A DNA stretch of 64,000 nt, from positions 5,231-69,230 of the forward strand of contig JBBQSZ010000008.1 of assembly GCA_038234745.1 (NCBI GenBank), in the 5' to 3' direction. The translations under genes and the position numbers were made by a program. Source of the stretch: Flavobacteriales bacterium. Its GTDB lineage: Bacteria; Bacteroidota; Bacteroidia; Flavobacteriales; Flavobacteriaceae. Shown piece after piece: positions 1-64,000 of this stretch. The first letter of the stretch is position 1. Each line of letters starts with the position of its first letter. Below the pieces are notes generated by a model. That model worked only from the letters and a program-made list of their open reading frames with translations, searched no databases and was not told where the DNA came from.

Positions 1-228
1 TTTGGAGGTGAAGGTTCGATAAGATTGGTTTATTTCTTAATTTTAATATCACACATCGTCCTTTCAATTGTGGTGATTCCCTTAGTTTTGATCACTTATG
101 TTCGGGCTTTAGCTGAAAAATTTGATAAACATAAAAAAATCGCTAGAATTACATTTCCAATTTGGTTGTACGTCGCAGTTACTGGAGTTGTGGTTTATTT
201 AATGATATCCCCTTATTATGTTAATTAA
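1..228 (+). CDS. DUF420-like integral membrane protein, C-terminal part (5' end lies outside the window)
   Basis: Frame 1 is open from base 1 (FGGEGSIRLVYFLIL...). It has two hydrophobic helices and a basic loop HKKIARITFPIWLYV. The family call is from memory. Confidence 0.5.
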   Translation, partial: FGGEGSIRLVYFLILISHIVLSIVVIPLVLITYVRALAEKFDKHKKIARITFPIWLYVAVTGVVVYLMISPYYVN

Positions 229-481
229 AATGGAAAACTCCAAATTCCAAATTCCAAATTTCAAAGTTAAAGCTGTTCTATTTGGAATTTGTTTTTTGTT
301 TATTGGAATTTCTTCCTACGCTCAATGTGCCATGTGTCGCGCCGCTTTACAAGGAGAAGGCAATAAGGTTCAAGCCCAAGCTGTAAATGATGGCATCGTT
401 TATTTGATGGTGATTCCTTATCTACTTGTTGCAGGGATTGGATATTATATTTATCGAATGCGAAAAAATAAAAAAGAATAA
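218..481 (+). CDS. small membrane protein with a CAMC motif, hypothetical
   Basis: 87-aa ORF with two hydrophobic segments, a CAMCRAALQGEG motif and a basic C-terminus. It overlaps the stop of the upstream gene, which suggests translational coupling. Confidence 0.5.
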   Translation: MLIKMENSKFQIPNFKVKAVLFGICFLFIGISSYAQCAMCRAALQGEGNKVQAQAVNDGIVYLMVIPYLLVAGIGYYIYRMRKNKKE

Positions 482-567
482 CAATTACAATTTCAATCTA
501 AATTCTGCCTTCTAATTTTTGCCGTCTGCAATCAAAAATCGTTAATCAAAAATCTGCAGTCTATTTT

Positions 568-1977
568 TTATTTCAAACCATCCACCGAAACATTGACCGT
601 TCCATTTACTTTTATAAAAGCTATAATGGCTTTGTTAGTCAATTGAATTTTCTGAAACTGTAAATTATCCATTTTCCCGTTGACAAAAACACCTGGCATT
701 GGCGAATAATTTTTTAAATACGCTGCCATAGTTTGTTTGCCTTCTTCTAAATTAGGAACGATAGAATAGCGACAACTTTGTTGTATTTTTCTTAAAACCA
801 AACCTTGTGCCAACCAATTGGCAGTTCGCATCAATTTGTTTTTGGTATCCAATGCATAATCCAATTTATCAAAAAATATTTCCTTTGTTTGGTCATTGTA
901 TTGCGGAAATCCAGTTAAATAAATGGTGCCATTTACACTGCCTAAAACGTCTAAAGCAATAACCATTTTGTCGTTTTTATGCCAAATAGTCACTTTTTGA
1001 ACGGTTACTTTCTTGCTTCCAGAGCCAAATTCTTGATTAGAAAAATTCTTGGTCATAATTTTTGAAGCTTCTGCAAATGTAGAAACGGCTGCGATATTGG
1101 CAGTAATTTGGTTTGGAATTTTAGATACTGGCTTCAATATGATTTTGGACGCATCAAATTTTGAATCAGGTTTGCTTCCGACCAATGTGGTCATGGTACA
1201 TTTCATCCCCATATCCATCACAAAAGCATCGTTCTTGAGAACAGCATTGGTCGAATAAATTTCGATAGGAACTATTCGCAACCAGCTTTCATAGGCTTCA
1301 CTCATTTGAAAAGGCGTGCAAATTTTCTCCAAAGCCGCTAAAACGTTGGGTTTGAAATCCATCGATTTTTCTATTGCAGCATCAATTTTACTTTCAATTT
1401 TTGATCTAAAAAGTTTTACAGCAGGATTGATTAAATAAGTTACAGGAACATATTTACCAAAAACCAGCATCGTAGGACTTTCGTTCCAATCCAGTGATTT
1501 GAGTTCTGTTTTAGTGCTGAGTTTCCAGTTTGACAAACCCACTTCGCTTGTTAAAGTTAGGATTCCATCTAAGTTGAATTCTTTGTAGTTGTACATTTCG
1601 ACGCCCAAGGTTTTGGTGCCAATTCGGTATTTTATCCAAGCTCTCAAAGGTAGAATTGTTTTTATTTTTGCGCCGGAACTTTCTTTGTCGTTTGCTATAG
1701 TTATGGGAGCCAATTTCCAGATTTTCATCTCGATATTGTCATCAACCATGTTGTTGTCTTCGTAAATTAAACCATTTAAAAGGGCGTTAGTTTGATGTTC
1801 AATGTCTTTTAATTTTACATTGATGGGTAAATTTATAAAGGAAGGAGCAGTTTCATAAACCAATGGACTGGCATCGTCTGGTTCTGGTTTTAGTGCTGCT
1901 ATTTTATTGGAGGTAGAACAGCTTGAAAGTAGTAAAACAAGTAGAATTGAGATTAGAATCTTATGATGTTTTAACAT
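568..1977 (-). CDS. lipoprotein, DUF4403-like (hypothetical)
   Basis: Long ORF. The ATG at 1977 gives MLKHHKILISILLVLLLSSCS, a lipobox-type signal with Cys. The ORF-track start at 2001 is a TTG. The DUF4403 assignment is from memory and tentative. Confidence 0.5.
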   Translation of the reverse strand: MLKHHKILISILLVLLLSSCSTSNKIAALKPEPDDASPLVYETAPSFINLPINVKLKDIEHQTNALLNGLIYEDNNMVDDNIEMKIWKLAPITIANDKESSGAKIKTILPLRAWIKYRIGTKTLGVEMYNYKEFNLDGILTLTSEVGLSNWKLSTKTELKSLDWNESPTMLVFGKYVPVTYLINPAVKLFRSKIESKIDAAIEKSMDFKPNVLAALEKICTPFQMSEAYESWLRIVPIEIYSTNAVLKNDAFVMDMGMKCTMTTLVGSKPDSKFDASKIILKPVSKIPNQITANIAAVSTFAEASKIMTKNFSNQEFGSGSKKVTVQKVTIWHKNDKMVIALDVLGSVNGTIYLTGFPQYNDQTKEIFFDKLDYALDTKNKLMRTANWLAQGLVLRKIQQSCRYSIVPNLEEGKQTMAAYLKNYSPMPGVFVNGKMDNLQFQKIQLTNKAIIAFIKVNGTVNVSVDGLK

Positions 1978-2124
1978 TAGTTTTTTTGTTTGAAGAAACA
2001 AAATTAATAAAACAAATATATTTTTCGGCTTTAGGATGTAACATATTTATAGAAAATAGGTCTTATAACAAAACAGCTTGCAACGTTTAACGTTTTCTTG
2101 TTAAAATCTTGCTTAAAGAATTCT

Positions 2125-2132
2125 TAAATTTG
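2125..2132 (+). promoter_or_regulatory. Bacteroidota -7 promoter box TAAATTTG (TAnnTTTG)
   Basis: Exact match to TAnnTTTG, 16 nt upstream of the ATG at 2148. It supports that ATG as the ABC ATPase start. Confidence 0.45.
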
Positions 2133-2147
2133 TTTAAAACACCTAAA

Positions 2148-2849
2148 ATGATTGAAATTAAAGACTTACATAAATCGTATAAAGTAGGAGGTTCTGAATT
2201 GCATGTTTTAAAAGGAATCAATTTCAATATCAAAGAAGGAGAATTAGTTGCCATTATGGGTTCGTCTGGTTCAGGAAAGTCAACACTTCTTAATATTCTT
2301 GGAATTCTGGATGAAGCCGATTCTGGAGCTTATATTTTAGATAAAATGCCGGTCAAAAATCTAAATGAAACAATTGCGTCCAAATATCGAAACCAATTTC
2401 TAGGTTTTGTTTTCCAATCCTTTAATTTAATAAATTATAAATCTGCTCTGGATAATGTAGCAATGCCGCTATATTATAAAGGAATTAAAAGAAAAGAACG
2501 CAACGAAATTGCGATGAGTTATCTTGAAAAAGTGGGTCTTGCTTCACATTCGCATCATTTGCCAAGTGAACTTTCGGGTGGACAAAAACAACGTGTTGCA
2601 ATTGCTCGTGCATTGGCATCAAACCCAAAAGTACTTCTTGCCGATGAACCAACGGGCGCTTTGGATACTGCCACTTCCTATGAAGTGATGGAACTGATTC
2701 AAGGAATCAATGACGAAGGAAAAACTATTTTGATAGTTACACACGAACCGGATATTGCCGCAATGTGCAAGAGAAATGTGGTTTTGAAAGATGGACTTAT
2801 CATTGATGATAAATATGTAGAACAAGTAAGAGCGTCATCGTATGTTTAA
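2148..2849 (+). CDS. ABC transporter ATP-binding protein (MacB/LolD-type)
   Basis: Walker [13 protein letters not shown] signature [15 protein letters not shown], Walker [12 protein letters not shown]. The ATG at 2148 ([11 protein letters not shown]) is preferred over the TTG at 2109. Confidence 0.9.
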
Positions 2850-4089
2850 TATAGAACGTTGGCAGGAAATATTTGATGCAATTGCAAAAAATAAGATGAG
2901 AACTTTTCTAACGGGAACTTCTGTTGCCTCAGGTATTTTTATTTTAGTGATTTTGCTAGGAGCTGGAAAAGGTCTCGAGAACGGAATTGCCAAACAATTC
3001 GAAAACGATGCTGATGGCGTTATTTGGATTTGGACAGGAGCTACCTCTAAAGAATATAAAGGACTGAATCCTGGAAGACGCATTCAGTTGCGCAACAGTG
3101 ATTTTGACTTATCGAAACAAAAATTTGAAGGTCAAATAGATAAAAAAAGTTCGAGATATGGTGTTCGCGATGGAAATATCGTCTATGGAAAAGAAACTGG
3201 AAACTATGATTGTCAAGGAGTTTTTCCAGATTTTCAAACTATAGAAAAAGTGACTATTGTGGATGGCAGATTTGTTAATAACATTGATTTGCAGACGAAC
3301 AGGAAAATAGTTGTAATTGGGCAAAAAGTAAAACAAGATTTGTTTAAAGAAAAAAATCCTATCGGAGAACAAGTTGCAATTAACAATGTCAAATTTGAAG
3401 TAGTTGGCGTTTTTACAGATCCAGGTGGGGAGCGAGAAGAGTCGAGAGCCTATTTGCCTATTTCAACAACACAACAAGTGTTTGGAAGTGGAGGGGATAA
3501 AATAAATAATATGTCTTTCACGCTGCGTAAAAAGAACAACTATGACGATGCGCTTGCCGAATCAAAAAAATTTACTGAAGGAATTAGTCAAATGCTGAAA
3601 GGCAAAAATTCCGTTGCGCCAGATGATACAAGTGCTATAGGAATTCGCAGTACGGTAGAAGATATAAAGCAGTTTTATGATTTGAATTTGTATATCAGAT
3701 TGTTTTTTTGGTGGGTTGGAATTTGCACAATCATCGCAGGAGTTGTGGGAGTTAGTAATATTATGTTGATCATCGTAAAGGAACGAACTAAGGAAATTGG
3801 AATCCGAAAAGCGCTGGGAGCAACACCACTTTCTATTGTTGGAATGATTTTGCACGAATCTATTTTTATAACCACAATAGCTGGATTTGTTGGGCTTTTG
3901 TCTAGTTTGGCACTTTTAGAACTGGTTGGACCACAAATCAAAAGCGACTATTTCTTAAATCCAGAAGTCGATTTTAGTATTGCATTAACCACATTAGGTT
4001 TGCTAATATTTGCCGGAGCTTTAGCAGGATTTTTTCCAGCTTATCGCGCAGCAAAGATAAAACCGATTGTAGCACTTAGAGACGAATAA
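2842..4089 (+). CDS. ABC transporter permease, MacB/FtsX family
   Basis: N-terminal TM helix, large periplasmic domain and a C-terminal FtsX-type bundle (KERTKEIGIRKALGA). It overlaps the ATPase gene stop by 8 nt. Confidence 0.85.
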   Translation: MFNIERWQEIFDAIAKNKMRTFLTGTSVASGIFILVILLGAGKGLENGIAKQFENDADGVIWIWTGATSKEYKGLNPGRRIQLRNSDFDLSKQKFEGQIDKKSSRYGVRDGNIVYGKETGNYDCQGVFPDFQTIEKVTIVDGRFVNNIDLQTNRKIVVIGQKVKQDLFKEKNPIGEQVAINNVKFEVVGVFTDPGGEREESRAYLPISTTQQVFGSGGDKINNMSFTLRKKNNYDDALAESKKFTEGISQMLKGKNSVAPDDTSAIGIRSTVEDIKQFYDLNLYIRLFFWWVGICTIIAGVVGVSNIMLIIVKERTKEIGIRKALGATPLSIVGMILHESIFITTIAGFVGLLSSLALLELVGPQIKSDYFLNPEVDFSIALTTLGLLIFAGALAGFFPAYRAAKIKPIVALRDE

Positions 4090-4091
4090 TT

Positions 4092-5360
4092 ATGTTTGAT
4101 AGAGATAAATGGTTGGAAATTTTAGAAGCATTGACCGCAAACACTTTTCGGACAATTCTGACTGCCTTTGGAGTTTTCTGGGGAATATTCATATTGGTAA
4201 TATTGCTTGCGGCTGGAAATGGCTTGGAGAATGGGGTAAAAAAAGGTTTCTCCGGAATGGCGACAAACACGATGTTTATGTGGACACAAACCACTTCAAA
4301 ACCCTATAAAGGGCTGCCAAAATCAAGAAGGTTTACTTTTGAAAATAGTGATGTTCCCGCTTTAAAAGAAAAATTTCCAGATCTTTTGTATGTTTCTCCA
4401 AGAAATCAATTGGGAGGTTTTCGAGGTGGAAATAACGTGGTTAGAGGAACCAAAACAGCGGCTTTTGGTGTTTATGGAGATTATCCAGAATATGCAAAGC
4501 AGGAATCGATGGATATCGTCAAAGGGCGTTTTGTGAACTATCAAGATATAGAATTGAGACGCAAAGTAGCTGTAATTGGTCAAGGTGTGATTGATGGATT
4601 GTATGAAAAAACAGAGGAGGTTATTGGTACATATATAAAAGTCAACGGAGTTAATTTTATGGTTGTTGGGATTTATAAGAAAAAATCAAATGGCAACAAT
4701 GGTGATGCTGAGGAAGATCAAAAAAATATTTTTACACCATTTACAGCTTTTCAACAAGCTTTTAATTTCGGGAACAATGTGGGTTGGATGGCAATTACCG
4801 CAAAGGACAATGCATCAATTACCGATATAAAACCACAAATTCTAGAATTTATGAAATCTAGACATTCCATAAGTCCTGATGATGAACGAGCTATTGGAAA
4901 TTTTGATTTGTATGAAGAGTTTAGTAAAGTGCTTGGATTATTTACCATTCTAAGATTCATCGCCTATTTTGTTGGAACTTTAGTTTTGCTTTCAGGAGTT
5001 ATTGGGATTTCAAATATTATGCTGATCGTAGTGAAAGAACGCACCAAGGAGATTGGAATTCGACGAGCTTTAGGCGCAACACCTGCAGCAATCAGGTCTC
5101 AAATATTGTTAGAAGCCATATTTTTAACCATTTCATCCGGAATGTTAGGCATTGCAGCAGCCACAGGAGTTTTGATTTTGGTCAATAAAATTTTAGATTC
5201 CATGCCAACGGAACCATCTATGTTTGCGAACCCAAGCGTCGATTTGCGGGTAGTATTTTTTGCTTTACTAATATTGGTGGGTTCTGGATTGTTGGCCGGA
5301 TTTATCCCTGCACAAACCGCCATAAAAGTCAAACCAGTTGACGCATTAAGAACAGAATAA
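4092..5360 (+). CDS. ABC transporter permease, MacB/FtsX family (second paralogue)
   Basis: Same architecture as the preceding gene (KERTKEIGIRRALGA). It starts 3 nt after the previous stop. Confidence 0.85.
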   Translation: MFDRDKWLEILEALTANTFRTILTAFGVFWGIFILVILLAAGNGLENGVKKGFSGMATNTMFMWTQTTSKPYKGLPKSRRFTFENSDVPALKEKFPDLLYVSPRNQLGGFRGGNNVVRGTKTAAFGVYGDYPEYAKQESMDIVKGRFVNYQDIELRRKVAVIGQGVIDGLYEKTEEVIGTYIKVNGVNFMVVGIYKKKSNGNNGDAEEDQKNIFTPFTAFQQAFNFGNNVGWMAITAKDNASITDIKPQILEFMKSRHSISPDDERAIGNFDLYEEFSKVLGLFTILRFIAYFVGTLVLLSGVIGISNIMLIVVKERTKEIGIRRALGATPAAIRSQILLEAIFLTISSGMLGIAAATGVLILVNKILDSMPTEPSMFANPSVDLRVVFFALLILVGSGLLAGFIPAQTAIKVKPVDALRTE

Positions 5361-5399
5361 AGTATCAATCAAATAGAAATCAAATTAAAAACCATTACA

Positions 5400-6515
5400 A
5401 TGAAAAAAGGAGTAACCATAACAATTTTAATTTTAATAGCCATTTTATTTTTTGGTGCACTGTATTATTTGTATGCTAAAAATCAGGAATCACCAGTGGT
5501 TTTTGAAACTGATAAAACCGAAATTAAAACCATTATCAAAAATACAATTGCAACCGGAAATATTGTTCCAGACGAAGAAGTTCTAATCAAACCAAATATT
5601 TCTGGGATTATAGAGGAAATATATATTAAAGCGGGTCAAACGATAAAAGCGGGTGATTTAATTGCTAAAATAAAAGTAGTTGCCAATGTTTCCAATTTAA
5701 GCAGCACTCAAAATCAGGTTCAATCGGCAAAAATAAACTTAGATAATCAAGAAAAATCATTCCAAAGACAAAAAACATTGTTCGATAAAGGCGTTATTTC
5801 TGCCAATGATTTCGATGCAGCACAATTAGCTTACAAACAGGCAAAACAGAATTACACCGCGTCAAAACAAGGATATGATATTGTAAAAACAGGAACAACT
5901 TCGGGATTGGGAAATTATGCCAACACTTTAATTCGGTCTACCGTAAACGGAATGGTACTTGAGGTGCCTGTGAAAGTTGGAAATCAAGTTATCGAAAGTA
6001 ATAATTTTAACGAAGGAACGACTATTGCCAGTGTTGCCGATGTTGGGAAAATGATATTTGTTGGAAAAATTGACGAGTCTGAAGTAGGAAAAATAAAAGT
6101 AAACTTACCAATCGAAATCACTGTTGGAGCCATCGAAAACAAAAAATTTGATGCCGTTCTAACGGATATTGCTCCAAAAGGAAAAACGGATAACGGAGCT
6201 ATTCAATTCGAAATAAAAGCATCGTTGTCCAATAGAGACGATACCTTTATTAGAGCAGGTTTGAGCGCTAATGCTTCCATTATTTTAGACAAAGCTGATA
6301 AGGTTATGGCAATTAAAGAAGCCTTAATTCAGTTTGATGCTAAGACGCAAAAACCATTTGTAGAAGTGCAAACAACAACTCAAAAATTCGTTAGAAAAAA
6401 CATAGTTTTGGGTGTTAGCGACGGTATTTATGTGCAAATAAAAAGTGGATTAAAATCTTCAGATAAAATAAAAATTTGGAACCAAGGCTTGAAAACTGAA
6501 GAGCCAAAGTCATAA
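5400..6515 (+). CDS. efflux transporter periplasmic adaptor subunit (HlyD/MFP family)
   Basis: N-terminal TM anchor, lipoyl-like hairpin motifs (ISGIIEEIYIKAGQTIKAGDLIAKI) and a coiled-coil segment. Confidence 0.8.
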   Translation: MKKGVTITILILIAILFFGALYYLYAKNQESPVVFETDKTEIKTIIKNTIATGNIVPDEEVLIKPNISGIIEEIYIKAGQTIKAGDLIAKIKVVANVSNLSSTQNQVQSAKINLDNQEKSFQRQKTLFDKGVISANDFDAAQLAYKQAKQNYTASKQGYDIVKTGTTSGLGNYANTLIRSTVNGMVLEVPVKVGNQVIESNNFNEGTTIASVADVGKMIFVGKIDESEVGKIKVNLPIEITVGAIENKKFDAVLTDIAPKGKTDNGAIQFEIKASLSNRDDTFIRAGLSANASIILDKADKVMAIKEALIQFDAKTQKPFVEVQTTTQKFVRKNIVLGVSDGIYVQIKSGLKSSDKIKIWNQGLKTEEPKS

Positions 6516-6597
6516 ACTTGCCTATTAAAAAGAAATTCGATTTTAAAAAAAATATAAAATTTGTGTAGTATCTTTGCTACGCTTTCATTCAGAAAAT

Positions 6598-7968
6598 ATG
6601 AAAAAAACTAAATATATCCCGCTCGTAATTATTCTGCTGTTTGGTTTGTCTATCCAAGCGCAAACCAAAAAATGGACATTAGAAGAATGTGTTAAATACG
6701 CCATTGACAAAAACATCACTATCAAACTAACCGAATTAGACACTAAAACGGCAGCGATTGACAAAAGAGGTGCTCAAGGGAATTTTTTACCTTCGCTTAA
6801 TGCCAATGCCTCTCATTCTTGGAATGTCGGTTTAAATCAAGATATCACAACAGGGCTTTTGCGAAATCAAACCACACAATTCACATCTGCCGGAGCTGGG
6901 GTTGGTATTGATATTTACAAAGGATTGCAGCATCAAAACACGCTCCGTAGAGCTAACCTTTCGATTATTGCGGCTAAATATCAACTGACAAAAATGAAAG
7001 AAGATGTAGCCTTAAATGTGGCTAATGCTTTTTTGCAAGTGCTTTTTAACAAAGAAAATTTGAAAGTACAAATAGAGCAAAAAGCTAATAACGAAAAACA
7101 GTTTACTCGTTCCGAAGAATTGGTAAAAGCAGGTTCCGTTCCAAAAGGAGATTTGTTGGACATAAAGGCAACGGTAGCTTCAGATGGTCAAAAAGTCGTG
7201 GCTGCCGAAAATGCGTTGTTGATTTCTAAATTATCTTTGGCACAATTGCTTCAATTAAAGGAATTTTATGATTTTGATGTCACCGATGATACGAAAGCAA
7301 AAGATGAAAACAACATCTTGTCTCAAACTCCAGTTTCTATTTATGAAAAAGCCAAGGAACAAAGAACAGAATTGAAAATAGCCAAAACAAATCTCGAAAT
7401 ATCCGAAAAAAATGTAGCCATTGCCAAAGGCGGTCTTCAACCTACACTACAAGGATTTTATAATTTTAGTTCTCGAGTTTCCTATGCTGACGTTCCCGCC
7501 TTTGATAATTCTGGAAACGTAGTAGGAACCAAAAGTTCTGCTCCATTTTTCGATCAGTTTAACAATAACAAAGGACAATCTTTTGGGGCTCAATTGTCTA
7601 TCCCTATTTTTAATGGATTTTCTATTCGTAATAATGTCGAACGATCAAAGGTAAGTTTAGAAAAATCAAAAATCGCAGTCGAGCAAGAAGAATTAACTTT
7701 AGAAAGAAATGTTTATACCGCATTTACAGATGCCAAAGGTGGTTTAAACGCTTATGAATCCGCAATTACTGCATTAGAAGCGAGAGAAGAAGCTTTTAAT
7801 TATGCTAAAGAAAAATACGCAGTTGGAATGATGAATTCTTTCGATTTTAACCAATCGCAAACGTTGTTTTCTGCAGCACAATCTGAAGTTCTTAGAACCA
7901 AATACGATTACATTTTCAAAATTAAAATACTTGAGTTCTATTTCGGTATTCCAATCATCAAACAATAA
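6598..7968 (+). CDS. TolC-family outer membrane efflux protein
   Basis: Signal peptide MKKTKYIPLVIILLFGLSIQAQ followed by two repeated TolC-like halves (WTLEECVKYAIDKN...). ATG at 6598. Confidence 0.85.
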   Translation: MKKTKYIPLVIILLFGLSIQAQTKKWTLEECVKYAIDKNITIKLTELDTKTAAIDKRGAQGNFLPSLNANASHSWNVGLNQDITTGLLRNQTTQFTSAGAGVGIDIYKGLQHQNTLRRANLSIIAAKYQLTKMKEDVALNVANAFLQVLFNKENLKVQIEQKANNEKQFTRSEELVKAGSVPKGDLLDIKATVASDGQKVVAAENALLISKLSLAQLLQLKEFYDFDVTDDTKAKDENNILSQTPVSIYEKAKEQRTELKIAKTNLEISEKNVAIAKGGLQPTLQGFYNFSSRVSYADVPAFDNSGNVVGTKSSAPFFDQFNNNKGQSFGAQLSIPIFNGFSIRNNVERSKVSLEKSKIAVEQEELTLERNVYTAFTDAKGGLNAYESAITALEAREEAFNYAKEKYAVGMMNSFDFNQSQTLFSAAQSEVLRTKYDYIFKIKILEFYFGIPIIKQ

Positions 7969-7974
7969 TTTATT

Positions 7975-9267
7975 ATGTCAAAAAAAACCATTTATTTATT
8001 AATAGGAGGAGCAGTAGTATTAATTGCTTTATTAATAGTGCTTTCTAAAACAGGTGTTATTGGAAATAAAGACAAAGGAAAATCGGTTGAAACTGCAAAA
8101 GTTAATGCGACAACAATAGTAGAAACCGTTTCGGCAACAGGGAAAATTCAACCTGAAATAGAAGTGAAAATTGCTTCTATGGTTTCTGGTGAGATTATTT
8201 CATTGCCCATAAAAGAAGGGCAAGTTGTCAAAAAAGGAGATTTGTTAGTGAAGATTAATCCCGACTTGTATACTTCTGGATTGAACAGATCTGTTGCGAA
8301 TTTGTCTAGCACAAAATCAAATTTGAGTCAAGCCGATGCTTCTTTTACGGAAGCCAAATCAAGTTACGATAGAAACAAAACATTGTTCGGAAAAGGAATT
8401 ATTTCTAAATCTGATTGGGATAAAGCTGTTGCTACTTTCGAAACTGCAAAAGCAGCAAAGCAAGCCGCTTATTTCAATGTTCAAAGTGCTTCGGCAACGG
8501 TCAATGAAGCCAAAGACAATCTAGGAAGAACCATTATTTATGCTCCTGCAGATGGAACAATTTCTGTCTTGAATGTCGAATTGGGCGAACGAGTTTTAGG
8601 AACACAACAAATGGCTGGAACTGAGATTCTTCGTGTTGCCAACTTGAATAATATGGAGGTTGAAGTAGATGTTAACGAAAATGATATTGTAAAGATTAAA
8701 GAAGGAGATGAAGCCAAAGTTGAGGTAGATGCTTATTTAAAAAAACAATTTAAAGGTGTTGTAACGAGTATTTCTAATTCGGCTAGCTCGACTTTAACGG
8801 CTGACCAAGTAACTAATTTCAAGGTAAAAATTAGAATTTTGAAGGAATCTTACCAAGATTTATTGATTGGAAAAGCGATAACCTATTCTCCATTTAGACC
8901 TGGAATGACTGCAACTGTCGATATTGTAACCAAATCAAGAGCAAACGTCTTGGCAGTTCCAATTAGTTCGGTTGTCGTAAAATCAGATACTACAGCTGTA
9001 AAAGGATTTAAACTCGAAGATGATAAAGATGCTGATAAAAAAACAGCGCCAAAAAGTGATAAAAAACTAGAATGTGTATTCGTGAAAGTGGGTAATAAAG
9101 CAAAAATCCGCATCATCAAAACCGGAATTCAAGACGATACTAATATTGAAATTCTTACGGGACTTAAAAAGGGAGATGTTGTTATTACAGGACCTTATTC
9201 TACAGTTTCAAAGGATTTGAATTCTGGCGATAAAGTAACAACAGATAAAGTGGAACAGAAAAAATAA
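7975..9267 (+). CDS. efflux transporter periplasmic adaptor subunit (HlyD/MFP family, second copy)
   Basis: TM anchor, lipoyl motif (VSGEIISLPIKEGQVVKKGDLLVKI), coiled coil and a beta-barrel domain. Confidence 0.8.
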   Translation: MSKKTIYLLIGGAVVLIALLIVLSKTGVIGNKDKGKSVETAKVNATTIVETVSATGKIQPEIEVKIASMVSGEIISLPIKEGQVVKKGDLLVKINPDLYTSGLNRSVANLSSTKSNLSQADASFTEAKSSYDRNKTLFGKGIISKSDWDKAVATFETAKAAKQAAYFNVQSASATVNEAKDNLGRTIIYAPADGTISVLNVELGERVLGTQQMAGTEILRVANLNNMEVEVDVNENDIVKIKEGDEAKVEVDAYLKKQFKGVVTSISNSASSTLTADQVTNFKVKIRILKESYQDLLIGKAITYSPFRPGMTATVDIVTKSRANVLAVPISSVVVKSDTTAVKGFKLEDDKDADKKTAPKSDKKLECVFVKVGNKAKIRIIKTGIQDDTNIEILTGLKKGDVVITGPYSTVSKDLNSGDKVTTDKVEQKK

Positions 9268-9278
9268 GTTTTAATATC

Positions 9279-9986
9279 TTGAATTCTAAAATCTGCAATC
9301 TAAAAGCTAAAATTCTTTTGCCTTATATTTTAAACATTGAAACCGCTACCAAAAATTGTTCTGTTGCTTTGGCAAAAGAGGGAAAAACAATTTTATGCAA
9401 AGAAATAGCCGAAGAAGGATATTCTCACGCGGAACGTTTGCACGTTTTTATAGAAGAAGTCGTTAAAGAATCTGGAATCACTTTTCAGGATTTAACAGCA
9501 ATTGCCGTGAGTCAAGGACCAGGTTCCTATACAGGATTGCGGATTGGCGTTTCAGCTGCAAAAGGTTTGTGTTTTGCCTTGGGTATTCCATTAATTGCAG
9601 TGGATACATTGCAAGTTTTAGCTTCACAAGTTGCTATTTCCAATGGTTTGATTATTCCGATGCTCGATGCTCGAAGAATGGAAGTTTACTCTGCTATTTT
9701 TAATCCAATTTTCGAAAAGAAAAGAGCTGTTCAAGCTGAAGTTATAACCGAAAACTCCTTCGAAGAATTGACAGAAACCTTATATTTTGTAGGCGATTGT
9801 GCTGAGAAATGCAAAGCTGTTTTAACTAAGAATAACTTTGTTTTCTTAGAAGAAATTAAATATCCTTCTGCAAAAGAAATGAGTTTTTTCAGCTTCGAAA
9901 AATACAAAAAAAACGACACCGTAGATGTCGCTTATTTCGAACCTTATTATTTGAAAGATTTTATGATGACTGTCTCGAAGAAGTAG
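9279..9986 (+). CDS. tsaB: tRNA threonylcarbamoyladenosine biosynthesis protein TsaB
   Basis: ILNIETATKNCSVAL, QGPGSYTGLRIG and the YeaZ-family layout. The start is uncertain: TTG at 9279 or TTG at 9318. Confidence 0.8.
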   Translation: MNSKICNLKAKILLPYILNIETATKNCSVALAKEGKTILCKEIAEEGYSHAERLHVFIEEVVKESGITFQDLTAIAVSQGPGSYTGLRIGVSAAKGLCFALGIPLIAVDTLQVLASQVAISNGLIIPMLDARRMEVYSAIFNPIFEKKRAVQAEVITENSFEELTETLYFVGDCAEKCKAVLTKNNFVFLEEIKYPSAKEMSFFSFEKYKKNDTVDVAYFEPYYLKDFMMTVSKK

Positions 9987-9992
9987 TTTTAA

Positions 9993-10820
9993 TTACGATT
10001 TTGTAGTTGATTGTTCCTTCACAAACGGCTGAATTGGAATTCCGGCCGCTCCAAAAGCAGTCACACAATCTTCTAAAGTTTCTGCAAAAACCTCTCCAAA
10101 ATTTTCATTTTTTGCCCATGGTCTTACGGCAAGTTGTACGCCACTATCCGTTAGGCTTTTCACTGAAACTTCGGCTGCGGGAGTTTTTAGCACCTTTGCA
10201 TTATTATTCAAAACGGTAATGATAAGGTCTTTTGCTTTCTTAATGTCAGTATCATAAGAAATCGAAATTGTAAAATCGGCTCTTCTTATTCCTTGCAAAG
10301 AGTAGTTGATAATCGTTCCATTCGACAAAGAACCATTTGGAATAAAAATAGTTTGATTATTTCCGTTAATTAATTTTGTGACAAATATTTGTATTTCACT
10401 AACTGTTCCAATAACACCTTGTGCTTCAATTGTGTCACCAACTTTAAACGGTTTGAACAAAATAATCAACATTCCGCCGGCAAAATTAGACAATGAACCT
10501 TGTAGAGAAAGTCCAACTGCAAGTCCCATTGCCCCAAGAATGGCAACGAATGAAGATGTTTCGATTCCCAATTTCGAAATAAAAGTCACGAACAACAACA
10601 CTCTCAAAATCCACAATAATATGTCTGCTAAAAATTTGGTCAAGGTGGGGTCTAGTTCCCTCTTGATCATAATTTTTCGAATAAGTCTATTGATTACTCG
10701 AATCACATAAAGTCCGATGAAAAGTATCAGTAAAGCCGAAATTAATTTTGGCGAATAATCAATTAAAACTTTAATAAAAGTTTCCGCGTAATTAGCAATG
10801 TGTTCTGGATTGACTGTCAT
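9993..10820 (-). CDS. mechanosensitive ion channel family protein (MscS-like)
   Basis: Three N-terminal TM helices followed by the MscS beta domain (FKVGDTIEAQGVIGTVSEIQIFVTKL). Confidence 0.85.
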   Translation of the reverse strand: MTVNPEHIANYAETFIKVLIDYSPKLISALLILFIGLYVIRVINRLIRKIMIKRELDPTLTKFLADILLWILRVLLFVTFISKLGIETSSFVAILGAMGLAVGLSLQGSLSNFAGGMLIILFKPFKVGDTIEAQGVIGTVSEIQIFVTKLINGNNQTIFIPNGSLSNGTIINYSLQGIRRADFTISISYDTDIKKAKDLIITVLNNNAKVLKTPAAEVSVKSLTDSGVQLAVRPWAKNENFGEVFAETLEDCVTAFGAAGIPIQPFVKEQSTTKS

Positions 10821-10895
10821 TTTTTTTGTTTAATAAAAAACCTCCTCAAAAAGAGAAGGCTTATGTTTGTTTAGCAAAAGTAAAATTTATAAAAA

Positions 10896-11405
10896 TTAAT
10901 CTACCTTTTTTTCAATTTTTGTTTCTGTAGCTTTTACTGTTTCTGTAGCTTTAGAATCAGCGTCATTTACTATAGAGTTTACTTTATCAGTAACAGTTTC
11001 TTTAGCTTTTGAGGTCAAATCTCCTACAGTATCAGCAACTTCAGCAGTTTTTTCTTTCACGCTTTCTACGATTTTTCCTAAAGCATCTGCTGCTTTATCT
11101 GAATAGTCACTTGCAACTTCTTGAGCTTGATCGGCATAAACTCCGGCTTTTTCAATAATAGGAGCAGCAGTTTCTTTTGCTTTTTCAAATGTATCTCCAG
11201 CAAATGTTTCTGCTTTTTCAATAATTGGCGCAGCAGTTTCTTTTACTTTTTCGAATGTTTCCTCCGCAAATATTTCGGCTTTGTCTAAATAAGGAGTTGC
11301 GGCAACTTTGGCTTCTTCAAATGCAGTTTCTGCATTAGTCGCAAATTCGTCGGCAGTTTTTTTGGCAGAGCCAAATAAATCTTTAAAAAATGTTGATAAA
11401 CCCAT
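10896..11405 (-). CDS. hypothetical protein with tandem amphipathic-helix repeats (LEA/apolipoprotein-like)
   Basis: 169-aa Ala/Glu/Lys-rich ORF with 22-aa repeats AE(I/T)FA(E/G)(E/D)TFEK(V/A)KETAAPIIEK, encoded by a 66-nt tandem DNA repeat. Confidence 0.6.
   Translation of the reverse strand: MGLSTFFKDLFGSAKKTADEFATNAETAFEEAKVAATPYLDKAEIFAEETFEKVKETAAPIIEKAETFAGDTFEKAKETAAPIIEKAGVYADQAQEVASDYSDKAADALGKIVESVKEKTAEVADTVGDLTSKAKETVTDKVNSIVNDADSKATETVKATETKIEKKVD
11146..11277 (-). repeat. 2 x 66-nt in-frame tandem repeat inside the 10896-11405 CDS
   Basis: Units start at 11146 and 11212 (gctttttcaataat...). Degenerate copies continue to about 11343. Confidence 0.8.
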
Positions 11406-11452
11406 AGTATTTTAAAATTAAATTAGGTGCAATAATAAGCATTTATTTAGTC

Positions 11453-13471
11453 TTACTTTGCTAATTCATTAATAATTTGCTGAAAATCAGTAGTTGGTTT
11501 CAAGCAAGTTTTGTTCTGACATAAATAATATAGTGTTTCTGATTCCTTAAACCGATCTTTCAAAAAAGGTAGATTCGAGTTTTTTTCTGCTCCCGCCAAA
11601 ACAATATTTGGCCAGTATAATTTGTTTATTTGTGGCAAATATTCTAACGCCAAATTACCACAAAGTGCCAATTCCTTATTTTCTTCGGAATAATTCAATG
11701 CTAAATCCATCCAATTCGAATAAGCCGAAGGATATTCGATTGCTGGAATGATATTTTGCACCATGCGTCGACTTACTTTTTCATAATAGGAATGATTGAA
11801 ATAAATACTCAACTGAAATAGATTTTTACCCATCACTGAGTTTGAAGCAGGAATTACGTTGTCTTCGGTTTCAAAATGCGACGTGATTAAAGCTTCGTCC
11901 AAATTAGAAGTGAAGGTAAAAAATCCTGAAGTTTCATCATAAAAATGTTCCAAACTATAATCCGTTAATTGTTTGGCATATTGAAGCCATTTCTCATCAA
12001 AAGTCACTTCATATAAACTGATAAACGCAGCGATAACAAAGCAATAATCTTCTAAATATCCGTTGATTGTGCTTTTTCCGTTTTTGTGATTGTGAAATAA
12101 ATTTCCTTCGCTCGACCATAAATTCTTAATGATAAAATTGGCGTTCTCCAAGGCTAATTTTAAATATTTTTTTTCTTCCAAAGCTTTGTAAGCATCAACA
12201 AATCCTTTAAGCATTAGGGCGTTCCAAGAGGTCAAGCATTTGTCATCTAATCTTGGTTTGGAACGCTTTTCTCTTTTTATATAGAGTATTTTCTCCCAAA
12301 AAATTTTCTTTTTTTCGAGCGTCGTAACAAGGATATTGTTGTCTTTTGCAATGTCCTTCAAGCTTTTATTTTGAATTAAGACATAATTTCCGTCTTCCCA
12401 CAATCCAAAAGTATTGATGTTGAAAACTTGGCTGAACAAGTCGAAATCTTCACCAATAATAGTCTTTAATTCTGGGATTTTCCAAACATAAAAAGCGCCT
12501 TCTTCAAGATGGTTTTCGGTATTTAGACTATCCGCATCAAGTGCGCAATAAAAACCATTTTTGGCATTCATTAATTCTCTTTCAACGAACGAAAGTGTTT
12601 TTTCGATGACTTCTTTGTACAAAGGGTTTTGTGTCAATTTGTAGGCATCACTGTACAAAGACACCAATTGTCCGTTGTCATAAAGCATTTTTTCAAAATG
12701 AGGAACGTGCCATTTATTGTCAACTGAATAGCGTGAAAATCCGCCGTCAACCGTGTCAAAAATCCCTCCAAAAGCCATTCGGGTTAAAGTGAGATTCACA
12801 AAATCGAACAACTTTATGTCTTTATTTTGGAAAGCAAAACGCATCAAAAAATGATAATTATTGGGCATCATAAATTTTGGAGCTCTCGCCATTCCACCAA
12901 AATCATAATCAAAATCTGCCGCCCATTTTTCGACTAAACGAGTTAAATCTTCTTGATTGATGGGGTTTTCTGGTTTTATGTTTTCGACAATGTTCAAAGA
13001 TTGAATACCTTGATGTAGTTTTTCGGCATAATCGATTACTTTCTCAGGATTAGATTGAAAGACTTCCTGCAATTGGGCAAGTGTTTGCATCCATTCGTCC
13101 TTTCGGAAATAAGTTCCGCCCCAAATGGGCCTTCCGTCGGGAAGTGTAACCACATTTAAAGGCCATCCGCCACGACGAATCATTAACTGAACGGCTTTCA
13201 TATAAACGGCATCAACATCTGGTCGTTCTTCGCGATCAACTTTGATGCTGACGAAATTTTTATTCATAACGTCGGCAACATCTTGATCTTCGAAGCTCTC
13301 GTGTTCCATAACGTGACACCAATGACAAGCCGAATAGCCAACACTGATAATGATAAGGCTGTTTTTTTCTTTGGCTTCTGACAATGAAGTAGCATTCCAA
13401 GCTTTCCAATGCACAGGATTATTTGCATGTTGCAGCAAATAGGGACTGGTTTCTTTTGAAAGTTGATTCAT
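11453..13471 (-). CDS. thioredoxin-domain protein (DUF255/YyaL-like, N-terminal Trx fold plus alpha/alpha-toroid domain)
   Basis: SPYLLQHANNPVHW, CHWCHVM motif, 672 aa. Confidence 0.85.
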   Translation of the reverse strand: MNQLSKETSPYLLQHANNPVHWKAWNATSLSEAKEKNSLIIISVGYSACHWCHVMEHESFEDQDVADVMNKNFVSIKVDREERPDVDAVYMKAVQLMIRRGGWPLNVVTLPDGRPIWGGTYFRKDEWMQTLAQLQEVFQSNPEKVIDYAEKLHQGIQSLNIVENIKPENPINQEDLTRLVEKWAADFDYDFGGMARAPKFMMPNNYHFLMRFAFQNKDIKLFDFVNLTLTRMAFGGIFDTVDGGFSRYSVDNKWHVPHFEKMLYDNGQLVSLYSDAYKLTQNPLYKEVIEKTLSFVERELMNAKNGFYCALDADSLNTENHLEEGAFYVWKIPELKTIIGEDFDLFSQVFNINTFGLWEDGNYVLIQNKSLKDIAKDNNILVTTLEKKKIFWEKILYIKREKRSKPRLDDKCLTSWNALMLKGFVDAYKALEEKKYLKLALENANFIIKNLWSSEGNLFHNHKNGKSTINGYLEDYCFVIAAFISLYEVTFDEKWLQYAKQLTDYSLEHFYDETSGFFTFTSNLDEALITSHFETEDNVIPASNSVMGKNLFQLSIYFNHSYYEKVSRRMVQNIIPAIEYPSAYSNWMDLALNYSEENKELALCGNLALEYLPQINKLYWPNIVLAGAEKNSNLPFLKDRFKESETLYYLCQNKTCLKPTTDFQQIINELAK

Positions 13472-13533
13472 TTTTTTTAGTATTTAATTTTTGTCAAATC
13501 TAAAGTCAGCAATCTAAATTCTAAACTATTTTG

Positions 13534-14430
13534 TTATCCATTTACAGACTCCACTTTGATGCTTTCGTCATTGAGCATACTTTTGAGCATATTTTCAATG
13601 CCACTTTTTAGCGTAAATGTCGATGATGGACAACCGCTACAAGCACCTTGAAGAATTACGTTTACTACTTTAGTTTCTTCGTCATACGATTCAAAAGCAA
13701 TATTACCGCCATCGGCTTGAACAGCAGGTTTTACATATTCTTCTAAAATATTGATGATTTGTTGTGAAGTAACATCGAGATTATCGAAGTTTTGAGTTTT
13801 TGTTTTTTCTTGTTCTGCAGTTGCTTTGATTAAACTTTCGTCCAGAACAGTTCCGCCGTTTTCGATATATTGTTTGATAAATGTTCTCAATTCCAAAGTG
13901 ATTTCGTCCCAGCTATTGACTTCATATTTGGTTACGGAAATGTAATTTTCATCTATAAAAATTTCTTTCACATACGGAAATTTGAATAATTCTTTTGCCA
14001 AAGGAGAAGCTGCCGTTTCATCAATATTTTTGAATTCTACAGGACTTTTGGTCAGCATTCGGCTTACTACAAATTTCAAAGCAGCTGGATTTGGAGTTGT
14101 TTCGCCATAAACGGTTATGGGTTGTTTTTGAGTTTTGTTTGATGCTGCAATGATTATTCCACCGTTGGTTACAAATGTTTCAATTTGTTCTGCAACAGCA
14201 TCTTTTACATCTTCCCATTCCACAATGCTAAATTTTTCGATGGCAATAAAATTCCCTGAGATATAGACTGTTTTTACAAATGGCAAGTAAAATAACTGCT
14301 GTGCAAGAGGAGAATCATTGGCTTCATCAATGTTTTTGAATTCAAAACTTTCGTTTTGTGTGATAAAATTTTCAAATTCAAATTTTAATATACTAGGGTT
14401 TTGTGTTTCTTTGATTGCTATTTTTGACAT
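13534..14430 (-). CDS. NifU/Nfu-type Fe-S cluster scaffold protein (two Nfu_N-like domains plus a NifU C-terminal CxxC domain)
   Basis: Duplicated N-terminal modules (SPLAQQLF / SPLAKELF) and a C-terminal GACSGCPSS motif. The ATG at 14430 (MSKIAIKE) is preferred over the start at 14472. Confidence 0.8.
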   Translation of the reverse strand: MSKIAIKETQNPSILKFEFENFITQNESFEFKNIDEANDSPLAQQLFYLPFVKTVYISGNFIAIEKFSIVEWEDVKDAVAEQIETFVTNGGIIIAASNKTQKQPITVYGETTPNPAALKFVVSRMLTKSPVEFKNIDETAASPLAKELFKFPYVKEIFIDENYISVTKYEVNSWDEITLELRTFIKQYIENGGTVLDESLIKATAEQEKTKTQNFDNLDVTSQQIINILEEYVKPAVQADGGNIAFESYDEETKVVNVILQGACSGCPSSTFTLKSGIENMLKSMLNDESIKVESVNG

Positions 14431-14586
14431 ATTTTTTTTATTTTTTACAAATTTAGCAAAGTTATTTTCCACTATTAACTATATTTGATTTTTTAAAGAA
14501 TAAATTAACTTTAAAGGCGTTTTAGGTTAAATAAGATGTCTTTTTTTTGAATTGGTTCCCCTAATCAAAACGTAATATTACTTTGA

Positions 14587-15585
14587 ATGTGTCATAAATT
14601 AAAGATTTTTATAGTTTTATTCTTTCTTGCGCAAAATTCTTTTTCACAAGAGGGAATTCCTGTATATTCGGACTATCTGTCGGATAATTATTATTTGCTT
14701 CATCCTTCGATGGCTGGAGCTGCAAACTGCGATAAAATTAGACTTACTGCCCGAAAACAGTGGTTTGACCAGAAAGATGCACCGTCTTTGCAAACCTTAA
14801 GTTATAATGGAAGAGTAGGAGAAAGGTCGGGAGTTGGGATTATTCTTTTTAATGATAAAAACGGGTACCATTCTCAAAAAGGCGCCAAGCTTACTTATGC
14901 TCATCATCTAATGTTTTCAAGAGATGAGATAGATTTGAACCAACTTTCATTTGGAATGAGTGCCGATTTTTTCCAAAGTCAATTAGACGAAACTGAGTTT
15001 TTGCAATCAGGTGATTTTGATCCCATTATCAACGGAATTATTGTTCAAGATGCTTCTTATTTTAATTTAGACATTGGTGCTTCTTATAATTATCTCGATT
15101 TTTATGTTCATGGAACGGTACAGAATGTGCTTGAAACTAAGAGGAAAATTTATACTGACTCTGAAAGTGCCAATTTGAGAAGATTTATATTAAGTGCTGG
15201 ATATGTTTTTGGCGATAAAGACCGGCTTTTATTTGAGCCTTCGCTAATGTTTCAGCTAGTTGAGAAAACTAAAGAAAAATCAATTGACTTTAACATGAAA
15301 GCTTATAAGAATTTTGATTTTGGAAAGCTTTGGGCTGCTTTATCCTATCGTACAAGTTTTGATGGCGCCCAATATGTTAGTGGTAGTGGGGTCTCAACTC
15401 AAAAGCTAAACTATTTCACACCGATTTTTGGTGTTAATTATAAAAAATTTATGTTTGCTTATACCTATTCTTATCTTACTGGCGATGTAAAATTTGATAC
15501 CGGTGGTTTTCATCAAATTACTTTAGGAATCGATTTGTTTTGCAAACGTGAAAAATACGATTGCAATTGTCCTGCCATTAATTAA
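14587..15585 (+). CDS. type IX secretion system membrane protein, PorP/SprF family
   Basis: Signal peptide, then PVYSDYLSDNYYLLHPSMAG, typical of PorP/SprF N-termini. Beta-rich, 332 aa. Confidence 0.75.
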   Translation: MCHKLKIFIVLFFLAQNSFSQEGIPVYSDYLSDNYYLLHPSMAGAANCDKIRLTARKQWFDQKDAPSLQTLSYNGRVGERSGVGIILFNDKNGYHSQKGAKLTYAHHLMFSRDEIDLNQLSFGMSADFFQSQLDETEFLQSGDFDPIINGIIVQDASYFNLDIGASYNYLDFYVHGTVQNVLETKRKIYTDSESANLRRFILSAGYVFGDKDRLLFEPSLMFQLVEKTKEKSIDFNMKAYKNFDFGKLWAALSYRTSFDGAQYVSGSGVSTQKLNYFTPIFGVNYKKFMFAYTYSYLTGDVKFDTGGFHQITLGIDLFCKREKYDCNCPAIN

Positions 15586-15618
15586 TGAGGATATTTCTCA
15601 AAATTTAATTCCCATAAA

Positions 15619-16137
15619 ATGCTCCTAAAAACTGTAAACGGAAAAACACCGTCCATTCCTGAGGATTGTTATGTTGCGGAAAATGCTACCATTGTTGGTG
15701 ATGTTAGTTTTGGGCATTCTTGTAGTGTTTGGTTTAACGCAGTTATCAGAGGTGACGTACATTTTATAACCATTGGAAATAAAGTCAACATTCAAGACGG
15801 TGCAATTGTGCATTGTACATACAAAAAGCATCCTACAATTATTGGAAATAATGTATCTATTGGGCATAATGCTATGGTTCACGGCTGTGTGATTCACGAT
15901 AATGTATTGATAGGAATGGGTGCGATTGTGATGGATAATTGTATTGTAAATAGCAATTCCATTATTGCTGCTGGAGCTGTTGTTACTCAAAACACAGTTG
16001 TCGAATCCGGTAGCATTTATGCTGGAGTTCCTGCCAAAAAAGTTAAAGATATAGATCAATCAGATTTTGCAGGCGAGATCGAACGTATTGCCAATAATTA
16101 CGTAATGTATTCTAGTTGGTATAAAACTGAAGAATAA
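15619..16137 (+). CDS. gamma carbonic anhydrase family / hexapeptide-repeat protein
   Basis: Left-handed beta-helix hexapeptide repeats (IGNNVSIGHNAMVHGCVIHDNVLIGMGAIV), 172 aa. Confidence 0.8.
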   Translation: MLLKTVNGKTPSIPEDCYVAENATIVGDVSFGHSCSVWFNAVIRGDVHFITIGNKVNIQDGAIVHCTYKKHPTIIGNNVSIGHNAMVHGCVIHDNVLIGMGAIVMDNCIVNSNSIIAAGAVVTQNTVVESGSIYAGVPAKKVKDIDQSDFAGEIERIANNYVMYSSWYKTEE

Positions 16138-16143
16138 CTTTTT

Positions 16144-16920
16144 TCAGAAATCTTTTTCGATTACATCATATTTGTTTCCTAAAATTTCCGAAAGTACTTT
16201 TGGATCTGAATTGCTATAAAATATAGGTTTTCTATTTTTGATAGTTGAAAATCCCACTTTTTCATTCAATATATTTTGAGTTTGTTTCGCAACCGCTTCA
16301 CCTGAATCGATGATGTGAATATGTGTAGGAAGTATTTTTTTTATTTGAGGAATTAAATAAGGATAATGGCTGCAGCCTAAGACAAGATAATCGATGTTTG
16401 CTTCAATCATTGGAGTCAGATAGGAGTGAAGAAGGCTGGTCATCTGTAGTGAATTAAGTTGGCCGTTTTCAATGAGTGGAACAATTCCGTGGCCCACTTG
16501 CTCGATTATTTTTGTGTGATGAAACTTCTCAGCGGTCGTGTGAAAAAGTTCGCTATTTAAGGTTCCTTGTGTGGCTAATATTCCAATGGTTTGCGTTTTC
16601 GAATGGATTGCTGCAGGTTTTATCGCTGGTTCTATTCCAATAAAGGGAACGTTGTATTTAGCTCGCAATTCTTGAATAGCATTTGTGGTAGCGGTATTGC
16701 ACGCGACTACAATTAATTTGCAGTCCATATTGAGTAAGATTTCTGTGTTTTTGAAACTTAAAGCAATAATTTCTGCTTTCGATTTTTGACCATAAGGCGC
16801 ATTTTTGCTATCGGCTAAATAAATAGTTTGTTCGTTGGGAAGTAATCGATGAATTTCAGCCCAAATCGAAGTTCCTCCAATGCCTGAATCAAAAATACCG
16901 ATAGGTTTATTGTTATCCAT
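16144..16920 (-). CDS. murI: glutamate racemase
   Basis: IGIFDSGIGGTS, VVACNTATT and LGCSHYP motifs, which include both catalytic Cys motifs. Confidence 0.9.
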   Translation of the reverse strand: MDNNKPIGIFDSGIGGTSIWAEIHRLLPNEQTIYLADSKNAPYGQKSKAEIIALSFKNTEILLNMDCKLIVVACNTATTNAIQELRAKYNVPFIGIEPAIKPAAIHSKTQTIGILATQGTLNSELFHTTAEKFHHTKIIEQVGHGIVPLIENGQLNSLQMTSLLHSYLTPMIEANIDYLVLGCSHYPYLIPQIKKILPTHIHIIDSGEAVAKQTQNILNEKVGFSTIKNRKPIFYSNSDPKVLSEILGNKYDVIEKDF

Positions 16921-16974
16921 AGAAACAAAGTTAGATGCTGCTGTTTAAATAACCTAAAAATTGGTGGTATAAAA

Positions 16975-17004
16975 AAACGCTCAATCATTTTTTTGATTGA
17001 GCGT
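16975..17004 (-). terminator. intrinsic terminator hairpin downstream of ompH (11-bp stem, flanked by A/T runs on both strands)
   Basis: aacgctcaatc / gattgagcgtt with an 8-nt loop. A T-run follows on the minus strand. Confidence 0.7.
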
Positions 17005-17026
17005 TTGCTTTTTAAAAGAAAGATTC

Positions 17027-17527
17027 TTAGAATCCTAATTCTTTTTTAACATCCATAGTCAAGTTAGGACCGTCAGCAAGTAAAAGAGTTGATCCATCAA
17101 GAACATATTGAAAACCTTTAGCTTTTCCTATTTTTTGGATAGCAGTTCTTACTTTTTCGTAGATAGGTTTAGTGATTTCTTCTTGTTTAGTTTGCAATTC
17201 TTTTTGTGCATTTTGTCCGTAATCTTGGATTCTTTTTTGCATATCTTGAACTTCTTTTTGACGTTCAGCATTTACAGCATCTGTAACAGTTGCAGCTTCT
17301 GTGTCATACTTTTTCAGTTTAGTCTGAAATTCTTCAGCCATTTTTTTGTATTCAGCGTCGTATGTTCCGCTCAATTTTTCAATTTGCTTTTGAGCATCAA
17401 GCATTGCTGGCATTTTTGTCATAATGTCGCTTACATCAACGTGTGCAGTTTTTGCTTGAGCGTTCATAGTAGTGCTGGCTCCTAAAATAAGTATTGCAGC
17501 AATTAGTAAAGTTTTGATTTGTTTCAT
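17027..17527 (-). CDS. OmpH/Skp-family periplasmic chaperone
   Basis: Signal peptide plus a coiled-coil-rich 166-aa protein, adjacent to bamA as in other Bacteroidota. Confidence 0.85.
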   Translation of the reverse strand: MKQIKTLLIAAILILGASTTMNAQAKTAHVDVSDIMTKMPAMLDAQKQIEKLSGTYDAEYKKMAEEFQTKLKKYDTEAATVTDAVNAERQKEVQDMQKRIQDYGQNAQKELQTKQEEITKPIYEKVRTAIQKIGKAKGFQYVLDGSTLLLADGPNLTMDVKKELGF

Positions 17528-17579
17528 CGTTTTAAAATATTAATTAATTATTGTTTGTATTTGTTATTCTTAATTTTTC

Positions 17580-19022
17580 TTAGTTTCCTTTTTTAGCAGC
17601 TTCTCTATCTTCTAGAATTTTTTTTCTTTTTTCTTCTAATGCTTTTTTGCGTTCTTCGATAATTTTATTTCGGTCTTCTATCGTTTTTGCCCTTGCTTCT
17701 GCTTGTTTTTCTTTTGCTATCTCTGCCGCTGTTTTTGCTATTGTGTCTTTAGTCACTGCTGTTTTAGTGGCTTCATTAACAAGAGTTGGGCTTGTTGTTG
17801 CTCCTTTTGATTTATTGTCAGAAATCGTGCCAGTTTTTTTTGTTTCTTTAGCTGCTTGCGCTTGTTTGATTTTTTCGTCAAGTGCTTTTTTATTTTCTTC
17901 AGCTACTTTTTTACGATCTTCCAGAATTTTTGCTCTAGCATCTGCTTGTTTTTGTTTGGCTTCTGCTGCTGCTGAGGTTGCTTCTGTAGTTTTTGAGACT
18001 TGTTTTTCAATCGTATTTCCAACTGTTGGACTTGCCTCTGGTTTTTTAGCTTGTCTATCTTCTAGTGTTTGTTTTCTTTTTTCTTCTACAGCTCTTTTGT
18101 TTTCCAGAGCTGCTGCTTTGCGATCTTCTAGTGTCTTGGTCCGAGCATCGATTTGTTGTTGTTTTGCCTCAGCCGCAGTTATTTTTGCAACTTCTTTTTG
18201 TTGTTCGTTGCTATTTACAATTGCACTTTTACCTACTTCAGTAGTAGGAGCAACAACTGTTGTTCCGTTTTTCTTGGCTTCTCGGTCAGCAATAATTTGT
18301 AATTTTCTATCTTCTGCTGCTTTTCTTCTGGTTTCGTTAGCTTCTAATCTTCCTGCTATGACAGCATCTCGAGCTGCTTTTTTATCATCTAAGCTTTTTT
18401 GTCTTGCAGATAGATTTGGGTTGTCAGCAATTGCCTCTTCTTTTGCTTCTTTAGCCGCTTCTTCTTGAAGTTGTTTTTTTGTTAACTGTTCTCTTTTTTC
18501 TGTTCGGTTCAAAATGCGAACTATTTGATCACTGATATCAAATCTTTTTGCGGCAAAAAGCATGGTCATATCGGACGTTTTGTCAAAAATAAAATCATAT
18601 TTTTTTGCTTCGGCAATATCCTGAACAGCAGTAAATACTTGGTCTTGTATTGGTTTTGTTAATGCGCTTTTTTGTATCATCAAATCTCCATTAGGACCAA
18701 ATCTCTTTTGTTGATACTCTAAATTTTCATTTTCTAGAAATGCAATTTCGCTATTCCTTTCCTCTATAAGACCTTTTGTCAATAATGCTTTTTCAGCTTT
18801 TAAGGCATCTTTGAGTTTGTTGATTTCTATTTTCTTGGTTTCAATTTCTTGTTTCCATTTTTGAGCTTTTTGCTCTAGCTGGTTTTGGGCTTCGGTGTAA
18901 TCGGGAACATTTTGCAGAATGTATTCCATATCGATATAACCCACCTTTGTCCCTCTAGTTTGAGCCTGAAATGTATTGACTACTGTCAGTGCTATAAATA
19001 AAAATAAAAATCCTTTTCTCAT
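17580..19022 (-). CDS. OmpH/Skp-family protein with a roughly 300-aa K/E/A-rich repetitive C-terminal extension
   Basis: Residues 1-175 are OmpH-like (VGYIDMEYILQNVPDY). Residues 176-480 hold 3-4 copies of a 70-80 aa unit (AAEAKQ.Q.DAR.K.LEDRK...E.K.K..LEDR.A.K). Confidence 0.8.
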   Translation of the reverse strand: MRKGFLFLFIALTVVNTFQAQTRGTKVGYIDMEYILQNVPDYTEAQNQLEQKAQKWKQEIETKKIEINKLKDALKAEKALLTKGLIEERNSEIAFLENENLEYQQKRFGPNGDLMIQKSALTKPIQDQVFTAVQDIAEAKKYDFIFDKTSDMTMLFAAKRFDISDQIVRILNRTEKREQLTKKQLQEEAAKEAKEEAIADNPNLSARQKSLDDKKAARDAVIAGRLEANETRRKAAEDRKLQIIADREAKKNGTTVVAPTTEVGKSAIVNSNEQQKEVAKITAAEAKQQQIDARTKTLEDRKAAALENKRAVEEKRKQTLEDRQAKKPEASPTVGNTIEKQVSKTTEATSAAAEAKQKQADARAKILEDRKKVAEENKKALDEKIKQAQAAKETKKTGTISDNKSKGATTSPTLVNEATKTAVTKDTIAKTAAEIAKEKQAEARAKTIEDRNKIIEERKKALEEKRKKILEDREAAKKGN

Positions 19023-19057
19023 AACTTTACTGTATTAGAAAAACTCATATTTCCTTT

Positions 19058-21775
19058 TTAAAATTGTTGTCCAATGATAAAATGGGTTTCCCATCCATGT
19101 GCTGTTGATCCTAGTGTTCCATCTGCTTTAGGTAATCCATCAAAACCATAACCAAAATCAATTCCCAGTAAACCAAATGCTGGCATAAATACTCTTAAAC
19201 CAGCTCCTGCAGAACGGCTTAAAGCAAATGGATTATAGTTTTTGAATGAGTCAAACGATGATCCAGCTTCAAGAAAAGTAAGTGCATAAATGGATGCAGA
19301 TGCTTTCAATGTAATTGGATAACGCAATTCTAATGAATATTTGTCATAAACAGTTGCTCCATTAGAATCTCCTGATCCTGTACTGCTTACCGGTGTCAAC
19401 GAACCGTTAGGATACCCTCTTAATGCAACTGTTTCTCTACCATCCATAGAATAATTTGCCATTCCATCTCCTCCTAAAAAGAATCTTTCGAAAGGAATTA
19501 TCCCTCTGTCTTTATTGTATGACCCTAGGAATCCGTATTCTACCAAAGAACGGAGTACTAATTTACCATAAATTTTGGTATACCAATCGGCTTTGAACTT
19601 AATTTTATAATATTCTAACCAATTGTATTTTTTTTGATCCACTTTTCCAGGATCTGCAGCTGCATCTTTATAATTTTCTGGGCTAACTCTATTTGGAGTC
19701 GGATTTGCTTGACTCGGAATTGCCGTTACATAATCTCCACTTAGCACTCTAATTCCGTTAGTCCCCGTATATGGAGCGCCATTATAAATGTATTTAAATT
19801 CTTTTTGATCTCCTAACGTTTTATAATCTACTCCGTTGAATAAGGAGTACGGCAATGTAAATTTCCCTGTTAAGCTAAATTCTGCACCGTAAGTAGGGAA
19901 TATTGGGTTGATTCCTTTATTGCTTCTAGATAAACCTACTGTGTAGGCTAAGTTTCTTGAGGCTCCATCTCCAAAAGTAAATAAACCTGTGTTGTAATTA
20001 TGTAAATCATAATGTTGGTAACTTATAGTTTGTGATAATCCGAAATAATCATCTGGAACTGTCAATCTTTTGTAAATTCCAGCCGACAGGGTCAAGATGT
20101 TGAAGCTTCTGCTTTTGTCCACTTGTTGGGTTTGAAAATTATTGTAAAATTGACTTGTGTACGACACGGAAGTACTTAATTGAACTGGTTTTCTTTTGCC
20201 ATACCAAGGTTCTGAAAATGAAAGACTGTAGGTTCTATAGTATGAACTTGCTTGTAATCGTAAGGAAACTTTCTGACCATCACCCATCGGAAGTGGTTTG
20301 TACGCTTCTTTTTTAAATAAATTTCTAGCCGAAAAGTTATTAAACGACAATCCTAATGTTCCAATGAAACCGCCTCCGCCGTAACCACCTTGAAGTTCAA
20401 TTTGGCTAGCTCCTTTTTCGGTCAAAGGATATTCTATGTCAACTGTTCCTGCTGCTGCATCTACGTTTTTGAATTTTGGTTCAATAGTTTCTGGATCAAA
20501 AAATCCTAATTGTCCAATTTCACGAATGGTTCTTATTAGTAAATCTTTGTTGTATTTTTCCCCTGGCTTTGTTCTTAATTCTCTATAAATTACGTGGTCG
20601 TTGGTTTTGTCATTTCCGGTTACTGTAATTTTGTTGAAATAAGCAATTGGACCTTCAGTAATTCTAATCTCAAAATCGATAGAATCGTTGGCTGTTTTTG
20701 TTTCTACAGCGTTGATATTAGAAAATAAATAACCATTATTTTGATATAAGTTGGTAATGTCATCACCATCTGGTTTTGATTTGTCTGCGATTCTTTTTTC
20801 TAAAAGTACACCATTATAGGTATCACCTTTTTTAATGCCAAGCATTCCAAGAAGTCCTTCGTCTGGATAAACCGTGTTTCCAAGGAATTTGATGTTTCCA
20901 AAACGATATTTGTTTCCTTCTTCTACTTTTATTTTAATCATCAATGCTTTTAAATCCGCTTTGTAAGCAACTGAATCCGAAAGAATTCGGGCATCTCTAT
21001 AACCTCGTTCCTTGTAGGCAGCAATAACTTTTTCTAAATCTGCTTCGTATTTTGATTTAATGAATTTAGATGATTTTAAAGTAAGTAATTTTTTTCGTTT
21101 TGTATCTTTCATTGCTGCGCGAAGGGTTTTGGAAGTGAGTTCCTTATTGCCTTCGAATACAATGTCTTTGATTTTTACTTTCGAACCTTTATCAATTTTT
21201 ACTGCCATATTGACATGATTGGCTTGCGCAGTATCAATAACGGTATTAATGGTTACTTTGGTATTGTAGAAACCGTCTTTTTTGTATTTATTTTCGATGT
21301 AATTTTTTGTAGTAGTAATCAAATTTTCATTAACTACTTTTTCTTTGGTAAGACTATTGTCTTTTGTTAAACCTTCGACTTTGCTTTTGCTAACGCCAAC
21401 AAATTTTACTTCATTTAATTTAGGCAATTCTTCTACGTGCAAATCGAGGTAAATACTATCTTTTTCTATCTTATTGATGTAAAATGAAATTTCGTCAAAT
21501 AGGCCTAATTTACCCAGTTTCTTTATTGCATTGCTTATCTCTTCGCCTGGAACGGTAATTTCCTGCCCTTTTTCAAGACCTGCAAATGTGGTTACTGTAT
21601 TAGCGTTAAAACTTATTTTTCCAATGATGTCAACCTTTGCTAATATGTACGTTTTTCCTTGATCGAATGGAACTCTATCTTGGGCTTTAATTTGTGAAAA
21701 ACTTCCAAAAATCAATAGGCTTAGGATTATTTTTATGCTTTTATGTAACACTAAAAAATTATTTAATTTGTTCAC
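19058..21775 (-). CDS. bamA: outer membrane protein assembly factor BamA
   Basis: POTRA repeats followed by a C-terminal Omp85 barrel ending in ...HFIIGQQF. The GTG at 21775 (VNKLNNFLVLHKSIKIILSLLIFGSFSQIKAQ) is preferred, because the ORF-track start at 21889 overlaps uppS by 131 nt. Confidence 0.85.
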   Translation of the reverse strand: MNKLNNFLVLHKSIKIILSLLIFGSFSQIKAQDRVPFDQGKTYILAKVDIIGKISFNANTVTTFAGLEKGQEITVPGEEISNAIKKLGKLGLFDEISFYINKIEKDSIYLDLHVEELPKLNEVKFVGVSKSKVEGLTKDNSLTKEKVVNENLITTTKNYIENKYKKDGFYNTKVTINTVIDTAQANHVNMAVKIDKGSKVKIKDIVFEGNKELTSKTLRAAMKDTKRKKLLTLKSSKFIKSKYEADLEKVIAAYKERGYRDARILSDSVAYKADLKALMIKIKVEEGNKYRFGNIKFLGNTVYPDEGLLGMLGIKKGDTYNGVLLEKRIADKSKPDGDDITNLYQNNGYLFSNINAVETKTANDSIDFEIRITEGPIAYFNKITVTGNDKTNDHVIYRELRTKPGEKYNKDLLIRTIREIGQLGFFDPETIEPKFKNVDAAAGTVDIEYPLTEKGASQIELQGGYGGGGFIGTLGLSFNNFSARNLFKKEAYKPLPMGDGQKVSLRLQASSYYRTYSLSFSEPWYGKRKPVQLSTSVSYTSQFYNNFQTQQVDKSRSFNILTLSAGIYKRLTVPDDYFGLSQTISYQHYDLHNYNTGLFTFGDGASRNLAYTVGLSRSNKGINPIFPTYGAEFSLTGKFTLPYSLFNGVDYKTLGDQKEFKYIYNGAPYTGTNGIRVLSGDYVTAIPSQANPTPNRVSPENYKDAAADPGKVDQKKYNWLEYYKIKFKADWYTKIYGKLVLRSLVEYGFLGSYNKDRGIIPFERFFLGGDGMANYSMDGRETVALRGYPNGSLTPVSSTGSGDSNGATVYDKYSLELRYPITLKASASIYALTFLEAGSSFDSFKNYNPFALSRSAGAGLRVFMPAFGLLGIDFGYGFDGLPKADGTLGSTAHGWETHFIIGQQF

Positions 21776-22499
21776 TTGTTTTTCCAAATCTACGCTCTCT
21801 TTTTTGATAACTAATAATAGCCTCATACAAATCTTGTTCTTTAAAGTCTGGCCATAATATATCAGTAAAATATAATTCTGCGTAGGCAATTTGCCATAGC
21901 AAAAAATTACTTATTCTATGCTCTCCACTTGTTCGTATTAATAAATCTACCTCTGGTAAATTTTGCGTGTAAAGATGCTCATTTATAATTGAATCGTCAA
22001 TACTGCTTATTGAAATTATATTATTTTTAACTTTATCGCTAATGATTTTTACGGCATTTACAATTTCTTCTCGCGAACCATAGCTTAGCGCTAGGGTTAA
22101 AGTCATCCTTGAATTTTTGCATGTTTTATCGATAACATCTTGAAGTTCAATTTGAGCTGATTTAGGTAATAGCTCTAAATTGCCTATGGCATTCAACTTG
22201 ATATCATTCTCTTGAAGGGTTTTAAGTTCTTTCTTTAATGATTTTATTAAAATTTTCATTAAAGTGTCTACCTCAATTTTTGGTCTGTTCCAATTTTCGG
22301 TAGAGAATGCATATAATGTAAGATATTCTATTCCTAGTCTGGCACAAGATTTTATGTTTTCTTTTACCGATTTCGTTCCGCTTTCGTGTCCCAAAGCTCG
22401 CAAAAGTCCTTGTTTTTTTGCCCAACGACCATTGCCATCCATAATGATGGCGAGATGTTTGGGTAAATTAGTTAAGTCGATTTTATCTTTTAAATCCAT
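21759..22499 (-). CDS. uppS: isoprenyl transferase (undecaprenyl diphosphate synthase)
   Basis: HLAIIMDGNGRWA, YAFSTENWNRP, RTSGEHRISNFLLWQ. Confidence 0.9.
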   Translation of the reverse strand: MDLKDKIDLTNLPKHLAIIMDGNGRWAKKQGLLRALGHESGTKSVKENIKSCARLGIEYLTLYAFSTENWNRPKIEVDTLMKILIKSLKKELKTLQENDIKLNAIGNLELLPKSAQIELQDVIDKTCKNSRMTLTLALSYGSREEIVNAVKIISDKVKNNIISISSIDDSIINEHLYTQNLPEVDLLIRTSGEHRISNFLLWQIAYAELYFTDILWPDFKEQDLYEAIISYQKRERRFGKTSEQIK

Positions 22500-22502
22500 T
22501 TT

Positions 22503-23180
22503 TTATTCTGCGCAATAACACGGTTTGTTTCCAAAGGTATAGGTTAATGTTACGCCCGAAAAAACATACCAATCATTATTATTTATATTTCCAAATTTAG
22601 GTAGACTAGTGTCCTTTGGATTACTTCCATCTAAATTATCGGTTAACGTATATCTTGCTCCAACTTCTAAGGCTAAAATAATTTTTGGCCAAATATTTGA
22701 TTTTACTCCCAGCGTCATTGGAATTGCAAATTTACCTACATGGTCACTGCGCAATGCAATTTGGCTGCCAGAAACATAGGCATCGTGTATTCTTATATAA
22801 TTGATTCCAGTGTGAACGTATGGTGTATACTTTCGTTGAACGTCGTGCAAATTAAAATCAAAAAAATTAAATTCAAGGCCTAAAGATACTTCTTTTATAC
22901 TATTTTTAAAATGATATCCTCTCAGATTTCTTCCAGGTTCTTTTGCATCAGTATCATTGGCATAAATATAGGCGCCGTTTAGAGAAAAACGGTAAGCAAG
23001 TCTCGGGGTTTTATTCCATTTGTATAAAATTCCCAGTGCAGGTTGGTTTGGCGCTATATAGGTTGTAGAGCCAACATCACCGATGTAGTTGCTACCGCCT
23101 ACAAAAAAACCTACTTCATGAATTTGCGCATTCATTGAAATGATAAAAAACAAGAAAAATAGTTTAAAAAATTTATACAT
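22503..23180 (-). CDS. outer-membrane beta-barrel protein, DUF6089-like
   Basis: Signal peptide and alternating beta-strand pattern, with C-terminal ...TYTFGNKPCYCAE. Its position upstream of uppS is as in other Flavobacteriia. The family name is from memory. Confidence 0.6.
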   Translation of the reverse strand: MYKFFKLFFLFFIISMNAQIHEVGFFVGGSNYIGDVGSTTYIAPNQPALGILYKWNKTPRLAYRFSLNGAYIYANDTDAKEPGRNLRGYHFKNSIKEVSLGLEFNFFDFNLHDVQRKYTPYVHTGINYIRIHDAYVSGSQIALRSDHVGKFAIPMTLGVKSNIWPKIILALEVGARYTLTDNLDGSNPKDTSLPKFGNINNNDWYVFSGVTLTYTFGNKPCYCAE

Positions 23181-23350
23181 TTAATTAAAAATTGCGTGCA
23201 AATATAATAATTATCAACCCGAATCAATACGCATTAGATGAATTGTGCAACTAATTGAATAATTGAAGCAAAATCTAATGAAAACTGTGGATTATTTATA
23301 TCAGAAACGGCAAAAAGATAGATATTGTATATTTGGCAAACAAAAAAGCA

Positions 23351-24235
23351 TTAATTTCTGCGGTCTTCGCCCCAAAAAAGCTTGCTGCGAAGGGTTTTAA
23401 AAAAAGTTTCATTTGGAATTTCGACCATATTAATTTCGAATGGAGATTTTTTTATCAGTAGTATAGTTTCGTTTTTTACAGAAATAATTCTAGAATCTAA
23501 CGACACCATATAAGAGTCATCTCTTCCAGAAATTTTTAGTTTAATTTCTGTTTCGTCAGGAACCACTAACGGTCTCGCATTTAAATTGTGAGGTGCAATT
23601 GGTGTTATAACAATGCTTTTTACATTTGGAGTCAAAATAGGGCCGCCACAACTCATAGAATAGCCGGTCGTGCCCGTTGGTGTTGCTATAATTAAACCAT
23701 CTGCCCAATAGGAATTCAAGTATTCTCCGTTCAATGAGGCGTCAATTGTGATCATCGAAGTTGTTTCTTTTCGACTTACTGAAATCTCATTTAAGGCAAA
23801 ATTTAGGTCTTTAATGGATTCATTATCTGGGGAACAAGTCAAGCTAAGCAAAGTTCTTTTTGAAACAGAATATTTTTTGTCGATGATAAACTGCATAAAT
23901 TCAGCAATATTATCTTTTTGAACTGTGGCCAAAAATCCCAATCGACCTGCATTTATTCCTAGAATAGGCACGCCAGAATCTCGGACTAAAGTAGCAGCTC
24001 TTAAAATGGTTCCATCTCCGCCAATGCTAATAAGCATGTCAAAACTGCTGTTCAATTCTGTGTAGGACTCGAATGTGGGATATTCTTTGTCAATAAGATT
24101 TTTTTTGAATAAGATTTTCAGAAAATCAGACTCAATGATCATCTCAACATTATTCTTAATCAAGAAAATGAAAATGTCTTTGATGATGGGTTCGGTACTA
24201 TTTTGATAGTATTGACCGTAAATAGCTACTTTCAT
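23351..24235 (-). CDS. nadK: NAD kinase
   Basis: GGDGT motif (ISIGGDGTILRAA), NAGRLGFL, TPTGTTGYSMSCGGPI. Confidence 0.85.
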   Translation of the reverse strand: MKVAIYGQYYQNSTEPIIKDIFIFLIKNNVEMIIESDFLKILFKKNLIDKEYPTFESYTELNSSFDMLISIGGDGTILRAATLVRDSGVPILGINAGRLGFLATVQKDNIAEFMQFIIDKKYSVSKRTLLSLTCSPDNESIKDLNFALNEISVSRKETTSMITIDASLNGEYLNSYWADGLIIATPTGTTGYSMSCGGPILTPNVKSIVITPIAPHNLNARPLVVPDETEIKLKISGRDDSYMVSLDSRIISVKNETILLIKKSPFEINMVEIPNETFFKTLRSKLFWGEDRRN

Positions 24236-24279
24236 TTTTTAAATATAATTTGCATCCACTCGTTTGGGTGGTTGATGAT

Positions 24280-24939
24280 TTAGATATTAAGATATTTGTC
24301 CAAATAATCGGAACGCTCTTTCAATGTATTGATGTAATTATCTTCAAAATGTTCCGAAATAATTTCATAATTGTATCTTCGAAAAGATTGAATTATTTCG
24401 TTCATTATTCCTAAAGTAATTTTGATGGTCACCTGAGTGTTTTCGAAATCAGATTCAGATACAAATAATCCCAAGATTCGTCCATTATTACTTTCGACAA
24501 TTTGAGTGATTTCTCCCATCGAATAATCCATAGTCTTTTTTTGAACCACAATTATTGCTCCTGATTCTCGTAAAAATGGAGTTTCATGAAAAAATTTCAT
24601 GATATCTCGAATTTCGTAATAACCCACATAATTGTTGTTTTCGTTCAAAACGGGAATCAAATTCGTGTTGTTTTTAGCAAAAACCTCTAACACATCCAGC
24701 CAAATCATCTTTTCTCGGGCAAAAAAACCTTCGAGCGCATATCGATAATCAAAAACTTTTTTGAAACTATCGAATGTTTCTATGTCTTCCGAAGCAATGC
24801 TACCAATATATATTCCTTCATCGACCACCGGAAAATGAGAAAACGTTAGTTCATCAAAAAACTGTTGAACAGCAGCAATAGTTTCCTGACTGTCAATCGC
24901 TTTGAAATCATTGGTAATATAGTTTGAAATCTCCGTCAT
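24280..24939 (-). CDS. CBS domain-containing protein
   Basis: Tandem CBS-like modules (FPVVDEGIYIGSI, IPVLNENNNYVGYY), 219 aa. Confidence 0.7.
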   Translation of the reverse strand: MTEISNYITNDFKAIDSQETIAAVQQFFDELTFSHFPVVDEGIYIGSIASEDIETFDSFKKVFDYRYALEGFFAREKMIWLDVLEVFAKNNTNLIPVLNENNNYVGYYEIRDIMKFFHETPFLRESGAIIVVQKKTMDYSMGEITQIVESNNGRILGLFVSESDFENTQVTIKITLGIMNEIIQSFRRYNYEIISEHFEDNYINTLKERSDYLDKYLNI

Positions 24940-25004
24940 AAATCTATGCTAAATATTTGATGCAAAATAATCAAAATTATACAATTACAGCTAATTTTAC
25001 TTTG

Positions 25005-25012
25005 TATTTTTG
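25005..25012 (+). promoter_or_regulatory. Bacteroidota -7 promoter box TATTTTTG
   Basis: TAnnTTTG match 27 nt upstream of the pdxJ ATG. Confidence 0.4.
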
Positions 25013-25038
25013 CCCATCAATTCCTGAAAATTATTCAA

Positions 25039-25752
25039 ATGACAAAGTTAAGCGTAAATATTAACAAAATTGCAACTTTACGAAACGCTCGTGGAGGAAA
25101 TGTTCCCGATTTATTAAAAGTAGCTTCTGATATCCAAAAATTTGGAGGCCAAGGAATTACCATTCATCCAAGACCTGATGAAAGACACATTCGCTATCAA
25201 GATGCACGTGATTTGAAATCGGTAGTTTATACTGAATTTAATATTGAAGGTAATCCCGAAAAAAGTTTTATAGATCTGGTTCTCGAAATAAAACCCGAAC
25301 AAGTTACCTTAGTTCCCGATGCTGTCGATGCAATAACTTCAAATGCAGGTTGGGATACGAGTAAAAACAAAGATTTTTTGATTGAAATAGTTCAGGAGTT
25401 TCAACGAAACGGAATTCGAACTTCAATTTTTGTCGATCCTGTTCTTGAAATGATTGAAGGAGCCAAAATAATTGGAACTGATCGAATCGAATTGTACACC
25501 GAAGCTTTTGCTCACGAATATGGTTTAGGAAATAAAAACGGAATTGATTCGTATATAAAATCGGCAGTTTTAGCTAATGAATTGGGACTTGGAATCAATG
25601 CAGGTCACGATTTGAGTTTAGATAATATCCAGTTTTTTCATCAAAATATTCCAGGATTATTAGAGGTTTCCATTGGTCATGCACTCATCGCAGAATCGAT
25701 TTATTTAGGATTAGACAATGTCGTAAATATGTATTTACAAAAACTGAAATAA
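25039..25752 (+). CDS. pdxJ: pyridoxine 5'-phosphate synthase
   Basis: [35 protein letters not shown]. Confidence 0.9.
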
Positions 25753-25803
25753 TCTTTTGATTTAGAATCAAATAAGCGCACTCTTTAAATAAAACAGTAA
25801 TTT

Positions 25804-28800
25804 ATGAGTTCAAATCAAATTTTTCAGACAGATAATAAAGCTCGTTGGTTAACCGTAAAATGGACTACTCGAGTTCTTTTACTCATTAGTGTTATCATTT
25901 TATCAGGGGTAATTATTGCCGTTTTTAACGAAGTGAATCCTTCTTTACCTCAAATGAAGGATAAATCCGTTTTTTATAGTAATAAAATAAATCCTAAAAA
26001 TAAATTATTACTAGCCTCCAAAGAGAATAAAAAATATTTTGGATTCGAGAGTTTTTTGATGAAGAAAATTAAAGAAGACTCCATCAACAAGGTGAAATCT
26101 AAAGTAGTTGCTGCAAAAACAATTCGATCCGCTTTTTATGTAAATTGGGACAAAGCTTCGCTAGTTGATTTAAGGAGAAATGCTGGGAAATTAAACACCA
26201 TCTATCCGGAATGGTTTTTTATTGATCCAATAACTTATCGATTGCAAACCCGAATTGACACTACGGCTCTGGCAATTATGAGAAAGCATAAACTCAGCAT
26301 TCAGCCTATTTTTAGTAATTTCTTGACCAGTAAAAACCCGACAGTAAGAGGTGATTTTAGTGGGCAATTATTACATAAAATCTTAAATGATGCTACTGCA
26401 AGAAAAAACATCATCAACGATATTGCCAATACGATATCTAAATACAAATTTCAAGGAATCAATGTCGATTTTGAAGAATTGATAGAATCGAAAAATGAGA
26501 ATTTAACGAATTTTCAAAAAGAATTATATCAAAAATTACATGCAATGGGAGCGATTGTTTCTATTGATGTTTTACCTAATAATCAAGATTTTGATTACAA
26601 GGAATTAGGAAAATACAATGATTATATTATCCTGATGGCTTATGATCAATACAGTGGAGAAGGAAAACCCGGACCGATAAGTTCTCAAAAATGGATTGAA
26701 GAGCAAATGGACATCATGGATAATTATGTTCCTGCTTCAAAAATAATTCTTGGCGTCGCTGGTTATGGAAGAGATTGGTACTCCGATGGCGAAGGAAAAA
26801 AGTTCGCAAATGACATTACTTTTTCTAAAGCGATTGACAATGCAAAACTTTCCAAAGCAAAAATTAATTATGACAATGACACGTTTAACTTAAATTACGT
26901 TTACTCTGAAAAAAACGCGCAGGAAACTTTTAATCATTCTGTTTGGTTTACTGATGCGGCTACTACGTTTAACATCCTTCGTTTTGCAGATGATTACACC
27001 ACTGCTGGAACTGCATTATGGCGATTAGGAGGCGAAGACCCAAGAATTTGGCACTATTACGGTCGGGATTTAAGTGCAGAATCATTGCGCAAATATCCGT
27101 TTAATTTTAATTTGTTGAGTACGATTAATTCTGATCCAAACGTAAAACCAACGCACGTAGGCGAAGGGGAAATTATAGATATTCTTTACACACCGCAAAA
27201 AGGGAGAATTAAATTAGAAGTCGACAAAAAAGAATTACTTATTTCTGAACAAAATTACCTCTCGCTTCCATCAGGTTATATTTATGAAAAATTTGCCGAA
27301 GACGAAACGCCAATTGGTCCGGGACACAAAATTATTCTAACATTCGATGATGGACCAAGTGCTGAATTTACGCCACAAATTTTAGATATTTTAGAAAGAG
27401 AAAAAGTTCCAGCCACTTTTTTCGTTGTTGGAATTAATGCCCAAGAAAACATTCCATTGTTGCAACGAATTTACAGAGATGGTTACGAAATTGGCAATCA
27501 TACTTTCACTCACGGTAATGTGGCGAAAATGAGTCCAGAAAGAGCCGATTTAGAACTCAAAACTACACGTTCACTTATCGAATGTGTGACGGGTCATTCT
27601 ACGATTTTGTTTCGCGCGCCCTATAATGCGGATAGTGAACCGCAAACCTTCGATGAGATTGAACCATTGGCAAGGGCAAAAACCGAAAATTATATTAGTG
27701 TGGGAGAAAGTATCGATCCTAATGATTGGAATCCAAAACACACTACCGCCATTATCGTTTCTGAAGTCGAAAAATTAGCCAATTCTACCAATGCAAGTGT
27801 GATTTTACTGCACGATGCAGGCGGAGTTTCTAGACAATCGACTGTGGATGCGTTGCCAAAAATTATTGCCTATTTCAAGTCCAAAGGCTGCAAATTTACC
27901 ACCATCGCTGATTTGATGGGAAAAAAGAAGGAAGATTTAATGCCAAAGATTCAACTCTCTTGGGAAAATAAGATGAATTTTATTTTTGCTGAAACTTCGT
28001 ATTATTTGAATAAATTTATTTTCACGCTATTCATTATTGGAATAGCATTGTCTATTTCGAGAATGATTATCATAATGATTATTGCCTACATTCGAAAATT
28101 ATCCGAAAATCGAGAAGAATCTATTGTAGAGGACGATTCAATAACAATAAAACCTTATGTGTCTATAATTGTACCTGCTTATAATGAAGAGGTAAATTGC
28201 CTTCGAACCATAAATAGTTTGCTTAACCAAGATTATCCAAACATCGAAATTGTTTTTGTTGACGATGGCAGTAAAGACAGTACTTTCAATAAAGTATTTG
28301 CCGAGTTTGAAAATCATCCTAAAGTAAAAGTTTTTACAAAACCTAACGGCGGAAAAGCAACAGCATTAAATTTTGGAATTGAAAAATCAAGCCACGAATT
28401 TTTAGTTTGCATCGATGCCGACACACAATTAAAATCGGATGCAATTTCGTTTCTAATGGATAAATTCTATGTTCGAGATGCCGAAAAGCATAAAGTTATC
28501 GACCCTAAAATTGGTGCCATTGCCGGAAATGTAAAAGTGGGTAATGAAGTCAATATGATTAGCAGATGGCAAAGTATCGAATACATCACTTCTCAAAATT
28601 TTGACCGTCGTGCCTTTGATTATTTAGAATGTATAACCGTTGTTCCCGGAGCAATTGGCGCTTTTAGGAAAGATGCCGTTTTAATTGCGGGCGGATTTAC
28701 ATCGGATACTTTGGCCGAAGATTGTGATTTAACGATGCGACTTCACGGTCAAGGCTATTTAGTTCGAAATTGTACTTCTGCCATCTCTTATACAGAAGTT

Positions 28801-29277
28801 CCCGAAACTATGGATCAGTTTCTAAAACAACGATTTAGATGGAGTTTTGGTATCATTCAAAGTTTTTGGAAACATAGAAAAGCGCTGTTTAATCCTAAGT
28901 ACAAGAATTTTGGAATGATAGCGTTGCCAAATATTTTTATTTTTCAAATACTATTGCCTTTCTTGTCTCCGTTGGCCGATTTAATTTTGATAATAAGTCT
29001 GTTATTTGCCTCGGTCGGGATTATTCCTGCCAGTTTCGATCAAATTATCCTTTACTATATTATCTTTATGGTTGTTGACATTGTTGGTGCGGCAATTGCC
29101 TTCTATTTTGAAAAAGAAGATTACCGAAAACTGATTTGGTTGGTTCCGCAAAAATTAATTTACAGACAATTGATGTATTATATTTTATTAAAATCGTTTA
29201 GAAAAGCAGTTAAAGGCGAGTTACAAGGTTGGGGAATCCTAAACCGAACTGGGAATGTTCAAGAATTAAATAAATAA
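25804..29277 (+). CDS. multidomain membrane protein: TM anchor, GH18-like domain, CE4 (NodB) polysaccharide deacetylase, TM, processive family-2 glycosyltransferase, C-terminal TM bundle
   Basis: GH18 active-site-like FQGINVDFEE (Glu codon at 26473). CE4 motifs TFDDGP (27340), HTFTH (27499), RAPY, DPNDW, LLHD. GT2 motifs IIVPAYNEE (28159), VDDGSKD, IDADT, LAEDCDLT, QRFRW (28828). Hydrophobic helices at the N-terminus, around residue 750 and at the C-terminus. Confidence 0.85.
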   Translation: MSSNQIFQTDNKARWLTVKWTTRVLLLISVIILSGVIIAVFNEVNPSLPQMKDKSVFYSNKINPKNKLLLASKENKKYFGFESFLMKKIKEDSINKVKSKVVAAKTIRSAFYVNWDKASLVDLRRNAGKLNTIYPEWFFIDPITYRLQTRIDTTALAIMRKHKLSIQPIFSNFLTSKNPTVRGDFSGQLLHKILNDATARKNIINDIANTISKYKFQGINVDFEELIESKNENLTNFQKELYQKLHAMGAIVSIDVLPNNQDFDYKELGKYNDYIILMAYDQYSGEGKPGPISSQKWIEEQMDIMDNYVPASKIILGVAGYGRDWYSDGEGKKFANDITFSKAIDNAKLSKAKINYDNDTFNLNYVYSEKNAQETFNHSVWFTDAATTFNILRFADDYTTAGTALWRLGGEDPRIWHYYGRDLSAESLRKYPFNFNLLSTINSDPNVKPTHVGEGEIIDILYTPQKGRIKLEVDKKELLISEQNYLSLPSGYIYEKFAEDETPIGPGHKIILTFDDGPSAEFTPQILDILEREKVPATFFVVGINAQENIPLLQRIYRDGYEIGNHTFTHGNVAKMSPERADLELKTTRSLIECVTGHSTILFRAPYNADSEPQTFDEIEPLARAKTENYISVGESIDPNDWNPKHTTAIIVSEVEKLANSTNASVILLHDAGGVSRQSTVDALPKIIAYFKSKGCKFTTIADLMGKKKEDLMPKIQLSWENKMNFIFAETSYYLNKFIFTLFIIGIALSISRMIIIMIIAYIRKLSENREESIVEDDSITIKPYVSIIVPAYNEEVNCLRTINSLLNQDYPNIEIVFVDDGSKDSTFNKVFAEFENHPKVKVFTKPNGGKATALNFGIEKSSHEFLVCIDADTQLKSDAISFLMDKFYVRDAEKHKVIDPKIGAIAGNVKVGNEVNMISRWQSIEYITSQNFDRRAFDYLECITVVPGAIGAFRKDAVLIAGGFTSDTLAEDCDLTMRLHGQGYLVRNCTSAISYTEVPETMDQFLKQRFRWSFGIIQSFWKHRKALFNPKYKNFGMIALPNIFIFQILLPFLSPLADLILIISLLFASVGIIPASFDQIILYYIIFMVVDIVGAAIAFYFEKEDYRKLIWLVPQKLIYRQLMYYILLKSFRKAVKGELQGWGILNRTGNVQELNK

Positions 29278-29302
29278 TTGCTTTAGAATAAAAATTTAAA
29301 TT

Positions 29303-30064
29303 ATGCTTTTTTCAAAAATAGAAGGTGACGGAAAACCACTCTTAATTCTCCACGGATTTCTTGGAATGTCCGATAATTGGAAAACAATAGGAATGCAATT
29401 TGCTGCCAATGGATTTCAAGTACACATGTTAGATTTGCGCAATCACGGCAAGAGTTTTCATTCCAATGAATTCAGTTATGAACTGATGGCTCAAGATGTT
29501 TTGGATTATTGCTCTGCTAATAATCTTGAAAAAATCAACATTATTGGGCATTCAATGGGAGGGAAAACAGCGATGCTTTTTGCTACTGAACATCCAGAAA
29601 AAGTTGAAAAATTGATAATTGCAGATATTGGTCCAAAATTTTATCCGCAACACCATCAAACAATTCTCGAAGGATTGAATGCTGTTGATTTTTCTTTGAA
29701 ACCAAGCCGAAGCGAGGTCGAAGAAATAGTAGCTAAGTACATTTCTGATTTTGGAACGCGTCAATTTTTACTAAAAAGCCTTTATTGGCAAGAGCCCGGA
29801 CAATTAGCTTTTCGATTTAATTTGGCAGTTTTTAATACAAATATGGACGAAATTGGAAAGCCACTTCCAGAGAATGCCGTTTTCAACAAACCAACTCTTT
29901 TTATCCGTGGCGGAAATTCCAATTATATTCTCGACGAAGATTTTCCGAATATAAAAATGCATTTCCCCAATTCAATAATCGAAACGATTCCAAACGTAGG
30001 ACATTGGCTTCACGCCGAAAATCCGAAATTGTTTTATGAAATAGCGAATTCTTTTTTGGGTTAA
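29303..30064 (+). CDS. alpha/beta hydrolase
   Basis: Nucleophile elbow GHSMGG, HG oxyanion motif (LILHGF), C-terminal GHW..E. Confidence 0.8.
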   Translation: MLFSKIEGDGKPLLILHGFLGMSDNWKTIGMQFAANGFQVHMLDLRNHGKSFHSNEFSYELMAQDVLDYCSANNLEKINIIGHSMGGKTAMLFATEHPEKVEKLIIADIGPKFYPQHHQTILEGLNAVDFSLKPSRSEVEEIVAKYISDFGTRQFLLKSLYWQEPGQLAFRFNLAVFNTNMDEIGKPLPENAVFNKPTLFIRGGNSNYILDEDFPNIKMHFPNSIIETIPNVGHWLHAENPKLFYEIANSFLG

Positions 30065-30130
30065 AATTTTGTGAACCCATAAAAAAAACGCTACTTGTCG
30101 AAGCAGCGTTTTAGAAATAAAAGGCAAAAA

Positions 30131-30352
30131 TTATTTTTTTGCGTTGTAACGTTTGTCTGGAGTTCCGTCTTTTTTCAAAACAACTTTTGGTTTTTCGGCT
30201 TGTTTGTAGCGTTTGTCAGGAGTTCCGTCTTTTTTCAAAATAGTTTTTGTTTCTGTTTTGGTGGTTTTAGTTGTCTTCGTTGTTCCTTGCTGCGCTGAAC
30301 TGGTCAATGCAAATCCTAAAATAGCGATTAATGCGAATAATAATTTTTTCAT
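30131..30352 (-). CDS. small secreted basic protein with 2 x LKKDGTPDKRY repeats
   Basis: Signal peptide MKKLLFALIAILGFALTSSAQ, a TKT repeats segment and two 20-aa repeats encoded by a 60-nt DNA period. Confidence 0.6.
   Translation of the reverse strand: MKKLLFALIAILGFALTSSAQQGTTKTTKTTKTETKTILKKDGTPDKRYKQAEKPKVVLKKDGTPDKRYNAKK
30146..30240 (-). repeat. direct repeat with 60-nt period (35-nt near-identical cores at 30146-30180 and 30206-30240)
   Basis: gta(a/g)cgtttgtc(t/a)ggagttccgtcttttttcaaaa occurs twice. Confidence 0.85.
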
Positions 30353-30402
30353 TTGATAGTAGTTTAAAGTTTTAAAGGCTAAGGTATAAAAAAAAGTAAG
30401 AA

Positions 30403-31730
30403 TTAATTTTTAATAATTTTCAACCTTTCTATTTTTCCGTTATTTGAAGTTACTTTTAACAAATATGCGCCAGTTTGTAGCGATTTCAAATCTAGGTTAA
30501 CATTATTTTCCGCTGAAAAATTAGATTTATAAACTTGCTTTCCTAGCAAATCAAAAACGGAAGCTTCTTTTATTAGTAATGTTTTAGAGTTTAGATTTAA
30601 TAGTCCATTTGTTGGATTTGGATATATAGCAATTTGATTGCCAACTTCAAAACTAGGGCTTTTTAATGGTATTCCAGTAAATTTTGAAATTCCTCCAGTT
30701 GTTACATCAACGTTCATTCCAGCCGAAAATCCAAAACTGTCATTCAAGAAAGCCAATTCTCCATGAAAAACATTGCTATCGATCGTGATCCAAGTTAGTC
30801 CGTCGTTTAAGCTGTATGAAGAACCAAGAGGGTTAGCATAGGCACTTGATATTACTATAGAAGTCCCAGGGATATAGGCAATATTAGTGTTGAAAAGATC
30901 ACCCGTTTTTGGAACCAGACTCCAAGTTGCCCCGCCATCATTCGTGCTGTAAAGAGTAACAGAGTTGTATATCATTAAAAGACCTTTGTTCGCATCCGAA
31001 AAAGTAAAGCGGTCAAGTCCAAAATCTGAGCTGTAAACGGAATTAGAAACTGTCCAGGTTAATCCTTTGTCTGAAGATTTGAAAATTCTTCCTTTATCGG
31101 TTCCAAACCAAATGGTATTTCCAGAAACGGAATACCGATTAAAATAACCGAATTCATCACCAATTGGTGATGGATCAGGAATATTTGCTCCAGAAACTCT
31201 ACTCCAATTTGTTCCACCGTCTGCTGTAGTGTAGATTTCAAATTCTCCGCTTTCAGGATCGCCTTGAGCAACTCCATTATTAGCATCCCAAAAATAGACG
31301 AAGTTAGGATACGAATCTGTGGAGTTAAACAATGCGGTTGGCTGTTTTGCCCAATTTGCACCCCCATCAATTGTTTTCCAAATTCCACCAGTGTTAGTTG
31401 CACCTGGAGACACAGAAATCCAAGCAGTTGTCGATGATATTGCCGTGATGGATGAAGCTCCCATATCTGTAGAATTTGGCCCTAAATTTATGGAGCCTGC
31501 TGTCCAAGTATTTCCGCCATCCGTACTTCGGGTGTATTCTTTTACTGTGAAACCGGGATCTAATTGATCAGTATTGTCAAAAGCATTTGCCCAAATTACA
31601 TTTGCATCTACTATCGAAATACTGTTTAAAGATCTTGCTGGTGTAGTAAATCCACTTGCTTTTCTGTCCAAAATTGGGCATTAGTTACAAACGAAGTAAC
31701 TAATAAAAAAAAGAGTAATTTTTTTTTCAT
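30403..31730 (-). pseudogene. T9SS-sorted BNR/Asp-box (Ycf48/sortilin-like) repeat protein, with its signal-peptide exon out of frame with the body
   Basis: The body ORF (30403-31671) has six S/T-x-D-G-G-x-T-W type repeats and a C-terminal T9SS type-A sorting domain (YPNPTNGLLNL...LKIIKN). The ATG at 31730 encodes MKKKLLFFLLVTSFVTNAQFW in a frame offset by one nt. The two frames overlap between about 31626 and 31680. Confidence 0.7.
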
Positions 31731-31813
31731 ATTTTTAGTTTCAATATTATTGACACGAAGGTAAAAAAAAATTTCATATTATTTTTTTTATTACATTTGA
31801 AATAAAAAATGAT

Positions 31814-32158
31814 ATGAAACTACTTCTCAGAATTCTAATCACCGCGATTTTAGTTATGCTAATTGCTAACTTGATGACATCTGTAGATGTTGATAGTTTT
31901 ACGACAGCCGTAATTGTTGCAGCCGTTTTGGGGTTACTTAATATATTTATCAAACCCATTTTGGTAATATTATCATTTCCAGTAACCATCATTACCTTTG
32001 GGTTGTTTTTATTTGTTATCAATGGAGGAATTATTCTATTATGTTCCAGATTGGTTGACGGATTTAGGATCAATTCCTTTTGGACGGCAATTGTTTTCAG
32101 TATAATTCTATCAGTTTGCCAGTCTATTGTTTATAAAATTGTGGGAGAAGATAAATAA
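31814..32158 (+). CDS. 4-TM membrane protein of the 'phage holin family' type (PF04020-like)
   Basis: 114 aa with four hydrophobic helices and an N-terminus LLLRILITAILVMLIANL. The family name is from memory. Confidence 0.65.
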   Translation: MKLLLRILITAILVMLIANLMTSVDVDSFTTAVIVAAVLGLLNIFIKPILVILSFPVTIITFGLFLFVINGGIILLCSRLVDGFRINSFWTAIVFSIILSVCQSIVYKIVGEDK

Positions 32159-32235
32159 AAACAGGGTATATTTTGGTTACAAAAAGAGGCTGAAATTCAA
32201 AAGGTTAAAAACTTGTTTGGGTTGTAAAATTTTTA

Positions 32236-32243
32236 TAATTTTG
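32236..32243 (+). promoter_or_regulatory. Bacteroidota -7 promoter box TAATTTTG
   Basis: TAnnTTTG match 35 nt upstream of the tig ATG. Confidence 0.4.
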
Positions 32244-32277
32244 CAACCCAATTTTATTATGTAAATTAACGAAGAAG

Positions 32278-33603
32278 ATGGATATCAAAAGAGTAGCAAT
32301 AAACGAAGTAACCGAGACAATTGTAATGACAGTTGTTGCAATGGATTACAAAGGTCAAGTAGCAAAAAGAATAAATGAAAAAATGCCTTTGGCAACTGTA
32401 AAAGGGTTCAGAAAAGGGGCTGTGCCAAAAGACCTTGTTGAAAAACAATACGGAAAAGCAATCAAACAGGAGGAAGTTAAGAAAGTAATCGATTTAGCTT
32501 TGGAACGTTACCTTCAATCAGAAAGATTGAACCTTTTGGGAACTCCTCTTGCTAAAGAGAACGAAAGCTTTAATTGGGATGCTGAAGAATTGGTTTTTGA
32601 ATACGAAATCGGTTTGGTTCCTTATTTCGATTTGGATTTAGAGGCTAAAAATGACATTGTAAAATATATAGTAACTGCCGATGATAAATTAATTAACGGT
32701 CAAGTTGATCGCATCCAAAAACAATTTGGAAACCCAATTCCTCAAGAAGTTGTGGTTGAAGGTTCTGATTTAAAAGGGATTTTCTCTAACGAAGCGGAAG
32801 GAATTGGAAATACTACAACTATTGCACTATCCGTTTTCAAAGATAAAGCTACTGCCGATAAATTTATTGGAAAAAAAGTAGGCGATGTCGTAACTGTAAA
32901 CACGCACGGTTTATTCGAAGACGCGCATCAACTAATGGATTACTTAAAAGTAGGTCACGATAATGTTCACGATTTGGCAGTGGATGTTGATTTCACAATC
33001 GAAGCAATCACTGTTTCGGAACCAGCAGAATTGAATCAAGAATTGTTCGACAAATTATTTGGACCTGGAAATGTAGCTTCATTAACAGACTTGAAAACAA
33101 AAATCAAAGAAGATGCGGAAGCGCAATTTGCACAACAAGCTGACCAAAAATTATTAGGAGATGTGACGGAATTCCTAATCGAAAACACAAAATTCGATTT
33201 GCCAGCTGAATTTCTTAAAAAATGGTTGCAAACTGTTGGTGAGAAAAAATTATCTCCAGAAGAAGCAGAAGTTGAATATGCACGTTCTGAAAAAGGATTG
33301 CGTTTTCAATTGATCGAAGGTAGAGCTATGGCGCAATCTGACATCAAAATCACTTTCGAAGATTTGAAAGCTTTTACGTCAAAAAGTATTCGTCAGCAAA
33401 TGGCACAATTCGGACAAACAAATCCTACTGACGAAGAAGTTCAAGGAATTGTAGCCAGAGTTTTGTCAAACCAAGAAGAAGTAAAAAAACTTTCAGACCA
33501 AGTGGTGGCCGAAAAATTATTGGAAATCTTCAAAGAAAAAGCAAATCCAACCACTAAAGAAGTAACTTATGATGAATTTATTGCTGCGTCTTACGGAGAA
33601 TAA
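32278..33603 (+). CDS. tig: trigger factor
   Basis: N-terminal ribosome-binding GFRKGAVP motif, 441 aa, located upstream of clpP-clpX. Confidence 0.9.
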   Translation: MDIKRVAINEVTETIVMTVVAMDYKGQVAKRINEKMPLATVKGFRKGAVPKDLVEKQYGKAIKQEEVKKVIDLALERYLQSERLNLLGTPLAKENESFNWDAEELVFEYEIGLVPYFDLDLEAKNDIVKYIVTADDKLINGQVDRIQKQFGNPIPQEVVVEGSDLKGIFSNEAEGIGNTTTIALSVFKDKATADKFIGKKVGDVVTVNTHGLFEDAHQLMDYLKVGHDNVHDLAVDVDFTIEAITVSEPAELNQELFDKLFGPGNVASLTDLKTKIKEDAEAQFAQQADQKLLGDVTEFLIENTKFDLPAEFLKKWLQTVGEKKLSPEEAEVEYARSEKGLRFQLIEGRAMAQSDIKITFEDLKAFTSKSIRQQMAQFGQTNPTDEEVQGIVARVLSNQEEVKKLSDQVVAEKLLEIFKEKANPTTKEVTYDEFIAASYGE

Positions 33604-33626
33604 ATTCTAAAAAAATAAGTATATTT

Positions 33627-33657
33627 GAGCGTCAAAAGAATATTTTTTTTGACGCTC
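33627..33657 (+). terminator. hairpin downstream of tig (11-bp stem gagcgtcaaaa / ttttgacgctc)
   Basis: Perfect inverted repeat with a T-rich loop and tail. Confidence 0.5.
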
Positions 33658-33690
33658 TATTATTTCAATCAATTTCGATTTAGATTTAGT

Positions 33691-33830
33691 AGCTATTCCA
33701 GCTATTCGTTACAAGTTTTTTCATTTTCGCCTTTTTTTGTAAGGCAAAAAAAGAGCTTCCTTTGGTCGCTTTTTTTTACCAACAAAAAATAGTCGATCAT
33801 TTCAAAAAGCTTTTCACTGCTATCTGGGCT
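33691..33830 (+). repeat. intergenic repeat element, copy A (termini AGCTATTCCAGCTAT ... CTATCTGGGCT)
   Basis: Shares both termini with the element at 38595-38667 in opposite orientation. The internal sequence differs. Confidence 0.55.
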
Positions 33831-33923
33831 AAAAAAAAGGACATATTGGCATCTTTTTAAACAGGTATGAACTTTGATAAATTAGAGATACAATAGATTA
33901 CGTAAAACTTAGAACAAATAAAT

Positions 33924-34598
33924 ATGAACTACGGTAAAGAATTTAAAAAATTTGCTACAAAGCACCAAGGGGTAAACGCATTGTATTACGATAAAATGAT
34001 TGCAGCGATGAACCCAACTAATATGACTCCTTACATTATTGAAGAACGTCAATTAAATATATCACAATTGGATGTTTTTTCAAGATTAATGATGGACAGA
34101 ATCATTTTCTTGGGAACAGGAATCGATGATCAAATTGCTAACATCGTTCAAGCACAATTGTTATTCTTAGAAAGTGCCGATGCTTCGAAAGACATTCAAA
34201 TTTACTTGAATTCTCCAGGAGGAAGCGTTTATGCAGGATTAGGAATTTATGATACCATGCAATATATTAAACCAGACGTTGCTACAATTTGTACCGGAAT
34301 GGCAGCTTCAATGGGAGCAGTGCTTTTGTGTGCTGGAGCAGCAGGAAAACGTTCGGCATTGCCACATTCAAGAGTGATGATTCACCAACCATCTGGCGGA
34401 GCACAAGGTGTTGCAACCGATATGGAAATCAACTTGCGTGAAATGTTGAAATTAAAAGATGAATTATACCAAATCATTTCCCAACATTCAGGACAAACTT
34501 TCGATAAAGTGCACAAAGATAGCGAGCGCGATTATTGGATGATTGCCGATGAAGCAAAAGAATACGGAATGATTGATGAAGTGTTGAGAAGAAGTTAA
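33924..34598 (+). CDS. clpP: ATP-dependent Clp protease proteolytic subunit
   Basis: Catalytic Ser motif GMAASMGA, MIHQPSGG, 224 aa. Confidence 0.95.
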   Translation: MNYGKEFKKFATKHQGVNALYYDKMIAAMNPTNMTPYIIEERQLNISQLDVFSRLMMDRIIFLGTGIDDQIANIVQAQLLFLESADASKDIQIYLNSPGGSVYAGLGIYDTMQYIKPDVATICTGMAASMGAVLLCAGAAGKRSALPHSRVMIHQPSGGAQGVATDMEINLREMLKLKDELYQIISQHSGQTFDKVHKDSERDYWMIADEAKEYGMIDEVLRRS

Positions 34599-34706
34599 AT
34601 TAGTATTCAGTAATCAGTTTTTTAGTGTTCAGTGGAGTTCGTTTTTTTTAATACTGTCCACTAATCATTTAAAATTGTACACTGACCACTGCCCACTAAA
34701 AAAAAG

Positions 34707-35939
34707 ATGGCAAAACCAAAATTAGAATGTTCATTCTGCGGAAGAAAAAAACCAGAAACCAATTTATTGATTGCTGGAATCGATGCGCATATTTGTGATA
34801 AATGTATCGAGCAGGCTCACGGAATTGTATTAGAAGAATTAAAATCAAGCAGCAAGAATCACTTGCCTACGGATTTGGTATTGAGAAAACCGAAAGAAAT
34901 TCGGGCTTTCTTAGATCAATATGTTATTGGTCAAGACCAAACCAAAAAAGTAATGTCGGTTGCGGTTTACAATCATTACAAACGTTTGATGCAACAAGAA
35001 TTGCATGACGATGTTGAGATTGAAAAAAGCAACATCATTATGGTAGGACAAACCGGAACAGGGAAAACTTTGGTTGCCAAAACCATCGCAAAGATGTTAG
35101 ATGTTCCTTTGGCTATTGTTGATGCAACTGTATTGACCGAAGCGGGTTATGTGGGAGAAGATGTAGAAAGTATTTTGACTCGACTTTTACAAGCTGCCGA
35201 TTATGACGTAGCTAAAGCCGAAAGAGGAATTGTTTTCATTGACGAAATTGATAAAATTGCCCGCAAGAGTGACAATCCATCCATCACTCGTGATGTTTCT
35301 GGAGAAGGAGTTCAACAAGCTTTATTGAAATTATTGGAAGGAACAGTTGTCAATGTTCCGCCAAAAGGAGGCAGAAAACATCCAGACCAAAAATTTGTTG
35401 AGGTAAATACCCAAAACATCTTGTTTATTGCCGGTGGCGCTTTCGACGGAATCGAAAAAATTATTTCAAAAAGAATGAATCGTCAAGCTATTGGATACAG
35501 CAATGCTAAAAATGCTGATGCTATTGATAAAGAAAATCTTTTGCAATATCTGATTCCAAAAGACATCAAAGATTTTGGATTAATCCCTGAAATCATTGGT
35601 CGTTTACCAGTGTTGACTCATATGGATCCTTTGGATAGAGAAACTTTGAGATCGATTTTAACTGTTCCTAAAAATGCTTTGATTAAGCAATATAAGAAAT
35701 TGTTTTTGATGGATGAGGTGGAATTTACCATCACGGACGGAGCTTTAGATTTTATCGTCGAAAAAGCATTGGAATACAAACTCGGTGCTCGTGGATTGCG
35801 TTCTTTATGCGAAGCTATCCTAACCGATGCAATGTATGAATTGCCAAGTTCGGATGATAAAATATTGGAAATCGATGTAGATTATGCCAAAGAAACCTTG
35901 AATAGAAATTTATTGAAACGATTGGAGATTGCTTCTTAA
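34707..35939 (+). CDS. clpX: ATP-dependent Clp protease ATP-binding subunit ClpX
   Basis: N-terminal zinc finger CSFCGR...CDKC, Walker A GQTGTGKT, Walker B VFIDEIDK. Confidence 0.95.
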
Positions 35940-35962
35940 ATTTTTGAGTTGATTGAATTTTA

Positions 35963-35993
35963 AACCCGACAAGTTTTAAAAACCTGTCGGGTT
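35963..35993 (+). terminator. intrinsic terminator-like hairpin after clpX (aacccgaca / tgtcgggtt)
   Basis: 9-bp stem and 13-nt loop followed by tctttgt. Confidence 0.6.
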
Positions 35994-36075
35994 TCTTTGT
36001 AAAAAAACAACAGTTATCCTTTTTTATAAGCAATAGATTGTCGATTTTTGCTCCTCTAAAATTAATTCAGTAAAA

Positions 36076-37311
36076 ATGGAAGCAGTACAAAATGAAATTA
36101 TATTGTTAAAAGTTTCTGGTCAGGATAAACTTGGCGTAACCTCTGGTTTAACCTCTATCTTAGCTAATTATGATGCCGTAATTTTAGACATTGGACAAGC
36201 CGATATTCACGATACACTTTCCTTAGGAATATTATTTGAAATAAAAGCTGGCTCTTGTTCGGGACCAGTTTTAAAAGATTTATTATTCAAAGCATACGAA
36301 TTAGGAATTAATGTCAAGTTTATTCCAATTTCGATTCCTGACTATGAAAATTGGGTAAAAGGACAACGCAAGCAACGGTATATAATCAATGTTTTGGGTG
36401 AAAAACTGACGGCAAAACAATTGGCAGCAGTAACGCAAATAATGTCTGACCAAAAATTAAATATTGATTCTATTATTCGATTAACAGGAAGAACATCGGT
36501 CGTCGAAATTGAAGAATATCCGCGTTCTTGTGTTCAATTATCTGTTACTGGAAATATAGATGACAAAACGCTAATGACTGCCAGTTTTATGGCTGTTTCG
36601 AAGGAATTAAACGTAGATATTTCTTTTCAAGAAGATAATATGTATAGAAGAAACCGCCGTTTGGTGTGTTTTGATATGGATTCTACTTTAATTCAAACCG
36701 AAGTAATCGATGAATTGGCTGAGTTGGCAGGTGTTGGAGAACAAGTACGTGCCATTACCGAATCAGCAATGAATGGTGAAATTGATTTTAGCGAAAGTTT
36801 CAAAAAACGAATGGCTTTATTGGAAGGTTTGAGTGAAGATGTCTTGCACAATGTCGCTATCAATTTACCTATAACTAAAGGAGCGCATCGCTTGATGAAA
36901 GCCTTGAAATATTACGGATATAAAACGGCTATTCTTTCTGGAGGATTTACCTATTTTGGCAATTATTTGCAAAAAGAATTAGGAATTGATTACGTTTATG
37001 CCAATCAATTGGAAATCAAAGATGGCAAACTAACGGGTAAATATTTAGGCGAAATTGTAGATGGTCAAAAGAAAGCCGAATACCTAAAAGCCATTGCCGA
37101 AAAAGAAGGTATCAACATCAACCAAACCATTGCAGTTGGTGATGGTGCTAATGATTTGCCTATGTTAAACTTAGCCGGTTTAGGAATTGCTTTTCACGCC
37201 AAACCAAAAGTAAAAGAAAATGCCGCCACCTCTATTTCCAGTTTGGGTCTTGATGGCGTTTTATACTTGTTGGGCTACCACGACCGACATATTGATATGA
37301 TGCAGGAGTAA
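36076..37311 (+). CDS. serB: phosphoserine phosphatase SerB with N-terminal ACT domains
   Basis: HAD motif I FDMDSTL, motif GDGANDLPM and two N-terminal ACT-like modules. Confidence 0.85.
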   Translation: MEAVQNEIILLKVSGQDKLGVTSGLTSILANYDAVILDIGQADIHDTLSLGILFEIKAGSCSGPVLKDLLFKAYELGINVKFIPISIPDYENWVKGQRKQRYIINVLGEKLTAKQLAAVTQIMSDQKLNIDSIIRLTGRTSVVEIEEYPRSCVQLSVTGNIDDKTLMTASFMAVSKELNVDISFQEDNMYRRNRRLVCFDMDSTLIQTEVIDELAELAGVGEQVRAITESAMNGEIDFSESFKKRMALLEGLSEDVLHNVAINLPITKGAHRLMKALKYYGYKTAILSGGFTYFGNYLQKELGIDYVYANQLEIKDGKLTGKYLGEIVDGQKKAEYLKAIAEKEGININQTIAVGDGANDLPMLNLAGLGIAFHAKPKVKENAATSISSLGLDGVLYLLGYHDRHIDMMQE

Positions 37312-37331
37312 TTTGCTTATATTTCAATGGC

Positions 37332-37465
37332 GTTTCTTTAAGGTTTATTTCCTTCGGTTTGTCATTTCGACGAAGGAGAAATCTCATAACGTATGCAACT
37401 AATGCGATTTCTCCTTCGTCGAAATGACAAAAAAAGCAGAATTAATAATTTATCCTTAAAGAAAC
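37332..37465. repeat. nested palindromic intergenic element (26-bp perfect inner stem, 12-bp outer stem)
   Basis: Inner arms 37358-37383 and 37406-37431 (tttgtcatttcgacgaaggagaaatc and its reverse complement), with a 22-nt loop. Outer arms 37332-37343 and 37454-37465 (gtttctttaagg / ccttaaagaaac). Confidence 0.85.
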
Positions 37466-37479
37466 TACATTGACTCATA

Positions 37480-37531
37480 TTTCACAAAATAGCCTTAATT
37501 CGAATATTCGAATTAAGACTATTTTGTGAAA
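37480..37531. terminator. 52-nt near-perfect palindrome between the convergent serB and pseudouridine synthase genes (likely bidirectional terminator)
   Basis: tttcacaaaatagccttaattcgaat | attcgaattaagactattttgtgaaa, with one mismatch. It lies about 20 nt from the stop at 37553. Confidence 0.6.
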
Positions 37532-37552
37532 TAAAGAATCGATCTTGAAAAG

Positions 37553-38464
37553 TTATGCGTTTTTTAAATTAATGATTTCTTGTTCGGTAAGCAATCTCCA
37601 GTTTCCTCTTGGTAAGTTCTTTTTGGTTAATCCTGCAAAAGCAACTCGGTCAATTCTCAAAACATCATATTTGAAATTCTCAAAAATAGAACGCACTACT
37701 TTTACGTTTGAAGACCTTAGTTTTAATCCAATTTCGCTTTTGGCTTCTCCTTCAATATAGCTGACATCTTCCACAAAAACGCGGTGTCCATCAATAACTA
37801 ATCCTTTTTGTATTTTTTCTAAATCCTCGAATTTCAAGTTTTTATCCAAAGAAACTTGGTAGATTTTTGATGATTTGTTGGTTGGTAACGTAAACTTACG
37901 AATCATATCCGTGTCGTTTGTAAACAATAAAAGACCCGTTGTGTTTTTGTCCATTCTTCCCACAGCACCAATTTTGGCAGTGGTCGAACCTTTTACCAAT
38001 TCCAAAACATTGCGGAATTCCTGACCTTCGTCAAGAGCTGTGGTGAAGTTTTTGGGTTTGTTTAATAAGATATAAACCTTTTTCTCAGGAGTTAATTTTA
38101 CCCCATCAAAATTCACATCATCGCCTGGTTTTACCATATAACCCATTTCGGTGACGGGAATTCCGTTTACTTTTACGTTACCCGATTGAATGTAAATATC
38201 GGCATCACGACGCGAACACACTCCCGAATTGGAGATGTATTTGTTCAAGCGAATTTCGTCTTTTACTTTCGGTCTTTTGGGAGCCTGATTCGGTTTTTTC
38301 TCTACTTTATCAGTAGCCGCAGCAACAGCCACTTTTGTATTGGGTTTTACTTTTTTAGGCCCTTGTGCCCTTTTTTGCATCGCAGGTTTTGGCTTGTTTG
38401 AGCTTGGTCTAGAGCTGTTTGCTCTACCGCCGCTTTTGTTATTGTTGCCTTCCTTGTTATTCAT
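37553..38464 (-). CDS. pseudouridine synthase (RsuA/RluB family) with S4 domain and a basic N-terminal tail
   Basis: S4 motif RLNKYISNSGVCSRRDAD, catalytic GRMDKNTTGLLLFTND and a roughly 70-aa K/P-rich N-terminus. Confidence 0.85.
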   Translation of the reverse strand: MNNKEGNNNKSGGRANSSRPSSNKPKPAMQKRAQGPKKVKPNTKVAVAAATDKVEKKPNQAPKRPKVKDEIRLNKYISNSGVCSRRDADIYIQSGNVKVNGIPVTEMGYMVKPGDDVNFDGVKLTPEKKVYILLNKPKNFTTALDEGQEFRNVLELVKGSTTAKIGAVGRMDKNTTGLLLFTNDTDMIRKFTLPTNKSSKIYQVSLDKNLKFEDLEKIQKGLVIDGHRVFVEDVSYIEGEAKSEIGLKLRSSNVKVVRSIFENFKYDVLRIDRVAFAGLTKKNLPRGNWRLLTEQEIINLKNA

Positions 38465-38594
38465 ATTTTTATTTTATTTATTTTTCATAGGTAATATGTA
38501 ATTCGCAAAAGCTCATTTCATAAAATTCTATAATTTCGTGCAAAGATAGTTTATTATTGCTTAATTGTTGATTGTTTTTGGGTTAGGGTTTCCT

Positions 38595-38667
38595 AGCCCA
38601 GATAGGAACGTTATCCTTTTGTGGCGGTGTTCGCCACAAAAGATAAAGTGGATAGCTGGAAATAGCT
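38595..38667 (-). repeat. intergenic repeat element, copy B (same termini as 33691-33830, inverted), enclosing a 13-bp hairpin
   Basis: The reverse complement reads AGCTATTTCCAGCTAT...CTATCTGGGCT. Internal hairpin atccttttgtggcg / cgccacaaaagat. Confidence 0.55.
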
Positions 38668-38676
38668 CCTAAAAAA

Positions 38677-39594
38677 TCAAATATTCCGCAACAATTTCTC
38701 GCCGTGCCACAACACACTTGGATTGATAAGTACAATACAAAAAACGCCCGCCACGATTAGGAATTTCAGGACGTTGTGAAGCAAAACATACTGCTCTTTG
38801 GTGTTGGATTTCCAAAGATAGAGCAGGAAAAAAATCATAATGATAAAGCTGGAATAAAAGTAAATATCCATATAACCTACGTCGAAAATTTCGATTAAAA
38901 CATAAACCGGAATTATGGTTGCGATGGTTAAGAAGGTAATTATTTTTTTAGACATCTCTTCTCCATAAATTATGGGAATGGTTTGATAGTCGTTCGCTAA
39001 ATCACCTTTGATGTTTTCTAAGTCTTTAATCATTTCGCGAATCAAAAGCAATAAAAATAGAAATGTTGCGTGACCAAAAATGACTTCGTACAGGTTTTTG
39101 TAATACAAAAGAATAGCAAAAAACGGCAAAATCGCCAAAAAGGCTGCAGTCAAATTTCCAATTAAAGGATATTTTTTGATGCGATGCGAATAATACCAAA
39201 TTAGGAAAATATAAACTGAAAAATACATAAAGGCACGCCAAGAAACCATAATGGCTAAAAATGCTACTATAAAATTGAGCGTAAAATAAACATATAATTT
39301 TGTTTTTTGGCTGACCAGTCGGTCAAGCATCGATTTATTAGGACGATTAATTAAATCTTTCTTCCTGTCGTAGAAATTATTGATGATATAACCCGATGCA
39401 ATGGTCAATGAGGAAGCTAAAACGATGATGAACAAGTCGAAATCAAGCAAGATAGACAAAGCTCTTTTTTCGGGTGCGAGAATAAATATCGCCGAGAGAT
39501 ATTGCGCCAAAATAATTATCGGAATATTGTAACCTCTAATTACAGAGAACAAACTGGCAATTTTCATCAAAAGAATCTTGTAAGGTCTGTTCAT
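38677..39594 (-). CDS. UbiA-family prenyltransferase (DGGGP-synthase-like)
   Basis: About 8 TM helices. Asp-rich motif NNFYDRKKD and a second motif KDLENIKGD. 305 aa. Confidence 0.8.
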   Translation of the reverse strand: MNRPYKILLMKIASLFSVIRGYNIPIIILAQYLSAIFILAPEKRALSILLDFDLFIIVLASSLTIASGYIINNFYDRKKDLINRPNKSMLDRLVSQKTKLYVYFTLNFIVAFLAIMVSWRAFMYFSVYIFLIWYYSHRIKKYPLIGNLTAAFLAILPFFAILLYYKNLYEVIFGHATFLFLLLLIREMIKDLENIKGDLANDYQTIPIIYGEEMSKKIITFLTIATIIPVYVLIEIFDVGYMDIYFYSSFIIMIFFLLYLWKSNTKEQYVLLHNVLKFLIVAGVFCIVLINPSVLWHGEKLLRNI

Positions 39595-39677
39595 TTTTGT
39601 ATTGGTTTAGCCACAAAGTAGCAAAGCCACAAAGTTTATGTTTTTACTTTTGTTCTTCCTTTTGGGTTATGGGACTA

Positions 39678-40616
39678 TTAAAATTGGTAAACGACTTCTA
39701 ATTTATACTCTTTCAAGGCAAGTCTTGCTTTTTCTATATTTTGAGTAAATCCTAAAATATAACCGCCACCACCTGAACCGCAAAGTTTGAGGTAATAATC
39801 GTTAGAGTCGATTCCTGCTTGCCAAATGCCGTGAAATTGTTCTGGGATCATCGGTTTAAAGTGATTCAAAACAACTTTAGATAACTTTTTGGTGTTCAAA
39901 AATAATGATTTCATATCACCACCCAAGAAATCTACAACACAAGCATCGGTATGTTTGATAAATTGCGATTTCAACATTTTGCGGAAACCTTGATCTTTTA
40001 GGTTTTCCATAAAAATTTGAACCATTGGAGCCGTTTCGCCCACAATTCCTGAATCTATCAAAAATACAGCTCCGTTTCCTTCCAAACTTTGTGTTGGAAT
40101 TCCAGTAGCTTCTATATTATCTTTAGAATTGATTAAAATAGGAATGCTCAAATAGCTGTTTAAAGGATCTAAACCCGAACTTTTTCCGTGGAAAAAAGAC
40201 TCCATTTGTCCGAAAATAGTTTTGAGTTGCAATAACTTTTCACGAGTTAAATTCTCGAGAACAGTAATTTTATTTTGGGCATATTTGTCGTAAATCGCAG
40301 CAACTAAAGCACCGCTACTTCCTACACCATAACCTTGTGGAATACTAGAATCGAAATACATTCCGGTTTCGACATCATTTTTTAGCGTTGCTAAATCGAA
40401 AGTAACCAAATCGGGTTGTTCGGTTTGCAATGTTTCTAAATAGGAAACAAAACGTTTCAAATTTCCGTTGGATTTTATGGCTTCGGCTGATGGATTTTCT
40501 TCTCTTTTCAGAGCACCATTGTAAAAATTGTAAGGAATTGACAAGCCTTTCGAGTCACGAATAATGCCGTATTCTCCAAAGAGTAATATTTTTGAGTAAA
40601 ATAAAGGTCCTTTCAT
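39678..40616 (-). CDS. mvk: mevalonate kinase (GHMP kinase family)
   Basis: KILLFGEY N-terminus and GHMP motif PQGYGVGSSGALVAA. Confidence 0.8.
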   Translation of the reverse strand: MKGPLFYSKILLFGEYGIIRDSKGLSIPYNFYNGALKREENPSAEAIKSNGNLKRFVSYLETLQTEQPDLVTFDLATLKNDVETGMYFDSSIPQGYGVGSSGALVAAIYDKYAQNKITVLENLTREKLLQLKTIFGQMESFFHGKSSGLDPLNSYLSIPILINSKDNIEATGIPTQSLEGNGAVFLIDSGIVGETAPMVQIFMENLKDQGFRKMLKSQFIKHTDACVVDFLGGDMKSLFLNTKKLSKVVLNHFKPMIPEQFHGIWQAGIDSNDYYLKLCGSGGGGYILGFTQNIEKARLALKEYKLEVVYQF

Positions 40617-40628
40617 ATAGGTTTGAAC

Positions 40629-40931
40629 TTATTTTATTTTGTTGATTTTTGTTGGGTTCTGTCTAGTATCGAATGCAGAAAGAACAATAATATGTCTGCT
40701 ATTGAAATGATAAAACAAACTGGATTGTTATGTAATTACTGCTTTTCTTACTCTTTTATTCACATTTGAAACAGGAAATAATTCAGGATTTTCAACTACC
40801 AAATTAATGATTAAATTAATTTTGTTTAAAAATTTCTTTTTAGTTTTCAAACTCCATCTCGTCTCTAAATAATCCAAAATATTTTCAATTTCAGTTTGGG
40901 CACGAGTAGTAATTACTACTTCTCTTTTCAT
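40629..40931 (-). pseudogene. RelE/ParE-family toxin interrupted by an in-frame TAA at codon 68
   Basis: ORF 40728-40931 ends ...VRKAVIT*. The same frame continues QSSLFYHFNSRHIIVLSAFDTRQNPTKINKIK* to 40629, which is the expected ParE/RelE C-terminal half. Confidence 0.7.
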
Positions 40932-40933
40932 TT

Positions 40934-41152
40934 CTAAAGGTGAGGTTTTATAAATTTATCAAAAGAAATAAATTCACCTTTTTCATATTCCGCCATCGAT
41001 TCGTTTAAAATATTTTGTTGCTCTTCTGATAATTCATCCCAAAAATCTTTTGTTTTGGTCATGAATATTTTTTTGACAGACGCAATAATCAATTCATCAT
41101 TAGTTTCTGCTAACAATTTCATTAACCCTGCTTTCTCTAATTGGATGTTCAT
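40934..41152 (-). CDS. putative antitoxin (small acidic helical protein) paired with the ParE/RelE-like gene
   Basis: 72 aa from the ATG at 41152 (MNIQLEKAGLMKLL...). Its stop lies 3 nt before the toxin ATG. The family was not recognised and the call rests on gene context. Confidence 0.5.
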   Translation of the reverse strand: MNIQLEKAGLMKLLAETNDELIIASVKKIFMTKTKDFWDELSEEQQNILNESMAEYEKGEFISFDKFIKPHL

Positions 41153-41186
41153 AATTGCAACTTTAGAATTATAAAGATATTGTTTT

Positions 41187-42281
41187 TTAATCAATAATCA
41201 ATTGACTTCCATTTCCTATTTCGTCACAAATGTACTGCTCATTTTGACAATAGCCAACTAATTCGTTCTTAATAAATTGTAATACAGTCTCTTTGACGTT
41301 TTCAGGATATAAAACGTGAACGTTTGCGCCAGCATCAAGCGTAAAACAAATAGGGGTTTTAGTCTTATTTCGGTATTTCCAAATCGCATTTATAATTTCC
41401 AAGGTATTTGGTTTCATTAAAATAAAATACGGAATCGAAGTCATCATCATCGAATGCAAAGTCAAGGCTTCACTTTCGACAATAGTAATGAAATCCTCGA
41501 GATTTCCCCTTTCGAAAACAGAAATCAGTTTGTCTAAATTTTCGTGCGCTTGTTCAAATCGCCTTTCGGCAAAAGGATGTCCGTTCATTAAATTATGTCC
41601 AATGGAACTTGAAACTTGTTTTTCGCCTTTGTCAACTAATAAAATGGTGTCTTGAAAATTCTTGAAATTATCGTGAATAGGATTTGGAAATTCTACGCCA
41701 AACAAATCAGAACTTCCTAGAATATTCTCGTGATTTCCCCAAACAACGACTTTTCCTTTTACGCTTCGGCACGCACTTCCTGAACCCAAACGCGCCAAAA
41801 AAGAAGATTTTTGATAAAAATAGTCTTCGGTCATTTCTGGGTTTAATACTTTTTCTAAACTCATTAAATTCATTGCCAAAGCCGCCATTCCTGAAGCGGA
41901 AGAAGCGATTCCAGAACTGTGTGGAAAGGTGTTTTGAGTATCAATTGTGAAATGGTATTCCTTTAGAAAAGGCAAATAAACCACAACTCTTTCAAAAAAT
42001 TGCTGAATTTTTGGTTTGAAATCCTCTTTAGGTTTTCCTTCAAAAAGTAAGTCGAAAGAGAAATCTGAAGCTGTCGTACTGAACTTTTCAAAAGCTAATT
42101 TTGTTATCGTTTTGCAAGAATTCAAAGTGAAACTTACCGATGGATTGGCTGGAATTTGACTGTCTTTTTTCCCCCAATATTTCACTAAAGCGATGTTGCT
42201 TGGCGAACTCCATTGAAAATTGCCACTTGCAATGGATTGAGAATAGGAGGACGGAATAAAATCGTTTGCTGAAAACATCAA
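41187..42281 (-). CDS. mvaD: diphosphomevalonate decarboxylase
   Basis: NIALVKYWGKKD, GHMP motif HSSGIASSASGMAALA, 364 aa. Confidence 0.85.
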   Translation of the reverse strand: MMFSANDFIPSSYSQSIASGNFQWSSPSNIALVKYWGKKDSQIPANPSVSFTLNSCKTITKLAFEKFSTTASDFSFDLLFEGKPKEDFKPKIQQFFERVVVYLPFLKEYHFTIDTQNTFPHSSGIASSASGMAALAMNLMSLEKVLNPEMTEDYFYQKSSFLARLGSGSACRSVKGKVVVWGNHENILGSSDLFGVEFPNPIHDNFKNFQDTILLVDKGEKQVSSSIGHNLMNGHPFAERRFEQAHENLDKLISVFERGNLEDFITIVESEALTLHSMMMTSIPYFILMKPNTLEIINAIWKYRNKTKTPICFTLDAGANVHVLYPENVKETVLQFIKNELVGYCQNEQYICDEIGNGSQLIID

Positions 42282-42295
42282 TTATAAAATTTTTG

Positions 42296-42303
42296 CAAAG
42301 ATA
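42296..42303 (-). promoter_or_regulatory. Bacteroidota -7 promoter box TATCTTTG (minus strand) for the mevalonate operon
   Basis: TAnnTTTG match on the minus strand, 15 nt upstream of the mvaD ATG. Confidence 0.45.
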
Positions 42304-42341
42304 CTGATTTCTTTAATTGTGGAATCGACTAAAGTTTTCAT

Positions 42342-42349
42342 TAAATTTG
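42342..42349 (+). promoter_or_regulatory. Bacteroidota -7 promoter box TAAATTTG for the tspO-GGGPS-pnuC operon
   Basis: TAnnTTTG match 14 nt upstream of the tspO ATG. Confidence 0.45.
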
Positions 42350-42362
42350 AAAAAAATAAAAG

Positions 42363-42839
42363 ATGAACAAGATTTCTAAAATTCTCGTTGTTGTTGTTAC
42401 ATGCTTAGTTGTTGGCTATTTTTCCGGAATGGTGACTCGTTCGGCAATTACCACTTGGTATCCAACTTTGATAAAACCGAGTTTTAATCCACCCAATTGG
42501 ATTTTTGCGCCGGTTTGGAGTATGCTTTACATTATGATGGGAGTTGCAGCGGGATTGGTTTGGGATCGAATGGATTTTGAAAAAGAAATAGTCAAAAAAG
42601 CGTTGGTTTTCTTTGCCATTCAATTGGCTTTGAATGCTTTGTGGTCTTTTTTGTTTTTCGGTTTGAAAAACCCAATGTTAGCTGGATTGGAAATTGTTAT
42701 TCTTTGGTTGATGATTTATGAAACCTATATGAAATTCTCTAAAATCAATAAAATAGCCGGTTATTTATTTATACCCTATCTACTTTGGGTCAGTTTTGCA
42801 GCAGTTTTAAATGGGAGTATTTGGTGGTTGAATAAGTAA
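42363..42839 (+). CDS. tspO: TspO/MBR family tryptophan-rich sensory protein
   Basis: Five TM helices, Trp-rich (WYPTLIKPSFNPPNWIFAPVWSMLY), 158 aa. Confidence 0.85.
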   Translation: MNKISKILVVVVTCLVVGYFSGMVTRSAITTWYPTLIKPSFNPPNWIFAPVWSMLYIMMGVAAGLVWDRMDFEKEIVKKALVFFAIQLALNALWSFLFFGLKNPMLAGLEIVILWLMIYETYMKFSKINKIAGYLFIPYLLWVSFAAVLNGSIWWLNK

Positions 42840-42845
42840 TAATTT

Positions 42846-43571
42846 ATGAGAAATATCTATAACCACATTCTAAAATCCAAATTAGAAAACGAGAAATTGC
42901 TCGCCATTCTCTTGGATCCTGATAAAATCCATTTGAATAATGTCGATATGTTAATCGGAAAAATAAATCATTCGCCAGCAACACATCTTTTTATTGGCGG
43001 AAGCCTTGTCGAAAATAATATTATTGACCAATTAATTATAATAATTAAACAAAAAAGCGATTTACCGGTTATTTTGTTTCCAGGAAATCCTTCTCAGATT
43101 TCAGATAAAGCAGATGGAATTTTATTTCTTTCTCTAATTTCAGGTCGAAATCCAGATTATTTGATTGAACATCAAGTTCAAGCAGTGTCTATTCTCAATC
43201 AGATGGATTTGGAAGTGATTTCAACCGGATATATGTTAATCGAAAGTGGAACAGAAACTGCCGTGGAAAGAGTGAGTAAAACCAAACCATTAGACCGGAA
43301 TAACATTGAATATGCTGTTCATACCGCTCAGGCTGGCGAATTTTTAGGAAATAAATTAATCTATCTCGAAGCGGGAAGTGGTGCCAAAAAAACTGTTCCG
43401 TTGGAAATGATTAAAAAAGTGGCGCAAAACATCGAAATTCCCTTGCTAGTTGGTGGCGGAATTGTAGATTTGAGCGGAATTCAAAAAGCCTATGATTCGG
43501 GAGCCGATTTGGTGGTGATTGGAACTGCTTTTGAAAATGACATTGATTTTTTTAACAAAATAAGTACATGA
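42846..43571 (+). CDS. pcrB: geranylgeranylglyceryl phosphate synthase family protein (PcrB/GGGPS)
   Basis: LLDPDK, IGGS, FPGN and YLEAGSGA ... VGGGI motifs of the PcrB/GGGPS TIM barrel. Confidence 0.85.
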   Translation: MRNIYNHILKSKLENEKLLAILLDPDKIHLNNVDMLIGKINHSPATHLFIGGSLVENNIIDQLIIIIKQKSDLPVILFPGNPSQISDKADGILFLSLISGRNPDYLIEHQVQAVSILNQMDLEVISTGYMLIESGTETAVERVSKTKPLDRNNIEYAVHTAQAGEFLGNKLIYLEAGSGAKKTVPLEMIKKVAQNIEIPLLVGGGIVDLSGIQKAYDSGADLVVIGTAFENDIDFFNKIST

Positions 43572-44200
43572 TTGAATTCTTTTTTTCGCAATATGCCACC
43601 TATTCTGCCTTAGACATTACTTTAGAAATTGTGGCGGTGATTTTTGGTATTCTTAGTGTTTGGTTTGCGAAAAAAGATAACATTCTGGTATTTCCGACGG
43701 GACTAATTAGTACTTCAATATATGTTTATTTGTTGTGGAAATGGGTTTTGTGGGGTGATATGATGATTAATGGGTATTATTTCATAATGAGTATTTACGG
43801 ATGGTATCATTGGACAAGAAAAAAAGGAGAAGTAGTTGAATTTCCGATTTCGGTAATTTCGAAAGCAGAAAAACGAATGAGCTTAATTATTTTTATATTT
43901 ACAGTCGCATTTGTGGTTTTGGTGTATCACTATTTCAACAGATTTACCACTTGGTATGCTTATGTAGATACCTTCTTGACGGGAATTTTTTTCGTAGGAA
44001 TGTGGTTGATGGCTAAAAGGAAAATCGAAAACTGGATATTTTGGATTATTGGAGATATCATTTCCATTCCTTTGTATTTTGCAAAAGGGTTTACTTTTAC
44101 GAGTTTTCAGTATTTAATATTTACAATTGTTGCCATTTACGGCTATATAGAATGGAAGAAAAGCTTAAACAACTCCAAAATACTGGAAGTTCAAAAATAA
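43568..44200 (+). CDS. pnuC: nicotinamide riboside transporter PnuC
   Basis: ATGA overlap with the pcrB stop. 7 TM helices, with motifs FGILSVWFAKKDN and IYGWYHW. Confidence 0.85.
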   Translation: MIEFFFSQYATYSALDITLEIVAVIFGILSVWFAKKDNILVFPTGLISTSIYVYLLWKWVLWGDMMINGYYFIMSIYGWYHWTRKKGEVVEFPISVISKAEKRMSLIIFIFTVAFVVLVYHYFNRFTTWYAYVDTFLTGIFFVGMWLMAKRKIENWIFWIIGDIISIPLYFAKGFTFTSFQYLIFTIVAIYGYIEWKKSLNNSKILEVQK

Positions 44201-46272
44201 TTAGAATTGCTCTTTTTGGGCCGGAATCGACAGGGAAATCTACTTTGGCAAAACAACTTGCCGAGCATTTTCAAACGGCTTTTGTTCCTGAATTTGCGCG
44301 AGATTATCTTCAAGAAAAATGGGATACAACTGCCCAGATTTGTGATGTCAATGATATGTTGCCCATTGCTTATGGGCAAATTAAATTAGAAAACGAAAGC
44401 CTTTCGATGGCTAATGGATTCCTTTTTTGTGACACTAATTTATTGGTTACCAAAGTATTTTCGGAAGTGTATTATAATTTTTGTGATCCTTTGTTAGATG
44501 AAGCAGCCCAAAATCACGAATATGATTTGTTTTTTCTGACCGATATTGATGTTCCTTGGGAAAAAGACGATTTGAGAGATAAACCTGAAGGTCGTGAAAC
44601 TAATTTTACCGCTTTCAAACAATCTTTAATTGATACTAACAAGCCTTTTATCACGATTTCTGGAGATAAAGAGTTGCGTTTAAAAAAGGCCATTCAAGTT
44701 GTTGAAGATTTGGCAAAGGCTAAAAAAATGGGATTTTCGTCCCTCGATTTTGTTCAAATATACGAACATGGAATTGCTTTAGAAAACGTCCAAAATCAAT
44801 TAGATATTTTCAAAAACGGAATCTCAAAAGCAATTTTAGTCGTGCCAGCTACCGTGAAAAACGGAATTTTAAAACTTTCAGAAGAAGATTTTCAAACAAA
44901 AGCAGATTTTTTCGATGCTAATAAATCTGCTTGTAAACTAGAGAAATTTGTTCCTGCATCGGGTGCAGCTAGTCGAATGTTCAAATTTTTGAGTGAGTTT
45001 TTGAATGATTTTGATATTGAAAACGAAAGTATTAATGCGTACATCAATAGAAAAAAAGACAGTGAATTGTCTATTTTTATTGTTGGAATGAATAAATTCC
45101 CATTTTTTGAAAAGGTATATTTGGAGTTGAAAGCTGCATTTCCAAACTTTGATAATTTGGAACGAGATTATAAAAATTATTATTTTATAAAATTCCTACT
45201 TTCCTCTGGTTATTTTGATTTTGCCAATAAGCCAAAAGGAGTCCTCCCATTTCATAAATACAAAACTTACAATGCAACGGCATTTGAGGAACATTTGGTT
45301 GAATCTGCAACTTATTCGAGTTCGAATGGAAAAGCCAATTTGCATTTTACGGTTTCGGAATCGCATAAAATTTTATTCGAAAATATTGAAAAAACGATTA
45401 AACAGAAGGTTGAAAAAGAAACCGAAACTGCAATAAATACGAGTTATTCTTTTCAAAATAAAAGTACAGATACTATTGCCGTTGACTTGAATAACAACCC
45501 TTTTAGAGATGAAAACGGAAAATTAATTTTCAGACCAGGAGGCCACGGTGCTTTAATTGAAAATTTGAATAACCTTGATGCCGATATTATTTTTATTAAA
45601 AACATCGACAATGTCATTCAAAATCGCAACGAAAATATTGCCCTTTACAAAAAAGCTTTGGCAGGAATTTTGATGGAATTGCAACAACAAATTTTTGCTT
45701 ATTTGAATGAAATTACAGCTAGAAATTTTCAACATTTAGAGGAAATTGAGGCTTTCGTCCAAAATAATTTGAATACGGAATTCCCTGAAAGTTTCTCTAA
45801 ATACACTTTAGAAAACAAAATTAGTTTCCTAAAAAACAGCCTCAATCGTCCGGTCCGAATTTGTGGAATGGTAAAAAACGAGGGTGAACCTGGCGGAGGA
45901 CCTTTTTGGGTAAAAAATTCTAATGGAAACCTTTCCCTGCAAATTGTGGAAAGCTCGCAAGTAGATTTGACCAATGAAAATCAAGTTGAAATCCTTTCGA
46001 GTGCGACACATTTTAATCCAGTAGATTTGGTTTGTGGAATCCGAAATTATAAAAACGAGAGGTTTGATTTGACACAATTTGTGGATCACAATAGTGGTTT
46101 TATTGTTGAAAAAAACCTTCTCGGAAAACCTTTAAAAGGATATGAATTACCAGGATTATGGAATGGAGCGATGGCAAAATGGATTACAATTTTTGTTGAA
46201 GTGCCGATAATTACCTTCAATCCAGTGAAAACAGTAAACGATTTATTGAAAACAGCACATCAACCACAATAG
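44152..46272 (+). CDS. fusion ORF: NadR-type P-loop ATPase (ribosylnicotinamide-kinase-like) plus a DUF4301-like domain
   Basis: Walker A GPESTGKST, with Walker B-like FFLTDIDVPWEKDD. From the internal M at 44728 (MGFSSLDFVQIYEHGI) there is a roughly 515-aa domain with PASGAASRMFK and RPGGHGAL motifs. No stop separates the two parts. The DUF4301 name is from memory. Confidence 0.7.
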   Translation: MEEKLKQLQNTGSSKIIRIALFGPESTGKSTLAKQLAEHFQTAFVPEFARDYLQEKWDTTAQICDVNDMLPIAYGQIKLENESLSMANGFLFCDTNLLVTKVFSEVYYNFCDPLLDEAAQNHEYDLFFLTDIDVPWEKDDLRDKPEGRETNFTAFKQSLIDTNKPFITISGDKELRLKKAIQVVEDLAKAKKMGFSSLDFVQIYEHGIALENVQNQLDIFKNGISKAILVVPATVKNGILKLSEEDFQTKADFFDANKSACKLEKFVPASGAASRMFKFLSEFLNDFDIENESINAYINRKKDSELSIFIVGMNKFPFFEKVYLELKAAFPNFDNLERDYKNYYFIKFLLSSGYFDFANKPKGVLPFHKYKTYNATAFEEHLVESATYSSSNGKANLHFTVSESHKILFENIEKTIKQKVEKETETAINTSYSFQNKSTDTIAVDLNNNPFRDENGKLIFRPGGHGALIENLNNLDADIIFIKNIDNVIQNRNENIALYKKALAGILMELQQQIFAYLNEITARNFQHLEEIEAFVQNNLNTEFPESFSKYTLENKISFLKNSLNRPVRICGMVKNEGEPGGGPFWVKNSNGNLSLQIVESSQVDLTNENQVEILSSATHFNPVDLVCGIRNYKNERFDLTQFVDHNSGFIVEKNLLGKPLKGYELPGLWNGAMAKWITIFVEVPIITFNPVKTVNDLLKTAHQPQ

Positions 46273-46274
46273 TT

Positions 46275-46676
46275 TTGGAACCAGAAAAAATCTTATCCGA
46301 ATTACAGTTCAAAGCCGTCCGCAGTAGTGGATCCGGAGGTCAAAACGTGAATAAAGTTTCCTCGAAAGTGGTTTTGTCATTCGATTTGAAAAACTCACAA
46401 GCTTTATCAGATGAGGAGAAACTTTTGCTAGAAACTAAATTAGCATCTCGATTGACATCCGAACTAGTTTTAATTCTTAATTGTGATGAAGATCGAAGTC
46501 AACTTAAAAACAAAGCCATTGTAATCAAACGTTTTTTGGATATCATTGCGGCTGGACTTGTGGTTCCAAAAATTAGGAAAGCCACAAAAATTCCTAAATC
46601 GGTTATTAGAAAACGAATAAAGGACAAAAAAAATATTTCGGAAGTAAAGAAAAATCGTAGGAAACCAGAGTTTTAG
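46275..46676 (+). CDS. arfB: alternative ribosome-rescue factor ArfB (peptidyl-tRNA hydrolase, GGQ domain)
   Basis: GSGGQNVNKV motif plus a basic C-terminal tail. TTG start at 46275. Confidence 0.85.
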   Translation: MEPEKILSELQFKAVRSSGSGGQNVNKVSSKVVLSFDLKNSQALSDEEKLLLETKLASRLTSELVLILNCDEDRSQLKNKAIVIKRFLDIIAAGLVVPKIRKATKIPKSVIRKRIKDKKNISEVKKNRRKPEF

Positions 46677-46761
46677 TGATAAGATTCGAGTATTAAGTAG
46701 TAAGACCAAAAATTAAAGATTAAAAATCTTGGTACTTAATACTTTTATCTTAATACTTTTC

Positions 46762-46769
46762 TATATTTG
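46762..46769 (+). promoter_or_regulatory. Bacteroidota -7 promoter box TATATTTG immediately upstream of the TPP riboswitch
   Basis: TAnnTTTG match a few nt before the first riboswitch helix. Confidence 0.45.
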
Positions 46770-46850
46770 CATCGTCTCAAAGGGGTGCTCTAAATAACGA
46801 GCTGAGATTATACCCATCGAACCTGAACAGGTAATGCTGTTAAGGGAAAA
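46770..46850 (+). promoter_or_regulatory. TPP (THI-box) riboswitch
   Basis: Conserved core GGGGTGC...GCTGAGA...ACCC...AACCTGAACAGGTAATGCTGTTAAGGGAA, located 100 nt upstream of the TonB-dependent receptor gene. Confidence 0.85.
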
Positions 46851-46949
46851 TTGAATTAAGGATGAAGTGCACGTCATCTGAAAATTCAAAAAATCATTTT
46901 AATTTAACAAAAGAATAATTCCCCCTTTTATTCGTAAAACTATTTACGG

Positions 46950-49115
46950 ATGAACCATTTATTTTTCAAAAAAAGTACAAAGTACAAAGTACAAAGTGCA
47001 AAGAAGAAAGTTTTCCTAACCTCTTTTTTCTTTGTTCTAATCTCTTTTCTCTCAAACGGACAAGAAAAACCAAAAGACACCACGAAAGTTAACCAACTCG
47101 ATGAAGTTTTAGTTTCGGCAGTTCGGGTAACTACAAAAACACCAGTTTCTTTCAGTAATTTAGATAAAAAGGAAATAAAGTTTCGAAATTTAGGACAAGA
47201 CATTCCCATTTTAATGAATTATCTGCCTTCAGTTGTCACCACTTCCGATGCTGGAAATGGTGTAGGTTATACAGGAATTCGTGTTCGTGGTAGTGATGCC
47301 ACTCGGGTAAATGTTACCATCAACGGAATTCCTTACAACGATTCCGAAAGTCACGGAACCTATTGGGTAAATATGCCCGATTTTGCCTCTTCTTTAGAAA
47401 GCATTCAGTTGCAGCGCGGTGTGGGAACTTCTACCAATGGAGCTGGTGCTTTTGGTGCTAGTTTGAATATGTTGACGGAAACGTATTCTCAAAAAGCAAC
47501 GGCTGAAATTTCAAGTTCTTTTGGGAGTTTTAAAACCTTAAAAAACACAGCAAAATTCAGTACGGGTTTGATGAACGACCATTTTGAAATGGCAGGACGT
47601 TTGTCAACATTAAAATCAGATGGCTATGTTGACCGAGCCAGTACCAATTTAAAATCTTATTTTCTGCAAGGAACTTACATAGGAAATACAACCTTAATCA
47701 AAGCTTTAGTTTTTGGAGGAACTGAAAAAACATACCAATCGTGGAACGGAATCGATGGGGAAACATTGGCAACTGATAGAACCTTTAACTCGGCTGGAAT
47801 GTTTACCGATGAAGGGGGGAATACTCGTTTTTATGATAACGAAACCGATAATTACCAACAAGATCATTATCAATTGCATTGGAATGAAAAAATATCTAGT
47901 AATTGGAGTACAAATTTAGCTTTTCATTACACCAAAGGAAAAGGATATTATGAAAATTACAAAGAAGACGCAAAATTTTCGAGTTATGGTTTGACTCCAA
48001 TCGTTATTGATGGAACAACCATAAAAAAAACTGATTTAATTCGTCAGAAATGGTTAGACAATGACTTTTATGGAGCCACTTTTTCAACTAATTACAAAAG
48101 CGAAAAACTAGATATTATCCTTGGCGGTGGCTGGAATAAATATGAGGGAACCCATTTTGGAAAAGTAATTTGGGCTCGATATGCTTCGCAAAGCGAATTG
48201 GGCGATCGTTATTACGAAGACGACGCAACAAAAACTGATGGAAATATTTTTGCAAAAGCTAATTATCAAATAACGGAAAAAATAAGTTTATTTGGCGATT
48301 TACAAGTTCGAAATGTGCATTATTTAGCAGATAGTTACGAAACCGGAAAAGTGAATGACAACTTCAATTTCTTCAATCCAAAGGCAGGTTTGAATTATGA
48401 TATAGACTCGAAAAACAAATTGTACTTTTCGTATGCCAAAGCCAATCGTGAACCCAACCGAACCGATTATGAAAACGGAAATCCAAAACCCGAAAAGTTA
48501 AATGACTTCGAATTGGGTTGGAGATTTACTGCTGAGAAAGTAAAAATCAATTCGAATATTTATTATATGGGGTACAAAGACCAACTGATTTTGACAGGAA
48601 AACTAGACGATGTAGGAAGTCCAATTCGTTCCAATAGTGAAAAAAGTTTTCGTTTGGGATTGGAAGTAGATGCTACAATTGCTGTTTCAGAGCAATTTGT
48701 AATCCGACCTAATTTTACTTTAAGCGCTAATAAAAACGTTGATTTAGCCGTTGCTGGTGAAAATTATGGAACTACAACTATTGCCTATTCACCTTCGGTA
48801 ATTGTAGGAAATATGTTTATCTATAAGCCAATTGAAAGTTTGCAAATTTCATTATTACAAAAAATTGTAGGCAAGCAGTATATGAACAATATTGAATCAA
48901 CCGAAGCAAAACTAGCGAGTTATTTCATAAATGACATCAATCTTAGTTATGAAATAAAACCAAAATCTGTTTTCAAATCCATTATTGTTAAGGGATTAGT
49001 CAATAATGTTTTCGACAAGAAATATGTGTCAAACGGTTACATGTATGATGTTTATCCATATTATTATCCGCAATCAGGAATTAATTTCTTGGCAGGATTG
49101 ACCTTGAAGTTTTAG
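46950..49115 (+). CDS. TonB-dependent receptor (probable thiamine or thiamine-precursor uptake, judged from the riboswitch)
   Basis: Signal peptide, plug domain (DEVLVSAVR, GIRVRGSDATRVNVTINGIPYND) and a barrel ending ...LAGLTLKF. Confidence 0.85.
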   Translation: MNHLFFKKSTKYKVQSAKKKVFLTSFFFVLISFLSNGQEKPKDTTKVNQLDEVLVSAVRVTTKTPVSFSNLDKKEIKFRNLGQDIPILMNYLPSVVTTSDAGNGVGYTGIRVRGSDATRVNVTINGIPYNDSESHGTYWVNMPDFASSLESIQLQRGVGTSTNGAGAFGASLNMLTETYSQKATAEISSSFGSFKTLKNTAKFSTGLMNDHFEMAGRLSTLKSDGYVDRASTNLKSYFLQGTYIGNTTLIKALVFGGTEKTYQSWNGIDGETLATDRTFNSAGMFTDEGGNTRFYDNETDNYQQDHYQLHWNEKISSNWSTNLAFHYTKGKGYYENYKEDAKFSSYGLTPIVIDGTTIKKTDLIRQKWLDNDFYGATFSTNYKSEKLDIILGGGWNKYEGTHFGKVIWARYASQSELGDRYYEDDATKTDGNIFAKANYQITEKISLFGDLQVRNVHYLADSYETGKVNDNFNFFNPKAGLNYDIDSKNKLYFSYAKANREPNRTDYENGNPKPEKLNDFELGWRFTAEKVKINSNIYYMGYKDQLILTGKLDDVGSPIRSNSEKSFRLGLEVDATIAVSEQFVIRPNFTLSANKNVDLAVAGENYGTTTIAYSPSVIVGNMFIYKPIESLQISLLQKIVGKQYMNNIESTEAKLASYFINDINLSYEIKPKSVFKSIIVKGLVNNVFDKKYVSNGYMYDVYPYYYPQSGINFLAGLTLKF

Positions 49116-49132
49116 TTTTTTTAGGTTTTTTT

Positions 49133-49166
49133 AATCCTGATGGTTTAAGCTGTCAGGATTTTTTTG
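49133..49166 (+). terminator. intrinsic terminator after the TonB-dependent receptor gene
   Basis: aatcctga / tcaggatt stem with a 12-nt loop, followed by TTTTT. Confidence 0.7.
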
Positions 49167-49353
49167 TTATAAGTTGTTAATAGAAACGGCGTAAAAGTTA
49201 AAATTTAGTTAAATTTTTAAAATTTTATTTTTAATTGTTTTTTTTTTTTTTTTTTGATATTTACAGTGGTTAACCAAGAAATTATTATAAATTTAAACCA
49301 TTAAAATAATGAAAAAATTAGTATTTACAGCTGTAGCACTAGTCGCATTTAGT
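49153..49353 (+). repeat. promoter-leader cassette, copy 1 (about 200 bp; contains T18 at 49238-49255 and the first 45 nt of the P1 CDS)
   Basis: Near-identical to 52087-52286 apart from a few substitutions and the poly-T length. Confidence 0.9.
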
Positions 49354-49530
49354 GGAGTTACTGTGGCTGGAACAAAAGAAGTAAAAAAAGCAAATTTAGA
49401 AGATAACGATTGCGAATATATTGCAATTTTAGTAATGGATAATTGGTATGGTAGTCAATACTTAACTGATATAGGTTTTTTTTACGCTTATCGTGCTATA
49501 GTAGAAGATTGCGATAGTGGAAGGATGTAA
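49309..49530 (+). CDS. small secreted protein P1 (signal peptide plus two-Cys acidic helical domain), hypothetical
   Basis: MKKLVFTAVALVAFSGVTVAG signal. Mature part has DCEYIAILVMD...YRAIVEDC. Paralogous to P2 and P3. Confidence 0.55.
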   Translation: MKKLVFTAVALVAFSGVTVAGTKEVKKANLEDNDCEYIAILVMDNWYGSQYLTDIGFFYAYRAIVEDCDSGRM

Positions 49531-49600
49531 AATAACATCCGAGGTTGTAGAGCTGATCCCTTCAATAAGATTTTTATCAATAATTATTAAAACAATTAAA

Positions 49601-49897
49601 ATGAAAAATAAAATATTTGCATTACTACTTTTTATAGTGGTTAACGGTGTTTCTAACGCAAAAAATCTAAAGTTAAATGATAAAAAAGTTGATAATATCG
49701 ACATTAAAACAAATTTTTATGGTGCTTCAATTATTGAAAACGAAACAAATAATGTGACCGTAGCGATTGATTGCGATATGTATGCAGTAAATGTTATTGA
49801 GGATTGTTATTTGTGTGATGATTTTTTAAGTGATGTCGGATATATTTATTTGTTTCGGACTATAGTTGAAGATTGCTACAGGCAAAGTTGTCAATAA
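49601..49897 (+). CDS. small secreted protein P2 (paralogue of P1/P3 with extra Cys residues), hypothetical
   Basis: The ATG at 49601 gives the signal peptide MKNKIFALLLFIVVNGVSNA. Contains DCDMYAVNVIED...FRTIVEDC. Confidence 0.55.
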   Translation: MKNKIFALLLFIVVNGVSNAKNLKLNDKKVDNIDIKTNFYGASIIENETNNVTVAIDCDMYAVNVIEDCYLCDDFLSDVGYIYLFRTIVEDCYRQSCQ

Positions 49898-49976
49898 ATT
49901 ATAAAAATTATAATTAAAAATTGACACTTTATTTATTAGTATGGGTTTGCGATAGGACATTTTAATGCTATGTATT

Positions 49977-50681
49977 ATGAGTAAAAAGTGGTTTTTTGGA
50001 TTTATTTTATTTGTATTAATAAATTATTCCTTTAATGGTCAAAATACTACAAGTGGAGAAATCATTTACCAGAAAAAAATGATTATTGACGAAGAGAAAA
50101 TTGCGCCAAAAGACATTCTTTCAAAAGGGATTAAAGATATTTCCAGCAAACATACCTACTTGCTTTTATTTAATGAAAATAGATCCAAATTTATTTTCAA
50201 AGATAATATGGAAAGCGAATCATCTTCGAAAGAAAAGTACTTCAGCAAACTAGCTTCCATCTTATGTGACGATTATAATTATTACTATGACAGATTAAAT
50301 ATGACAGAAGGTATTAAAGAATATGGTGATGGAATTTTAATTGCGGATACTGAAAAATTTGACTGGATTATAACAAAGGAAAATAAATTAATAGGTCAAT
50401 ATTTGTGTTACAAAGCGACATATTTAACTAGTAGGAAAAACTATAAGGGAGTGGAAAATAAAATATTGATTACAGCTTGGTTTGCACCATCCATCCCAAT
50501 TTCATTAGGTCCTAAAAAATATAAAGGTTTGCCAGGATTGATTTTGGAATTACAAGATCAATTGTCAGTGGTTTATGCAACAAATATAAAATTAAAAGAA
50601 ATAATGGATGCAAAAATAGATTTTCCTAAAGGATCCATTATTAGTGAGGAAGAATATAAGAAAAAAGTTTTGTTAAAATAA
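49977..50681 (+). CDS. GLPGLI family protein (paralogue 1)
   Basis: Signal peptide, YLCYKA, AWFAPSIPISLGPKKYKGLPGLILELQ. Confidence 0.8.
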   Translation: MSKKWFFGFILFVLINYSFNGQNTTSGEIIYQKKMIIDEEKIAPKDILSKGIKDISSKHTYLLLFNENRSKFIFKDNMESESSSKEKYFSKLASILCDDYNYYYDRLNMTEGIKEYGDGILIADTEKFDWIITKENKLIGQYLCYKATYLTSRKNYKGVENKILITAWFAPSIPISLGPKKYKGLPGLILELQDQLSVVYATNIKLKEIMDAKIDFPKGSIISEEEYKKKVLLK

Positions 50682-51120
50682 AGTAAATTATACATTCTGC
50701 AGATAAGTCTTGTGGTTTGCATGTTATTAGAGTATAAATAGTTTTATATTTTATTAACTTTATTGAAAGATAGTAGATGGTAGTCTTATTATTTGAAATG
50801 TAACACTGAAAAAGAAGATTTTGAGATATTAGATATACTTGCTATAAAATAATCCTAATAATATTTTTGGAGAACTTCACAAATGTCAGATTTTATCACA
50901 TTAAAAAAGCGTTTAAAAAGACGTGGTTATAATTTTTAAGACTAGCTACAGAACGATTAAAAGGTCGTCTAATAATTTGGCTGAAATCTGGAGTCATTTC
51001 CTTTTAGCTAAATTCAGTGCATATATTGATTTTAGAAATATGTCTTACTACGTTTTTTACTTGTATTTCAGTGACACAAGAAGGGCAAGAATAATTTAAA
51101 AACCAAATTTTCTCACACAA

Positions 51121-51155
51121 CCTGTTAAACATTCTGTCTTTAACAGGTTTGTTTT
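51121..51155 (+). terminator. intrinsic terminator-like hairpin ending 14 nt before the GLPGLI-2 start codon
   Basis: cctgttaaa / tttaacagg 9-bp stem with a 9-nt loop, followed by tttgtttt. Confidence 0.6.
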
Positions 51156-51168
51156 AGATAAATCCTAA

Positions 51169-51876
51169 ATGAAAAATATAACATTAATTTTATTCTTTTT
51201 TTTCTTTTTGACTACTGCAATTAGTCAAAGCAAAAACATTTACGTTTCTTACAAAGTTGAGGTTCAGGATGAAAAAGAAATGTTTAAAACCAATCAAGGT
51301 TTAAGAGCAATGCTTGATTATGCAATTAATAATGACAGTGATTTTTCATTTGGATTGATAATAAAAAAAGATGAGTCTAAATTTTATCAAGAAACGAAAT
51401 TAATTGCTGATGGAAATGCTGGATATGCCAAAGGAGCATTAGCAATGATGAGTTATATAGGGGATGTTTATACTTTAGGTGATTTTTGCTTTAAACAAAA
51501 CCCACTTTTAGGAAATAATACTTACACTAAAATAGATTTGAAAAGTAACTGGAATTTAGTAAACGAAACAAAATTAATAGATGGTTATTTGTGTTATAAA
51601 GCAACAAATATAAAAAGAGTTGATAATGTCGATAAAGTTTTTAATCATCCTGTCATCGCCTGGTTTTGTCCAAAATTACCTTATAAAGTAGGCCCTAATG
51701 GCTATGGTAATTTACCGGGTCTTATTCTTGAACTTCAGGTTCGGAATGTTGTATATAGTGTTAAAAAAGTTACTGTTGATACAGAATTAAATTTTGATAC
51801 TGATTTTCTAAAAAAAGCAAAAATATTATCGCAATCTGAATTAGAATCCGAATATAAAAAATTTAATGAGTATTAA
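51169..51876 (+). CDS. GLPGLI family protein (paralogue 2)
   Basis: Signal peptide MKNITLILFFFFFLTTAISQ, YLCYKA, AWFCPKLPYKVGPNGYGNLPGLILELQ. Confidence 0.8.
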   Translation: MKNITLILFFFFFLTTAISQSKNIYVSYKVEVQDEKEMFKTNQGLRAMLDYAINNDSDFSFGLIIKKDESKFYQETKLIADGNAGYAKGALAMMSYIGDVYTLGDFCFKQNPLLGNNTYTKIDLKSNWNLVNETKLIDGYLCYKATNIKRVDNVDKVFNHPVIAWFCPKLPYKVGPNGYGNLPGLILELQVRNVVYSVKKVTVDTELNFDTDFLKKAKILSQSELESEYKKFNEY

Positions 51877-52086
51877 AATTGATTTTAAAAAAGGTAAGAC
51901 TTCTGTTTTTTAGAATGATACAAGACAATAATCTAGCTATAAATTGGCTTGAAATGTTTTTTAAACTTCCAAAAATGCCTGTTCCTATTATTTTTCGAAG
52001 CATATTATAAAAGTAATATCCAACATTTAAATGTTTAAATTTTTCTTTTTTTTACAACACTTTCCTTCTCTCAAATCCATTCAATT

Positions 52087-52286
52087 TCAGGAATTTTCTG
52101 TTATAAGTTGTTAATAGAAACCGCGTAAAAGTTAAAGTTTAGTTAAATTTTTAAAATTTTATTTTTAATTGGTTTTTTTTTTTTTTTGATATTTACAGTG
52201 GTTAACTAAGAAATTATTTATAAATTTAAACCATTAAAAAAATGAAAAAATTAGTATTTACAGCTATCGCAGTAATAGCATTTAGT
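52087..52286 (+). repeat. promoter-leader cassette, copy 2 (contains T15 at 52173-52187 and the first 45 nt of the P3 CDS)
   Basis: Near-identical to 49153-49353. Confidence 0.9.
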
Positions 52287-52490
52287 TGGGTTTCAATGGC
52301 TAAAACTACAGAATTAAAGATCGTTGAAAATTATGGAATGATTGTTGCTCAGAGTGGTGACTGCGAGACATTCGCTATGGATTTTATAGATGAATATGAT
52401 TCCAATCATCCGGGAGCAGAAATGGAGATATCAAATGCACAAGTAGTTTATCAGCAACTTTTAGATCTGTGTTATATCGAAATGCGTTAA
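52242..52490 (+). CDS. small secreted protein P3 (paralogue of P1/P2), hypothetical
   Basis: MKKLVFTAIAVIAFSWVSMA signal. Contains DCETFAMDFIDE...YQQLLDLC. Confidence 0.55.
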   Translation: MKKLVFTAIAVIAFSWVSMAKTTELKIVENYGMIVAQSGDCETFAMDFIDEYDSNHPGAEMEISNAQVVYQQLLDLCYIEMR

Positions 52491-52510
52491 CATAATCCTA
52501 TTAATAATTA

Positions 52511-52550
52511 GCAAACTAAATAATTTATGTTTAGTTTGCTTTTTAATTTA
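52511..52550 (+). terminator. intrinsic terminator between P3 and GLPGLI-3
   Basis: Perfect 10-bp stem gcaaactaaa / tttagtttgc with a 9-nt loop, followed by a T-rich tract. The ORF-track ATG at 52527 sits in the loop, which argues for the GLPGLI-3 start at 52563. Confidence 0.7.
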
Positions 52551-52562
52551 TTTTTTTTAGCT

Positions 52563-53285
52563 ATGAATAGAAATTGCATTTTTGTTTTAATGACTATTTT
52601 ACTTTCGTTTAATAGTAATAGCCAAATAGTATCAGGTAAAATAATATATAAAATCCAACCTATTGATATTGAATTAGATTCAAAATCAGATAAAATTAAC
52701 AGTTTGAATGAAAAAATATATCAAGAAGCACAAAAACAGTCGTTTACATTAGAATTCAATACAATCAAATCAAGTTTTGTTTTAAATAATATTTTAGAGC
52801 CAAACAATGAAGAAAAATACAGTAAGGGCATTAGCAATTTAGCTTCAATGTTGATAACATCTGGCTACAACTATTATTTAAATCTTAATACGAAAACTGT
52901 TGTACTTCAAAATACAGATGGGCTTTTAATAGAAGAAAAATATGATAAAAAAAATTGGGAAATAACAGCAGAAAGTAAAAAAATTGCAGATTATTTATGT
53001 TATAAAGCAATATACATTAAAAATTATACGGGCAGAAACGGTAAAAGCATAAGTATCCCAATTACTGCGTGGTTTGCTCCAAGCTTACCCTATGGTTATG
53101 GGCCAAAAGATTATAATGGTTTACCAGGTCTAATTCTTGAATTACAGGAACGTAAAACTATATACTATGCATCTTTGATAACTCTTCTATCGAAAGACAA
53201 AGAAATAGAAATAGAGTTCCCAAAAGGGAAAATCGTTACAAAAGAAGAATACGATACAAAAATGAAAGCCCAAATGGGTATGTAA
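52563..53285 (+). CDS. GLPGLI family protein (paralogue 3)
   Basis: MNRNCIFVLMTILLSFNSNSQ signal, YLCYKA, AWFAPSLPYGYGPKDYNGLPGLILELQ. Confidence 0.8.
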   Translation: MNRNCIFVLMTILLSFNSNSQIVSGKIIYKIQPIDIELDSKSDKINSLNEKIYQEAQKQSFTLEFNTIKSSFVLNNILEPNNEEKYSKGISNLASMLITSGYNYYLNLNTKTVVLQNTDGLLIEEKYDKKNWEITAESKKIADYLCYKAIYIKNYTGRNGKSISIPITAWFAPSLPYGYGPKDYNGLPGLILELQERKTIYYASLITLLSKDKEIEIEFPKGKIVTKEEYDTKMKAQMGM

Positions 53286-53296
53286 TTAAAAAACTT

Positions 53297-55984
53297 ATGT
53301 TTAAAATTTCAATAAAGCAAACAATATCTTTTTTGATATTGTTTGCTTCTTTTATTTCATTTGCCCAAACACGCACCATAACGGGAGTAGTCTCTGACGA
53401 TGCAAATATTCCGTTAGAAAACGCAAATATCATCGCTAAACCATTGCAAGAAAAAGCAAGTCTGAAATTTGCAATTGCAGACAATAAAGGGCGTTATAGA
53501 CTTGAATTAGAAACTGATGTAAAATACGAAATAACCGTTTCCTATATAGGTTTTACTGATGAAATTTTAATAGTTGAGTCAAATTCAACAATTAATGCCT
53601 ACGATTTCAAGTTAAAACCCACTGGAGAAATTCTCAAAGAAATAATAATTAAATATGAATACCAACCCGTTGTAATAAAAAAAGACACACTAACATTTGA
53701 TGTAAAAAGTTTTGCCAACGGCAATGAACGCAAAATGAAAGAAATTCTAGAAAAACTACCAGGAGTTGAGGTGGATAAAAAAGGAAATGTTACCGTACAA
53801 GGAAAAAAAGTTACTAAAATGCTGGTGGAAGGCAAGTCGTTCTTCGGCGGAGGTTCTAAACTCGCTGTAGAAAACATTCCAGCCGATGCCTTAGATAAAA
53901 TTGAAGTCATAGATCACTTTAATGAAATTGGATTTATGAAGCAAGTTTCAGATAGTGATGATTTGGCAATGAATGTAAAACTAAAGGCAGATAAGAAAAA
54001 GTTTGTTTTTGGTGATATCGAAGGTGGTGCCGAAGTAGGAAATGCTGATAACGGCTTCTATCTTGCACATGCCGCCTTGTTTTATTATGCTCCAAAAACG
54101 AATTTGAGTTTCATTGGAGATGCAAACAACATAGGAAAAAGCACCTTTACTTTTGAAGATTTAATGCGTTTTGGAGGAGGAATGAGTAGTTATCTTTCGG
54201 GACGAAAATCCTTTACAAATTTGTATTCTTTTACCAATGATAATACTGATGTGGTTCAGAATAAATCACAATTTACAGCTTTTAATTTTAGTCACGACAC
54301 TTCTTCTAAACTATCTATTTCTGGATTTGGGATTTTCTCTAAAGTTTTTACGGTTGCAAAATCTGAAGAAAAAAACGCGTATCTACAAAATAATGTTGTT
54401 ACAAATGAGAATAAACTTAAAAACGGTAATGCTAGATCTGTCCTAGGAATAGGAAATTTAAAATTAGATTATTCTCCCAATACTAAGGAAAAATGGTATT
54501 ACAATGCCCAATATCAATCGAGCACTAATAACTTATTGAATACCATTAATTCATTTACTAATGTGAATTCTAGTCTTTTTGAAATATTAAGTAAAGCGGA
54601 CAATACATCAGTTAAACAATATATGGAGTGGCATAAAAATTATAATCTGCATCATATAACTACACTAGTTATTAATCAAGCATTTGAAAATCAAACTCCG
54701 GACACGAAAATACTTACAAACCAACCTTTTTTTCAAGGCATAATTCCTTTACAAGTAGATGATTTGTATAACATTGATCAGCACAAGAAAGTAAAGAATA
54801 ACAATATCGATGCCCTGTTTAAACATTATTGGATTCTTAATGATTTTAATCATTTATATGCAATTACGGGAAATAATTATATGTCTTCACAATTCAAAAC
54901 TTTGGAAAAACAAATACTCACTGATGGTAGAATTAATGATTTTTCATCGTCAGGTTTTGGAAATGATGTTAAATACCAACTAAATGACGCCAATATTGGT
55001 TTAGAATATAAGTTTAGAATAGGAAAATGGACGAATAAGCCTGGTTTGTATTTGCATTTATATCATCTAACCACAATTCAAACTTCCAATAACTATTCAT
55101 TGTCAAAGACACTTTTTCAACCACTGTGGAATAGTGAATACGAGTTTAATAAATCTGAATCATTAAGCTTTACCTATAAATTGGAGAATAGTTTTCCCGA
55201 AATAAGTCAGCTTGCTAATCGTTTTACTTTACAATCTTATAATGTAGTTTACAAAGGAAATGCGCTTTTACAAAACGAGCACTATCACACAGCAAATTTG
55301 AGATATTCTAAAATAAATATGTATCATGGGCTTACTTTGTTCGCAATGGCAAATTATAATAAAAAATTAAAAACCATTAGGAACGAAATTCAAATAGAAG
55401 GAATTAATCAATTCAATACGCCTAAATTGAGCGATAATCCAGAAACAAATTACAGTATAAATAGCTCGTTTAGTAAAAGAATATACCGTTTTAATTTAAA
55501 GTTAAGTGCTAATTTAAGTTGGTTTAATTATTTGCAAACATTGAATAATATAACAACCTCTAACGATCGCAATAATCAAAAAATGGAAATTGTATTTAAA
55601 ACAGCTTATAAAAAGTGGCCAGATTTTAGTATTGGTTACACAAAAGGATTTAGTCAGTTTTTGGGAATCACAAAATCTACTTTTCAAACAGATGAAATAA
55701 ATTCAGTCTGTGAAGTCGGGTTATTAAAATTCTGGACTTTTAAATTGGAGTACAGCAACCTAAAAAACACAAACAATAATGCTCAGAGTAATTTTTATGA
55801 TCTAGCCAATTCTTCATTGCGTTATCAAAGGAAAAATAGTGCATTTTGTTTTGAGTTAACAGTCAATAATTTATTTAATAATATGGTAAAAAATACGTAT
55901 TCTTTTTCTGATTATGCAATTACTGAGCGAACAACTTATGTTTTACCTCGCGTCTTTTTATTTTCTGTTAGTTATAAATTATAA
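53297..55984 (+). CDS. outer-membrane protein: CarboxypepD_reg-like N-domain, plug-like domain and a large beta-barrel (TonB-dependent-receptor-like)
   Basis: Signal peptide, TITGVVSDDANIPLENANI...VSYIGF, LPGVEVDKKGNVTVQGKKVTKMLVEGK, and a C-terminal beta-signal ...FLFSVSYKL. It starts 12 nt after GLPGLI-3. Confidence 0.8.
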   Translation: MFKISIKQTISFLILFASFISFAQTRTITGVVSDDANIPLENANIIAKPLQEKASLKFAIADNKGRYRLELETDVKYEITVSYIGFTDEILIVESNSTINAYDFKLKPTGEILKEIIIKYEYQPVVIKKDTLTFDVKSFANGNERKMKEILEKLPGVEVDKKGNVTVQGKKVTKMLVEGKSFFGGGSKLAVENIPADALDKIEVIDHFNEIGFMKQVSDSDDLAMNVKLKADKKKFVFGDIEGGAEVGNADNGFYLAHAALFYYAPKTNLSFIGDANNIGKSTFTFEDLMRFGGGMSSYLSGRKSFTNLYSFTNDNTDVVQNKSQFTAFNFSHDTSSKLSISGFGIFSKVFTVAKSEEKNAYLQNNVVTNENKLKNGNARSVLGIGNLKLDYSPNTKEKWYYNAQYQSSTNNLLNTINSFTNVNSSLFEILSKADNTSVKQYMEWHKNYNLHHITTLVINQAFENQTPDTKILTNQPFFQGIIPLQVDDLYNIDQHKKVKNNNIDALFKHYWILNDFNHLYAITGNNYMSSQFKTLEKQILTDGRINDFSSSGFGNDVKYQLNDANIGLEYKFRIGKWTNKPGLYLHLYHLTTIQTSNNYSLSKTLFQPLWNSEYEFNKSESLSFTYKLENSFPEISQLANRFTLQSYNVVYKGNALLQNEHYHTANLRYSKINMYHGLTLFAMANYNKKLKTIRNEIQIEGINQFNTPKLSDNPETNYSINSSFSKRIYRFNLKLSANLSWFNYLQTLNNITTSNDRNNQKMEIVFKTAYKKWPDFSIGYTKGFSQFLGITKSTFQTDEINSVCEVGLLKFWTFKLEYSNLKNTNNNAQSNFYDLANSSLRYQRKNSAFCFELTVNNLFNNMVKNTYSFSDYAITERTTYVLPRVFLFSVSYKL

Positions 55985-56434
55985 TTAATTATAAACCCGC
56001 AATATATCTCCATTGGTCTCGACACGATATTGTTTTAGTGGATATTGTTTGCCAGCACTTTGTCCTGAAAACAAACTATATGCCGCATTATCGCAAGCAC
56101 AAACTACGGTTGTTTTGTCCAATTTCAAAGGATCATTTGCATCCAATTTTTTAAAAGCCATTGTTGAACAACTACTTAAAGCTTGATTGGGACAAGCGGC
56201 GTCAAAAGCAACATAACCACTTCCTGTATTGAAAATAAACAAACCTCGAGCACCTTGATTGGGATAGTAAATGGCATTACTAACATATTTTAGATCCGAA
56301 TAAGCAGGTAAATTCATGTTTATCTCTATTGTGAAAGAATAATTCGGAATATAAGGATTGTTGTTATTCGTAGAATTTGGGCTACAACTAAAAAGCATTG
56401 GAAAAACAATCAGCAAAAGAAAATATTTTTTCAT
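55985..56434 (-). CDS. lipoprotein with a degenerate Rieske-like fold, hypothetical
   Basis: Lipobox LFSCS. AFDAACPNQ ... VVCACDNAAYSLFSGQ resembles Rieske CxH...CxxH spacing but lacks the His ligands. Confidence 0.5.
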   Translation of the reverse strand: MKKYFLLLIVFPMLFSCSPNSTNNNNPYIPNYSFTIEINMNLPAYSDLKYVSNAIYYPNQGARGLFIFNTGSGYVAFDAACPNQALSSCSTMAFKKLDANDPLKLDKTTVVCACDNAAYSLFSGQSAGKQYPLKQYRVETNGDILRVYN

Positions 56435-56534
56435 TATTCAGATTTTATATAGGAATCAAGTAGACAAATTTAATTTATTTAGCTTTTAAACGGATATGTT
56501 TAACGTATATTTATAGATTAAATAAAAATAATAG

Positions 56535-56542
56535 TATCTTTG
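56535..56542 (+). promoter_or_regulatory. Bacteroidota -7 promoter box TATCTTTG upstream of greA
   Basis: TAnnTTTG match 57 nt upstream of the greA ATG. Confidence 0.4.
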
Positions 56543-56598
56543 TGAAAAGAAATCCCGTTCCGATGGGATTTTTTCTATTTTATATAAACGATGAAGTT

Positions 56599-57075
56599 AT
56601 GAGTACAGTATCTTATTATACCGCAGAAGGATTAAAAAAATTAAGAGAAGAATTAGATTATTTAAAAAGTGTGATGCGTCCAAAAGCATCTCAAGATATA
56701 GCAGAAGCAAGAGATAAAGGAGATTTATCTGAAAATGCAGAATATGATGCTGCCAAAGAAGCACAAGGAATGCTAGAAATGCGTATTGCCAAATTGGAAG
56801 AAGTACATTCGAACGCTCGATTGATTGATGAATCTACTTTAGATGTATCAAAAGTTTTGGTATTGTCGAATGTCAAAATCAAGAACCAATCCAATGGAAT
56901 GGAGATGAAATATACTCTTGTAGCCGAAAGTGAAGCCGATTTGAAAACCGGAAAAATATCTGTTACTTCTCCAATTGGTAAAGGTTTACTTGGGAAAACC
57001 GTTGGAGAAATTGCTGAAATCACCGTCCCGAATGGCGTTTTGAAATTTGAAATTTTAGAAGTTTCTAGAGACTAA
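56599..57075 (+). CDS. greA: transcription elongation factor GreA
   Basis: The ATG at 56599 gives MSTVSYYTAEGLKKLREEL. Contains GDLSENAEYDAAKE and the C-terminal domain SPIGKGLLGK. Confidence 0.9.
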   Translation: MSTVSYYTAEGLKKLREELDYLKSVMRPKASQDIAEARDKGDLSENAEYDAAKEAQGMLEMRIAKLEEVHSNARLIDESTLDVSKVLVLSNVKIKNQSNGMEMKYTLVAESEADLKTGKISVTSPIGKGLLGKTVGEIAEITVPNGVLKFEILEVSRD

Positions 57076-57143
57076 AAAAGTATTCAGTTTGCAGTGGCAG
57101 TTTTTAGTTTATTTAGAAGTAACATTTGCTAAAGTTAAAAAAA

Positions 57144-57533
57144 ATGAGCTCTATTTTCACAAAAATCATAAAAGGAGAAATTCCTTGCTATAAAATAGCT
57201 GAGGATGATAATTTTTTAGCTTTTTTGGATGTAAATCCAAATGCAAAAGGACATACTTTATGTGTTCCTAAACAGGAAATTGACAAATTATTTGACCTAG
57301 ACGATGATTTGTACCATGGATTAATGCAATTTTCTAAAAAAATTGCCGTTGCACTTGAGAAAACAATTCCTTGCAATCGAATAGGAATGGCAGTCATTGG
57401 ACTGGAAGTTCCTCATGCTCACGTTCATTTGATTCCATTAAACCAAATGGGAGAAATGACTTTCAAGCACAAAGTAAGTTTGACCAAGGAAGAGTTTGAG
57501 GCTTTAGCCAAAGAAATTCAAGCTAATTTATAA
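57144..57533 (+). CDS. HIT family protein (histidine triad)
   Basis: IFTKIIKGEIP and HxHxHxx motif HAHVHLIP. Confidence 0.85.
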   Translation: MSSIFTKIIKGEIPCYKIAEDDNFLAFLDVNPNAKGHTLCVPKQEIDKLFDLDDDLYHGLMQFSKKIAVALEKTIPCNRIGMAVIGLEVPHAHVHLIPLNQMGEMTFKHKVSLTKEEFEALAKEIQANL

Positions 57534-57561
57534 TAGACTTTTCAAAAGTAATTCGATTGAA

Positions 57562-58734
57562 ATGAAGCATGCTTTTGTACTTATCACTTTTTTTTGTTCT
57601 CTTTTAAGTTTTGGTCAAGCCAATGTCGATTACACTTTAATCGACAAACGAATGGCGTCAATTCCAAGTAATTTGACCAATTCTACAGATGAAATCGCAA
57701 GTTATATCAACGCTAATTTCAAAACAGAAAACGATAAAATTCGAGCCGCTTTTTATTGGACAGTATCCAACATTAGTTATGATATCAAAAACAGTAAAGG
57801 GTCTAATTCGATAGAAAGTTCGCAAGAAAAAATCATCAAAACTTTAAAATCCAGAAAAGGAGTTTGCATTGATTATGCTGAGGTTTTTAATGCTATTGCA
57901 AAAAAAATTGGTGTCGAATCTTATGTAATTGATGGATACACGAAGCAAAACGGAAAAATAGATATTCTTGCTCATGCTTGGTGTGCCGCAAAAATTGAGG
58001 GTAAATGGTTTTTCTTTGATCCAACTTGGGGCTCTGGAGGCACAAATAATGGTCAGTTTGTTAAAAAAATAAACAACTATTATTTTAAAACAGACTTTAG
58101 TAAAATCATTGCTTCTCATATTCCATTTGATTATTTATGGCAGTTTTCGAATTATCCGATAACCAATTCCGAATTTTATCAAGGGAAAACTCAATTGGAT
58201 AAAACCAAGAAATATTTTGATTTTGAGAAGGAAATTGCCAGACAAGATAGTCTAAATGAAATTGATCAATTGTTTGAATCAGCTGTAAGAATAGAGAAAA
58301 ACGGGTTAAAAAACGCGATGATTATTGCTAAATATGAGTCAGTAAAGAGTCATTATACTTATTTACAACAAAGCGAAAATATTGACAAACTGAATGCTGT
58401 TGTGATAGAAATGAATGAAGCGGTTGCGTTATTGAATGATTTTATTTTTTATAGAAATAATAAATTCAAGCCTCCTTTTCCAGACGATGAAATTACTAAT
58501 ATGATAGAAAAGCCGAAAGAAAAATTAGTTAAATGCCAAAATGATATTTATAAAATTGGTTTCATAGGAAATGAAAATACGTCTAATTTGAAATCGATTA
58601 AAAGATCAATTGAAACTAATTTGGCGCTATCTGAGCAACACGCATCTTTTGTGAAAACTTATTTGAGTAAGTCGAAATTAGTGAGAAAAACCATGTTTTC
58701 GAAAATAACTTGGGCTGGAATCCCACTGAATTAA
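57562..58734 (+). CDS. transglutaminase-like domain protein
   Basis: Cys-His-Asp core: KGVCIDYAEVF, AHAWCAAK, FFDPTWG. Has a signal peptide. Confidence 0.75.
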   Translation: MKHAFVLITFFCSLLSFGQANVDYTLIDKRMASIPSNLTNSTDEIASYINANFKTENDKIRAAFYWTVSNISYDIKNSKGSNSIESSQEKIIKTLKSRKGVCIDYAEVFNAIAKKIGVESYVIDGYTKQNGKIDILAHAWCAAKIEGKWFFFDPTWGSGGTNNGQFVKKINNYYFKTDFSKIIASHIPFDYLWQFSNYPITNSEFYQGKTQLDKTKKYFDFEKEIARQDSLNEIDQLFESAVRIEKNGLKNAMIIAKYESVKSHYTYLQQSENIDKLNAVVIEMNEAVALLNDFIFYRNNKFKPPFPDDEITNMIEKPKEKLVKCQNDIYKIGFIGNENTSNLKSIKRSIETNLALSEQHASFVKTYLSKSKLVRKTMFSKITWAGIPLN

Positions 58735-59879
58735 ACAGTTTTCTTTAAACTCACTTGCATCGTTGTTCCTTTTCCAATTTCGGAATGCAAAACTTTTATA
58801 GTTCCCTTGTGATATTCTTCGACAATTCGTTTTGTTAAAGATAAACCCAAACCCCAACCTCTTTTTTTGGTCGTAAAACCAGGTTCGAAGACATTTTTGA
58901 ATTGATTCTTTGGAATTCCATTTCCAGTATCCGAAACTTTGATTTTTACAAATTCACCGTCTTCTTCGATGGAAACGGCTAATTTTCCTCTGCCTTTCAT
59001 GGCATCAATAGCGTTTTTTACTAGGTTTTCGATTGTCCAACCGTGTAAAGTTGGGTTAAAGGAAGCAAATATTGGAGACTCAGGGCCATTAAAAGAAAAT
59101 TCTACTTGCTTTGAAAACCGTGATTGCAAATATTTGTACGACTGATGGGTTTCTTCAACGATATCCATGTTTTCGAGTTTGGGTTCTGACCCAATTTTCG
59201 AAAAACGTTCGGTTATAGTTTGCAGGCGTTCAATGTCTTTCTCTATTTCATCGGTTGTTGATTGATCGACATTTTCAGATTTCAGAATTTCAACCCATCC
59301 TACTAATGATGTCAGTGGCGTGCCAATTTGGTGAGCCGTTTCTTTTGCCATTCCTGCCCAAAGCTTGTTTTGGGTTGCCATTTTTGTGCTTTTGTAAAAA
59401 TTATACACTAGTCCCGCAAATAAAAATATGATGAGCAACAAAGCGACTGGGTAATATTTCAGCTTGTTCAGCAAAGCCGAATCTCCGTAGTATAAATATT
59501 GAAATTTTCCAGGAACATACTCAATAACAATGGGCTCATTTTCGCTTTTTAAACCTTGCAAAAAAGTATCGGCTTTTTGTTTGTCCAATACAATTGATTC
59601 GTCAATATTAATCGAATTGATAATTACACCATTCTCTGTGAGCATTATTGGAATAGAAGTATTGTTGCTAAAAATCTGCAGCGGAAGTTCTAAATCAGTG
59701 TTTTCACCAGCATTAATAAGGGTTTTTTGAGCATTGGCCCAAAGATTCATTTTAAGTCGTTCTTCTTGTTTGAAAATTTGGAAAAAAGTATAGGTATTCC
59801 AAAGAATTAAGGAGACGATTAAAAAGGAAGCAAAAATAATGATCCAACGAGTGGTATTTCTTTTTTCGGAAAAATGCAT
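58731..59879 (-). CDS. sensor histidine kinase (two TM helices, periplasmic domain, HisKA plus HATPase_c)
   Basis: H-box ETAHQIGTPLTSL, N-box ENLVKNAIDA, G-boxes DTGNGI and GWGLGLSL. Confidence 0.85.
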   Translation of the reverse strand: MHFSEKRNTTRWIIIFASFLIVSLILWNTYTFFQIFKQEERLKMNLWANAQKTLINAGENTDLELPLQIFSNNTSIPIMLTENGVIINSINIDESIVLDKQKADTFLQGLKSENEPIVIEYVPGKFQYLYYGDSALLNKLKYYPVALLLIIFLFAGLVYNFYKSTKMATQNKLWAGMAKETAHQIGTPLTSLVGWVEILKSENVDQSTTDEIEKDIERLQTITERFSKIGSEPKLENMDIVEETHQSYKYLQSRFSKQVEFSFNGPESPIFASFNPTLHGWTIENLVKNAIDAMKGRGKLAVSIEEDGEFVKIKVSDTGNGIPKNQFKNVFEPGFTTKKRGWGLGLSLTKRIVEEYHKGTIKVLHSEIGKGTTMQVSLKKTV

Positions 59880-60036
59880 ACTTATAATTTAAAGGCTAAA
59901 TATAGTGAAATTAAAGTTTGTGTTAAAGTAATTAAACCTTTCAGAGAATTGTTTGTCTTAAACTCTTTTGATAAGAAAAATTATTCATTCTCTGGCATAA
60001 ACACTATTTTCGCCACTAAATTTTTAAATAATTACA

Positions 60037-62523
60037 ATGAAATTAAATCAATTTATTTTAATGGTTGCTTTCTTAGCAACTAGTTCTGTATTTAGCCAAA
60101 TAACAGGCAAAGTAAAAGACGGAGACTATCCGCTAGAATATGCAACTGCAACTTTATTTTCAACTCCAACTAAAACCATTGTTGCTGGTGTAGTTACTGA
60201 TGCTAAAGGAAATTTTAAAATTGAAAATAATGCATCCGGAAATTATTATTTAGAAATTTCTTTCATTGGTTTTGACAAGAAAACGATAAAAGACCTAGTT
60301 ATTACTTCTAAAAATACCAAAATTAATGTAGGAACAATTCAATTAGTAACTGCTGGAACAAAACTAGACGACGTTGTAATTAAGTCTGAAAAAAGAACGG
60401 TTGTAAGTAAAATTGACCGTCAAGTTTATGATGCAAAGTCTTTTCAAAACAGTCAAGGAGGATCTGCAACTGATGTGATAAAAAACCTACCCTCTGTTTC
60501 AATTGATAGTCAAGGCGATGTTAGCGTAAGAGGAACAACAGGATTTATGGTGTTGTTGAATGGGAAACCAACACAAGGAAGCATTTCGGCAATTTTGGGT
60601 CAATTGCCAGCCAATGCAATAGACAGAGTGGAAGTCGTTACGGCGCCTTCAGCAAAATATGACCCTGATGGAAAAGCGGGAATTTTGAATATTATCACAA
60701 AAAAAGGGGCTACCGATGGTGCTTATACGCAACTGAACGTAAAAGGGGGTTTTCCTTCGATAGAAAATTATAACAATAAAGAGAACGCGCAACGGTACGG
60801 AATTGACGGAACGTATAATGTCAAAAAAGAAAAATGGGATATTTCACTCGGTGGAAATTTTGGCAGAAACGACATTCAAGGTCGTAGAGAAGGAGATGTT
60901 TTTACCAACAACGTTACTAAAAATTACAAAACCCAATTTCCATCGGATGGAGAGCGTAGTACAAATGAGTTAAACTATAGCGGACGTTTTACGGTTGATT
61001 ATAATCCAAATGCAGCAGACAATTTTTCGGTAGGTTTCTATGCTGGAAAACGTAAAGTAGAAAGAACGGCTGATATTTTTTACAACAACACCACAACCTC
61101 TCTTACGGACGGAAGTGCAATTAAAAATTTCAATTATTACAATCACAATCTAAGAATTCGTGATGGCGATTTTTCTTTGGGAAGCTTTAATTATTCGCAT
61201 TCTTTTAAAAATAAATCCAAGTTAACAACTTCTTTTTTATACGAATATACTTTGCTTGGCGGGCCAACAACCAACCTGAATTTAGGATATGCCGATCATT
61301 CAACTGTATATCAAGACGAATACAACACCAATGACAATCCGCTTTACGGAACCAGAGCGCAACTGGATTACGAGTTCAAACCCTTTTCTTTTGGAAAATT
61401 AGAAACGGGTTACCAATTTAGAAAACTACAAAACAACGGGAATTTTATATACGAAAGACGGAATGGTACTTCTGGGCTTTTCGAAATTGTACCTGAGTTT
61501 ACGAGTGTGGTTAACTTAGAACGCTTGATTCATTCCGGCTATTTACAATTAAACGGAAGCAAAGCAAAATGGGAATATGCTGCAGGTTTGCGTTTGGAGT
61601 CAATGAATCGTGATTTTTATCTAAAAGGCTATAACCAAACTGCTGAGAATTTAAGCTATGATTATGTAAAATTGTTCCCTTCGGCTTCGGCGCAATACAC
61701 GATGGACAATAATGTAAAATTGAAAGCAGGTTATAGTAAAAGAGTTGATCGTGCACCAAGTTACCAAATGAATCCATTCAAAGAAAGAGAGCATTCTGAA
61801 ACTTTTGAGCAAGGAGATAAAAATTTACGTCCTGAGTTTACCGATTTAATCGAATTGGGAATTAGTAAAAATTTCAAAGGCGGGCATTCCTTTTTTGCAA
61901 CAGCCTATTATAGAAATGTTCAAAACCTGATAAACCGAGTAAATACGCTTTCGTACACAACAGCAGGTGTGCTGAACGATACTATTTTGGATCGTATTTA
62001 TTCGAATGTTGGTCGAGGAAAAACAGTAGGTTTAGAAGTAGGATCACAATTTAAACCAACAACAAAATGGACGAATTTTGTTGGAGCGAACGTATATAAT
62101 TTCAACATTGACGGAAGCTACAACGGACAAAGAATCAATTCGAGTGCCATTCAATATTCTATAAATGCAAATAGCACCTATGCTTTTTCGAGCACAACCT
62201 CTTTGCAGTTTACTATGAATTATTTATCTAAAAAAATTACAGCTCAAGGAGAAGATTCCCGTTTTTACTCGCCAAATTTAAGCTTGCGAAAAACATTTTT
62301 AGACAATCAATTAGTAGCCACCTTGCAATGGCAAAATATCGATATGGGATTGTTGGATACCAATGAGCAACGGATCACAACCTACAAGCCAGGGCAATTT
62401 TACACGACAACTAATTATGTCTACGAAGTAGATATGGTTCTCCTAAATTTGACTTATACCTTTAATAAAACTAAAAACCGCTCTAAATTTATTGATAGTG
62501 AATTTGGTAAAAAAGAATTCTAA
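60037..62523 (+). CDS. outer-membrane protein: CarboxypepD_reg-like N-domain, plug and beta-barrel (TonB-dependent-receptor-like)
   Basis: Signal peptide, ITGKVKDGDYPLEYATATL...ISFIGF, NLPSVSIDSQGDVSVRGTTGFMVLLNGKP, 828 aa. Confidence 0.8.
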   Translation: MKLNQFILMVAFLATSSVFSQITGKVKDGDYPLEYATATLFSTPTKTIVAGVVTDAKGNFKIENNASGNYYLEISFIGFDKKTIKDLVITSKNTKINVGTIQLVTAGTKLDDVVIKSEKRTVVSKIDRQVYDAKSFQNSQGGSATDVIKNLPSVSIDSQGDVSVRGTTGFMVLLNGKPTQGSISAILGQLPANAIDRVEVVTAPSAKYDPDGKAGILNIITKKGATDGAYTQLNVKGGFPSIENYNNKENAQRYGIDGTYNVKKEKWDISLGGNFGRNDIQGRREGDVFTNNVTKNYKTQFPSDGERSTNELNYSGRFTVDYNPNAADNFSVGFYAGKRKVERTADIFYNNTTTSLTDGSAIKNFNYYNHNLRIRDGDFSLGSFNYSHSFKNKSKLTTSFLYEYTLLGGPTTNLNLGYADHSTVYQDEYNTNDNPLYGTRAQLDYEFKPFSFGKLETGYQFRKLQNNGNFIYERRNGTSGLFEIVPEFTSVVNLERLIHSGYLQLNGSKAKWEYAAGLRLESMNRDFYLKGYNQTAENLSYDYVKLFPSASAQYTMDNNVKLKAGYSKRVDRAPSYQMNPFKEREHSETFEQGDKNLRPEFTDLIELGISKNFKGGHSFFATAYYRNVQNLINRVNTLSYTTAGVLNDTILDRIYSNVGRGKTVGLEVGSQFKPTTKWTNFVGANVYNFNIDGSYNGQRINSSAIQYSINANSTYAFSSTTSLQFTMNYLSKKITAQGEDSRFYSPNLSLRKTFLDNQLVATLQWQNIDMGLLDTNEQRITTYKPGQFYTTTNYVYEVDMVLLNLTYTFNKTKNRSKFIDSEFGKKEF

Positions 62524-62778
62524 TCCAATACATTTTAAATTAAAAAAGAGCATAATTGAAATTAATTTAAAAAAGTTCGAGTTAGATTTTAATTATGTAA
62601 AAAAAAAGCACTTCTATTTTGTTAATAATTTTTCTAATAAGACGAAGCTGAATTTTGTATGCAATTAAAGAAGTTACTATATTTGTGAAATAGAAGTTCC
62701 CTGACGAGGTTTTTTGTCTTCTGCACAATAACTTCTAGTATAAATAAAAAATAACAACAATAAAATAAATATATAAAG

Positions 62779-63159
62779 ATGGAAGTTACAGGGAAAATTA
62801 AAATGATCGATCAAACGAAAGAAGTTGGTTCGGCAGGTTTTAAAAAAAGAGATGTTGTTGTTACAACAGATGAGCAATATCCACAACATATTTTGGTGCA
62901 GTTTGTTCAAGACAAATGTGATTTGTTAAATACGTTCCAAGTTGGTGAAGCGGTGAAAATTGACATTAATTTAAGAGGTCGCGAATGGACAAATCCACAA
63001 GGCGAAACCGTTTATTTTAATACTATTCAAGGGTGGAGAATTGCAAAAGCTCAAGCTGAAGCTCCTGCGGCGCAACCAGCACCGCCAATGCCTTCGGCAG
63101 CTGCATTTCCTCCAGCAACTAGCTTAAATGAAGAAGAACCAGACGATTTACCGTTCTAA
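62779..63159 (+). CDS. DUF3127-like OB-fold protein with a Pro/Ala-rich acidic tail
   Basis: MEVTGKIKMIDQTKEVGSAGFKKRDVVVTTDEQYPQHILVQF and a C-terminal ...EEEPDDLPF tip reminiscent of SSB tails. The family name is from memory. Confidence 0.65.
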   Translation: MEVTGKIKMIDQTKEVGSAGFKKRDVVVTTDEQYPQHILVQFVQDKCDLLNTFQVGEAVKIDINLRGREWTNPQGETVYFNTIQGWRIAKAQAEAPAAQPAPPMPSAAAFPPATSLNEEEPDDLPF

Positions 63160-63170
63160 TATAAATTAAA

Positions 63171-63199
63171 AATTCTTGAGAACATCAAGAATTTTTTTT
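63171..63199 (+). terminator. intrinsic terminator after the DUF3127-like gene
   Basis: aattcttga / tcaagaatt 9-bp stem with a 5-nt loop, followed by TTTTTT. Confidence 0.8.
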
Positions 63200-63258
63200 G
63201 GACTAATGCGAGATTAAATTTCAAAAGTGGCAAGTGAGCTAACATATTTTTATGAAAT

Positions 63259-63996
63259 TTAATTCATTTGAATAAGTGCTCCTATGCCAATTTGATTTCC
63301 TATTTGAGGAAAAACAAAAGCGGTACTTTTTTTATTTTTGCCAAAAGTTAAGGATTTTAAAGGATTCCAATACGAAACTATTGCTCCCGTTGCTAATCCA
63401 ATTCCCGCGCCAGCAAGAACATCAGAAGTGTAATGTTTGTTGTTTGCAATTCTCAGCAATCCCGTTGCTGTTGCAAATAAAAACCCGCTACTAGCATACC
63501 ATAAATTGGAATCTTTGTATTCATAATATAAAAGTGCAGCATTCGTAAAAGCAAATGTAGTGTGTCCTGAAGGAAAACTCAAATTGTCTGTTAAATCTGG
63601 TCTTTCTTCCTTCACTGTGTGTTTCAATCCGGTAATTAGTGATATCGCCATAACATTGGCAATGGCAATATTGATAGTTTGCTGTTTGAAATTGTTTTTG
63701 GGTTTAAATCCCAAAGTTTTTCCTAAATAAATTTGAGCAATTGGAACAAATTGAAGGTAATTATCAGCACTGGTATGAAAATTTTCGCCAAAAGTACGGT
63801 TCGCATTAGCTTGTAAATCGTCATTCAGTTTGGTTTTTAAAAGCAATGATCCAACAGTAATTAGGGCTACAGGAGCTATAAATTGTTTATAAGATAGTTT
63901 GTTTTGGGGATTTGAGTCCGAAATAGAATCATTTGTTTGCGCGTTTCCTAAAAGAACGAAAAGAGAAAAAACAATTGCAGTAAATTTGGTTTTCAT
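63259..63996 (-). CDS. PAP2-superfamily phosphatase
   Basis: KxxxxxxRP (KHTVKEERPD), PSGHT and a third motif NKHYTSDVLAG. Has a signal peptide and TM segments. Confidence 0.8.
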   Translation of the reverse strand: MKTKFTAIVFSLFVLLGNAQTNDSISDSNPQNKLSYKQFIAPVALITVGSLLLKTKLNDDLQANANRTFGENFHTSADNYLQFVPIAQIYLGKTLGFKPKNNFKQQTINIAIANVMAISLITGLKHTVKEERPDLTDNLSFPSGHTTFAFTNAALLYYEYKDSNLWYASSGFLFATATGLLRIANNKHYTSDVLAGAGIGLATGAIVSYWNPLKSLTFGKNKKSTAFVFPQIGNQIGIGALIQMN

Positions 63997-64000
63997 AGGT

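What the first reader, a model, noticed from the sequence alone, without database searches (positions are those of the whole stretch)
49116..55984. Accessory locus of GLPGLI paralogues, small two-Cys secreted proteins and a plug-plus-barrel outer-membrane protein: candidate uncharacterised envelope system
All genes here are on the + strand, between the riboswitch-controlled TonB receptor (ends 49115) and a convergent lipoprotein gene (55985). The order is:
- small signal-peptide ORFs P1 (49309-49530) and P2 (49601-49897)
- GLPGLI-1 (49977-50681)
- a 487-nt ORF-free spacer
- GLPGLI-2 (51169-51876)
- a duplicated promoter cassette
- small ORF P3 (52242-52490)
- a terminator hairpin
- GLPGLI-3 (52563-53285)
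- 12 nt later, an 895-aa CarboxypepD_reg + plug-like + barrel protein (53297-55984)

The three roughly 235-aa proteins share YLCYKA and AWF.P..P...GP..Y.[GN]LPGLILELQ. That is the signature of the GLPGLI family (TIGR01200), a Bacteroidota family with no assigned function.

The recurring order of small secreted protein, then GLPGLI, then an outer-membrane protein looks like a functional module of cargo or ligand, periplasmic or surface partner, and channel. No enzyme, regulator or mobility gene in the locus explains it. A second protein of the same outer-membrane architecture (60037-62523) has no GLPGLI partner, so the pairing is not obligatory. By eye the locus is more AT-rich than its flanks, but this was not computed.
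Basis: partly seen in the sequence, partly recalled or inferred. Interest (0 to 1): 0.7.

Follow-up and report, generated by a model that had tools for sequence, protein, structure and literature searches.

The report
GLPGLI cassettes feeding a TonB-type channel
This Flavobacterium locus is a real, uncharacterised outer-membrane module found across Bacteroidota, in which swappable pairs of a small secreted disulfide protein and a bowl-shaped GLPGLI protein sit in front of one TonB-dependent-transporter-like channel, giving a first testable handle on a family of about 11,000 protein clusters with no known function.

Summary
The locus is AT-rich: the GLPGLI genes have 27% GC against 34.3 ± 2.5% for the window.

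The 895-aa protein is a diverged TonB-dependent-transporter-like protein. It has a SusC-type N-terminal extension, a TonB-box-like motif, a plug and an OMP_b-brl_3-type barrel.

Comparative data turn the by-eye pattern into a statistically supported module:
- In 69 of 74 GLPGLI loci from different species, across several Bacteroidota classes, an orthologous outer-membrane protein (OMP) follows the last GLPGLI gene.
- Small signal-peptide proteins with at least two Cys precede 36 of 77 short-type GLPGLI genes, against 1 of 600 control genes.
- Small proteins co-vary with their GLPGLI partner. They share a conserved promoter and signal peptide but have hypervariable acidic mature parts.
- Cassettes stack and swap by recombination in the OMP 5' end. 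Here, P3, GLPGLI-3 and the first 150 nt of the OMP are 85-90% identical to copies next to mobile-element genes.

Function is untested. My best guess (0.4) is that cognate GLPGLI adaptors hand polymorphic small proteins to a shared TonB-powered conduit for export. Rivals are a toxin-immunity system and ligand uptake. No functional study of GLPGLI was found.

The parts
49133..49160 (+). Terminator-like hairpin of the upstream TonB receptor gene. It marks the left boundary, and its right arm overlaps the start of duplicated cassette copy 1.
   Evidence: 12-bp stem followed by a T run; sequence read.
49153..49308 (+). Promoter cassette copy 1. It contains GTTAA direct repeats, a T18 tract (49238-49255), the palindrome TGGTTAACCA (49267-49276) overlapping a putative -33 element (GTG, 49266-49268), a 19-nt spacer and a putative -7 box TAAATTTA (49288-49295).
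   Evidence: The duplication is. The element is conserved upstream of small genes in several Flavobacterium species. The assignment to the Bacteroidota TTG-N19-TAnnTTTG promoter consensus is my inference from the sequence.
49309..49530 (+). P1: a 73-aa small secreted protein with a Sec-type signal peptide. The mature part has 2 Cys and pI 4.2.
   Evidence: homologues at 74-84% identity; the P1-like, P2-like and GLPGLI-1-like cassette is conserved on another contig.
49601..49897 (+). P2: a 98-aa small secreted protein with a signal peptide. The mature part has 5 Cys and pI 4.2, and its C-terminal half is paralogous to P1.
   Evidence: (repeat D6).
49977..50681 (+). GLPGLI-1, with a type I signal peptide ending ...FNG|Q.
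   Evidence: (TIGR01200, E 4e-35).
50682..51168 (.). Spacer with no detectable gene or relic. An 11-bp inverted repeat lies just before GLPGLI-2.
   Evidence: no HMM, blastn or tblastx match to any fetched locus.
51169..51876 (+). GLPGLI-2, an orphan with no small ORF upstream. It gives a weak PNGase_F-II_N match.
   Evidence: (TIGR01200, E 1e-30).
52006..52074 (+). Degraded relic of a junction between a GLPGLI 3' end and an OMP 5' end: a scar of cassette stacking.
   Evidence: 74% identity over 77 nt to L002 7975-8051, which spans that junction. (weak match to OMP HMM positions 3-26). Intact counterparts occur in L007, L009, L014 and L024.
52087..52241 (+). Promoter cassette copy 2, with a T15 tract (52173-52187) and the palindrome variant TGGTTAACTA (52199-52208).
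52242..52490 (+). P3: an 82-aa small secreted protein with a signal peptide. The mature part has 2 Cys and pI 4.05.
   Evidence: It is 86% identical to the L087 copy, with dN/dS 0.30.
52510..52540 (+). Terminator-like hairpin between P3 and GLPGLI-3, possibly a leaky terminator.
   Evidence: 13-bp stem followed by a T run.
52563..53285 (+). GLPGLI-3, with a signal peptide ending ...SNS|Q. It has a bowl-shaped beta-sheet fold.
   Evidence: E 2e-38. (AlphaFold2, pLDDT 88.9). (PNGase F-II N-terminal domain, E 2e-6, TM 0.52). It is 85-88% identical to the L087 and L088 copies.
53297..55984 (+). An 895-aa TonB-dependent-transporter-like outer-membrane protein:
- signal peptide ending ...SFA|Q
- N-terminal extension of the CarboxypepD_reg type (aa 27-117)
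- TonB-box-like motif L-K-E-I-I-I-K (aa 113-119)
- plug-like region (aa ~124-240)
- barrel (aa ~340-895)

The first ~150 nt is mosaic.
53315..53348 (+). A perfect 14-bp hairpin inside OMP codons 7-18. It is not consistently conserved in orthologues and its role is unknown.
   Evidence: z = -5.7.

Best explanation
**What is shown.** The locus is one example of a conserved Bacteroidota outer-membrane module. Its core is one or more GLPGLI proteins followed by a single TonB-dependent-transporter-like outer-membrane protein (OMP).
- The GLPGLI proteins are Sec-exported, are not lipoproteins and have a bowl-shaped beta-sheet fold.
- The OMP has a SusC-type N-terminal extension, a TonB-box-like motif, a plug and a barrel.
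- In Flavobacterium and several other genera the core is extended by exchangeable cassettes. Each cassette has its own conserved promoter, a small Sec-exported acidic protein with two (sometimes more) Cys, often a terminator-like hairpin, and a partner GLPGLI.
- Cassettes are inherited as units. They stack or are replaced by recombination that uses the OMP 5' end and the conserved promoter and signal-peptide region as homology arms. They also travel next to mobile-element genes.

**What I infer.**
- Each small protein is bound in the periplasm by its cognate GLPGLI. The variable N-terminal half of GLPGLI would give specificity, and the conserved C-terminal half (YLCYKA, AWFxPxxP, GLPGLILE) would dock to the OMP.
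- The complex delivers the small protein to the shared OMP. The OMP, energised through TonB, lets it cross the outer membrane outward.
- Outside the cell, the polymorphic small proteins would act in strain-level interactions. What they do there is unknown.
For: **GLPGLI-OMP linkage.** 69 of 74 loci with enough downstream DNA have a full-length OMP orthologue directly after the last GLPGLI gene. Three more have a split or differently placed copy. The loci span Flavobacteriia, Cytophagia, Saprospiria and Bacteroidia. Distant members on plasmids repeat the pattern.

**Small-protein linkage.**
- 36 of 159 GLPGLI genes have an upstream small ORF with a signal peptide and at least 2 Cys, against 1 of 600 control genes (Fisher p = 4e-25). 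All 36 are with short-type GLPGLI (36 of 77).
- The median span from first to last Cys is 33 residues.
- Partner co-variation: Spearman 0.28 against 0.14 ± 0.04 in within-locus shuffles, with 0 of 2000 shuffles reaching it.
- Small proteins almost never occur without a GLPGLI, but GLPGLI often occurs alone.
- P3 has dN/dS 0.30.

**Sequence pattern of the small proteins.** Signal peptides are 64% identical on average and mature parts 22%. The promoter element is conserved.

**Folds.** GLPGLI-3 models at pLDDT 88.9 and matches the PNGase F-II N-terminal bowl. It matches LolA-like ependymin folds more weakly. In the GLPGLI alignment the N-terminal half is less conserved than the C-terminal half (0.36 against 0.53).

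**The OMP is TBDT-like (TBDT = TonB-dependent transporter).**
- Per-member Pfam scan of 36 orthologues: CarboxypepD_reg 36, Plug 16, OMP_b-brl_3 11.
- The N-terminus matches the SusC N-terminal extension, PDB 9hfj, E 2e-7.
- It is 30% identical to the second OMP over that protein's CarboxypepD_reg and Plug region.
- The motif L-D-E-V-E-I-V and the plug motifs are conserved.
- All top structural matches are TBDTs.

**Cassette exchange.**
- OMP 5' fragments lie between cassettes in L007, L009, L014 and L024, and a relic lies at window 52006-52074.
- The window's P3, GLPGLI-3 and OMP nt 1-150 are 86%, 85-88% and 88-90% identical to L087 and L088.
- The same parts are only 51-64% and 57-69% identical to the syntenic relatives.
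- dS is 0.20-0.65 for the cassette but saturated for the rest of the OMP.

**The module travels with its own OMP** next to RteC, HTH_17 and a DnaC-like gene. This argues that the producer cell needs the OMP.

**Route out of the cell.** I saw no lipobox and no extra C-terminal domain (T9SS-type) in the small proteins, so no known Bacteroidota route to the outside is evident (sequence inspection).

**Precedent.** The Myxococcus TBDT Oar is required for secretion of the protease PopC (PMC6434023).
Against: - No direct evidence exists for binding, for the direction of transport or for TonB dependence.
- About half of the GLPGLI-OMP loci (the long type, 0 of 82 genes) have no adjacent small protein. 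The core module must therefore have a role that does not need one.
- The OMP model is of low confidence (pLDDT 58). In this particular protein the plug and barrel fall below Pfam thresholds.
- TBDTs overwhelmingly import rather than export.
- Co-variation may reflect only co-inheritance of linked genes.
- The 80 loci studied are the best matches to GLPGLI-3 out of at least 596. Linkage for the whole GLPGLI family (about 11,000 clusters) is therefore not established.
- The helical-hairpin and disulfide structure of the small proteins was not modelled.
Confidence: 0.4

Rival explanations
1. Bacteriocin-like toxin and immunity system. The small polymorphic proteins are toxins that enter competitor cells through the conserved TBDT-like OMP. 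Each adjacent periplasmic GLPGLI is the cognate immunity protein that sequesters the toxin. Cassette arrays accumulate toxins and orphan immunity genes.
For: - The small proteins have hypervariable mature parts behind a conserved signal peptide and promoter.
- They are inherited as cognate pairs with GLPGLI.
- Orphan GLPGLI genes are common, but orphan small genes are rare.
- Cassettes are stacked or displaced and have been exchanged recently, next to mobile-element genes.
- In L004 the same promoter element precedes a Cys-rich peptide ORF and a membrane thioredoxin.
- Many bacteriocins use TBDTs for entry (general knowledge; abstract of PMC6434023).
Against: - The mature proteins are strongly acidic and hydrophilic (pI 4.0-4.2), unlike typical membrane-active bacteriocins.
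- There is no double-glycine leader, ABC/C39 exporter or lysis gene.
- Modules next to mobile-element genes carry the OMP itself. That is unexpected if the OMP were only the victim's receptor.
- GLPGLI-OMP pairs without any small protein are widespread.
- There are no matches in PADLOC, Pfam or NCBIfam for the small proteins.
Confidence: 0.2
2. Ligand-uptake system. The OMP is an ordinary TonB-dependent importer of an unknown, possibly hydrophobic, ligand. GLPGLI is its dedicated binding partner, either a periplasmic acceptor or a component that binds the N-terminal extension. The small proteins are lineage-specific accessories or modulators.
For: - The GLPGLI-OMP core is conserved without small proteins across classes.
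- TBDT features are present.
- The GLPGLI bowl fold resembles ligand-binding half-barrels such as ependymin and LolA-like proteins.
- A divergent OmpR-type two-component operon sits next to 25 long-type loci, as for inducible uptake systems.
- GLPGLI genes are direct PhoP targets in Riemerella (PMC9603813).
- A PF14905-type TBDT is induced by phosphate starvation in F. johnsoniae (PMC8115612).
Against: - It does not explain the polymorphism, the dedicated strong promoter, the partner co-variation or the recombinational turnover of the small-protein and GLPGLI cassettes.
- No inner-membrane transporter or catabolic enzyme recurs next to the module.
Confidence: 0.2
3. Envelope maintenance. GLPGLI acts as a LolA-like carrier for lipids or lipoproteins and delivers them to the OMP for insertion or surface exposure. 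The small proteins are clients or regulators.
For: There is a weak structural resemblance to ependymin and LolA-like folds. All components are envelope proteins. The module is regulated by two-component systems in other taxa.
Against: - The TM-score to ependymin is only about 0.3, and the best match is the PNGase F-II domain, whose function is unknown.
- A housekeeping role fits poorly with horizontal exchange, low GC and variable copy number.
Confidence: 0.08
4. The small ORFs are not genes, and the gene order is coincidental.
For: The small ORFs have no Pfam or NCBIfam hits and only 21 sequence homologues.
Against: - Enrichment is 36 of 159 against 1 of 600.
- The promoter and signal peptide are conserved.
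- P3 has dN/dS 0.30.
- Synteny holds across species and in distant lineages with unrelated small proteins.
Confidence: 0.02

Closest known systems
SusC/SusD-type and BtuB/BtuG-type pairs of a TonB-dependent transporter and a partner protein in Bacteroidota
   Same: An outer-membrane TBDT with a CarboxypepD_reg-type N-terminal extension (matching the SusC N-terminal extension, PDB 9hfj), co-transcribed with a dedicated non-enzymatic partner protein.
   Different: - The partner is GLPGLI: about 240 aa, with a type I signal peptide and no lipobox. It is not a SusD or BtuG surface lipoprotein, and it is encoded upstream rather than downstream.
- The barrel is of the diverged OMP_b-brl_3 type.
- Up to seven partner genes serve one OMP.
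- Polymorphic small secreted proteins are attached.
Oar-PopC of Myxococcus xanthus: a TBDT required for protein secretion (PMC6434023)
   Same: A TBDT-family protein implicated in moving a Sec-exported periplasmic protein outward across the outer membrane. It is the mechanistic precedent for the best explanation.
   Different: - Homology to Oar was not tested.
- No GLPGLI-like adaptor is known for Oar.
- The cargo there is a large protease encoded elsewhere, not a polymorphic small protein encoded in cassettes.
Bacteriocin-immunity regions with conserved leaders and promoters (for example the pneumococcal blp region) and orphan toxin-immunity arrays of CDI and Rhs loci
   Same: - A conserved promoter and leader in front of hypervariable mature peptides.
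- An adjacent cognate partner gene.
- Arrays of displaced cassettes carrying fragments of the conserved anchor gene.
- Horizontal exchange.
   Different: - The leader is a Sec signal peptide, not a double-glycine leader.
- The partner is a periplasmic bowl-fold protein.
- The anchor gene is a TBDT-like OMP lying downstream of the cassettes.
- No toxic activity is known.

This resemblance rests on my own knowledge of those systems and was not tested here.
N-terminal 'bowl' domain of PNGase F-II (PDB 4R4X and 4R4Z; Pfam PF22252)
   Same: It is the best structural match to GLPGLI-3 (Foldseek E 2e-6, TM 0.52). GLPGLI-2 also gives a weak PF22252 match.
   Different: There the domain is fused to a glycosidase, and its own function is unknown. 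GLPGLI proteins are stand-alone and OMP-linked.

Membership tests
GLPGLI family (TIGR01200 / Pfam PF09697 Porph_ging) | Full-length match to TIGR01200 above the curated cutoff (50 bits) | tested here: met
   121.5, 106.8 and 132.2 bits for GLPGLI-1, -2 and -3. PF09697 gives 48-66 bits against a cutoff of 25.
GLPGLI family (TIGR01200 / Pfam PF09697 Porph_ging) | C-terminal G-L-P-G-L-I signature motif | tested here: met
   LPGLILELQ is invariant in all three proteins. P188, G189 and L190 are invariant in 121 sequences.
TonB-dependent transporter (TBDT) | Plug domain (PF07715) | tested here: inconclusive
   No match in the window protein at E < 0.01. 16 of 36 orthologues match. Residues 120-205 align at about 30% identity to the Plug region of the second OMP. 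The plug motifs are conserved.
TonB-dependent transporter (TBDT) | 22-strand beta-barrel | tested here: inconclusive
   PF14905 matches 11 of 36 orthologues but not the window protein. The model has pLDDT 58. All top Foldseek hits are TBDTs, but TM-scores are 0.2-0.3. Strands were not counted.
TonB-dependent transporter (TBDT) | TonB box before the plug, and dependence on TonB-ExbBD | not testable with these tools
   A conserved L-[DK]-E-[VI]-x-[IV]-[VK] motif lies at aa 113-119, between the N-terminal extension and the plug. Energy dependence needs an experiment.
SusC/SusD-like pair | An adjacent SusD-family surface lipoprotein | tested here: not met
   No SusD-family Pfam hit on any protein of the locus that was scanned (P1-P3, the GLPGLI proteins, the OMP and the convergent lipoprotein). 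The partner is GLPGLI, which has no lipobox. Only the N-terminal extension resembles SusC.
Class II bacteriocin locus | Double-glycine leader and a C39-peptidase ABC exporter | tested here: not met
   P1-P3 have Sec-type signal peptides (MKKLVFTA...A|x) with no GG motif. No ABC exporter lies in the locus.
Known anti-phage defence systems (PADLOC) | Match to any PADLOC model | tested here: not met
   0 hits for all seven proteins. GLPGLI is almost absent from viral contigs, with 1 weak hit.
LolA/LolB-like carriers | Sequence or strong structural similarity to LolA or LolB | tested here: not met
   There is only a weak match to ependymin-related proteins (TM about 0.3). LolA and LolB are not among the top hits.

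The most novel reading that the evidence does not exclude
GLPGLI proteins are the cognate periplasmic adaptors of a previously unrecognised, TonB-powered outer-membrane export pathway in Bacteroidota. The pathway would secrete polymorphic, disulfide-bonded small proteins that are used in strain-level competition or recognition. New specificities would be acquired as promoter, small-gene and adaptor cassettes that recombine into the 5' end of the channel gene.
Probability: 0.3. Interest if true: 0.85.

Novelty: new variant of a known kind. Interest (0 to 1): 0.68.

Why it matters
GLPGLI (TIGR01200, PF09697) is a large Bacteroidota family. It has 11,156 clusters at 50% identity, and no functional study appeared in the searchable literature.

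This work gives the family four things:
- A fixed genomic partner, a distinct subfamily of TonB-dependent-transporter-like proteins.
- A fold.
- Two architectural subtypes. The short type carries polymorphic small secreted proteins. The long type has a divergent two-component system.
- An evolutionary behaviour of cassette stacking and exchange, which is typical of systems under diversifying selection.

This makes the family's function directly testable with a few deletions and a secretome or competition assay in a tractable Flavobacterium.

If the export reading is right, it would add a second example, and the first with dedicated adaptors, of protein secretion through a TonB-dependent transporter. 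It would also reveal a new class of polymorphic secreted factors in Bacteroidota from environmental and fish-pathogen lineages.

Tried and rejected
1. **PDB by sequence.** Nothing useful for the OMP or GLPGLI. Only the OMP profile hit N-terminal-extension domains.
2. **AlphaFold2 of the OMP.** The 70-84%-identical alignment gave a poor model (pLDDT 58). I used it only to show that all Foldseek hits are TBDTs. Both prediction jobs were then spent, so neither the small proteins nor any complex could be modelled.
3. **Fused small protein.** I asked whether the long GLPGLIs contain a fused equivalent of the small protein, which would have been 'Rosetta stone' evidence of interaction. They do not. 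The extra length is a charged low-complexity insert and a basic tail.
4. **A universal third component.** The ~120-aa signal-peptide family occurs in only 9 of 51 long-type loci. The second HMM iteration was contaminated by OMP sequences and was disregarded.
5. **The 487-nt spacer.** I searched it for a decayed small gene, GLPGLI or OMP fragment and found nothing.
6. **The hairpin at 53315-53348.** It is not consistently conserved, so I do not interpret it as a conserved attenuator.
7. **The sigma-70 promoter scan.** It is uninformative: 45 sites found against 46 expected.
8. **The small-protein HMM hit at 30131-30352 (-).** This is signal-peptide similarity only, to an unrelated basic repeat protein.
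9. **The window's histidine kinase (58731-59879).** It is not the orthologue of the kinase linked to long-type loci.
10. **Phage or defence-system origin.** Rejected.
11. **First dN/dS for GLPGLI-3.** The calculation was invalid because of an indel, and I redid it with a codon alignment.

Full report

Yes. The seven + strand ORFs are at the stated coordinates. The three ~235-aa proteins match TIGR01200 (GLPGLI) at E 4e-35, 1e-30 and 2e-38, well above the cutoff, and also match PF09697. YLCYKA and AWFxPxxPxxxGPxxYxxLPGLILELQ are invariant among them.

P1, P2 and P3 align with each other. They share an MKK-hydrophobic signal peptide and Cys residues at the start and end of the mature part.

A ~230-nt duplication (49153-49385 and 52087-318, 82-95% identity) covers the upstream region and signal-peptide codons of P1 and P3. 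Terminator-like hairpins lie at 49133-49160 and 52510-52540.

The AT-richness is real. The locus has 26.6% GC against 33.6% for the window. The three GLPGLI genes are the three lowest-GC ORFs of 42 in the window (27.1-27.3% against 34.3 ± 2.5%), and the outer-membrane protein (OMP) is fourth lowest.

Small corrections:
- The GLPGLI-3 to OMP gap is 11 nt.
- P2 has five Cys.
- The spacer holds one meaningless 58-aa ORF.
- The plug and barrel of the OMP are not detectable in this protein by Pfam alone.

**2. What the parts are**

*The OMP.* It has orthologues at 70-84% identity throughout Flavobacterium, including F. johnsoniae.
- Its residues 4-205 align at 30% identity with the CarboxypepD_reg and Plug region of the second OMP in the window.
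- In a diverse alignment of 36 orthologues from the fetched loci, every member hits CarboxypepD_reg, 16 hit Plug and 11 hit OMP_b-brl_3.
- The profile hits the isolated N-terminal extension of a SusC homologue (PDB 9hfj, E 2e-7).
- A conserved L-D-E-V-E-I-V motif sits where SusC-like proteins have their TonB box, followed by canonical plug motifs.
- The AlphaFold2 model is poor (pLDDT 58), but its 132 significant Foldseek hits are all TonB-dependent transporters.

I therefore call it TonB-dependent-transporter-like (TBDT-like), of a diverged subfamily.

*GLPGLI-3.* It models confidently (pLDDT 88.9). It is a curved antiparallel sheet with two helices. The best match is the N-terminal 'bowl' domain of PNGase F-II (E 2e-6, TM 0.52). 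More weakly it matches ependymin-related (LolA-like) half-barrels.

*Export signals.* GLPGLI proteins and the OMP have type I signal peptides followed by Gln and have no lipobox.

*The small proteins.* Their mature parts are acidic, with pI 4.0-4.2 and net charge -5 to -9.

**3. Is the gene order more than chance?**

I scanned one genome per species with the GLPGLI alignment. I kept the 80 best of at least 596 confirmed loci, with 10-kb flanks.

*GLPGLI and the OMP.* Using HMMs built from the window's families, 69 of the 74 loci with at least 2 kb downstream have a full-length OMP orthologue directly after the last GLPGLI gene, on the same strand, usually within tens of bases. Three of the five exceptions have a split or differently placed OMP. 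The loci include Cytophagia (Algoriphagus, Roseivirga), a Saprospiraceae genome and Bacteroidia MAGs (metagenome-assembled genomes).

*The small ORFs.* I ran a family-agnostic search for ORFs of 45-110 aa with a signal-peptide-like N-terminus and at least 2 Cys, ending within 200 nt upstream.
- Such an ORF precedes 36 of 159 GLPGLI genes, against 1 of 600 control ORFs (Fisher p = 4e-25).
- All 36 are with short-type GLPGLI of at most 262 aa (36 of 77). None is with the long type (0 of 82).
- The median span from first to last Cys is 33 residues.
- Many of these small proteins, in Winogradskyella, Tenacibaculum, Polaribacter, Leeuwenhoekiella, Haloflavibacter and a Saprospiraceae genome, are too diverged for the HMM but have the same architecture.

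*Distant members.* Two annotated plasmid loci with distant GLPGLI members repeat the theme.
- A Flavobacterium plasmid has an OMP of this family, three 2-Cys small proteins with a shared signal peptide, two GLPGLI genes and one more small protein.
- Flammeovirga has a 58-aa Cys-rich signal-peptide protein, then GLPGLI, then an OMP-like protein.

*Are the small ORFs real genes?* Yes. The P1-like, P2-like and GLPGLI-1-like cassette recurs on another contig, and P3 has dN/dS 0.30 against its L087 orthologue.

**4. Cassette behaviour**

*Conserved front, variable body.* Among 21 Flavobacterium small genes, signal peptides are 64% identical on average and mature parts 22%. Upstream lies a conserved element, in this order:
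- GTTAA-N6-7-GTTAA repeats
- a T13-18 tract
- the palindrome TGGTTAACCA, overlapping a TTG (-33)
- a 19-nt spacer
- TAAATTTA (-7)
- the ATG about 20 nt further on

The promoter assignment is my inference from the Bacteroidota consensus.

*Pairs are units.* Small-protein similarity tracks the similarity of the adjacent GLPGLI beyond species relatedness. Spearman is 0.28, against 0.14 ± 0.04 when partners are shuffled within loci, and 0 of 2000 shuffles reach it.

*Stacking.* In F. xanthum (L007), F. aureirubrum (L024) and F. tegetincola (L009), and in the uncultured Flavobacterium MAG L014, two to seven cassettes are stacked. Short ORFs between them are copies of the first ~50 codons of the OMP, 76-88% identical to the locus's own OMP 5' end where measured (L007, L009, L024). 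The window keeps a degraded scar of this kind at 52006-52074. In L004 a duplicated C-terminal fragment of the upstream TonB receptor marks an insertion at the other border.

*Recent exchange.* The window's proximal cassette is much closer to the copies in L087 and L088 than to the syntenic chromosomal relatives L002, L004 and L007:

| Part | Identity to L087 / L088 | Identity to L002, L004, L007 |
|---|---|---|
| P3 | 86% | at most 51% |
| GLPGLI-3 | 85-88% | 53-64% |
| OMP nt 1-150 | 88-90% | 60-69% |
| Rest of the OMP | about equal, or lower than to L002 | about equal, or higher |

Synonymous divergence against L087 and L088 agrees. dS is 0.20 for P3, 0.25-0.29 for GLPGLI-3 and 0.65 for OMP codons 1-60, but saturated for the rest of the OMP.

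*Mobile context.* L087 and L088 place the whole module, including an OMP 74% identical to this one, directly after RteC, an HTH_17 excisionase-like gene and a DnaC/IstB-like ATPase. This is the gene context of a CTnDOT-type mobile element. GLPGLI is almost absent from phage contigs and rare on plasmids.

**5. Other context**

- An unbiased clustering of neighbouring genes found only one functionally suggestive recurrent neighbour. It is an OmpR-type response regulator and histidine kinase operon, divergent and 85-720 nt upstream of the long-type modules in 25 loci. These include Cytophagia and Bacteroidia MAGs.
- The window's own kinase at 58731-59879 is not its orthologue.
- In Riemerella, five GLPGLI genes are listed as direct PhoP targets (PMC9603813).
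- I found no functional study of GLPGLI.
- None of the proteins matches a PADLOC defence model.

**6. Mechanism**

*Shown:* a conserved pair of GLPGLI and a TBDT-like OMP. In one large branch, exchangeable cassettes of a small secreted protein plus GLPGLI, each with its own promoter, feed a single OMP gene.

*Inferred:*
- The small protein and GLPGLI both reach the periplasm by Sec and bind each other.
- The variable N-terminal half of GLPGLI gives specificity (conservation 0.36 against 0.53 for the C-terminal half).
- The conserved C-terminal motifs contact the OMP.
- The OMP moves the small protein across the outer membrane.

*Why I favour export (confidence 0.4):*
- The small proteins show no lipobox and no extra C-terminal domain that could be a T9SS signal, so they have no other evident way out.
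- Many cargo-adaptor pairs share one channel.
- The copies next to mobile-element genes bring their own OMP.
- A TBDT-dependent secretion precedent exists, Oar-PopC (PMC6434023).

*Rivals:*
- Toxin-immunity system (0.2). It explains the polymorphism and the orphan GLPGLIs. It does not explain the acidic peptides or why the OMP travels with the module.
- Ligand uptake (0.2). It explains the phylum-wide core and the two-component linkage, but not the cassettes.
- LolA-like envelope maintenance (0.08).

The long-type loci show that the core must have a role that does not need an adjacent small protein. That is the main weakness of every cassette-centred model.

**7. Comparison and novelty**

The module works like a TBDT with a dedicated partner protein, as in SusCD or BtuBG. 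It evolves like polymorphic cassette loci, such as bacteriocin-immunity regions or CDI and Rhs orphan arrays.

It is a member of none of these:
- It has no SusD.
- It has no double-glycine leader or ABC exporter.
- It has no known toxin.

GLPGLI membership is certain. TBDT membership is supported at the family level but is incomplete for this protein. I rate it a new variant of a known kind: a TBDT-partner system with a new partner class and an unprecedented cassette organisation. There is a real chance (about 0.3) that it is a new secretion route.

**Caveat on scope.** The 80 loci are those closest to GLPGLI-3. The whole family has 11,156 clusters at 50% identity and was not surveyed.

Noticed in passing
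window 46772-46866 (+): A TPP riboswitch-like element lies upstream of the TonB receptor gene (46950-49115). It scores 43.6 bits, below Rfam's gathering score of 54.3, with E 3e-6. It was not found at the gathering threshold.
   Followed up: partly
window 38591-38666 (+) and 33691-33834 (-): Two Flavo-1 RNA matches lie above the gathering score, at 73 and 53 bits.
   Followed up: no
window 49238-49255 and 52173-52187; relatives: The homopolymeric T tract in the small-gene promoter is T18 in one copy and T15 in the other, and T13-T15 in most of the conserved copies in relatives (shorter or interrupted in a few). It is a candidate for slipped-strand variation of promoter strength.
   Followed up: partly
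window 49631-49645: The promoter 15-mer TTTACAGTGGTTAAC recurs with one mismatch inside the signal-peptide codons of P2 (repeat D13). It may be a recombination remnant.
   Followed up: no
window 53315-53348: A perfect 14-bp hairpin followed by a T-rich run lies inside OMP codons 7-18 (z = -5.7). Similar strong hairpins occur in two Cytophagia orthologues but not in most others. A weak match to an Rfam leader model there (E 0.044) is probably only the hairpin.
   Followed up: partly
window 55982-55984 (last sense codon of the OMP); alignment A5: This OMP subfamily ends in Leu (31 of 36) or Ile (4 of 36), not the aromatic residue usual for outer-membrane beta-barrels.
   Followed up: no
L017-L082 (25 loci), 85-720 nt upstream of the first module gene: A divergent operon of an OmpR-type response regulator and a ~500-aa histidine kinase accompanies the long-type GLPGLI-OMP modules across several classes. 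It is absent from the window.
   Followed up: partly
L028, L032, L036, L038, L053, L055, L056, L065, L074: A ~120-aa signal-peptide protein with 0-1 Cys and no Pfam match lies directly upstream of the first long-type GLPGLI in 9 loci, including Polaribacter, Winogradskyella and Tenacibaculum genomes.
   Followed up: partly
L004 2474-4435: The same promoter element precedes a 203-aa ORF with a Cys-rich C-terminus (CNCNWTCGLYAGGSTSKCKTTTSGCGFLWAFDC). A membrane-anchored thioredoxin (CxxC) follows, then a duplicated C-terminal fragment of the upstream TonB receptor. This may be a disulfide-rich peptide cassette inserted at the same hotspot.
   Followed up: partly
L002 5249-5794: A 144-aa signal-peptide protein ending in ...RYTFDKQ, possibly a small beta-barrel OMP, sits behind the same promoter element and ahead of a GLPGLI gene.
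   Followed up: no
window 60037-62523 (+): The second OMP is a clear CarboxypepD_reg + Plug + OMP_b-brl_3 protein (E 6e-74). It has the same domain architecture as the phosphate-starvation-induced Fjoh_0545 of F. johnsoniae (PMC8115612). It has no GLPGLI neighbour and resembles the first OMP only over the N-terminal 200 residues.
   Followed up: partly
window 55985-56434 (-): The convergent lipoprotein gene abuts the OMP stop codon with no gap. Its orthologue (weak Rieske_2 match) keeps the same position in the close relatives L002-L006 but not in F. johnsoniae (L001), so it is not part of the module.
   Followed up: partly
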